DNA from: Vibrio tubiashii
GTDB lineage: Bacteria; Pseudomonadota; Gammaproteobacteria; Enterobacterales; Vibrionaceae
Assembly: GCA_000775715.1 (NCBI GenBank)
Contig: JRWQ01000001.1
Span: 616,923 to 648,922, forward strand
DNA: 32,000 nt
Reading direction: 5' to 3'
Position numbers and translations under genes: made by a program. Numbering within the stretch: position 1 is the stretch's first letter; every line of letters begins with the position of its first letter. The notes beneath the pieces are model-generated. The model was not told where the DNA came from. It was given only the letters and a program-made list of their open reading frames with translations, and made no database searches. Positions 1-32,000 of the stretch are shown piece after piece.

Positions 1-615
1 CTGACTGTTTGTGGTCAAGAAGCGCAATCAGACATGCTGTTTGACACTCTGATGAAAGACAAGCCGTTCTACGACCAGAGCCAAGGTGGCGTAACCTTCT
101 CTGGCGGAGAACCATTGATGCAAGCGGATTTGGTGGCAGAGCTTGCGCAGAGACTGCACGACAACCAAGTTTCGACAGCGATTGAGTCTTGCATGCATGT
201 GCCGTGGAAGAATGTCGAAAAAGCGGCACCGCACATTGATTGTTGGCTCGCGGATCTCAAACACACTGATGAAGAAAAGTTCCTTAGCTGGGCCAAGGGC
301 TCCCTAAAGCGCATCAAAGACAATTTTCGCAAGCTGGCACCGATTGCAAAAAGGATTGTGATTCGTGTTCCCGTTGTACCGGGTTTTAACGACACCATCG
401 AAGAGTTGCAAGACATCATTGATTTTGCTGTTTCATTAGAAAGCTGCCAAGAACTTCACTTGTTGCCGTATCACACGCTCGGCATCAACAAATACCGTTT
501 GCTCGATATGCCTTACCTGTGTTCTGACAAGCCATTAAACAAACCAGAACTGCTAGAAAGCGCTATGCAATACGCAAGCGACAACACCCAACTTAACGTG
601 ATTGTTAGAGGTTAA
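1..615 (+). CDS. Glycyl radical enzyme activating protein (radical SAM family), C-terminal part; 5' end lies outside the window
   Basis: Frame is open from base 1 (LTVCGQEAQSDMLFDTL...) to the stop at 615. SGGEPLMQADLVAELAQ, DLKHTDEEKF and VPVVPGFNDT resemble PflA/YbiY/PflC-type activases. Located 3 nt upstream of a glycyl radical enzyme gene. Confidence 0.9.
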   Translation: MTVCGQEAQSDMLFDTLMKDKPFYDQSQGGVTFSGGEPLMQADLVAELAQRLHDNQVSTAIESCMHVPWKNVEKAAPHIDCWLADLKHTDEEKFLSWAKGSLKRIKDNFRKLAPIAKRIVIRVPVVPGFNDTIEELQDIIDFAVSLESCQELHLLPYHTLGINKYRLLDMPYLCSDKPLNKPELLESAMQYASDNTQLNVIVRG

Positions 616-617
616 CT

Positions 618-3041
618 ATGAACCTGAACACCCTTCCAGAGCGCATCAAAGCGCACAAATTGGCACTGGTAAACATCGTGACACCGCCTGTCTGTACTGA
701 GCGTGCAGAGGCATACACTCGTGCCTATCAAGCGAACGAAGATAAACCTGTCATTGTTCAACGTGCGTTAGCGCTGCAAGAACACTTACGCACTCGTACT
801 ATTTGGATTAAACACGATGAGCTGATTGTCGGTAACCAAGCGAGCAAGGTGCGTGCTGCGCCTATTTTCCCAGAGTACACAGTGCGTTGGATTGAGGCCG
901 AGATTGATGATCTCGCTGACCGACCAGGAGCGGGTTTTGCGGTTACCGAAGAAGATAAACAGAGTATCCACGCCATCACCCCATACTGGCGCGGTAAAAC
1001 GGTTCAAGATCGCTGTTATGGTCTATTTACTGATGAGCAGCAAGAGATATTAGCCAGTACTATCATCAAAGCAGAAGGCAATATGACTTCGGGTGATGCG
1101 CACCTTGCCGTCGATAACGAAAAGATCCTCAAGCTAGGTATGAATGGCCTGCTGGAAGAGGTTCGCCAACACCGCGCAAGCAATGATGTTGCAACGTATG
1201 AAGGTTTGCAGAAAGAGCAGTTCTATAAGTCGGTTGAGATCGTTTTAGTTGCTGTTCAGGACCACATAATAAGTTACGCAGAATTGGCTGAAAACATGGC
1301 TGCTGAAGAGATTCGTCCTGAGCGAAAAGCAGAACTTGAAAGCATTGCGGCTAACTGTCGTCATGTTGCTAGCCACGCACCGGAGAACTTCTGGCAAGCG
1401 CTGCAATTGAGCTATTTTGTTCAGTTGATGCTTCAAATTGAATCTAACGGTCACTCGGTCTCTTTTGGTCGTATGGACCAGTTCCTCAACGAATTTTATG
1501 TTAGTGATATCGAAAACGGCACGATTGAAAAAGACTTTGCACTAGAGCTTTTACAAAGCTGTTGGTTGAAGCTACTTGAAGTTAACAAGATCCGCTCTGG
1601 CGCACACTCTAAAGCTTCTGCAGGTTCACCTCTGTATCAAAACGTGTGTATCGGTGGTCAAAAGCTCAATGACAAGGGAGAACCAGAAGATGCAGTAAAC
1701 CCACTCTCATGGGCTATTCTCGAGTCTTGTGGGCAACTGCGTTCAACTCAACCAAACTTGAGCGTGCGTTACCATGAAGGATTGAACCAAGAATTCTTGA
1801 TGGGTTGTATTGAAGTGATTAAATGTGGCTTTGGTATGCCAGCGTTTAACAATGATGAGATTGTGATCCCCGAGTTCATCAAGCTTGGCGTAGAGAAAGA
1901 AGATGCCTACAACTACGCATCGATTGGCTGTATTGAAACCGCTGTTCCGGGCAAATGGGGTTACCGTTGTACCGGTATGAGCTTCATTAATTTTGCTCGT
2001 ATTCTGCTTGCTGCACTAAACGAAGGAGTGGATGCGACAACGGGTAAAGCGTTCTTGCCACACGATAAATCCTTGGCAAAAGGCAACTTCGCTAACTTTG
2101 GGCAAGTGACGGCGACTTGGGCTGAGCAGATCCGCTACTACGCGCGTAAGTCGATTGAGATTGATACTGTGGTGGATACTGTTCTTGAGCAACAGGCGCA
2201 AGATATCTTCTGTTCAACACTGGTGGATGATTGTTTGGCGCGCGGTAAAACTGTGAAAGAAGGCGGTGCGAAATACGATTGGGTCTCAGGTTTACAAGTA
2301 GGGATCGCAAACTTGGGTAACAGCTTAGCGGCCATCAAACACCTGGTTTTTGATGACGCGCAGATCACTCAGCCGCAGCTAGCAAAAGCATTGGCTGAAG
2401 ATTTTGATGGAAGTGAGAACGAGCAGCTTCGTCAGCGTTTAATCAACTTCGCGCCAAAATACGGTAACGATGATGATGCGGTCGACCAACTATTGGCTGA
2501 TGCTTACCAAGTTTACATCGATGAGCTAGAGCAGTTCGTCAATACTCGTCATGGTCGTGGTCCAATTGGTGGCGGTTATTACGCAGGTACATCAAGTATT
2601 TCAGCAAACGTCCCATTTGGCGCGTCAACCATGGCAACACCAGACGGTCGTAAAGCGAAAACGCCGTTAGCAGAGGGGGCAAGCCCATCATCTGGCTCAG
2701 ATCGTTTAGGTCCAACAGCGGTTTACAATTCTGTTGGTAAAATCCAAGCGAATAAGATCCTCGGTGGTGTACTGCTTAACCAGAAGTTAAGCCCAGCAGC
2801 AGTGGCGTCAGAAGGAGATAAACTCAAGCTGTCTATGTTGATTCGTACCTTCTTTAATCACCACAAAGGTTGGCACGTACAGTACAACATTGTTTCGCGC
2901 GATACCCTATTAGCGGCAAAAGAGAACCCAGAGCAATATCGTGACCTTGTTGTACGTGTTGCAGGCTACTCTGCGTTTTTCACCGCGCTTTCGCCAGATG
3001 CTCAGGATGACATCATTGCTCGTACTGAACATGAGTTATAA
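618..3041 (+). CDS. Glycyl radical enzyme of the PflD/YbiW type (formate acetyltransferase / glycerol dehydratase superfamily)
   Basis: 807 aa ORF with thiyl-radical cysteine context SIGCIETAVPGKWGYRCTGMSF and C-terminal glycyl radical loop VVRVAGYSAFFTALSPDAQDDIIARTEH. Adjacent activase. Confidence 0.93.
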   Translation: MNLNTLPERIKAHKLALVNIVTPPVCTERAEAYTRAYQANEDKPVIVQRALALQEHLRTRTIWIKHDELIVGNQASKVRAAPIFPEYTVRWIEAEIDDLADRPGAGFAVTEEDKQSIHAITPYWRGKTVQDRCYGLFTDEQQEILASTIIKAEGNMTSGDAHLAVDNEKILKLGMNGLLEEVRQHRASNDVATYEGLQKEQFYKSVEIVLVAVQDHIISYAELAENMAAEEIRPERKAELESIAANCRHVASHAPENFWQALQLSYFVQLMLQIESNGHSVSFGRMDQFLNEFYVSDIENGTIEKDFALELLQSCWLKLLEVNKIRSGAHSKASAGSPLYQNVCIGGQKLNDKGEPEDAVNPLSWAILESCGQLRSTQPNLSVRYHEGLNQEFLMGCIEVIKCGFGMPAFNNDEIVIPEFIKLGVEKEDAYNYASIGCIETAVPGKWGYRCTGMSFINFARILLAALNEGVDATTGKAFLPHDKSLAKGNFANFGQVTATWAEQIRYYARKSIEIDTVVDTVLEQQAQDIFCSTLVDDCLARGKTVKEGGAKYDWVSGLQVGIANLGNSLAAIKHLVFDDAQITQPQLAKALAEDFDGSENEQLRQRLINFAPKYGNDDDAVDQLLADAYQVYIDELEQFVNTRHGRGPIGGGYYAGTSSISANVPFGASTMATPDGRKAKTPLAEGASPSSGSDRLGPTAVYNSVGKIQANKILGGVLLNQKLSPAAVASEGDKLKLSMLIRTFFNHHKGWHVQYNIVSRDTLLAAKENPEQYRDLVVRVAGYSAFFTALSPDAQDDIIARTEHEL

Positions 3042-3071
3042 TTGAGCCTTCATTTAGGTTTCAAATGAAAG

Positions 3072-3099
3072 AAAGAGACACTATAATGGTGTCTCTTTT
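3072..3099 (+). terminator. Putative Rho-independent terminator after the glycyl radical enzyme gene
   Basis: AAAGAGACAC (3072-3081) - TATAATG - GTGTCTCTTT (3089-3098), T-rich 3' arm. Confidence 0.7.
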
Positions 3100-3116
3100 C
3101 TATTTGAGTCAAAGAC

Positions 3117-3857
3117 ATGAACCCAAGGCAAAACGAAATCCTCCAGCTCGTGAATGATCGTAAACGTATTCAAGTGACTGAGCTTGTCGATGTGATCGGC
3201 GTGTCTGGGGTGACCATTCGTCAAGATTTGAACCTCTTAGAGCAAGAAGGTTACCTTAAGCGGGTTCATGGTGCGGCGATGGCGCTGCAAAGTGATGATC
3301 TTGATAGTCGCTTAGAAGTTCGTTTTGACATCAAGCAGTCACTGGCTAACAAGGCTGCCGATCTGGTCGCGCCGAATGAAACAGTGTTGATTGAAGGGGG
3401 CAGTGCTAACGCCTTGCTCGCTCGAACGTTAGCTGAACGTGGTGACGTAACCATCATTACTCCTTCGGCCTATATCGCGCATCTGATTCGCAATACTTCG
3501 GCCAACATTATTTTGCTGGGAGGTGTGTATCAGCATCAGGGTGAAAGTCTGGTTGGCCCACTCACTAAGCTCTGTATTGAGAACATCCATTTTAGTACGG
3601 CGTTTTTGGGCATTGATGGTTTCCACCAAGATACCGGCTTTACCAGTCGCGACATGATGCGCGCCGAGATCGCCGATACTATTTTGGCTAAGCAGCGTCG
3701 TAATATCATCCTGACCGATTCGAGTAAGTTTGGTCAGATTTTCCCATCGACAATTGGCACGACGAGTAATATCTCCATCTTGCTGACCGATGATTCAGCG
3801 CCTGAAGAAGATTTAGCCTACCTGAAATCGTCAGGTGTTGAAGTTGTTGTCGCTTAG
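3117..3857 (+). CDS. DeoR-family transcriptional regulator
   Basis: 246 aa with N-terminal HTH (RQNEILQLVNDRKRIQVTELVDVIGVSGVTIRQDLNLLEQEGYLKRVHGAA) and C-terminal DeoR sensor domain (VLIEGGSANALLARTL...). Confidence 0.92.
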   Translation: MNPRQNEILQLVNDRKRIQVTELVDVIGVSGVTIRQDLNLLEQEGYLKRVHGAAMALQSDDLDSRLEVRFDIKQSLANKAADLVAPNETVLIEGGSANALLARTLAERGDVTIITPSAYIAHLIRNTSANIILLGGVYQHQGESLVGPLTKLCIENIHFSTAFLGIDGFHQDTGFTSRDMMRAEIADTILAKQRRNIILTDSSKFGQIFPSTIGTTSNISILLTDDSAPEEDLAYLKSSGVEVVVA

Positions 3858-3885
3858 AACGGTTGTCTAAGGTGCTAGTAGGGAA

Positions 3886-4779
3886 CTATTGACCTAGTGC
3901 CACTCTCTCTGCTGCCCTCAATCCCATTTGATAGCCCGCCTCGAGTTTTGTCTTGTCTGTGGTTAAGCGTCCAACTTGAAAGCTGTCTTCTGGAGCAATA
4001 ACGTGAATCGTGCAATCCGTGGGTGGGCTATTAATAAACTCTAACGTTTGATTGTAGCGCTCAGCCCTGTTAATTATGGCCTCAGCGAGGTTGGGAGTGC
4101 CTTTCATCATACGACGAACAAGCCAATGGGCTTTGGTCGGTTTCTTCTGATAGCCAAGTCTTTGTGAAAGAACCACAGTGATCGTTTTTGCTCCGCGTTT
4201 GTATGCCTCAATCACTGGAATCGAGTCAGATACTCCGCCATCTATCATACGTTTGCCACCCAATTTGAGGTGGTTTCGATACGCAAATGGTAAGGAGCAC
4301 GAAGCCTTGGTTAGCTGTTCAAGGTTGCTCTCGTTACCTTGAATATAAATGGGCTTACCTGACTCAACATCAGTAGTCACAACGTGGAATGGCAGAGATT
4401 GCTGGTTGAAGGCTTGCATGTCATAAGGATTGTTTTTTGCGATGTGGTCCCAAAGCCAATCGAGATCGACCCAATGACCACCTTGGGTAAACTTTTTAAA
4501 ATTGATGAAATCTGGCTGGCAAGAGTAATCCAAGATAATGGTATGAGTGCGGCCCCGTTGCTTTGAAAGCCACGAAGCAATATTGGTTGAACCTGCCGAG
4601 ACACCAATACAAAAATCGAACGGGTTGTAGTTATGGTCAAGAAAGCCATCTAGTACCCCAGCAGCAAAGATACCTCGCATCGCTCCACCTTCAATGACTA
4701 AGGCGTGTTTATTGGCGTGAGTAGGCTTTGCTTGGTTTGGTTCACTTTGACTTGGATGGGCTTTATTTTCGAACGTCAT
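3886..4779 (-). CDS. Patatin-like phospholipase family protein (YjjU-like)
   Basis: 297 aa; glycine-rich EGGAMRG, nucleophile elbow GVSAG and catalytic DGG (RMIDGGVSDS). Confidence 0.88.
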   Translation of the reverse strand: MTFENKAHPSQSEPNQAKPTHANKHALVIEGGAMRGIFAAGVLDGFLDHNYNPFDFCIGVSAGSTNIASWLSKQRGRTHTIILDYSCQPDFINFKKFTQGGHWVDLDWLWDHIAKNNPYDMQAFNQQSLPFHVVTTDVESGKPIYIQGNESNLEQLTKASCSLPFAYRNHLKLGGKRMIDGGVSDSIPVIEAYKRGAKTITVVLSQRLGYQKKPTKAHWLVRRMMKGTPNLAEAIINRAERYNQTLEFINSPPTDCTIHVIAPEDSFQVGRLTTDKTKLEAGYQMGLRAAERVALGQ

Positions 4780-4926
4780 AACTTCCTGTCACTCTCATGT
4801 TCGTGTTTTTGAGTATTAACACTAGTCTATAACTGTGACGCGAGCAATACAGTCGCTTTCTTGATATGACTAACTCTGTGTTATGTTACTGGGCGTGTGA
4901 GTAAAGCGTCATCACAAGGAAAAGAG

Positions 4927-6069
4927 ATGCAATTGAACACTCTGATTGCTCGTCAAATCGTTGAGCGAGCGACTAAAATCATCCAGTTCCCTGTTAATGT
5001 GATGGATGAAAATGGGCAAATAATTGGATCAAGTGACCCATCTCGTTTGCATCGGACTCACGAAGGGGCTTTGCTTGCCATTCATGATAACCGCATTGTA
5101 GAAATCAATAAGACGGTTGCCAGTACATTGGTTGGTGTTAAGGAGGGGATCAACTTACCTATTTTGCACCAAGAGAGCGTGATTGGTGTGGTTGGCATAT
5201 CTGGCCAGCCTGACGAGGTGAGAAGCTACGGTGAGCTGGTCAAAATGGCCGCTGAGCTGATTGTTGAACAAGAAGCACTAATGGCACAAATTCAGTGGAA
5301 TAAGCGCCATAGGGAAGAGTTACTGCTTCAGCTTATTCAAGGCTCTACGCTTAACGAAAATCAGTTACTCTCAATTGCTGAAAGATTGGACTTAAACTTG
5401 TCCCAGCCAAGAGTCGCGGCGACGGTTAAGGTGATTCCTAAGCACGGTCAACCACTCACACAAGATCATCTGCAAAAACTGGTTCATTTGCTTGAGTATC
5501 CAGAGCGAGACAACATCGTTGGGGTAGTCTCCGTGTCTATGAATGAGGTAGTGGTACTTAAACCTATTTCGCTTATGAAAGGCACTTGGAGCCAAGAGGA
5601 GGAGCGAACTCGAGTTAAGAGATTGCTTAAACGAGTGACTAAAGAGACCGACTTCTCTATTCAAATTGCGATAGGCCAGTACTTTCCGGGCGTTGATGGC
5701 TTGTCGCGTTCTTACGAGACAGCTAAGGCGACTATGTCGCAAGTGAAAGACAGCAAGCAATCCATTTTGTTTTATCAAGATCACAAACTCGCCGTATTGG
5801 TTGGCGGCCTAAAGCAAGATCATTGGCGACGAGCCCAGTTGACCGATCCCTTACATAAATTGATGTTAACGGACACTAAAGGCGCACTTTTAAAAACGTT
5901 AGAGGTATATTTTGAGCAGGACTGCGATCTAGCTCAAACTTGTGCGGTACTCCATATTCATCGAAACACTCTCCGTTATCGATTAGAAAAGATTGAGCAA
6001 TTTACCAGTTTAAAAATCAATGACTTAGATAGCAAGGTGCAGCTCTATCTGGCTATGAAATGCCTTTGA
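4927..6069 (+). CDS. cdaR: CdaR-family sugar diacid/glycerate-responsive transcriptional regulator
   Basis: N-terminal diacid-recognition domain (LNTLIARQIVERATKIIQFPVNVMDENGQIIGSSDP) and PucR-type C-terminal HTH (CAVLHIHRNTLRYRLEKIEQFT). Provided ORF starts at GTG 4897; ATG 4927 preceded by AAGGAAAAG is the likelier start. Confidence 0.9.
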   Translation: MQLNTLIARQIVERATKIIQFPVNVMDENGQIIGSSDPSRLHRTHEGALLAIHDNRIVEINKTVASTLVGVKEGINLPILHQESVIGVVGISGQPDEVRSYGELVKMAAELIVEQEALMAQIQWNKRHREELLLQLIQGSTLNENQLLSIAERLDLNLSQPRVAATVKVIPKHGQPLTQDHLQKLVHLLEYPERDNIVGVVSVSMNEVVVLKPISLMKGTWSQEEERTRVKRLLKRVTKETDFSIQIAIGQYFPGVDGLSRSYETAKATMSQVKDSKQSILFYQDHKLAVLVGGLKQDHWRRAQLTDPLHKLMLTDTKGALLKTLEVYFEQDCDLAQTCAVLHIHRNTLRYRLEKIEQFTSLKINDLDSKVQLYLAMKCL

Positions 6070-6239
6070 TTAAGTGATGGTTATTGTGCAATGTGACAAT
6101 TTATCGTGATTATGTAGAACTAAATTTGTCAATCTGCATAAAGGAATCTCGCCGTAATCTCTGAATAATAGCTCAGTTCTCTACACGATCTGATGATTTA
6201 AATAGTCAGACGAAACACAAAATAATAAACGGAGTTATC

Positions 6240-7592
6240 ATGAGTCTAATCCTAATATTGCTGGGGGTAATAGCCTTTATCGTCCTCGCAACAACCAAGT
6301 TTAAATTACATCCCTTCCTCGCACTGATTGTCGCAGCTTTCCTCGCTGCGTTTGCTTATGGTCTGCCTGCTGGCAGTATCGCTAAGACCATTGCTTCTGG
6401 TTTTGGCGGCATTTTAGGTTATATCGGCCTAGTGATCGTGCTGGGTACTATTATCGGTGTCATTCTAGAAAAAAGTGGCGCCGCCATTACTATGGCAGAT
6501 ACGGTGATCAAGGTGCTAGGTGAGCGTTTCCCGACGCTAACCATGAGTATTATTGGCTACATTGTTTCTGTGCCAGTGTTTTGTGATTCAGGGTTTGTCA
6601 TTCTGAACTCATTGAAAGAGTCGCTAGCGAATCGATTGAAAACTTCGAGCGTCGCGATGAGTGTCGCTTTGGCTACAGGTTTGTACGCCACGCATACTTT
6701 TGTTCCGCCAACGCCTGGCCCGATCGCGGCAGCAGGTAATTTGGGCTTAGAGTCAAACCTTGGTTTGGTCATCGGAGTCGGTGTTTTTGTTGCAGCGACA
6801 GCGGCCGTGGCCGGGATGTTGTGGGCAAATCGGTTTAAAGATGTTGAGCCAGATGGTGGTGACCAGTTAGAGGAAGTGAAGCAAGACTGGAAAGAGTTGA
6901 AGGCTTCATATGGGGAACTACCGACAGCGAGCCAAGCATTTGCTCCTATTTTTGTGCCAATTTTGCTTATTTGTTTTGGTTCAATCGCTAAGTTCCCAAG
7001 TTTACCTGTTGGTGACGGTGCACTGTATGAAGTGCTTTCATTCTTAGGGCAGCCTCTTACAGCATTAGTCATTGGCCTATTCCTCTCTGTCCGTCTACTA
7101 AAAAGCGACAACAAAGTTGAAGAGTTTAGTGAACGCATCAGCCAAGGTATTACGGCGGCTGCCCCAATTCTATTAATTACTGGTGCGGGCGGTGCATTTG
7201 GCGCGGTATTGAAAGCAACACCTCTAGGTGAGTATTTGGGTACAACCTTGTCAGCACTTGGTGTCGGGATCTTTATGCCATTTATTGTTGCCGCCGCGCT
7301 TAAGTCTGCACAAGGTTCGTCAACGGTTGCGCTTGTTACAACATCCGCGCTTGTTGCGCCTATGCTCGCTCAGCTAGGTCTAGATTCAGAGATGGGCCGC
7401 GTATTGACGGTTATGGCGATTGGCGCAGGTGCGATGACCGTATCTCACGCAAACGACAGCTTCTTCTGGGTAGTATCTCAGTTTAGCCGAATGTCAGTAG
7501 GGTTAGCTTATCGAGCGCAAACCATGGCAACTCTAGTCCAAGGTGTCACAGCTATGACTCTGGTCTACATTCTAAGTCTTGTTCTTCTTTAA
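6240..7592 (+). CDS. GntP-family permease (gluconate/glycerate:H+ symporter type)
   Basis: 450 aa hydrophobic; ALIVAAFLAAFAYGLP, PVFCDSGFVIL, HTFVPPTPGPIAAAGNLG and SHANDSFFWVVSQFS are GntP-family motifs. Clustered with glycerate kinase. Confidence 0.92.
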   Translation: MSLILILLGVIAFIVLATTKFKLHPFLALIVAAFLAAFAYGLPAGSIAKTIASGFGGILGYIGLVIVLGTIIGVILEKSGAAITMADTVIKVLGERFPTLTMSIIGYIVSVPVFCDSGFVILNSLKESLANRLKTSSVAMSVALATGLYATHTFVPPTPGPIAAAGNLGLESNLGLVIGVGVFVAATAAVAGMLWANRFKDVEPDGGDQLEEVKQDWKELKASYGELPTASQAFAPIFVPILLICFGSIAKFPSLPVGDGALYEVLSFLGQPLTALVIGLFLSVRLLKSDNKVEEFSERISQGITAAAPILLITGAGGAFGAVLKATPLGEYLGTTLSALGVGIFMPFIVAAALKSAQGSSTVALVTTSALVAPMLAQLGLDSEMGRVLTVMAIGAGAMTVSHANDSFFWVVSQFSRMSVGLAYRAQTMATLVQGVTAMTLVYILSLVLL

Positions 7593-7614
7593 CGAGCTCA
7601 ACTAAGGAGCCACT

Positions 7615-8748
7615 ATGAAAGTCGTTATCGCCCCGGACTCTTACAAAGAGAGCTTAACTGCTATGGAAGTCGCTACCGCGATTGAAAATGGCTTTAAGCA
7701 GATTATGCCTGATGTTCAGTACGTCAAATTGCCGATGGCTGATGGTGGCGAAGGGACGGTTCAGTCGCTAGTTGATGCTACTGGAGGCAAGGTCGTTTCA
7801 GTTACGGTAACCGGACCTCTTGGGCAAGCTGTTGAGGGCTTTTGGGGTTTACTTGGTGACGGTTCAACCGCAGTGATCGAGATGGCGGCTGCATCAGGTT
7901 TGCACTTAGTTGAACCAAGTCAACGCAATCCAATGTTAACGACTTCATACGGCACTGGAGAGCTGGTCAAAGCGGCTCTGGATAAAGGGGTCAAACATAT
8001 CATCATAGGTATAGGTGGCAGTGCGACCAACGATGGTGGTGTGGGAATGGCGCAGGCGTTAGGAGCAAAATTGCTTGATGAATATGGTAAAGATTTGGCT
8101 TTTGGGGGAGGCGCATTGGCTAATCTCGCGGCTATCGATTTATCTGAGCTCGACCCTCGTTTATCTAATGTTCAGCTAGAAGTCGCATGCGATGTTGATA
8201 ATCCGCTATGTGGTTTAAAAGGAGCGTCGCATATCTTCGGTCCTCAGAAAGGCGCAACGCCTGAAATGGTTGAGCAGCTTGATAGCAATCTTGCCCACTA
8301 TGCTGAGGTGATCCGCCAAACCACTGGTAAACACGTGATCAATCAAGCGGGAGCAGGCGCAGCTGGTGGGCTTGGCGCAGCGTTGCTTGGCTTGTTTGAT
8401 GCCAGCTTGCGGCCAGGCATTAGCATAGTGATGGATGCAGTAAATCTATCAGAAGTGGTGAAAGACGCTGATTTAGTGATCACGGGTGAAGGGCGTATCG
8501 ATAGCCAAACGATTCACGGCAAAACTCCCATAGGAGTGGCGCGTGTGGCCAAACAATACGAACTACCTGTGATTGGTATTGCAGGCAGTATTGCCAAAGA
8601 TTGCGCGGTGGTACATGAGCAGGGTATTGATGCAGTTTACAGTGTTGTTTTGGGAGCTACTGACTTACCAACTGCTCTTAAAGAAGCGGCGTTTAATGTT
8701 GAAATGACGTCACGCAATGTTGCTGCCGCATTGGCACTCTCACTTTAA
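7615..8748 (+). CDS. garK: Glycerate 2-kinase (GarK/GlxK family)
   Basis: 377 aa; MKVVIAPDSYKESLTAMEVATAIENGF, GGSATNDGGVGMAQALG, VITGEGRIDSQTIHGKTPIGVA. Confidence 0.93.
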   Translation: MKVVIAPDSYKESLTAMEVATAIENGFKQIMPDVQYVKLPMADGGEGTVQSLVDATGGKVVSVTVTGPLGQAVEGFWGLLGDGSTAVIEMAAASGLHLVEPSQRNPMLTTSYGTGELVKAALDKGVKHIIIGIGGSATNDGGVGMAQALGAKLLDEYGKDLAFGGGALANLAAIDLSELDPRLSNVQLEVACDVDNPLCGLKGASHIFGPQKGATPEMVEQLDSNLAHYAEVIRQTTGKHVINQAGAGAAGGLGAALLGLFDASLRPGISIVMDAVNLSEVVKDADLVITGEGRIDSQTIHGKTPIGVARVAKQYELPVIGIAGSIAKDCAVVHEQGIDAVYSVVLGATDLPTALKEAAFNVEMTSRNVAAALALSL

Positions 8749-8770
8749 TAACCAACCCCTTTACACTGTA

Positions 8771-8799
8771 AACGGCCGCTTATCAGCGGCCGTTTTTTT
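8771..8799 (+). terminator. Rho-independent terminator after glycerate kinase
   Basis: AACGGCCGCT (8771-8780) - TATC - AGCGGCCGTT (8785-8794) followed by a T tract. Confidence 0.9.
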
Positions 8800-8858
8800 T
8801 GAACAAACAAACTTGCGTTATTTGTTGGAGAAATAAATCGTTCACTAAAGATAAATGC

Positions 8859-8940
8859 AAACGAAACAAAAATGTCACCTAATCGGTGAAAAATGGCTGC
8901 GAAACGAAACAAACGAACTCCGTAAGAAACTAAACGAAAC
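8859..8940 (+). promoter_or_regulatory. Cluster of AAACGAAAC direct repeats upstream of ugpB-like gene; candidate DeoR-family operator
   Basis: AAACGAAAC at 8859-8867, 8902-8910 and 8932-8940, plus AAACGAAC at 8911-8918. Several DeoR-family regulators (for example AgaR) bind TTTCGTTT-like repeats. Confidence 0.55.
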
Positions 8941-8959
8941 CTCAATACTAAGGAAAGGA

Positions 8960-10255
8960 ATGATGAAACACTTATGGATTACCGGAATGCTTTCAGCGGC
9001 TGTATCTGGTTCAGCACTCGCAGCAACGGAAGTAACATGGTGGCATGCAATGGGCGGTCAGCTTGGCGAAACCGTGAACAAAATTGCGACTGATTTCAAC
9101 GCATCTCAAGATGACTACAAATTAGTTCCTGTTTACAAGGGCTCTTACACAGAGACACTAACGGCAGGTATTGCGGCTTTCCGTGCGAACGAAGCGCCAA
9201 ACATTCTTCAGGTGTTTGATGCAGGTGCTGCAACCATCATGAATGCAAAAGGTGTGGCTAAGCCAGTGCAAGACATCATGGTAGATTCTGGTTACAGCTT
9301 TAACTCTAAAGATTACCTAGCAGGTGTGCGTAACTTCTATGCAGACAGCCAAGGTAAGATGGTTGGCATGCCATTCAACAGCTCAACGCCTGTACTTTAC
9401 TTCAACCGCGACATGCTTGCAGAAGCGGGTGTTGAAGCACCTAAGACTTATGAAGAGATGGAAGTTGTTGCGCAAAAGCTAAAAGCCAAAGGCCACGCGG
9501 CATTTTCTCAGTCTCACACTCCTTGGATCTTCTTTGAGAACTTCAAATCTCGCCATAACCAACAGCTCGCTGACAAAAACAATGGTTATGATGCGCCTGC
9601 AACCAAAGTTATGTACAGCACTAAGAACCTACAGATGCACTTCACTAAGATGAAAGAGTGGGCAGATAAGGGTTACTACAAGTACTACGGTAAAGACTGG
9701 GCAGCGAACCAAACGCCATTCGAACGCAAAGAAGTTGCAATGTGGATTGGCTCTTCGGGTTCATTTGGTGGCCTGCGTGACCGCGTTGACTTCAAGCTAG
9801 GCACAACATTCCTTCCTTACTGGGAATCGGTCGATAAGAACGCTGGCGTGACCTTTATTGGTGGTGCGGCGCTGTTTGCTCTGTCTGGTCATGACAAAGC
9901 GCAAGACAAAGGTGTTGCGGCATTCTTTAACTACCTAACTAGCCCTGAAGTTCAAATGCAGTGGCACAAAACAACGGGTTACGTTCCTGTCACTAACGCG
10001 GCTTATGAGCTAACTAAAAAATCTGGCTACTACAAAGAGAGCCCAGATGCGGAAGTGGGTGTTCAGCAATTGAGCCTACCTGGTGGTGAGTGGACTAAAG
10101 GTTACCGCCTTGGCTTCTACCCTCAGATTCGTGAAGTAATGTACCGTGAAACGGATAAGATCTTTGCAGGTGAGTCAAAAGTTCCGGCTAGCCTTGAGAA
10201 GATCGATATTGAAGCACAACAGCTTCTAAAGCGCTTCGCACGCACTGTTCAGTAA
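8960..10255 (+). CDS. ugpB: ABC transporter substrate-binding protein, UgpB-like (glycerol-3-phosphate/glycerophosphodiester type)
   Basis: Signal peptide MMKHLWITGMLSAAVSGSALA followed by ATEVTWWHAMGGQLGETVNKIATDFNASQDDYKLVPVYKGSYTETLTAGIAAFRANEAPNILQV, very close to UgpB. Start trimmed from 8855 to 8960 because of AAGGAAAGGA RBS and signal peptide. Confidence 0.88.
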   Translation: MMKHLWITGMLSAAVSGSALAATEVTWWHAMGGQLGETVNKIATDFNASQDDYKLVPVYKGSYTETLTAGIAAFRANEAPNILQVFDAGAATIMNAKGVAKPVQDIMVDSGYSFNSKDYLAGVRNFYADSQGKMVGMPFNSSTPVLYFNRDMLAEAGVEAPKTYEEMEVVAQKLKAKGHAAFSQSHTPWIFFENFKSRHNQQLADKNNGYDAPATKVMYSTKNLQMHFTKMKEWADKGYYKYYGKDWAANQTPFERKEVAMWIGSSGSFGGLRDRVDFKLGTTFLPYWESVDKNAGVTFIGGAALFALSGHDKAQDKGVAAFFNYLTSPEVQMQWHKTTGYVPVTNAAYELTKKSGYYKESPDAEVGVQQLSLPGGEWTKGYRLGFYPQIREVMYRETDKIFAGESKVPASLEKIDIEAQQLLKRFARTVQ

Positions 10256-10266
10256 ATTACGACCTT

Positions 10267-10298
10267 AAGCCTCACCTTTAGGGGTGGGGCTTTCTTTT
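10267..10298 (+). terminator. Stem-loop with T-rich tail between ugpB-like and ugpA-like genes; probable intra-operon attenuator or mRNA-stability element
   Basis: AAGCCTCACC (10267-10276) pairs with GGTGGGGCTT (10283-10292) with one wobble, then TCTTTT. Confidence 0.6.
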
Positions 10299-10327
10299 AT
10301 CTCATATTTCTACTTTTTGGAGTCCAC

Positions 10328-11209
10328 GTGGAACGTCGTCAACAATTCCGGCACTCTCCTTTGCCTTATGTGTTTCTGGCTCCGCAGATTTTAATTATTG
10401 CGATATTTTTTATCTACCCGGCAGCTCAAGCGGTTTACCTATCCTTTATGTTGGAAGACCCTTGGGGACTGTCATCCACCTTTGTCTGGTTTGAAAACTA
10501 CACAATCCTTTTTGAATCAGAGGAATATTTGAAGTCTGTCGGGTTTACCCTGTATTACTCGCTGTTGGTGTCTTTCTTTTCATTGGCATTGGCGTTATTG
10601 CTCGCAGTAAAAGCGAATAACGTCCTTCATGGCCAAAGCACCTATCGAGTCACACTCACTTGGGTATACGCGGTAGCCCCTGCGGTGGCAGGTATGATGG
10701 GCACTTTCTTGTTCAGCCCTCACCTAGGTGTGTTTGTCGATCTATTTAAAGCCCTAGAGATCAACTTTAGTTTTCAAACTGACTCGAATGACGCCATTAT
10801 CGCGCTTGTCGTTGTCTCGGTGTGGAAGCAGATCTCGGTAAACTTTGTCTACTTCTTGGCTGGGCTTCAGTCTATTCCAACTTCGGTTAAAGAAGCGTCG
10901 ATGCTCGACTGTATTAGCGATACCAGGCGTTTCTGGACTATCACCTTTCCGCTTCTTGCCCCAACCGGCTTTTTCTTGTTGGTGATTAACCTGACCTATG
11001 CCTTCTTCGATACTTTCGGTGTTATCGACATGATGACGGGCGGTGGACCGGGCGGCTCAACCACAACCTTAGTGTACAAGGTGTTTACTGACGGGTTTGT
11101 CGGCGCAGACCTTGGTGGTAGCTCAGCTCAATCGGTAGTGCTACTGATTATGGTGCTTGGTCTTACCTATCTTCAGTTCCGTTTTATTGAAAAACGTGTT
11201 CATTATTAA
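10328..11209 (+). CDS. ugpA: ABC transporter permease, UgpA-like
   Basis: 293 aa, GTG start; PYVFLAPQILIIAIFFIYPAAQAVYLSF and permease EAA-type loop EASMLDCISDTRRFWTITFPLL. Confidence 0.88.
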   Translation: MERRQQFRHSPLPYVFLAPQILIIAIFFIYPAAQAVYLSFMLEDPWGLSSTFVWFENYTILFESEEYLKSVGFTLYYSLLVSFFSLALALLLAVKANNVLHGQSTYRVTLTWVYAVAPAVAGMMGTFLFSPHLGVFVDLFKALEINFSFQTDSNDAIIALVVVSVWKQISVNFVYFLAGLQSIPTSVKEASMLDCISDTRRFWTITFPLLAPTGFFLLVINLTYAFFDTFGVIDMMTGGGPGGSTTTLVYKVFTDGFVGADLGGSSAQSVVLLIMVLGLTYLQFRFIEKRVHY

Positions 11210-11222
11210 GGGAGCTAAGACA

Positions 11223-12065
11223 ATGAAAAACAATAGAATTAGCGATCATATTATTCTTATCTTGGGTGCGGCTTTTATGCTGTTCCCTATCTGGCTTATC
11301 TTCGCCAGCTCCACTCATGATTCAGCCACCATTCTTACGGAAGGCTTACAGTGGCTGCCAGGTGATCATTTTATTGAGGTCTATGATAAGGCGTGGAACA
11401 CCGACCAAGGCTTCACTACTGACGTTACGGCTAAGACAATGATCATCAACTCTTTGATCATGGGGTTAGGGTTCGCCATCGGTAAGATAATCATATCTCT
11501 TTGCGCAGCCTATGCTTTGGTCTACTTCAGGCTGCCCTATGCCAGTGCTTGGTTCTGGCTAATCTTCGTGACCCTGCTGCTTCCTCTTGAAGTGCGCATC
11601 ATGCCTTCTTATGAAGTGGTGTCTAAGCTGGGCATGCTGAACAGCTATTCCGGTCTTATCGTACCGCTAATTGCGTCGGCAACGGCGACCTTCTTCTTTC
11701 GTCAGTTCTTTAAAACCATACCTGATGAACTGCTTGAGGCGGCACAGCTAGACAATGCAGGGCCACTGCGTTTTATCGTCGATATCTTACTACCACTTTC
11801 ACGAACCATGATGGCGGCGATTTTCATCATCATGTTTGTGGTTGGTTGGAACCAGTACTTATGGCCGATCATGATGACCACAGTCGAAAGCTACAACACC
11901 ATAGTGATGGGTATTAAGCAGATACTGGCCAACATCAACGAGACGCCAGACCCAAGATACAACTATGCCTTTGCCATGGTGATCCTCGCCATGCTGCCGC
12001 CAGTGCTGGTGGTGATTATCTTCCAACGCTGGTTCGTTAAAGGACTGGTCGAGAGCGAAAAATAG
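11223..12065 (+). CDS. ugpE: ABC transporter permease, UgpE-like
   Basis: Start trimmed to ATG 11223 (MKNNRISDHIILILGAAFMLFPIWLIFASSTHDS) preceded by AAGGGAG. EAA loop LLEAAQLDNAGPLRFIVDILLPLSR. Confidence 0.88.
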   Translation: MKNNRISDHIILILGAAFMLFPIWLIFASSTHDSATILTEGLQWLPGDHFIEVYDKAWNTDQGFTTDVTAKTMIINSLIMGLGFAIGKIIISLCAAYALVYFRLPYASAWFWLIFVTLLLPLEVRIMPSYEVVSKLGMLNSYSGLIVPLIASATATFFFRQFFKTIPDELLEAAQLDNAGPLRFIVDILLPLSRTMMAAIFIIMFVVGWNQYLWPIMMTTVESYNTIVMGIKQILANINETPDPRYNYAFAMVILAMLPPVLVVIIFQRWFVKGLVESEK

Positions 12066-12085
12066 AATCTAGAGCGAATAAAACA

Positions 12086-13150
12086 ATGTTAGAAATTAAG
12101 CAATTGGTAAAAACCTACGAAAATGGCCATCAGGCAGTCAAAGGCGTCAATCTGGATACCACCAACGGTGAATTTATCGTTCTTGTTGGCCCTTCAGGCT
12201 GTGGGAAGTCTTCTATTTTGCGTTCTATCGCTGGCTTAGAGTCGATCTCAGGTGGCGAAATCTACCTCAACAACCGACGTGTTGACACTGAAAAGCCTGC
12301 GTCACGCGATATCGCGATGGTATTCCAAAACTATGCGCTCTATCCACATATGACGGTATACAACAATCTTGCTTACGGCCTAAAAAATCGTGGCGTAGAT
12401 AAGGCCGTGATTGATGAGAAAATTCAAAACGTCGCCAAGACACTCAAGATTGAAGAGTACTTAGATCGCAAACCGGCGAAACTCTCTGGAGGCCAAAGAC
12501 AGCGTGTCGCGATGGGCAGGGCGATCGTTCGTGATCCGCAGCTATTCTTGTTTGATGAGCCGCTATCAAACCTCGATGCTTCACTGCGCGCCCACATGCG
12601 CCTCAAGATCAAGAAGTTGCAGCGTGAGTTAGGCGTGACGAGTGTGTACGTTACACATGATCAAGTTGAAGCTATGACCCTAGCTGATCGCATTGTTGTA
12701 CTCAATCAGGGTCAAATAGAGCAAGTCGGCACACCGTCTGAAGTTTACCACTGGCCGGCCAGCCGCTTTGTAGCGAGTTTTATGGGCAGCCCGGCGATGA
12801 ACTTTTTGCAAGCGACGCTCCAAGATGGCGTTCTCTCCGTCGCAGGTCATGATATTCCAGTGCCTGAATATAACGGTATTAATCAGGAAGTCACTCTGGG
12901 TATCCGCCCTGAACATGCCGAGACAAAGGCGCTAGACAACGCTCTGAACTTTGTACTGAACATCAGTGTGATTGAACCGTTGGGCCCGAATCAGCTGGTG
13001 CACGGTAAGGTGGATGGGCAAGCTTTTATCGCGGTGACACCTGAAACGGAATTTGACGTAGCAGTGCCGCTGAGCCTTTATGTTGATCGCGGTAACCTCC
13101 ACCTATTTGATGCGCAGGGAAAGCGCATTGAGCCAATTAAGTTGCAATAA
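12086..13150 (+). CDS. ugpC: ABC transporter ATP-binding protein, UgpC-like
   Basis: 354 aa; Walker A GPSGCGKSS, signature LSGGQRQRVAMGRA, Walker B LFLFDEPLSNLD, TOBE-type C-terminal domain. Confidence 0.92.
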   Translation: MLEIKQLVKTYENGHQAVKGVNLDTTNGEFIVLVGPSGCGKSSILRSIAGLESISGGEIYLNNRRVDTEKPASRDIAMVFQNYALYPHMTVYNNLAYGLKNRGVDKAVIDEKIQNVAKTLKIEEYLDRKPAKLSGGQRQRVAMGRAIVRDPQLFLFDEPLSNLDASLRAHMRLKIKKLQRELGVTSVYVTHDQVEAMTLADRIVVLNQGQIEQVGTPSEVYHWPASRFVASFMGSPAMNFLQATLQDGVLSVAGHDIPVPEYNGINQEVTLGIRPEHAETKALDNALNFVLNISVIEPLGPNQLVHGKVDGQAFIAVTPETEFDVAVPLSLYVDRGNLHLFDAQGKRIEPIKLQ

Positions 13151-13180
13151 CAGATACCAACCCCAGATAAGGACATTACG

Positions 13181-13942
13181 GTGACTCTATCTTTAAGACA
13201 AAAAGAGATTCTTAGCTATCTACAGCGCAGCAATGGTGTTCTATCCAGTGCTCTGCTGTCAGAGACATTCAACATATCGGTTCAGACCATTCGTAAGGAT
13301 ATGAATGATTTGAGCGATAAAGGGCTTGTTCGGCGCGTACATGGCGGGATTACTCTGCCAAGTGCTAATGATAACTTATCGTTTACCAATCGAGATTTGC
13401 TGAATGTCTCAGCTAAGCAGCGCATAGCGAAAAAAGTGGCTAGCGAAATCCCAGAGGGGTGCAGTATTTTCCTCGGTATAGGGACCACACCTAAGCATGT
13501 GGCGACGGCTCTGTTGGATCACCCAGGCTTAACCGTGGTCACTAACAATATAAATGCGGCTCTTACGCTAAGTCGAAATTCTAATATTTCTACTTATCTT
13601 GCGGGGGGAGCGGTCAGAATTTCAGATGAAGATACAGTTGGTGAGGCGACGACACGCTTTTATCGCCAATTTAATATCAAGATTGGTATCTTTGGTATTG
13701 GTGGTTTAGGAGACCAGGGGGAGCTTCTGGATTTTACTCCGGAAGAGGCTAATCTCACTAGAGCCATCATTGAGCAGAGCCGCCAGTGTTGGCTGATTGC
13801 TGATAAAACCAAACCGGGCAGATACGCGCCAGTTGTCAGCGCGCAGCTTTCCGAAATGGATCGTTTGTTTGTAGATGATGCAGTACCAGAGTTTCAATCA
13901 CTATGTAGAATCAATCAGGTAGAGCTGGTTGTCGCAGATTAA
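13181..13942 (+). CDS. DeoR-family transcriptional regulator embedded in the ugp-like operon
   Basis: 253 aa, GTG start; LRQKEILSYLQRSNGVLSSALLSETFNISVQTIRKDMNDLSDKGLVRRVHGG and ...CWLIADKTKPGRYAPV. Confidence 0.9.
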   Translation: MTLSLRQKEILSYLQRSNGVLSSALLSETFNISVQTIRKDMNDLSDKGLVRRVHGGITLPSANDNLSFTNRDLLNVSAKQRIAKKVASEIPEGCSIFLGIGTTPKHVATALLDHPGLTVVTNNINAALTLSRNSNISTYLAGGAVRISDEDTVGEATTRFYRQFNIKIGIFGIGGLGDQGELLDFTPEEANLTRAIIEQSRQCWLIADKTKPGRYAPVVSAQLSEMDRLFVDDAVPEFQSLCRINQVELVVAD

Positions 13943-13951
13943 GGAATAATA

Positions 13952-14659
13952 ATGAGACCAATAATTGTCGGTCATAGAGGGGTGTCAGGCCACTATCCTG
14001 AGAACACAAAAGCCAGTATAGAGGCGGCGATTTCTATGGGTTTGGAATGGATAGAGGTCGATGTTCAGCCGACCAAAGATCGCCAGCTTGTGATCTGCCA
14101 TGATCATACGCTTGATAGATGCAGCAATGGTGAAGGGCGTGTCGACCAACACACGCTTGAAGAGTTAAAACAGCTTGATTTCGGTTCGTGGTTCTCTTCA
14201 GACTTTGCTAGCGAAGAGATCTTAACCCTAGGTGAGTTGTTTGCCATTGTTAAGGTAAGCAACATTAAGCTCAATCTAGAGATTAAGCTCGATACTGATT
14301 GTGCGGAAGAGGTGGTTACTAGCGTTGCGCAGTTGCTGAGTGAGCATCAGATAGATGATGAATCGATAATCCTTTCAAGCTTCAATCCGCAAGTGATGAG
14401 AGCCCTCGGAGAGCAGTGCAGTGAGTACAAGCTCGGAGTCATTTGCGACGAGCTAAGCAGTGATGTTCTCGCTCTGTTTAAAACCATCAATGCCTATAGC
14501 TGCCATTTGAACTATAAGCACATTACCGAAGCAGATCTCAACCAACTTGCAGAGATAGGCTGCGCTGTATGGTGCTTTACGGTTAATGAACCCGTGAGCT
14601 TCCCGTTGCTCGATAAAGTGGATGCGATCTTTAGTGATTATCCTGAGCGGTTTTTGTAG
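13952..14659 (+). CDS. ugpQ: Glycerophosphodiester phosphodiesterase (UgpQ-like)
   Basis: 235 aa; IVGHRGVSGHYPENTKASIEAAISMGLEWIEVDVQPTKDRQLVICHDHTLDRCSNG is the GDPD catalytic signature (HRG...PENT, E..D, HD). Confidence 0.92.
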   Translation: MRPIIVGHRGVSGHYPENTKASIEAAISMGLEWIEVDVQPTKDRQLVICHDHTLDRCSNGEGRVDQHTLEELKQLDFGSWFSSDFASEEILTLGELFAIVKVSNIKLNLEIKLDTDCAEEVVTSVAQLLSEHQIDDESIILSSFNPQVMRALGEQCSEYKLGVICDELSSDVLALFKTINAYSCHLNYKHITEADLNQLAEIGCAVWCFTVNEPVSFPLLDKVDAIFSDYPERFL

Positions 14660-14718
14660 AAGTAGTTCACAAAATAACCACAACAAGCTTTCTAACTAGT
14701 CTTCTTATTTGCTAATTT

Positions 14719-14738
14719 ATCTTCAAAATAATGAAGAT
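14719..14738. promoter_or_regulatory. Perfect palindrome immediately upstream of yhfZ; candidate operator
   Basis: ATCTTCA (14719-14725) - AAATAA - TGAAGAT (14732-14738), ending 8 nt before the yhfZ ATG at 14747. Confidence 0.5.
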
Positions 14739-14746
14739 TTAAATTT

Positions 14747-15643
14747 ATGTCAGTTCAATACATTAGCAAAGAAGGCGCAGCGATCATGAATATCGCTCAA
14801 TACCTAATGACCACAAACGAAGGTGATCGGTTAAGAACTATCGACTCGCTCTCAGAGGAGTTTGCGGTCTCGGTAGGCTTTATTCAAAAAGCGCTAACCA
14901 CCATAGAGCAGCGTGGTGCCGTAGTGTTATCAAAACAGGGACGCAACGGTACTTTTATCAGCCAGTTAAACTATCAAGAATTGGTTGCATGCGCTGGGAT
15001 CAGCAATGTCGTTTGTGCTATGCCACTTCCCTATACTCGTCATTATGAAGGGTTGGCAAGCGGTCTAAAAGCGCAACTTGGTGGTCTTCCGCTCTACTTT
15101 GCCCATATGCGCGGTGCAAGCGTACGTGCCGAATGTTTGAGAAATGGCACCTATGATGTGGCAATTATGTCGAAGTTGGCAGCGAAAGAGTTGGCATCTG
15201 GGTTGATTACGGCCATTGATTTGGGGCCAAGGACTTATTCTCACGAACACCGTTTAATCTTTCGTCAGGGAGAGTTTGAGCAAATCAAACGTGTCGGTGT
15301 CGATCCCGATTCTCCAGACCAAAAAATCCTCACTAGTCAGGCATTTGAAGACAAGGAAATCGAAATTGTCGAAATACACTACGGTGAAAGTTTAAATCAC
15401 CTGACCAATGGTGATATTGACGCAGTCGTTTGGCTTCCAGAAGCCATTGATATGGAGAAATATGGCTTAGCAGAGCAATCGCTTAGCCACCTACCAGCGT
15501 GCCAGCAAGCATCAGAAGCTGTTATGTTGGTCAATGGCAACGAGCAGCACATTACTACCTTGCTGCGTAAATTACTGAAACTTTCACCGCTACTGATCCA
15601 TCAACAAGCGGTGGTGAAAGGTGAACTCACACCAAGCTATTAA
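14747..15643 (+). CDS. yhfZ: YhfZ-like protein: putative regulator with N-terminal winged-helix and C-terminal periplasmic-binding-like sensor domain
   Basis: 298 aa; NVVCAMPLPYTRHYEGLASGLKAQLGGLPLYFAHMRGASVRAECLRNGTYDVA and terminal HQQAVVKGELTPSY match E. coli YhfZ closely. Confidence 0.9.
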   Translation: MSVQYISKEGAAIMNIAQYLMTTNEGDRLRTIDSLSEEFAVSVGFIQKALTTIEQRGAVVLSKQGRNGTFISQLNYQELVACAGISNVVCAMPLPYTRHYEGLASGLKAQLGGLPLYFAHMRGASVRAECLRNGTYDVAIMSKLAAKELASGLITAIDLGPRTYSHEHRLIFRQGEFEQIKRVGVDPDSPDQKILTSQAFEDKEIEIVEIHYGESLNHLTNGDIDAVVWLPEAIDMEKYGLAEQSLSHLPACQQASEAVMLVNGNEQHITTLLRKLLKLSPLLIHQQAVVKGELTPSY

Positions 15644-15652
15644 AGGTGACAT

Positions 15653-16024
15653 ATGGAAGAGCGACTCGAGCTGCTGCTGCAAGCCAATGTGATTAGCTCA
15701 AAAGCGCAACAAGGCTGTTTACGAGCAATTGATATCATCGATAAGCAACTGCCTGTGCGGCACGACAATGAACAGTATCAAATGGCGATCACTCATTTGG
15801 CAAGAGCGGCGGATCGTATTTGGCAAAATGAAGCCGTAGTAGAGGGATTGGACCAAGACATTCTCGATGAGATTTCTGCTGATGAATGTTATTCCGACAC
15901 ACTCGCACTACATCAAGATGTATTGGGTGCGATGCAGCTTCACACTGTACCGAGTAGTGAGGAGGGGTTTATGCTAGCCAATATCTATTCATTGATTCAG
16001 ACCTCTCTTGAGGAGACAAAATGA
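15653..16024 (+). CDS. yhfY: YhfY-like small protein (PRD-domain-like)
   Basis: 123 aa between yhfZ and php; MEERLELLLQANVISSKAQQGCLRAIDIIDKQL. Call rests on size, position and PRD-like look. Confidence 0.7.
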   Translation: MEERLELLLQANVISSKAQQGCLRAIDIIDKQLPVRHDNEQYQMAITHLARAADRIWQNEAVVEGLDQDILDEISADECYSDTLALHQDVLGAMQLHTVPSSEEGFMLANIYSLIQTSLEETK

Positions 16025-16899
16025 TGATTGATGCTACGGGTTATACCTACTGCCATGAGCACTTGCACATCGACTTATCACCACAAAAACACACTCTTGA
16101 TTGTCGATTGGATCAATACCAGCTGCTGTGTGAAGAGATGCGTGACGTTCAAAAACGTGGAGTACGTAACATCGTAGAAGTGACCAACTCTTTTATGGGA
16201 AGAAATCCTCAATTTATTGAAAATTTAATTAATGACACCGGTATCAACGTCTTGCTCTCTACTGGTTTCTATATTGAAGGATTCTTTCCCGCTGGTTTGT
16301 ACGACGCAAGTGTCGAGCAAATTGCCCAAGGAATGATCAATGAGATAGAAGTTGGTATTGATGGCTCTTGCTTAAAAGCAAGCGTGATTGGTGAAATTGG
16401 CAGTAGCGAAGATCAGTTTAGTCCAACCGAGCAAAAAGTCTTTCAAGCCGCAGCAATCGCCCATCTTGAAACGGGTCGTCCAATCTCAACTCACCAATCA
16501 ATGAGCACGATGGGCAGACAACAAATTGAACTACTAAAACAGTGCGGCGTTGAAATGGAAAACGTCACCATTGGGCACTGTGACCTGCGCGATAACTTTG
16601 AGCACATTGTTTGGATGCTCGATCAAGGCTGCTATGTGCAGTTCGACACCATTGGCAAAAACAGTTACTACCCAGACGAAAAACGTGCAGCCTCCCTCGC
16701 CGAGCTATGCCGACGTGGCTACGAAAAACAGATCATGCTCTCGATGGACATTACCCGTCGATCGCACTTGAAAGCCAACGGTGGCCTAGGTTTTAGCTAC
16801 CTAATTGACAAATTTGTGCCCTTGCTTAAACACCATGGGGTTAGTGATCACCAAATAAGCACCCTACTAAAAACCAACCCTGCTCGCTTATTTGGCTAG
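16021..16899 (+). CDS. php: Phosphotriesterase homology protein (Php/YhfV)
   Basis: 292 aa; DATGYTYCHEHLHIDLS...NCRLDQ-like region, KASVIGEIGSSED, RPISTHQSMSTMG, VTIGHCDLRDN, MLSMDITRRSHLKANGG: full amidohydrolase metal-ligand set and strong similarity to E. coli Php. Overlaps the yhfY stop by 4 nt. Confidence 0.93.
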   Translation: MMIDATGYTYCHEHLHIDLSPQKHTLDCRLDQYQLLCEEMRDVQKRGVRNIVEVTNSFMGRNPQFIENLINDTGINVLLSTGFYIEGFFPAGLYDASVEQIAQGMINEIEVGIDGSCLKASVIGEIGSSEDQFSPTEQKVFQAAAIAHLETGRPISTHQSMSTMGRQQIELLKQCGVEMENVTIGHCDLRDNFEHIVWMLDQGCYVQFDTIGKNSYYPDEKRAASLAELCRRGYEKQIMLSMDITRRSHLKANGGLGFSYLIDKFVPLLKHHGVSDHQISTLLKTNPARLFG

Positions 16900-16933
16900 A
16901 GAGCGTCCGCGCTCAAAAATATAAGGATAGAAC

Positions 16934-17293
16934 ATGAAAAAAATCGCGATTGCTGGTTTGCAGCGTGAGCAAATCAAACAGCAAATTGAGACAACCATGC
17001 CTGACACCTTTGAGTGCCATATCCTCACCGATATGGATGCGGCGATGAAGGTTAAGTCAGGAGAAATTGACTACTTTATTGGCTGTTGCAATACCGGTGC
17101 TGGTGGCGCATTAGCTATGGCTATTGCCATTATTGGCTTTGGTCAAAGTTGCACTATTGCAAAGCCTTCAATTCAAGCAAAGCAAGATGAGGTTCAGCAG
17201 TTTATAGATAAAGGTTGTGTCGCGTTTGGTTTATCGATTGAACATGTCGAGCATGCCGTTCCGATGCTAACAAAACTACTCGCAGAGAAGTAA
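16934..17293 (+). CDS. yhfU: YhfU-like small protein (DUF2620-type)
   Basis: 119 aa; KKIAIAGLQREQIKQQIETT...MDAAMKVKSGEIDYFIGCCNTGAGGALAMAIAIIG...FGLSIEHVEHAVPML matches E. coli YhfU. Confidence 0.88.
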   Translation: MKKIAIAGLQREQIKQQIETTMPDTFECHILTDMDAAMKVKSGEIDYFIGCCNTGAGGALAMAIAIIGFGQSCTIAKPSIQAKQDEVQQFIDKGCVAFGLSIEHVEHAVPMLTKLLAEK

Positions 17294-17303
17294 GGAGTCC
17301 ATC

Positions 17304-18605
17304 ATGGATATTATGCACATTGGATTGGTTGCTGCACTCTGCGCCATGACCGCATTGATTGCCAACATGAGTGCCGCCGTCTTCCATGACGGCATCCGCC
17401 CTGTCTTGCCACAATTATTCGAAGGTAATATGACTCGCCGAGATGCGGGGTCTGTTGCGTTCGGTCTTTCTATTGGTTTCGTTGCTTCAGTGGGTATTTC
17501 ATTTACCTTATCGACTGGGCTACTTAACCCTTGGTTACTCTTTTTACCTACCGATATTCTTGGGGTTATGATTGGTAGCCGCATACTTGCGGCGCTCGCT
17601 GGTGGGTTATGGGGAGTGTTAGTTGTAACTTCTTTAGCCGGTGTGAATGCTGTTTTAACTGGCCTACCGATTGATGCTCTTGGCGCGCTTGGTGAACTCG
17701 GTACACCGGTAATGTCAGCCTTTGCACTCTTCCCTCTATTGGCCATTTTCTATCAGTTTGGCTGGAAAGCAGGGGCAATTGCAGCCGGTGTGATTTTGCT
17801 TTCTCGCTTAATGATCATCAAGTTCACAGGCATCTACCCAGAATCCATTCAAATCTTTGTCGGTATGCTAATGCTGGTTTTCTTTGCGGTTCGTAAAGAC
17901 TTAGCGGATCGTAAAGCAGGTATGCAGGCTCCAGATATGTCTGGCCTACACAGCATTTTCGAAGAACGAACCAAGCGTATTGTTAAACACTTACCTTTCT
18001 TGGCTGTGACAGGAGCACTGATTGCGGCGGTCTCCAACGGGGGTATTTTTGCCGGTTCCGAAGTTTCAATCTATTCACTTGCTGATGCACTAAAAATTGC
18101 TGATCCTGAAGCTCAAGATGCGGCCATGAAGCAAGTGGCGCTATCTGAGTTTATGCGTGGCTTAGGTTTTATTCCACTGATTGCTACTACAGCGCTCGCA
18201 ACCGGTGTTTATGGCGTGGTGGGCATGACCTTCGTGTTTGTCGTTGGCTATCTATCCCCCAATATGGCAGTCGCAGCAGCATTAGGTGCCGTCACTATTT
18301 GCCTAGAAGTTTATTTATTGCGTGGCATTGGCCGTTTCTTAGAACAGTTCCCTTCAATTCGGAACGCTTCAGACAATATTCGCAACTCAATGAACACGCT
18401 AATGGAGTTCGCACTTCTTATCGGTGGTGTTCTCGCTGTGATGAAAATGGGTTCCACCACAGGATTTACTATCTTTGCGATGTTGTTCTACCTCAACGAA
18501 GTTATGGGTCGCCCAGTATTGAAGATTGCAGCTCCAGCCGTAGCCGCCATTCTCACTGGTGTCATCTTAAACCTTCTTCACGTGGTTGGACTGTTCGCCA
18601 TCTAA
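17304..18605 (+). CDS. yhfT: YhfT-like multi-spanning membrane protein, putative transporter
   Basis: 433 aa, very hydrophobic; starts 10 nt after yhfU behind TAAGGAG. Confidence 0.85.
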   Translation: MDIMHIGLVAALCAMTALIANMSAAVFHDGIRPVLPQLFEGNMTRRDAGSVAFGLSIGFVASVGISFTLSTGLLNPWLLFLPTDILGVMIGSRILAALAGGLWGVLVVTSLAGVNAVLTGLPIDALGALGELGTPVMSAFALFPLLAIFYQFGWKAGAIAAGVILLSRLMIIKFTGIYPESIQIFVGMLMLVFFAVRKDLADRKAGMQAPDMSGLHSIFEERTKRIVKHLPFLAVTGALIAAVSNGGIFAGSEVSIYSLADALKIADPEAQDAAMKQVALSEFMRGLGFIPLIATTALATGVYGVVGMTFVFVVGYLSPNMAVAAALGAVTICLEVYLLRGIGRFLEQFPSIRNASDNIRNSMNTLMEFALLIGGVLAVMKMGSTTGFTIFAMLFYLNEVMGRPVLKIAAPAVAAILTGVILNLLHVVGLFAI

Positions 18606-18726
18606 AAATAAATAGCCGAGCTGATCACTGGCTTAAATTACTCAATTAGATCAATTGGTATCGTTATTTAACCAGCGCTACAGAGATGTTAGTGCCGGAT
18701 CAGCTCATTCCTAAAAAGGGGAGAAA

Positions 18727-19908
18727 ATGTTTTTAAAAGCCTTAGAAAAGCAAAATCCCGACTTAGTACAAGCCGCGTTAAGCTTATTTAATCAAGGTTT
18801 ATTGATGCCGGATACAACCGTCATTGATGTAGACCAGTTTATTAACAACGCCCAAAATATACGCCAACAGGCAGATAGATATGGACTGAAATTATTTGCC
18901 ATGACCAAGCAAGTAGGTCGTAATCCTTTACTCGCTAAAATCCTAATCGAGCAATGTCAATTTGATGGAATTGTCTGTGTCGACTTTAAAGAGGCGCGAT
19001 TAATGGCAAAGTATGGGTTGCCAGTTGCGAATGTAGGTCATTTAGTCCAGCCTCCCACTAATATGATTGACAGCCTGATTAGAGAAATTCAGCCTCAGGT
19101 GATTACGGTTTACAGTCTCGATAAAGCCAAACAGATCTCAAATGCTGCACAGAAGTATCAGCGTCAACAAGGCCTGCTGCTGAAGTTCTATCACGAGCGC
19201 GATCAACTTTATACGAACCAAGAATCTGGTTTTCCAATCGAAGAGCTGGATGAGATTGTCGCAGAAATTGCAGCGATGCCAAACGTGCATATTGAGGGCG
19301 TCACCCATTTCCCTTGTTTTCTATATGATAAAAAAAGTCACAAAACCCAGCCTACGGCAAACTTAACTACCCTTATTGAGGCAAAGCAGAGGTTAGAGCA
19401 ACTGGGCGTGGAGTGCCGTCAAGTCAATGCGCCTTCAGCAACTTGTATTGAAACCTTACCGATACTAGCAGAGTTTGGTTGTACGCATGGTGAGCCTGGG
19501 CACGCATTGACTGGCACAGTGCCTGCCAATGCCACCACTATCCAAAGCGAAAAAATCGCGATGCTATACCTTAGTGAGGTGTCTCACCATTATGGTTCAG
19601 ACAGTTACTGCTTTGCTGGTGGTTACTATCGTAGGGGGAGTCTAGAGAACTGTTTGGTATTCGATAACGACAAGCGCTATCTCACCTGTATCTACAATGA
19701 TGATCGCGATAGCATCGATTATCATCTGCGTATATCTGGATTGTTTCCTATCGGCTCACCAGTAATCATGGCGTATCGCACTCAAGTCTTTGTCACCAGA
19801 AGTGATGTTGCTTTAGTCTCCGGAATTAGCAGTGGCAAGCCACATCTTATGGCCGTTTATGACGCATTGGGAAATCCACTTAACACCAGTGAGGTGCATC
19901 ATGGCTAG
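18727..19908 (+). CDS. yhfX: YhfX-like PLP-dependent enzyme (alanine racemase N-terminal fold)
   Basis: 393 aa; TTVIDVDQFINNAQNIRQQADRYGLKLFAMTKQVGRNPLLAKILIEQ, GVTHFPCF, APSATCIETLPILAEFGCTHGEPGHALTGTVPAN, IFVTRSDVVLVSG-like terminus, matching E. coli YhfX. Confidence 0.92.
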   Translation: MFLKALEKQNPDLVQAALSLFNQGLLMPDTTVIDVDQFINNAQNIRQQADRYGLKLFAMTKQVGRNPLLAKILIEQCQFDGIVCVDFKEARLMAKYGLPVANVGHLVQPPTNMIDSLIREIQPQVITVYSLDKAKQISNAAQKYQRQQGLLLKFYHERDQLYTNQESGFPIEELDEIVAEIAAMPNVHIEGVTHFPCFLYDKKSHKTQPTANLTTLIEAKQRLEQLGVECRQVNAPSATCIETLPILAEFGCTHGEPGHALTGTVPANATTIQSEKIAMLYLSEVSHHYGSDSYCFAGGYYRRGSLENCLVFDNDKRYLTCIYNDDRDSIDYHLRISGLFPIGSPVIMAYRTQVFVTRSDVALVSGISSGKPHLMAVYDALGNPLNTSEVHHG

Positions 19909-21145
19909 ATTTATTGTCGTGGTTCTTGATGGCTTTGGCGTAGGTGAAATGCCGGATGTGCCTCAAGTGAGACCACAAGACTGTGGTGCAAACACTGCCA
20001 ACAAATTGCTGTCTCACTTTGCTCTCAAACGACTACCCACTCTGGAAAAATTGGGGCTACAGAATGTGGTCGGTAACTCTGAGTCACTGATGAAGCCCAA
20101 CCCAGATGCCAATACAGGTTCAGCTTGGCTTGCTCATGAAGGTGGAGACACGTTTATGGGACACCAAGAAATCATGGGCACAAAGCCAAAGCCACCATTA
20201 GTTCAACCCTTTCAACAAGCGCTGGCAAAGATTGAGTCAGCAGTGATCGAGACAGGTTATCACGTTGAAAGAATTACCCAGCAAGGGTTGTCATTGCTGC
20301 AAATTGAACACGGAGTCATTGTCGGCGATAACTTAGAGGCAGATTTAGGACAAGTCTATAACTTAACATGCAATTTCAATGTAGTGCCGTTTGAAAAACT
20401 GCTTGAGATTGCCAGTGTCGTGCGGGCCAATAACCCAGTAAGTCGCAATATCGCTTTTGGTGGCAATATTGAGTCAGAGAACGGCATACCTAGTATGCAA
20501 CGCGTCTATAACGCTATTGAAGTAAAAAACGACCACCAAGGGCAACCCACTTATATTGGTATCAACGCACCAGATAGCGGCGCGTATGAGTGTGGTTTTC
20601 AAGTGGCTCACTTAGGCTTCGGTGTGGATGCACTGACTCAGGCACCTTATCTGCTCCATCAACAAGGTATTAAAACCTGGTTATATGGCAAAGTCGCAGA
20701 CATCGTGCAAAATCCTAATGGTCAATCCTACTTGTCGGTTGTGGATACCGATGCAGTATTTCGCTTGCTAACCCAAGATTTAGCCACGCAAACGCAAGGG
20801 TTCTTCTGCGCCAATGTACAAGAAACGGACCTTTCTGGGCACCAGCAAGATCCCAAACAGTATTGGCGTGTTCTTGAACGAGCAGATAGAGGGTTGAGCC
20901 AAGTGATCGAAAAAATGGCCGAGCAAGACGTGCTCATCGTTATGGCTGATCATGGTAATGATCCGTTTATTGGCCACACCAAACATACAAGGGAGAAAGT
21001 ACCACTCCTGGCGATGAAAAAAGGTCGTCAAGCCCTCGCTCTCGGTGAGCGTGAAACATTGTCAGATGTAGGAGCGACGGTCTGCAACTTTTTTGCCGCA
21101 CAGGCACCAGAAAACGGATCACCTATTACCAGTTTGTTAAACTAG
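19901..21145 (+). CDS. yhfW: YhfW-like phosphopentomutase-family metalloenzyme (alkaline phosphatase superfamily)
   Basis: Start ATG 19901 behind GAGGTG, overlapping the yhfX end by 8 nt (provided ORF start 19832 is too early). MARFIVVVLDGFGVGEMPD, HEGGDTFMGHQEIMGT, MADHGNDPFIGHTKHTREKVPLL. Confidence 0.9.
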   Translation: MARFIVVVLDGFGVGEMPDVPQVRPQDCGANTANKLLSHFALKRLPTLEKLGLQNVVGNSESLMKPNPDANTGSAWLAHEGGDTFMGHQEIMGTKPKPPLVQPFQQALAKIESAVIETGYHVERITQQGLSLLQIEHGVIVGDNLEADLGQVYNLTCNFNVVPFEKLLEIASVVRANNPVSRNIAFGGNIESENGIPSMQRVYNAIEVKNDHQGQPTYIGINAPDSGAYECGFQVAHLGFGVDALTQAPYLLHQQGIKTWLYGKVADIVQNPNGQSYLSVVDTDAVFRLLTQDLATQTQGFFCANVQETDLSGHQQDPKQYWRVLERADRGLSQVIEKMAEQDVLIVMADHGNDPFIGHTKHTREKVPLLAMKKGRQALALGERETLSDVGATVCNFFAAQAPENGSPITSLLN

Positions 21146-21200
21146 TTTTAAGCCTAAACAGAGTTAATTCAAGATATTATGATTCTTGTTTAGTTGTTAT

Positions 21201-21240
21201 AGCCTCCTAGTCTCCCCCCTGCGCTAAGAGGCTTTTCTTT
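21201..21240 (+). terminator. Putative terminator after the yhf block
   Basis: AGCCTC (21201-21206) ... GAGGCT (21228-21233) followed by TTTCTTT; long loop, so moderate support. Confidence 0.5.
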
Positions 21241-21257
21241 ACGCTGCGCTATCGCGA

Positions 21258-21302
21258 CTCGATAAAGTCGATGCAATCTTTAATGATTATCTATAACGGT
21301 TT
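21258..21302 (+). pseudogene. Relic similar to the 3' end of the ugpQ-like gene at 14609-14653
   Basis: 38 of 45 aligned bases identical by manual count; reads LDKVDAIFNDYL-stop versus LDKVDAIFSDYPERFL in the intact gene. Confidence 0.65.
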
Positions 21303-21410
21303 GCATAAGGTAAAAGCGATAGAGTTGCTCTTCTTAGCTATCAACCGAGTAACACTGAAAGCAAAAGTGTTATAAATCAGTCGGCAATTGAGGAGGAAGG
21401 GCTAAAGACA

Positions 21411-21935
21411 TTAGTCCTGATTTAAAGCTTGTAGCTGGCTATTGTTATTGTTCGATTGATACAAGCGATATATGGTCAGTAAGTTGGTGATGATAAAGGT
21501 ACTCTCGACCAATGAACCCCCGATCGACCCAAGCCAAATATTGTGGCTCACCCAACAAAAAGAATTGAACAGAATTAAGCTGCGAAGTGTGATACCTCGT
21601 TTGGAAAAGAGTGCCCAAGTGGCGACGGACGATCCTATCACCGTGAGGAGCTCAAAAAAGTGAGTGATGTTTGGTAGGGTCATTAGCCACATTAGCGCAA
21701 TGAAGAACCACATCACTTTGCGTGATTGGGTTTTGATTGAGGCGAAGCTGCGAATGCCATTAATGATCACGCCAATGGCAGCGACGGTTGCACCCATTAG
21801 GGTAAAGTGAATCCCCATGATGAAACAAAACGCCATCATCTGATAGCGAAAGCGCATATCATCTTTCTGCCAGAATGCCATCACGCCAACCATAAACGCG
21901 ATGCCACCAACGCCTTGTGCTAACCAGTTTTCCAT
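21411..21935 (-). CDS. YgjV-family inner membrane protein
   Basis: 174 aa hydrophobic; GVGGIAFMVGVMAFWQKDDMRFRYQMMAFCFIMGIHFTLMGA...LTIYRLYQ resembles the YgjV family. Confidence 0.75.
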   Translation of the reverse strand: MENWLAQGVGGIAFMVGVMAFWQKDDMRFRYQMMAFCFIMGIHFTLMGATVAAIGVIINGIRSFASIKTQSRKVMWFFIALMWLMTLPNITHFFELLTVIGSSVATWALFSKRGITLRSLILFNSFCWVSHNIWLGSIGGSLVESTFIITNLLTIYRLYQSNNNNSQLQALNQD

Positions 21936-21982
21936 TTTTCCCCTAGAGTGTTGTTTTTTGAGCCAAGCTTTGAACGAATCAA

Positions 21983-22000
21983 CCCTCCATATAGGGAGGG
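21983..22000 (-). terminator. Stem-loop downstream of eda; possible weak terminator of the minus-strand hexuronate operon
   Basis: CCCTCC (21983-21988) - ATATAG - GGAGGG (21995-22000); no clear T tract on the minus strand. Confidence 0.35.
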
Positions 22001-22062
22001 CTGGGCACCATATCTAATTCGCTAAGGGATTACCCAAGAGCCTTGAGGCTACTTACGAATCA

Positions 22063-22692
22063 TTACTCATTTACAAGCGCTACTGCTTCGCGAGTTAGGC
22101 GTGCAAGCTCTTCCCAGTTGCCTGCTTCGATAAGTTTCTTGTCTACCATCCACGTACCACCACATGCCAATACACGCGGGATAGCTAGATAATCTTTGAT
22201 GTTCGCAGGGTTAATGCCACCAGTAGGCATTAGTTCGATGTTAGTGTATGGCGCGAGCAGAGATTTCACCATGTTGATGCCGCCAGAAGCTTCGGCGGGG
22301 AAGAACTTCAAGGTGGTTAATCCCATTTCCAGTGCGGCTTCAACTGTGCTTGGGTTGTTTACACCCGGTACGATATCAATTCCGATCGCTTGGCACGCTT
22401 TAACGGTATTTGGGTTAAAGCCAGGCGAAACGATAAAGGTTGCGCCTGCTTCTTTTGCTGCAAGTGCTTGCTCGCGGTTCAACACCGTTCCTGCGCCAAT
22501 CAGCATGTCTGGTTGGCTTTCACGCAGTAGACGAATCGCTTCTACAGCGGCTGCGGAACGGAAGGTGATCTCAGCCGCTGGGAGTCCGTTTTCTGCCAGT
22601 ACTTTACCCAGTGGGACAATGTCTTCTGCTTTATCTATGGCGATAACAGGGATGACTTTCAGAGCTTTCAATTGTTCTTTAATACTAGACAT
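22063..22692 (-). CDS. eda: Bifunctional 4-hydroxy-2-oxoglutarate aldolase / 2-dehydro-3-deoxy-phosphogluconate (KDPG) aldolase
   Basis: 209 aa; VIAIDKAEDIVPLGKVLAENGLPAAEITFRSAAA, GAGTVLN, FIVSPGFNP, FFPAEASGG, MPTGGI. Confidence 0.95.
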   Translation of the reverse strand: MSSIKEQLKALKVIPVIAIDKAEDIVPLGKVLAENGLPAAEITFRSAAAVEAIRLLRESQPDMLIGAGTVLNREQALAAKEAGATFIVSPGFNPNTVKACQAIGIDIVPGVNNPSTVEAALEMGLTTLKFFPAEASGGINMVKSLLAPYTNIELMPTGGINPANIKDYLAIPRVLACGGTWMVDKKLIEAGNWEELARLTREAVALVNE

Positions 22693-22701
22693 GAGTGTTC
22701 C

Positions 22702-23679
22702 TTAAACGACGTCAAGCGCCGGTTGTGTGAATGCTTTGGGAATGATGGCACCGCGATGTTGAATCACAGCACCTGCCAGTGCGTTACCTCTTTGACATGA
22801 GGTCGCGAGATCGGCGCCAGCAAGGTATGCCGATAAAAAGCCACCATTGAATGAGTCGCCCGCCGATGTGGTATCCACCACTTGAGCGACAGGTTGGGTT
22901 GGCACGGCTTGTGGAGCCAAAGCCGCGCTCGAATCCTGATTTGTTGAGTTTTGAACTAAGCAGCCATCTGAACCAAGTTTGACGATGCATTTGCCCACGC
23001 CAAGAGAGGTAAGGCGTTCAATGGTTTGCTCTGGAGTTTCGTCGCCCCAGATCAATTGCTCATCATCAAAAGTCACCAAGGCGACGTCCGTCAGTTGATA
23101 AATGGCTTGGTAAACGTTTTTGACGGTTTGATTATCGTCTTGAGGCCATAACGCTGGGCGGAAGTTACTATCAAATGCGATTTCAACGCCTTGGGCTTTA
23201 AGCTCGACCAATAGGTTGAGCAGTGAAATTCGGTCTTCTTCTGGCAAGATGGCTAGAGAGATACCGCTGAGAAACACCGCATCCACATGAGTTAATGCTT
23301 GCTTAACCAGACCAAAGTTAGGGTGTTGAAGTAAGTGACGTGCTGCTGATTGATTGCGCCAATATAGAAACGTACGCTCGCCTTGATCATCAAGCTGAAT
23401 CAAGTACAAGCCCGGCGTGCGAGTTTCATCGCGTAGCACCAAATCTGTTGAGACGCCTTCGTCTTCCCAGCGAGTTAGCATGCCCGAGCTGATTGGGTCA
23501 TTGCCAAGCGCCGTAACGTAAGAGACTTTAACTTCATCAGGTTTGCTATTGGCTTCGCAGCCGCGGCTCAAATAAACCGCAGCGTTGAGCGTATCCCCAC
23601 CAAATGTTTGATGCATTGAGCCGAACGGTTTTCCATTTAGCTCAATCATACATTCACCAATAATGGCGATGTGCTTCAT
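22702..23679 (-). CDS. kdgK: 2-dehydro-3-deoxygluconokinase (PfkB family)
   Basis: 325 aa; GECMIELNG, FGGDTLNAAVYLSR, DSNFRPALW, VDTTSAGDSFNGGFLSAYL. Confidence 0.94.
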   Translation of the reverse strand: MKHIAIIGECMIELNGKPFGSMHQTFGGDTLNAAVYLSRGCEANSKPDEVKVSYVTALGNDPISSGMLTRWEDEGVSTDLVLRDETRTPGLYLIQLDDQGERTFLYWRNQSAARHLLQHPNFGLVKQALTHVDAVFLSGISLAILPEEDRISLLNLLVELKAQGVEIAFDSNFRPALWPQDDNQTVKNVYQAIYQLTDVALVTFDDEQLIWGDETPEQTIERLTSLGVGKCIVKLGSDGCLVQNSTNQDSSAALAPQAVPTQPVAQVVDTTSAGDSFNGGFLSAYLAGADLATSCQRGNALAGAVIQHRGAIIPKAFTQPALDVV

Positions 23680-23682
23680 TGG

Positions 23683-25095
23683 TTACGCCCTCTCTTCAAA
23701 GTAGCGTTTTGCGTTACCAAAACAGATGTCTTCAACCATAGGACCAAGCAACGATAGGTCATTTGGAATTTCGCCGTTCTCTGCCCAACGACCGACCATG
23801 TCACACAAGATGCGGCGGAAGTATTCGTGACGGGTGTAAGACAAGAAGCTGCGCGAGTCCGTTAGCATACCGACGAATTGGCTGAGCAAACCAAGTTGAG
23901 AAAGTTGCTCCATTTGGCGTTGCATGCCGTCTTTCTGGTCGTTGAACCACCAACCTGAACCAAACTGCACTTTGCCCGCGATACCGCCACCTTGGAAGTT
24001 TCCAATCATGGTCGCCATCATTTCGTTATCACGAGGGTTCAAACAGTAAAGAATGGTGCGAGGCAGTTCGTTGGTTTGGTCCATTTCATCCAACAGGTGT
24101 GCCAGTTCAAAGGCAAATGGGCGATCGCCAATCGAGTCAAAGCCAGCATCGGCACCTAACAGTTGGAACATGCGTGTGCTGTTGTTGCGCTGCGCGCCAA
24201 TATGAAGCTGCATGACCCAGCCCAATTTCGCGTAGCGTTTGCCGAGCCAAACTTGAACTGCGGTAGAGAACTGCGCACATTCAAGATCTGACAATACTTC
24301 GCCATTCAAACGACGGGTCAGCAACGCATCTAAATCAGCCTCGCTTGGGATCGGTGCGTAACGGACGATCTCAATGCCGTGGTCTGCTGCACGACATCCA
24401 TGTGCATCGAAGTGTGCCAAACGTTTATCAAGCGCACTCAATAAATCATCAAAGCGGCGAATTTCAATGTCTGCTATTTCACCCAATTTGTGGATGTAAT
24501 CCGCAAACACGTCCAATTCAATCTTGAACGCTTTATCCGGACGCCAGCTCGGCAGCACTTTAACGTTAAATGTGTCGTCTTCTGCGATCGCTTTGTGGTG
24601 CTCTAGTGAATCGATAGGATCATCGGTTGTGCCCGCCATGACGACGTTCATTTGCTGCATGATGCCACGAGCCGTAAATTCAGGTGTCGCCAGTAGCTCA
24701 TTACATTGATGCCAAATTTGGTCAGCGGTGTCTGGGCTAAACAGCGTATTGGTAAGGCCGAATGGGCGACGCAGTTCTAAGTGCGTCCAGTGGTAAAGCG
24801 GGTTGCCCAAGGTTTGAGGAACCGTCTTCGCCCACGCCATGTATTTGTCGTAATCGCTCGCGTCACCCGTAATCAAATTCTCTTCAATGCCTGCCGAGCG
24901 CATGCCACGCCATTTGTAGTGATCGCCTTCAAGCCAGATTTGACTCAAGTTATCGAACTGACGATTTTGCGCCACTTCCGCTGGGTTTAGATGGCAGTGG
25001 TAATCATAAATTGGCTGGTGGAACGCATGCTCATGGTACAAGCGACATGCAGTTTCGTTTGAGAGTAAAAAGTCTTCACACAAGAAATTCTTCAT
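23683..25095 (-). CDS. uxaC: Glucuronate (uronate) isomerase
   Basis: 470 aa; [66 protein letters not shown] and [21 protein letters not shown]. Confidence 0.96.
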
Positions 25096-25107
25096 CGTTA
25101 ACTCCTA

Positions 25108-26571
25108 TTACAGCGCAGCTACAGTGGCACGAGCGCCGTGATCAATCAGCGATTGGTAAGCGCTGCTCACCGCATCAATCACTTGTGGGTTTTGCCCAAG
25201 CTCTGCAGGGAAGATGGCTTCAACTGCGAGCAACGCAGGTACCACAGAAACGTTCAAGCCGTGTTGGTCGCAAATCTGACGCAGTGTCTCTGCCATTGGA
25301 TCGCGAACATCAATGTCGTTGCCTTGCTCGTCCACGCCAGATACGTAGCGCATCCAACCTGCAATTGCTGTTGCCAACCATGAGAAGTTAGAACCTTGAG
25401 CAAGATGGAATCGCAAGCTGCCATCCATACGTTGTGGGATCTTCTGGCTGCCATCCATCGCGATTTGCCAGGTTTTGTGTTTCAAGCTTGGGTTAGTGAA
25501 GCGCTCGATAAGCAGCTTAGCGTAGCCTTCTAAATCGGTGCCTTCTGGCATGGTCAGCGAAGGAGCTTGCGCTTGCATCATCATGTCGAATGCCGCTTTG
25601 CGGTAGCCTTCGTCTGTCATGGTGTCAGAGATGTGCGCGTAACCGCCAAGGTAGCCTAGGTAGGCTAGGAACGAGTGGCTACCATTTAGCATGCGCAGTT
25701 TCATTTCTTCGTAAGGCACAACGTCGGCAACAAACTCTGCGCCAGCCACGCTCCAATCCGGGCGACCTGCCACGAAGTTATCCTCGATAACCCATTGGCG
25801 GAAAGGTTCACAAGCGATACCACATGGATCTTCACAGCCAAGTAGCTCAGCGATTTCGGTCAGCGTCTCTTCGGTTGCTGCTGGCACAATGCGGTCAACC
25901 ATGGTGCAAGGGAAGGTAACATTGGTTTCAATCCAGTCGCGTAATTCTGGATCGAGTAGTTGAGCGAACTCAAGTACCGCTGCTTTTGCTACGTGACCGT
26001 TCTCTTGCACGTTGTCGCAAGACATCACGGTAAATGGCGTCAGACCGCGCTCACGGCGCATTTTTAGTGCTTGCACGATGTAACCCAATGCCGATTTTGG
26101 CTCCGTTGGGTTGGCAAGGTCAGCAATGACTAGCGGGTTGTTTTTATCAAGCGTGCCCGTTGCTGGGTCGGCGCAGTAGCCTTTCTCGGTAATCGTCATT
26201 GAAACGATCGCCACTTGTGGCTCTGTCATTTTTTCTAACACCGCTGGAATGCTGTCGAGGCTTGGGTGGAGTGATTCGGTCACTGAGCCAATCACTTTTA
26301 CCTCAGTCGATTCTGCGCCTTTCTCTGCCACTGTATAGAGGTGATCTTGTGCGCGCAGCGATTGAATTAAGTCTTCACCACCAAATAGGTTGATTTCGCA
26401 AATGCCCCAATTCGAGCCTGTTTTACTTAGCATTTCATTGGTGAATAGAGCTTGGTGCGCTCGGTGGAATGCACCGAAACCAAGGTGAACAATACGGCTT
26501 GTAAGTGTTGAACGGTCGTAGTCCGGTAGCAGAGCGTGGTCATTTAGAGTGGAATTCGAAATAGTCTTCAT
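25108..26571 (-). CDS. uxuB: Fructuronate reductase / mannitol dehydrogenase family oxidoreductase
   Basis: 487 aa; IVHLGFGAFHRAHQALFTNEML, FTVMSCDNVQENGHV, MVDRIVPAATEE, KLRMLNGSHSFLAYLGYLGGY. Confidence 0.92.
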   Translation of the reverse strand: MKTISNSTLNDHALLPDYDRSTLTSRIVHLGFGAFHRAHQALFTNEMLSKTGSNWGICEINLFGGEDLIQSLRAQDHLYTVAEKGAESTEVKVIGSVTESLHPSLDSIPAVLEKMTEPQVAIVSMTITEKGYCADPATGTLDKNNPLVIADLANPTEPKSALGYIVQALKMRRERGLTPFTVMSCDNVQENGHVAKAAVLEFAQLLDPELRDWIETNVTFPCTMVDRIVPAATEETLTEIAELLGCEDPCGIACEPFRQWVIEDNFVAGRPDWSVAGAEFVADVVPYEEMKLRMLNGSHSFLAYLGYLGGYAHISDTMTDEGYRKAAFDMMMQAQAPSLTMPEGTDLEGYAKLLIERFTNPSLKHKTWQIAMDGSQKIPQRMDGSLRFHLAQGSNFSWLATAIAGWMRYVSGVDEQGNDIDVRDPMAETLRQICDQHGLNVSVVPALLAVEAIFPAELGQNPQVIDAVSSAYQSLIDHGARATVAAL

Positions 26572-26652
26572 TTTGGTATCCCTTTTCCCGCAAGCGTACC
26601 TGCGGGATGGTCTGTTTTAATCATTCGTAATCTAGAGCTTATAACCTAGCGT

Positions 26653-27954
26653 TTAGTAGCCAAGTACAAGGTTAGGCAAGAAAAGGCTTAGCTGAGGAAT
26701 AAAGGTCACTGCCATTAGTGCTGCAATCAGTGCAACATAGAATGGCAGCAGAGGCTTAATCACTTTGTCGATGGCAACGTTTGCCACAGAACAACCAATG
26801 AACAACGCACTACCTACTGGTGGGGTACAGATACCGATAGCTAAGTTGAAGGTCATCATGATGCCAAAGTGTACCGGGTCGATACCCATATCCAGTGCGA
26901 TTGGCAGGAAGATAGGCGTGAAGATCAGTACCGCTGGCGTCATATCCATGAAGATGCCGACAATCAGCAGAATGATGTTGATGATGAGTAGAATCATCAG
27001 TGGGTTATCTGAGATTGCTAATAAGCCATCCGCGATCATGTAAGGAATATCGGCGTTCGCCATTGCCCAAGACATGCCCATGGAAGCGCCTACGAGCAGT
27101 AAGACGATAGAAGTGGTGACCGCAGACTCTAAGATGATTTTAGGTAGATCGCGCCATTTTACTTCTCGGTAAATCAGTACCGCGAGGGTGAAGGTGTACA
27201 CTACCGCGATAGCAGAGGCCTCTGTCGCCGTAAAAATACCGCCAATGATGCCACCCATGATGATCACAATCAGTGCCAGAGACGGCGCTGCTTTTATGAA
27301 GGTATCCCAGATCAAGGCGATTGAAGGGCGTGCTGCTACTGGGTAACCACGGCGTTTTGCAATGATACCTGCTACCACCATAATACTGAGCCCCATGAGT
27401 AAGCCAGGAATGTAACCGGCCAAGAACAGAGCCGCGATAGACGTGCCACCAGAGACCAACGAAAATACGATAAGCGTGTTGCTTGGTGGGATTAACAAGC
27501 CTGAAGGGCAGGATGTGATGTTCACAGCAGCAGAGAAATTATCATCGTAGCCATCTTTCTTTTGCAGAGGAGACATGGTGCCACCCACAGCCGCCGCAGA
27601 TGCTACTGCTGAGCCAGAAATTGATCCAAACATCATGTTAGCCATCACATTTACGTGAGCTAGCGACCCTGGGAGACGACCACCTAACACCTTCGCGAAG
27701 TTTATCAATCGTAGTGCGATACCACCTTGGTTCATAATATTACCCGCCAAGATAAAGAACGGGATTGCTAAAAGTGCGAAGTTGTCTAGGCCTGCAGCCA
27801 TGCGCTGAGCCACTACTGCGATTGCAGGCTCGAGCGGGAGCCCCATTAAAATAGTCGCCAGAGAAGACAGACCGATAGCAAATGAGACCGGAACACCAAT
27901 CGCAAGTAAGAGTGCGAAGCTACCGAATAATGTGAGAATTAGTTGCCATTCCAT
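26653..27954 (-). CDS. dctM: TRAP transporter large permease (DctM family)
   Basis: 433 aa; FAIGLSSLATILMG, LLAIPFFILAGNIMNQGGIALRLI, DFMDMTPAVLIFTPIFLPI-type region, GICTPPVGSALFIG. Confidence 0.94.
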   Translation of the reverse strand: MEWQLILTLFGSFALLLAIGVPVSFAIGLSSLATILMGLPLEPAIAVVAQRMAAGLDNFALLAIPFFILAGNIMNQGGIALRLINFAKVLGGRLPGSLAHVNVMANMMFGSISGSAVASAAAVGGTMSPLQKKDGYDDNFSAAVNITSCPSGLLIPPSNTLIVFSLVSGGTSIAALFLAGYIPGLLMGLSIMVVAGIIAKRRGYPVAARPSIALIWDTFIKAAPSLALIVIIMGGIIGGIFTATEASAIAVVYTFTLAVLIYREVKWRDLPKIILESAVTTSIVLLLVGASMGMSWAMANADIPYMIADGLLAISDNPLMILLIINIILLIVGIFMDMTPAVLIFTPIFLPIALDMGIDPVHFGIMMTFNLAIGICTPPVGSALFIGCSVANVAIDKVIKPLLPFYVALIAALMAVTFIPQLSLFLPNLVLGY

Positions 27955-27968
27955 TTTGGAACCCTCTA

Positions 27969-28481
27969 TTAATCAAGTTGTGTGTCGGTGAGTAGATCTT
28001 CACCAGACATCAATTGTTTTATGCGGTCAAAAGCGAAAACTGCAGAGTAGAAAATCATCAGTGCGCCACTAATTGGAAGGCAGAAATAGATGTAGCCCAT
28101 CTCTAACCCAAGTGCCGGCGTTAGTTGACCCATGGAGAGTGTTTTGAGCGCTAGCTGGGTACCGCCATGCACCAGAACCACATACGAAAACAGAGCAATA
28201 GAGAATTGAATTACAATTTCATTCACCAGCTTTTTCTTACCTGTGAGTTTCATCGTCAAAAGGTCAATCGCGAGGTGACGTTTAAGACCAGTGGTGTAAG
28301 CGGCACCGATAAGGGCTACCCACATAAAGAGATAGCGAGCCAATTCATCTGTGACGGTGCTTGGTTTACCCAGTACGTAGCGTGAAAGCACCTGCCAAAC
28401 CACGCAGAAGACAAGAAAGGTCGAAAGAGAGACAGTGAATGCTGCCAACCCCCTGTTGATATACGTGACCAATTTATTCAT
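27969..28481 (-). CDS. dctQ: TRAP transporter small permease (DctQ family)
   Basis: MNKLVTYINRGLAAFTVSLSTFLVFCVVWQVLSRYVLGKPSTVTDELARYLFMWVALIGAAYTTGLKRHLAIDLL. Start trimmed from 28571 to 28481 behind an AAGGAA motif. Confidence 0.9.
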   Translation of the reverse strand: MNKLVTYINRGLAAFTVSLSTFLVFCVVWQVLSRYVLGKPSTVTDELARYLFMWVALIGAAYTTGLKRHLAIDLLTMKLTGKKKLVNEIVIQFSIALFSYVVLVHGGTQLALKTLSMGQLTPALGLEMGYIYFCLPISGALMIFYSAVFAFDRIKQLMSGEDLLTDTQLD

Positions 28482-28519
28482 TTTCATTTCCTTAAAGTAA
28501 ATACGCTGACTGTATAACA

Positions 28520-28533
28520 ATTGGTTTACCAAT
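28520..28533. promoter_or_regulatory. UxuR/ExuR-type operator upstream of dctQ
   Basis: ATTGGTTTACCAAT, perfect inverted repeat ATTGGT-nn-ACCAAT. Confidence 0.75.
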
Positions 28534-28633
28534 GTAGCGAGCGTATTTGAGTAGGGTCTCAAATCATGCATGTTGTTTTGATGGGATTATAATTTAGGTG
28601 AGTTGGTTGTCACGTGAGCAGGCTCACAAATGA

Positions 28634-28647
28634 ATTGGTTGACCAAT
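28634..28647. promoter_or_regulatory. UxuR/ExuR-type operator in the divergent dctQ-dctP intergenic region
   Basis: ATTGGTTGACCAAT, perfect inverted repeat ATTGGT-nn-ACCAAT. Confidence 0.75.
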
Positions 28648-28769
28648 ATATGGGTTAATAGTGTGATTTTGGTCAATCAATTTGGTTTTTTGTTTTGACG
28701 ATGGGTTTTTTGATCGCCAATAATGACCTCGAAACAAGAAATACTATGAAAACTTAAACTACCCTACAT

Positions 28770-28783
28770 ATTGGACAACCAAT
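28770..28783. promoter_or_regulatory. UxuR/ExuR-type operator variant just upstream of dctP
   Basis: ATTGGACAACCAAT (ATTGG-n4-CCAAT), 17 nt before ATG 28801. Confidence 0.55.
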
Positions 28784-28800
28784 CCATGGAGAATAAAACA

Positions 28801-29784
28801 ATGATGATGCGTAAGACTTTTTTAAGCGCTGTAGTTGGTGCTGCAATGACCTTCGGTGCGACGGCTTCTGCGTATGCTGCGACCACTTTGAAGCTGAGTC
28901 ACAACCACCCTCGAGACCATGCGGTGCATAAAGCTATGGACTTTATGGCAAAAGAAGTTCGAGAGATGACCGATGGCGAGGTTCGTATTCGAATTTACCC
29001 TGATGCACAGCTAGGCACTCAACGTGAATCCATGGAGTTAATGCAAAACGGTGCTCTAGATATGGTGAAGAGCAATGCGGCAGAATTGGAAGCTTTTTCT
29101 CCTGCTTATGCAGCATTTAACATGCCTTACTTGTTCCGCGATAAAGATCATTACTACAAAGTGACTGACGGTGAAGTTGGTCGTGAAATCCTAAATTCTT
29201 CAGCGGATAGCGGCTTTGTTGGGGTGACATATTACGATGCTGGTGCTCGTAGCTTCTACACCAACAAACCAATCAATACGCCTGAAGATCTAAAAGGTTT
29301 GAAAGTGCGAGTACAGCCAAGCCCATCAGCGATTGCGATGGTAAAAGCGCTAGGTGGTAACCCGACACCTTTGGCATATGGTGAGCTATACACAGCCTTA
29401 CAACAAGGCGTAGTCGATGCAGCCGAAAACAACATTCCGTCGTTTAGTTTGAGTCGCCATAGTGAAGTATCAAAGTACTTCAGCTTAGACGAGCACACCA
29501 TGGTGCCAGACGTATTGGTCATCTCGACTAAAATGTACGAAAAGCTAACCCCAGAACAGCAAAAAGCACTGATGAAAGCAGCAGCAGACTCTTCGGAATA
29601 TATGAAGAAGCTTTGGGCAGAGTCAGAAGCAAAAGAGCGTACAAAAGCTGAGAAGATGGGCGTAACTTTTGTTGAACCAAATAAAGCAGCATTCGTTGAA
29701 GCAGTTCAACCGATGTATGCGGACCTAGAGAAGACAAATACTGAATTAAATGAACTGGTTGAGAAGATCAAAGCGGTTAAGTAA
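28801..29784 (+). CDS. dctP: TRAP transporter substrate-binding protein (DctP family), probable hexuronate receptor
   Basis: Signal peptide MMMRKTFLSAVVGAAMTFGATASAYAA, then TTLKLSHNHPRDHAVHKAMDFMAKEVREMTDGEVRIRIYPDAQLGTQRESMELMQNGALDM. Start trimmed from 28771 to 28801. Confidence 0.93.
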   Translation: MMMRKTFLSAVVGAAMTFGATASAYAATTLKLSHNHPRDHAVHKAMDFMAKEVREMTDGEVRIRIYPDAQLGTQRESMELMQNGALDMVKSNAAELEAFSPAYAAFNMPYLFRDKDHYYKVTDGEVGREILNSSADSGFVGVTYYDAGARSFYTNKPINTPEDLKGLKVRVQPSPSAIAMVKALGGNPTPLAYGELYTALQQGVVDAAENNIPSFSLSRHSEVSKYFSLDEHTMVPDVLVISTKMYEKLTPEQQKALMKAAADSSEYMKKLWAESEAKERTKAEKMGVTFVEPNKAAFVEAVQPMYADLEKTNTELNELVEKIKAVK

Positions 29785-29843
29785 TTCTTAAACTATTTAG
29801 TGAGAAATAGTCGAAAACAAGGTGTTACCACATTCTGGTACAT

Positions 29844-29866
29844 AGAGGTTGACCAATTTCTATTGG
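29844..29866. promoter_or_regulatory. Degenerate UxuR/ExuR-type operator upstream of uxuR
   Basis: AGAGGTTGACCAAT (29844-29857) overlapping CCAAT-TTCT-ATTGG (29853-29866), 26 nt before the regulator ATG. Confidence 0.45.
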
Positions 29867-29891
29867 TCGTTATGATGGCGTGAGAAGTTAG

Positions 29892-30665
29892 ATGGAATAC
29901 AGTGATAATATCATCATGATGCCTTTTGAACCGAAAAGACCGTATCAAGAGATCGGTTTAGTCCTTAGACAAGAACTTATCAATGGCCGTTATGTGGTCG
30001 GAGATAGATTGCCGCCTGAGCGTGATATCGCAGAACGTCTCGACGTTAGTCGCACTGTTGTGCGTGAAGCGATCATCATGCTTGAGTTGGAAAACCTTGT
30101 CGAAGTGAAGAAAGGTTCTGGGGTGTATGTCATCAATATTCCATCTCAACCGAACTCTCGCGAGAACGTGATCAGCGATGATGCAGGTCCGTTTGAGATG
30201 CTCCAAGCTCGCCAGTTACTTGAAAGCAACATTGCTGAATTTGCAGCGATGCAAGTAACGCCAGGCGACATCGTGAAAATGCGTTCAGCCCTTGAGCTAG
30301 AGAGAGAAGAGCTCGCCAGTGGCACAGCAGATTGTAACGGTGATGAGAACTTCCATATGTGCATTGCAGAGGCAACTCAAAACTCTGTGCTGGTGGACAT
30401 GTTGAAGCAATCCTGGGAGCGACGTGAGAGCAGCCCAATGTGGAGTAAACTTCACTCTCATATTGCAGGTCAAGACTACCGTGAAGAGTGGTTAGACGAT
30501 CACGCCAAAATCCTCGCCGCATTGCAGCGTAAAGATCCTATCGCTGCAAAAAATGCCATGTGGCAACACCTAGAAAACGTTAAACAGCGCCTGTTGGAGC
30601 TGTCTGATGTCGATGACCCAAATTTTGATGGTTACTTATTCAGTTCAAACCCTGTCATTCTGTAG
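29892..30665 (+). CDS. uxuR: GntR-family (FCD domain) hexuronate regulator, UxuR/ExuR-like
   Basis: 257 aa; RPYQEIGLVLRQELINGRYVVGDRLPPERDIAERLDVSRTVVREAIIMLELENLVEVKKGSGVYV, DAGPFEMLQARQLLESNIAEFAAMQ, AMWQHLENVKQRLLELSDVDDPNFDGYLF closely match E. coli UxuR. Confidence 0.88.
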   Translation: MEYSDNIIMMPFEPKRPYQEIGLVLRQELINGRYVVGDRLPPERDIAERLDVSRTVVREAIIMLELENLVEVKKGSGVYVINIPSQPNSRENVISDDAGPFEMLQARQLLESNIAEFAAMQVTPGDIVKMRSALELEREELASGTADCNGDENFHMCIAEATQNSVLVDMLKQSWERRESSPMWSKLHSHIAGQDYREEWLDDHAKILAALQRKDPIAAKNAMWQHLENVKQRLLELSDVDDPNFDGYLFSSNPVIL

Positions 30666-30812
30666 GGTACTGAAAACGGTTAATCACATTGCCGGCTTCG
30701 GCCGGATCTAGTCAGTGTAGCTGCACTATCGTGGCTGCATATTATGAAGTCGTTGTGCACTTAGCTTGATAAATGCGAGCGGGTTAAGTGCGTCTTAAAG
30801 AAGGTGAGTGTC

Positions 30813-32000
30813 ATGGAACAAACTTGGCGTTGGTACGGTCCAAATGACCCTGTGTCGCTAGACGATATTCGTCAAGCAGGCGCAACAGGCATCGTGAATG
30901 CCTTACACCACATTCCAAATGGTGAAGTGTGGTCAAAAGAAGAGATTTTAAAACGCAAAGCCATCATCGAAGAGAAGGGCTTAACGTGGTCAGTGGTTGA
31001 AAGCGTACCAGTTCATGAAGAAATCAAAACTCAGACGGGTAACTTCCAACAATGGATCGACAACTACAAACAAACGTTGCGTAACCTTGCAGAGTGCGGC
31101 GTAGATACGGTCTGCTATAACTTCATGCCAGTACTTGACTGGACACGTACAGACCTAGAATTTGAAATGCCGGATGGATCTAAAGCGCTACGTTTTGACC
31201 AAATCGCCTTTGCGGCATTTGAATTACATATTCTTAAGCGCCCTGGCGCCGAAGCAGATTATACCGAAGAAGAACAAGCACAGGCTTTGGAATACTTCAA
31301 TAACATGACAGCGGAGCAAATCCAGCAACTGACAAGTAACATCATTGCAGGACTACCGGGGGCTGAAGAAGGTTACACGCTGGAAGAGTTCCAAGCACAA
31401 TTAGACCGCTACTTGGGTATCAGCAAAGACAAGCTTCGTGAGCACATGGCGCACTTTTTGACTGAGCTCATGCCAGTGTGTGAAGCGTATGGTTTGAAGC
31501 TAGCGGTACACCCAGACGATCCCCCGCGTCCAATTCTTGGCTTGCCGCGCATTGTTTCAACCATCGACGACATTGATTGGTTGACCGATAGAGTCCCAAG
31601 CAAAATGAACGGTTTAACCATGTGTACAGGTTCTTACGGTGTACGTGGTGATAACGACCTAGTGAATATGATCAAAAAGCATGGTGACCGAATTTACTTC
31701 ACTCACTTGCGTTCAACCAAGCGTGAAGAAAGCAATCCGATGACGTTCCACGAAGCAGCGCATCTTGATGGTGATGTGGATATGTACAACGTGGTGATGG
31801 CGATTTTGGATGAAGAACAACGCCGCGCAGAAGTGGGCGATCACCGTTTAATTCCAATGCGTCCTGACCACGGTCACCAAATGTTGGACGACTTGAAGAA
31901 GAAGACCAACCCTGGCTACTCTGCGATTGGCCGTTTGAAAGGTTTAGCTGAAGTGCGTGGTATGGAAATGGCTCTGAAGCGAGCTTTTTATACCAAATAG
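30813..32000 (+). CDS. uxuA: Mannonate dehydratase
   Basis: [51 protein letters not shown]... matches E. coli UxuA throughout. The stop TAG is the last codon of the window. Start trimmed from GTG 30804 to ATG 30813 behind AAGGTGAG. Confidence 0.96.

Follow-up and report, generated by a model that had tools for sequence, protein, structure and literature searches.

Organization of the yhf gene cluster and its flanks

Seven co-directional open reading frames on the forward strand occupy positions 14747-21145 of the window, as the whole 32-kb stretch of Vibrio tubiashii DNA analyzed here is termed; they match named families and are ordered yhfZ-yhfY-php-yhfU-yhfT-yhfX-yhfW, in agreement with a preliminary description made from the letters of this stretch. 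Specifically, yhfZ (14747-15643) carries both PF14502 and PF14503 and scores 359 bits against NF041241 (cutoff 260), and is followed by a yhfY-like gene (15653-16024) encoding a 123-amino-acid protein alignable with E. coli YhfY at approximately 37% identity, by php (16021-16899; PF02126; 380 bits to the E. coli Php structures 4LEF/1BF6), by yhfU (16934-17293; DUF2620), and by yhfT (17304-18605; PF10797; 433 amino acids). The set is completed by yhfX (18727-19908), which contains PF01168 and PF21279 and matches the E. coli YhfX structure 4KBX with an E-value of 1.7e-128, and by yhfW (19901-21145), which scores 557 bits against NF009049 (cutoff 254). Homology places the start of yhfW at the ATG at 19901, as opposed to the GTG at 19832 of the mechanically called reading frame, such that yhfW overlaps the yhfX stop by 8 nt. 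A 4-nt overlap joins yhfY to php, and the remaining genes are separated by 9 nt (Z-Y), 34 nt (php-U), 10 nt (U-T), and 121 nt (T-X). All seven genes are intact and retain their catalytic residues. The literature that mentions yhf genes assigns no function to them, and the E. coli cluster is uncharacterized; structures exist for its Php (1BF6/4LEF) and YhfX (4KBX).

The cluster is bracketed by a 45-nt direct repeat on the forward strand. The left copy (14609-14653) falls within the last 17 codons of a GDPD gene (13952-14659) ending in LDKVDAIFSDYPERFL and a stop codon, and the right copy (21258-21302) is a non-coding remnant that reads LDKVDAIFNDYL and a stop, a second GDPD C-terminus. The copies agree at 38 of their 45 positions, compared with no more than 28 in shuffled controls. 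YhfT of the window is 96% identical to that of V. rhodolitus, V. ponticus, and V. scophthalmi, and nucleotide similarity to V. rhodolitus is restricted to positions 14648-21160. The cluster is a 6.6-kb cassette, and we infer that it was inserted at the 3' end of the GDPD gene, an event that would have left the 45-nt duplicate of the gene end downstream. Among 11 other loci searched for a flanking repeat none comparable was found, the best agreeing at 22-26 of 45 positions. The neighbors of the cluster differ in nearly every species, and in V. halioticoli it resides on a 244-kb plasmid; horizontal movement is thus indicated by the plasmid copy and by the unrelated genes that flank the cassette in almost every other species.

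Gene order and the distribution of yhfS

The E. coli order, given in the preliminary description as yhfZ-Y-X-W-php-U-T-S, agrees with the RefSeq annotation of NZ_CP027437. The two clusters share seven orthologues (protein identity roughly 37-65%), a single orientation, tight spacing, and a TCTTCA-N6-TGAAGA palindrome upstream of yhfZ, but differ in chromosomal context, in the position of X-W, which lies between Y and php in E. coli and is terminal here, and in yhfS, which is present in E. coli only. Searches of the 32-kb window by tblastn with YhfS of E. coli, Sebaldella, Caprobacter, and Melghirimyces returned a best E-value of 0.55, in agreement with the earlier report that yhfS is missing. 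That report took the different order and the missing gene to mean that a local rearrangement had placed yhfX-yhfW behind yhfT and deleted yhfS, yielding an unusual YhfS-independent pathway.

A census of 88 rows, comprising 87 related loci and the window, makes that reading very unlikely. The same yhfS-less order is found in 31 rows, namely the window, 28 Vibrionaceae species (one of which is entered twice), Aeromonas sobria, and a Fusobacteriaceae metagenome-assembled genome, and is the commonest order in the census; the order is therefore rearranged relative to E. coli only. Furthermore, X-W is also last in Firmicutes and Fusobacteriota (Clostridia, Bacilli, Sebaldella, Cetobacterium), and the order with X-W internal, between Y and php, occurs in Enterobacterales only, making a forward move of the pair in Enterobacterales likelier than a backward move here. 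A local event is largely refuted by an order shared across lineages: what the window carries is the form of the yhf module that is standard in Vibrionaceae and not a one-off rearrangement, a terminal X-W is the widespread arrangement, and the E. coli order is specific to Enterobacterales.

Nor is the lack of yhfS special to this locus. The gene is absent from all Vibrionaceae loci, from Clostridium butyricum, and from Serratia and Yersinia, and is present in Enterobacteriaceae, Sebaldella, Cetobacterium, Caprobacter, Melghirimyces, and Bacillus thuringiensis, a patchy distribution that marks yhfS as an accessory gene, repeatedly lost. An alternative is that the pathway still depends on the YhfS step, which a gene located elsewhere in the genome, yhfS-like or encoding another fold-type I PLP enzyme, would provide in trans. 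In keeping with this, the deepest-branching clusters (Cetobacterium, B. thuringiensis, Caprobacter, Melghirimyces, Sebaldella) all contain yhfS, and the gene set can split, as in two Enterovibrio species in which a Z-Y-php-U-T locus is accompanied by a separate operator-U-T-X-W locus. We nevertheless consider supply in trans unlikely, given that yhfS lies within 10 kb in none of approximately 30 Vibrionaceae loci and that the recurrence of yhfS-less clusters in C. butyricum, Yersinia, and Serratia argues that the gene is dispensable.

The conserved core proposed from the window was broadly right and can now be refined. Three genes, php, yhfU, and yhfT, are found at every locus and form an invariant core, which runs without interruption in the order php-U-T in Gammaproteobacteria and at two fusobacterial loci and in the order U-T-php in Firmicutes, while X-W behaves as a movable pair between lineages; in addition, YhfY is assigned to the PRD proteins and YhfU to an RpiB-like fold, as detailed below. 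We hold the identities of the genes and this account of their evolution with great confidence.

Regulatory proteins, proposed operator, and transcription units

YhfZ is a regulator in which a GntR-like helix-turn-helix is combined with a YhfZ_C sensor domain (PF14502, PF14503). A palindrome, ATCTTCA-AAATAA-TGAAGAT (14719-14738), lies 8 nt upstream of the yhfZ ATG, and no other site of this kind occurs in the window. Its sequence does not vary among Vibrio, Thaumasiovibrio, Photobacterium, and Aeromonas, while the intergenic sequence around it diverges, and a site with at most one mismatch precedes the first cluster gene in 53 of the 88 rows, including E. coli, compared with 1.5% when random 280-nt windows are examined. 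Where the arms change, the changes do not compensate for each other, which favors a DNA site over an RNA hairpin. The palindrome is thus probably the operator of the yhf operon, to which YhfZ would be the protein that binds.

The second regulatory protein, YhfY, is a stand-alone PRD domain protein with an invariant histidine, His48. Weak PF00874 matches were obtained for 15 of 18 diverse YhfY proteins (best 2.3e-5), the family profile matches the PRD regulator 3NUF with an E-value of 0.0018 and aligns His48 with the histidine of its 'NHL' motif, and the counterparts that occupy this position in the clusters of Sebaldella, C. butyricum, and Caprobacter exceed the PRD threshold. Consistent with this assignment, NCBI names the same-position protein of two annotated plasmid clusters 'PRD domain-containing protein'. 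Like PRD regulators of the BglG/LicT, GlcT, and MtlR type, YhfY has a PRD with a conserved histidine, but unlike them it has a single PRD and no RNA- or DNA-binding domain, and so would need a partner protein, presumably YhfZ. Through its PRD, YhfY would tie expression of the cluster to the phosphorylation state of the PTS.

At the opposite end, a terminator-like hairpin (AGCCTCCTAG...CTAAGAGGCT, followed by a T-run; 21201-21241, forward strand) marks the end of both operon and cassette; it is also conserved behind yhfW in V. rhodolitus and V. kasasachensis, and beyond it similarity to relatives is lost. The stop/start codon overlaps at Y/php and X/W support a single operon, and calls of internal terminators within the cluster did not exceed chance. 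We regard as reasonably probable a regulatory model in which one YhfZ-controlled operon, tied to the PTS through YhfY, would extend from the palindromic operator at 14719-14738 to the terminator at 21201-21241.

The 121-nt yhfT-yhfX spacer raises the alternative of two transcription units, yhfZ-Y-php-U-T and yhfX-W, separated by an internal promoter or processing site. T-X is the only large gap in the cluster and is the largest in all Vibrionaceae loci (48-222 nt), the pair that follows it moves independently between lineages, and the spacer contains a conserved structured element. Specifically, a long-range stem (18618-18706, forward strand) pairs GAGCUGAUC (18618-18626) with GAUCAGCUC (18698-18706) with a fold z-score of -2.9; both arms are conserved in seven Vibrio species while the middle diverges, two compensatory pairs occur in Vibrio sp. 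99-8-1, and 87% of cells are paired, compared with 23-44% when the partner columns are slid. Lacking a T-run, however, the stem does not readily qualify as a terminator; the spacer yielded no call of a sigma-70-like promoter or of a terminator, a search for a second operator there found none, and co-orientation and adjacency are retained in 30 loci. The spacer could house an internal promoter, but a division into two units appears doubtful.

Predicted functions of the encoded proteins

Comparison with solved structures identifies Php as a binuclear-metal amidohydrolase of the phosphotriesterase family. Its ligands H12, H14, E125, H158, H186, and D243 align with those of E. coli Php (4LEF/1BF6) and are at least 97% conserved among 84 homologues; the position of Glu125 is occupied by a carboxylated lysine in classical phosphotriesterases. 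Php shares its TIM-barrel binuclear-metal family with the phospho-furanose lactonase Lmo2620 (3PNZ; E = 1.7e-32) and with the N-acetyltaurine hydrolase PTER (9EFA; E = 8e-26), but falls far below the threshold of the lactonase equivalog NF045706 (102 versus 630 bits) and is equally distant from lactonases and the amidase PTER, a phosphotriesterase-family enzyme that hydrolyzes N-acetyl amines (PMC11374699).

YhfX is a fold-type III (alanine-racemase-fold) PLP enzyme, and its candidate PLP-binding lysine, K61, is conserved among 74 homologues. YhfW is a phosphopentomutase-like metalloenzyme of the alkaline-phosphatase superfamily: aligned with Bacillus cereus phosphopentomutase (3M8W), it retains D10 together with the D83-T84 nucleophile motif and the sequences ADHGNDP and HTRE, and all 71 homologues have Thr or Ser at position 84.

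YhfU had been described as a small Rossmann-like protein. It is indeed small and alpha/beta, but a more specific assignment emerges from its AF2 model (pLDDT 96.6), for which the top 15 Foldseek matches in the PDB are all type B ribose-5-phosphate isomerases (TM 0.6-0.75), and an RpiB/LacAB-like fold is accordingly modeled for this DUF2620 protein. The loop C52-N53-T54-G55-x-G57 is invariant, with C52 present in 81 of 81 homologues, and hhalign places C52/T54 on C66/T68 of E. coli RpiB; the catalytic Cys/Thr loop of RpiB (C66, T68, G69, G71) thereby corresponds to C52, T54, G55, and G57. Weak matches to PF02502 over this loop occur in 10 of 14 YhfU members, but at 13 bits against a Pfam threshold of 24.7 YhfU is not a member of that family. 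It is, moreover, 30 residues shorter than RpiB and lacks the RpiB residues D9/H10, H99, and the phosphate-binding R133/R137; it may nonetheless act in an RpiB-like way.

YhfT belongs to an orphan family that, clustered at 50% identity, has only 279 representatives in a set of 1.84 billion proteins, and is presumed to be a transporter or permease solely because it is a polytopic membrane protein. Its AF2 model, a confident one (pLDDT 86.6, pTM 0.83), has no fold match in the PDB (best E = 0.07, TM at most 0.2), and no other Pfam family matches consistently, each stray match coming from a single one of 50 members. Uptake by a PTS would make YhfT redundant as a second importer.

YhfU and YhfT might alternatively be imagined as a new PTS-like enzyme II, in which a cysteine-phosphorylated IIB-like protein would act with a IIC-like permease. 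Such an arrangement would explain both the PRD protein encoded in the operon and the lack of a kinase, and would suit a small alpha/beta protein whose glycine-rich loop carries an invariant cysteine and whose gene is always adjacent to yhfT and is fused with it in one gene call (P0416). The structural matches of YhfU, however, are to RpiB and include no PTS IIB among the top 15, and its cysteine follows strand 3, as in RpiB, and not strand 1, as in IIB-cellobiose. With YhfT matching no IIC structure or Pfam family, and with relatives in which a complete conventional IIB-IIC-IIA set adjoins the cluster, the enzyme II reading is disfavored to the point of being extremely improbable.

Genomic neighbors and possible substrate

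Clues to the substrate come from neighbors of related clusters; the window itself contains no PTS, CBM-protein, amidase, or NagB-like genes. Of the 29 other distinct loci that share the architecture of the window, 12 have a PTS IIC of the lactose/cellobiose family within 10 kb, and in the remaining 17 no PTS was found within that distance. An orphan protein with a CBM5/12 chitin-binding module is encoded directly after yhfW in eight loci, and at a ninth, in Thaumasiovibrio, within a divergent operon that also encodes a YhfT paralogue, PTS IIB-IIC-IIA, and DUF7916 and that shares its operator-bearing intergenic region with yhfZ. A NagB/Pgl-like gene directly follows yhfW in one Vibrio and one Bacillus-class genome, and in Sebaldella, Cetobacterium, and a metagenomic contig the cluster itself includes an amidase-like gene. 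The phosphorylated substrate guessed at in the preliminary description receives indirect support from the PRD protein and from the PTS genes adjoining related clusters, and our best guess at function is that the cluster catabolizes an aminated or N-acylated sugar derivative in a pathway linked to the PTS.

A precedent exists in the ong pathway of Pseudoalteromonas and Vibrio, in which the amidohydrolase deacetylase OngB and the PLP deaminase OngC degrade GlcNAc1A, an oxidized chitin product (PMC9537276); the N-acetyl-amine hydrolase PTER (PMC11374699) offers a second. The resemblance to the ong pathway lies in the pairing of an amidohydrolase-superfamily hydrolase with a PLP enzyme for the breakdown of a sugar acid that resembles a D-amino acid, but no genes are orthologous, and the ong cluster has no mutase, RpiB-like protein, YhfT, or PRD protein. 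The ong product feeds KDG kinase and KDPG aldolase, genes for both of which adjoin the cassette here (22063-23679); kdgK-eda are part of a hexuronate cluster here, and their proximity may be a coincidence.

The substrate could instead be a non-sugar amine, such as a compound that contains a D-amino acid or derives from peptidoglycan, or a damaged metabolite, and not a nutrient derived from chitin or amino sugars. The racemase-fold PLP enzyme, the aminotransferase-fold enzyme and amidase of many lineages, the MurNAc-L-Ala amidase-family gene that follows the cluster in C. butyricum, the ATP-grasp genes that follow it in B. thuringiensis, and the hydrolysis of small N-acetyl amines by PTER-type enzymes (PMC11374699) would all accord with such a compound. 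Sugar-phosphate chemistry is, however, indicated both by the phosphopentomutase-like enzyme and RpiB-like protein and by the lactose/cellobiose PTS, CBM5/12, and NagB-like neighbors, and we judge a non-sugar amine improbable.

For an aminated or N-acylated sugar derivative, a tentative chemistry can be proposed. The substrate would arrive phosphorylated via a PTS encoded elsewhere, or enter via YhfT, and would be hydrolyzed by Php acting as a lactonase or N-deacylase. YhfU would isomerize an intermediate with its catalytic cysteine, YhfW would move the phosphate, and YhfX, with PLP, would racemize or deaminate at the amino-bearing carbon.

Taken together, the Vibrionaceae cassette, its regulation, and this chemistry form what we believe, with fair confidence, to be the best explanation of the locus as a whole, and the comparison of approximately 88 clusters provides new, testable clues to the control and possible substrate of the yhf system.

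Gene Content and Order

Seven co-directional open reading frames, all on the forward strand, span positions 14747-21145, and their Pfam and NCBIfam identities agree in set and order with the preliminary description, which had listed yhfZ-yhfY-php-yhfU-yhfT-yhfX-yhfW. Specifically, the first gene encodes a YhfZ regulator composed of HTH_41 and YhfZ_C (PF14502 and PF14503; 359 bits against NF041241, cutoff 260) and is followed by a gene for a 123-aa protein in the yhfY position. The php, yhfU (DUF2620) and yhfT genes, identified by PF02126, PF10941 and PF10797, respectively, lie side by side at 16021-18605, and the set is completed by a YhfX-family PLP enzyme (PF01168 and PF21279; E = 1.7e-128 to 4KBX) and a YhfW-type phosphomutase (557 bits against NF009049, cutoff 254). 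The yhfY and php genes overlap by 4 nt, and the 121 nt between yhfT and yhfX form the sole sizeable gap of the cluster. A mechanical call starts the yhfW frame at a GTG at 19832; since YhfW homology begins at the ATG at 19901, the overlap of yhfX and yhfW is taken as 8 nt.

The E. coli order given in the same description, yhfZ-Y-X-W-php-U-T-S, agrees with the RefSeq annotation of NZ_CP027437 and differs from that of the window, which has Z-Y-php-U-T-X-W (single letters denote yhf genes). The reported lack of yhfS was also confirmed, in that four YhfS proteins, taken from as many lineages and used as tblastn queries, gave a best E of 0.55 in the window; a yhfS remnant, sought with YhfS proteins as tblastn queries in the spacer between yhfT and yhfX and in the rest of the window, was likewise not found. 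Furthermore, YhfS, a fold-type I PLP enzyme with YhfS-like_C, was not found within 10 kb on either side of any Vibrionaceae locus.

What did not stand is the view that a rearranged order and a missing yhfS are special features of this cluster. Related loci, comprising 80 fetched from species-representative genomes together with exact-protein look-ups and plasmid records, were scored by tblastn with reference proteins from Vibrio, E. coli, Caprobacter and Sebaldella. The YhfT family is rare: of 1.84 billion proteins, it accounts for 279 representatives at 50% identity, and relatives were located at 316 places when genomes of 185,579 species were covered, two copies being present in a few of them. 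The YhfT of the window is 96% identical to the proteins of V. rhodolitus, V. ponticus and V. scophthalmi, which places the source of the window in Vibrio. Z-Y-php-U-T-X-W proved to be the norm of the Vibrionaceae. Elsewhere, the order is Z-PRD-U-T-php-X-W in Clostridium butyricum, Z-Y-U-T-php-S-X-W in Caprobacter and Melghirimyces, Z-PRD-php-U-T-amidase-S-X-W in Sebaldella, Z-PRD-U-T-amidase-php-S-X-W in Cetobacterium, and PRD-U-T-php-S-X on a Bacillus thuringiensis plasmid. Clusters that end in X-W are thus widespread, and it is the arrangement in E. coli that is lineage-specific. Similarly, yhfS occurs in those clusters that diverge most and its loss recurs across lineages, such that, as judged by comparison of the loci, the gene appears to be dispensable. 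The php, yhfU and yhfT genes, by comparison, are found in every locus examined, adjoining one another in the order php-U-T (Gammaproteobacteria, two fusobacterial loci) or U-T-php (Firmicutes), and are the invariant core of the system.

Two Enterovibrio species, seemingly without X-W, were found to have a second locus: both E. coralii (loci L013/L055) and E. qingdaonensis (L017/L035) carry Z-Y-php-U-T at one place and operator-U-T-X-W at another. The Enterovibrio gene set is split over two loci rather than reduced. The two U-T pairs within each of these genomes are divergent, and the yhfW of E. coralii locus L013 appears broken. Separately, the gene calls P0416, P0457 and P0458, located on short metagenomic contigs, make one protein of YhfU and YhfT (556 aa) or of YhfT and YhfS (798 aa), and could represent true fusions or artifacts of assembly or frameshift.

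Genomic Surroundings of the Cluster

DNA similarity of the window to its closest relative, V. rhodolitus, is limited to 14648-21160 (76%). Neighbors of the cluster change in nearly every Vibrionaceae species, and the V. halioticoli cluster is borne on a 244-kb plasmid. In the window, the cluster is flanked by a direct repeat of 45 nt, the left copy of which (14609-14653) lies within the last codons of the upstream GDPD gene (13952-14659), while the right copy (21258-21302) is non-coding and reads as a second GDPD C-terminus (LDKVDAIFNDYL and stop). The copies agree at 38 of 45 positions, as compared with 28 or fewer in shuffled controls. Together, the flanking repeat and the GDPD C-terminus remnant suggest an insertion of the 6.6-kb yhf cluster where the GDPD gene has its 3' end; flanking direct repeats and variable context, two marks of an integrated genomic islet, are both present, and a plasmid-borne copy exists. 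The idea that this repeat serves the cassette as an attachment site in general was ruled out, as 11 other loci showed background matches alone and no comparable repeat around the cluster; the repeat therefore marks this one insertion. No recombinase (integrase or transposase) was found among the gene-sized reading frames (at least 100 aa and not nested in a larger one) of 13181-23679, all of which were assigned elsewhere, and an exact-sequence look-up of the GDPD and YgjV proteins of the window, aimed at an insertion-free genome, gave no record.

A functional tie of the yhf cluster to the upstream ABC transporter, DeoR regulator and GDPD was considered and rejected on the finding that no other locus has an adjoining GDPD gene; the adjacency of GDPD and yhf is due to the insertion. 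These upstream genes, as well as the downstream hexuronate cluster (YgjV, eda, kdgK, uxaC, TRAP transporter, uxuA), are accidental neighbors.

Additional features of the surroundings can be recorded. Between 21411 and 32000 lie eda, kdgK, uxaC, a mannitol-dehydrogenase-family gene, genes for TRAP DctQM/DctP, an FCD-type GntR regulator gene and uxuA, the genes for KDG kinase and KDPG aldolase being within ~2.5 kb of the cassette end. Upstream, 4897-8748 encodes a CdaR-type regulator, a GntP permease and glycerate kinase, and 34-3041 encodes a glycyl-radical enzyme (PFL-like, 807 aa) and its radical-SAM activase, behind which come genes for a DeoR regulator and a patatin-like lipase; none of these is related to yhf. 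Protein identity between the window and V. rhodolitus (locus L004) is uneven, reaching 95-96% for YhfT, 95% for YhfU and 93% for YhfZ as compared with 80% for YhfW, 75% for YhfX and 68% for YhfY, a pattern for which very strong constraint on YhfT and YhfU, or alternatively a mosaic origin, may account.

A Candidate Operator and a Probable Single Operon

The palindrome ATCTTCA-AAATAA-TGAAGAT occupies 14719-14738, preceding the yhfZ start by 8 nt; no other site of this kind is present in the window. Its core, TCTTCA-N6-TGAAGA, is perfect at 14720-14737 and is common to the window and E. coli, where it is found 31 nt upstream of yhfZ. The palindrome is unchanged throughout Vibrio, Thaumasiovibrio, Photobacterium and Aeromonas, while the remaining intergenic sequence diverges. 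With one mismatch or fewer allowed, it precedes the first cluster gene in 53 of the 88 loci compared (the window included), among them E. coli and its relatives, against a background of 1.5% of random 280-nt windows. An RNA hairpin was ruled out because the changes in the arms are non-compensatory, and the palindrome is hence read as DNA: a candidate operator, for which YhfZ would be the likeliest binder.

At the opposite end of the cluster, a terminator-like hairpin with a T-run (21201-21241) is kept in V. rhodolitus and V. kasasachensis. Promoter and terminator calls inside the cluster were not above chance, and a single operon would be the simplest reading, with the spacer between yhfT and yhfX leaving room for an internal start or processing site. 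This spacer (fold z-score of -2.9) contains a long-range stem of 9 bp in which GAGCUGAUC at 18618-18626 pairs with GAUCAGCUC at 18698-18706. Both arms are kept in seven Vibrio species around a divergent middle, two compensatory pairs are observed in Vibrio sp. 99-8-1, and there is no T-run; the stem may serve as a processing or stability element. An Rfam scan of 13000-22500 gave no match.

YhfY as a Probable Stand-Alone PRD Domain

The YhfY protein of the window scores 16.1 bits against PF00874, below the cutoff of 23, and PF00874 matches are similarly weak in 15 of 18 diverse YhfY proteins. The family profile, however weak these individual matches, aligns with the PRD regulator of PDB 3NUF (E = 0.0018) such that the invariant His48 is matched, and the proteins that take the place of YhfY in Sebaldella, C. 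butyricum and Caprobacter, which represent three other phyla or classes, score above the PRD threshold. Taken together, these sequence comparisons argue that YhfY is probably a stand-alone PRD domain. PTS proteins are the usual phosphorylating partners of PRD modules.

Predicted Enzymes of the Cluster

Each of the six metal-binding residues known from E. coli Php (H12, H14, E125, H158, H186, D243) is retained in Php, YhfX retains the invariant lysine K61, and YhfW retains both the Asp/Thr nucleophile motif and the metal-binding motifs of phosphopentomutases; on these grounds, all three are predicted to be intact enzymes. Php scores 451 bits against the Php equivalog NF007373 (cutoff 486) and lies about as far from the phospho-sugar lactonases, represented by 3PNZ, as from 9EFA, the N-acetyltaurine hydrolase PTER; as an Lmo2620-type phospho-furanose lactonase it reaches 102 bits against NF045706, far under the cutoff of 630. 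YhfW shares the catalytic residues of the phosphopentomutase DeoB but falls under the DeoB equivalog scores (131.9 bits against 341 for TIGR01696; 158 against 256 for NF003766), and would therefore be phosphomutase-like in its working and distinct from DeoB.

Predicted Structures of YhfU and YhfT

An AlphaFold (AF2) model of YhfU, built with 40 homologues as input, has a pLDDT of 96.6, and when it is compared with PDB structures by Foldseek, each of the first 15 places is taken by a type B ribose-5-phosphate isomerase (TM 0.6-0.75, probability 1.0 each). At the sequence level, YhfU scores 13 bits against PF02502, short of the 24.7 threshold, and PF02502 matches are weak in 10 of 14 YhfU members, falling over the Cys loop. 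Alignment by hhalign with an RpiB reference confirmed as PDB 1NN4/2VVR equates YhfU C52, T54, G55 and G57 with RpiB C66, T68, G69 and G71, and C52 is kept in 81 of 81 homologues. While the RpiB fold and the catalytic Cys/Thr loop are thus shared with RpiB/LacAB, sequence reading finds RpiB D9/H10, H99 and R133/R137 missing from YhfU, which is shorter by 30 residues, has the N-terminal motif GLQRE and a non-His residue at position 99, and is without the C-terminal Arg-bearing helix. The model and the alignments indicate that YhfU is RpiB-like in fold, outside the RpiB family, and possibly RpiB-like in chemistry. A PTS IIB identity was also considered and was rejected, no PTS IIB being present among the top 50 Foldseek matches.

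YhfT was modeled with a pLDDT of 86.6 and a pTM of 0.83, and a Foldseek search of the PDB found no solved structure above a TM of 0.2. Among 50 members, PF10797 is the only consistent Pfam match, each stray match coming from a single member, and a test for an internal repeat gave a weak hint (hhalign probability 5.7%). Membership in a known transporter family was rejected on the lack of a Pfam or PDB relative, as was a PTS enzyme IIC (PDB TM of 0.2 or less; PF10797 alone in Pfam). The label "transporter" therefore derives from membrane topology and context, and YhfT is flagged here as a confidently modeled membrane protein without a solved structural relative.

Neighboring Genes and the Possible Substrate

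Clues to the substrate come from 29 other distinct loci with the architecture of the window. A lactose/cellobiose-family PTS IIC gene lies 10 kb away or less in 12 of the 29, and a full IIB-IIC-IIA set with DUF7916 is present in six or seven of those 12. Directly after yhfW, eight of the 29 encode an orphan protein (~727 aa) that carries a CBM5/12 chitin-binding module at its C-terminus; a ninth locus, in Thaumasiovibrio, has it in a divergent operon, and the 560-nt region between that operon and yhfZ holds three operator-like palindromes. In Photobacterium lipolyticum, a second yhfZ-php pair and the PTS operon have such a site between them. Additionally, a NagB/6-phosphogluconolactonase-family gene is found directly 3' of yhfW in Vibrio sp. 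F74 and Melghirimyces, and an amidase-signature-like gene within the cluster in Sebaldella, Cetobacterium and one metagenomic contig. No PTS, CBM-protein, amidase or NagB-like gene is present in the window. This pattern of neighbors, together with the PRD protein, suggests that the substrate may be phosphorylated by a PTS and bear an amine or amide.

Several of these loci can be described further. The divergent operon of Thaumasiovibrio sp. DFM-14 (locus L011, 66-7392) encodes a YhfT paralogue (51% identity), a 730-aa CBM5/12 orphan, PTS IIB-IIC-IIA and DUF7916. In three Photobacterium spp. (loci L018, L021 and L024; ~19700-21299), a second yhfZ, without yhfY, lies ~6 kb downstream of the main cluster and divergent from a lactose/cellobiose-type PTS operon, with a second php directly after it in L024, where the sequence reaches far enough to show it. 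The N-terminal 680 residues of the CBM5/12 protein (13942-16125 of related locus L022, and homologues) match no Pfam family or solved structure. In Enterobacter sp. BIGb0383 (locus L068), yhfZ adjoins the gene for a homologue of 29% identity, for which Pfam reports no CBM.

Precedents for such chemistry exist: the oxidized chitin product GlcNAc1A is catabolized via an amidohydrolase deacetylase and a PLP deaminase (PMC9537276), and PTER is a hydrolase of N-acetyl-amines (PMC11374699). By analogy, these cases make the chemistry proposed for yhf plausible and are no proof of it. As a tentative and still rather doubtful overall proposal, yhf would encode a PTS-coupled pathway, regulated by YhfZ and YhfY, for a chitin-associated or otherwise aminated sugar derivative, in which YhfT has a new fold and YhfU is a minimal RpiB-like cysteine isomerase.

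Significance

The yhf genes are long-standing unknowns of E. coli, and crystal structures of Php and YhfX are known without a function. A full-text survey of the literature on the yhf genes and Php found no functional assignment for any yhf gene, and the PTER papers do not discuss bacterial Php; in one comparative paper, PRD, DUF2620, membrane-protein and YhfX genes appear simply as entries in a list of strain-specific Lactobacillus rhamnosus genes. The yhf cluster of the window is a variant of a known, uncharacterized type of system, and the value of the finding bears on what that system does, for which comparison gives testable leads. Firstly, there is now a candidate operator against which purified YhfZ can be assayed. 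Secondly, it ties the system to the PTS through the probable PRD protein and the adjoining lactose/cellobiose-type PTS genes. Thirdly, DUF2620 gains a fold and a candidate catalytic cysteine, and the substrate search is narrowed to aminated or N-acylated sugar derivatives, with a chitin connection possible. If the overall proposal is true, YhfT would represent a membrane fold unseen among solved structures, a minimal RpiB-like cysteine isomerase would define DUF2620 in the form of YhfU, and Vibrio species with the seven-gene form would offer a clean system for giving the E. coli y-genes a function.
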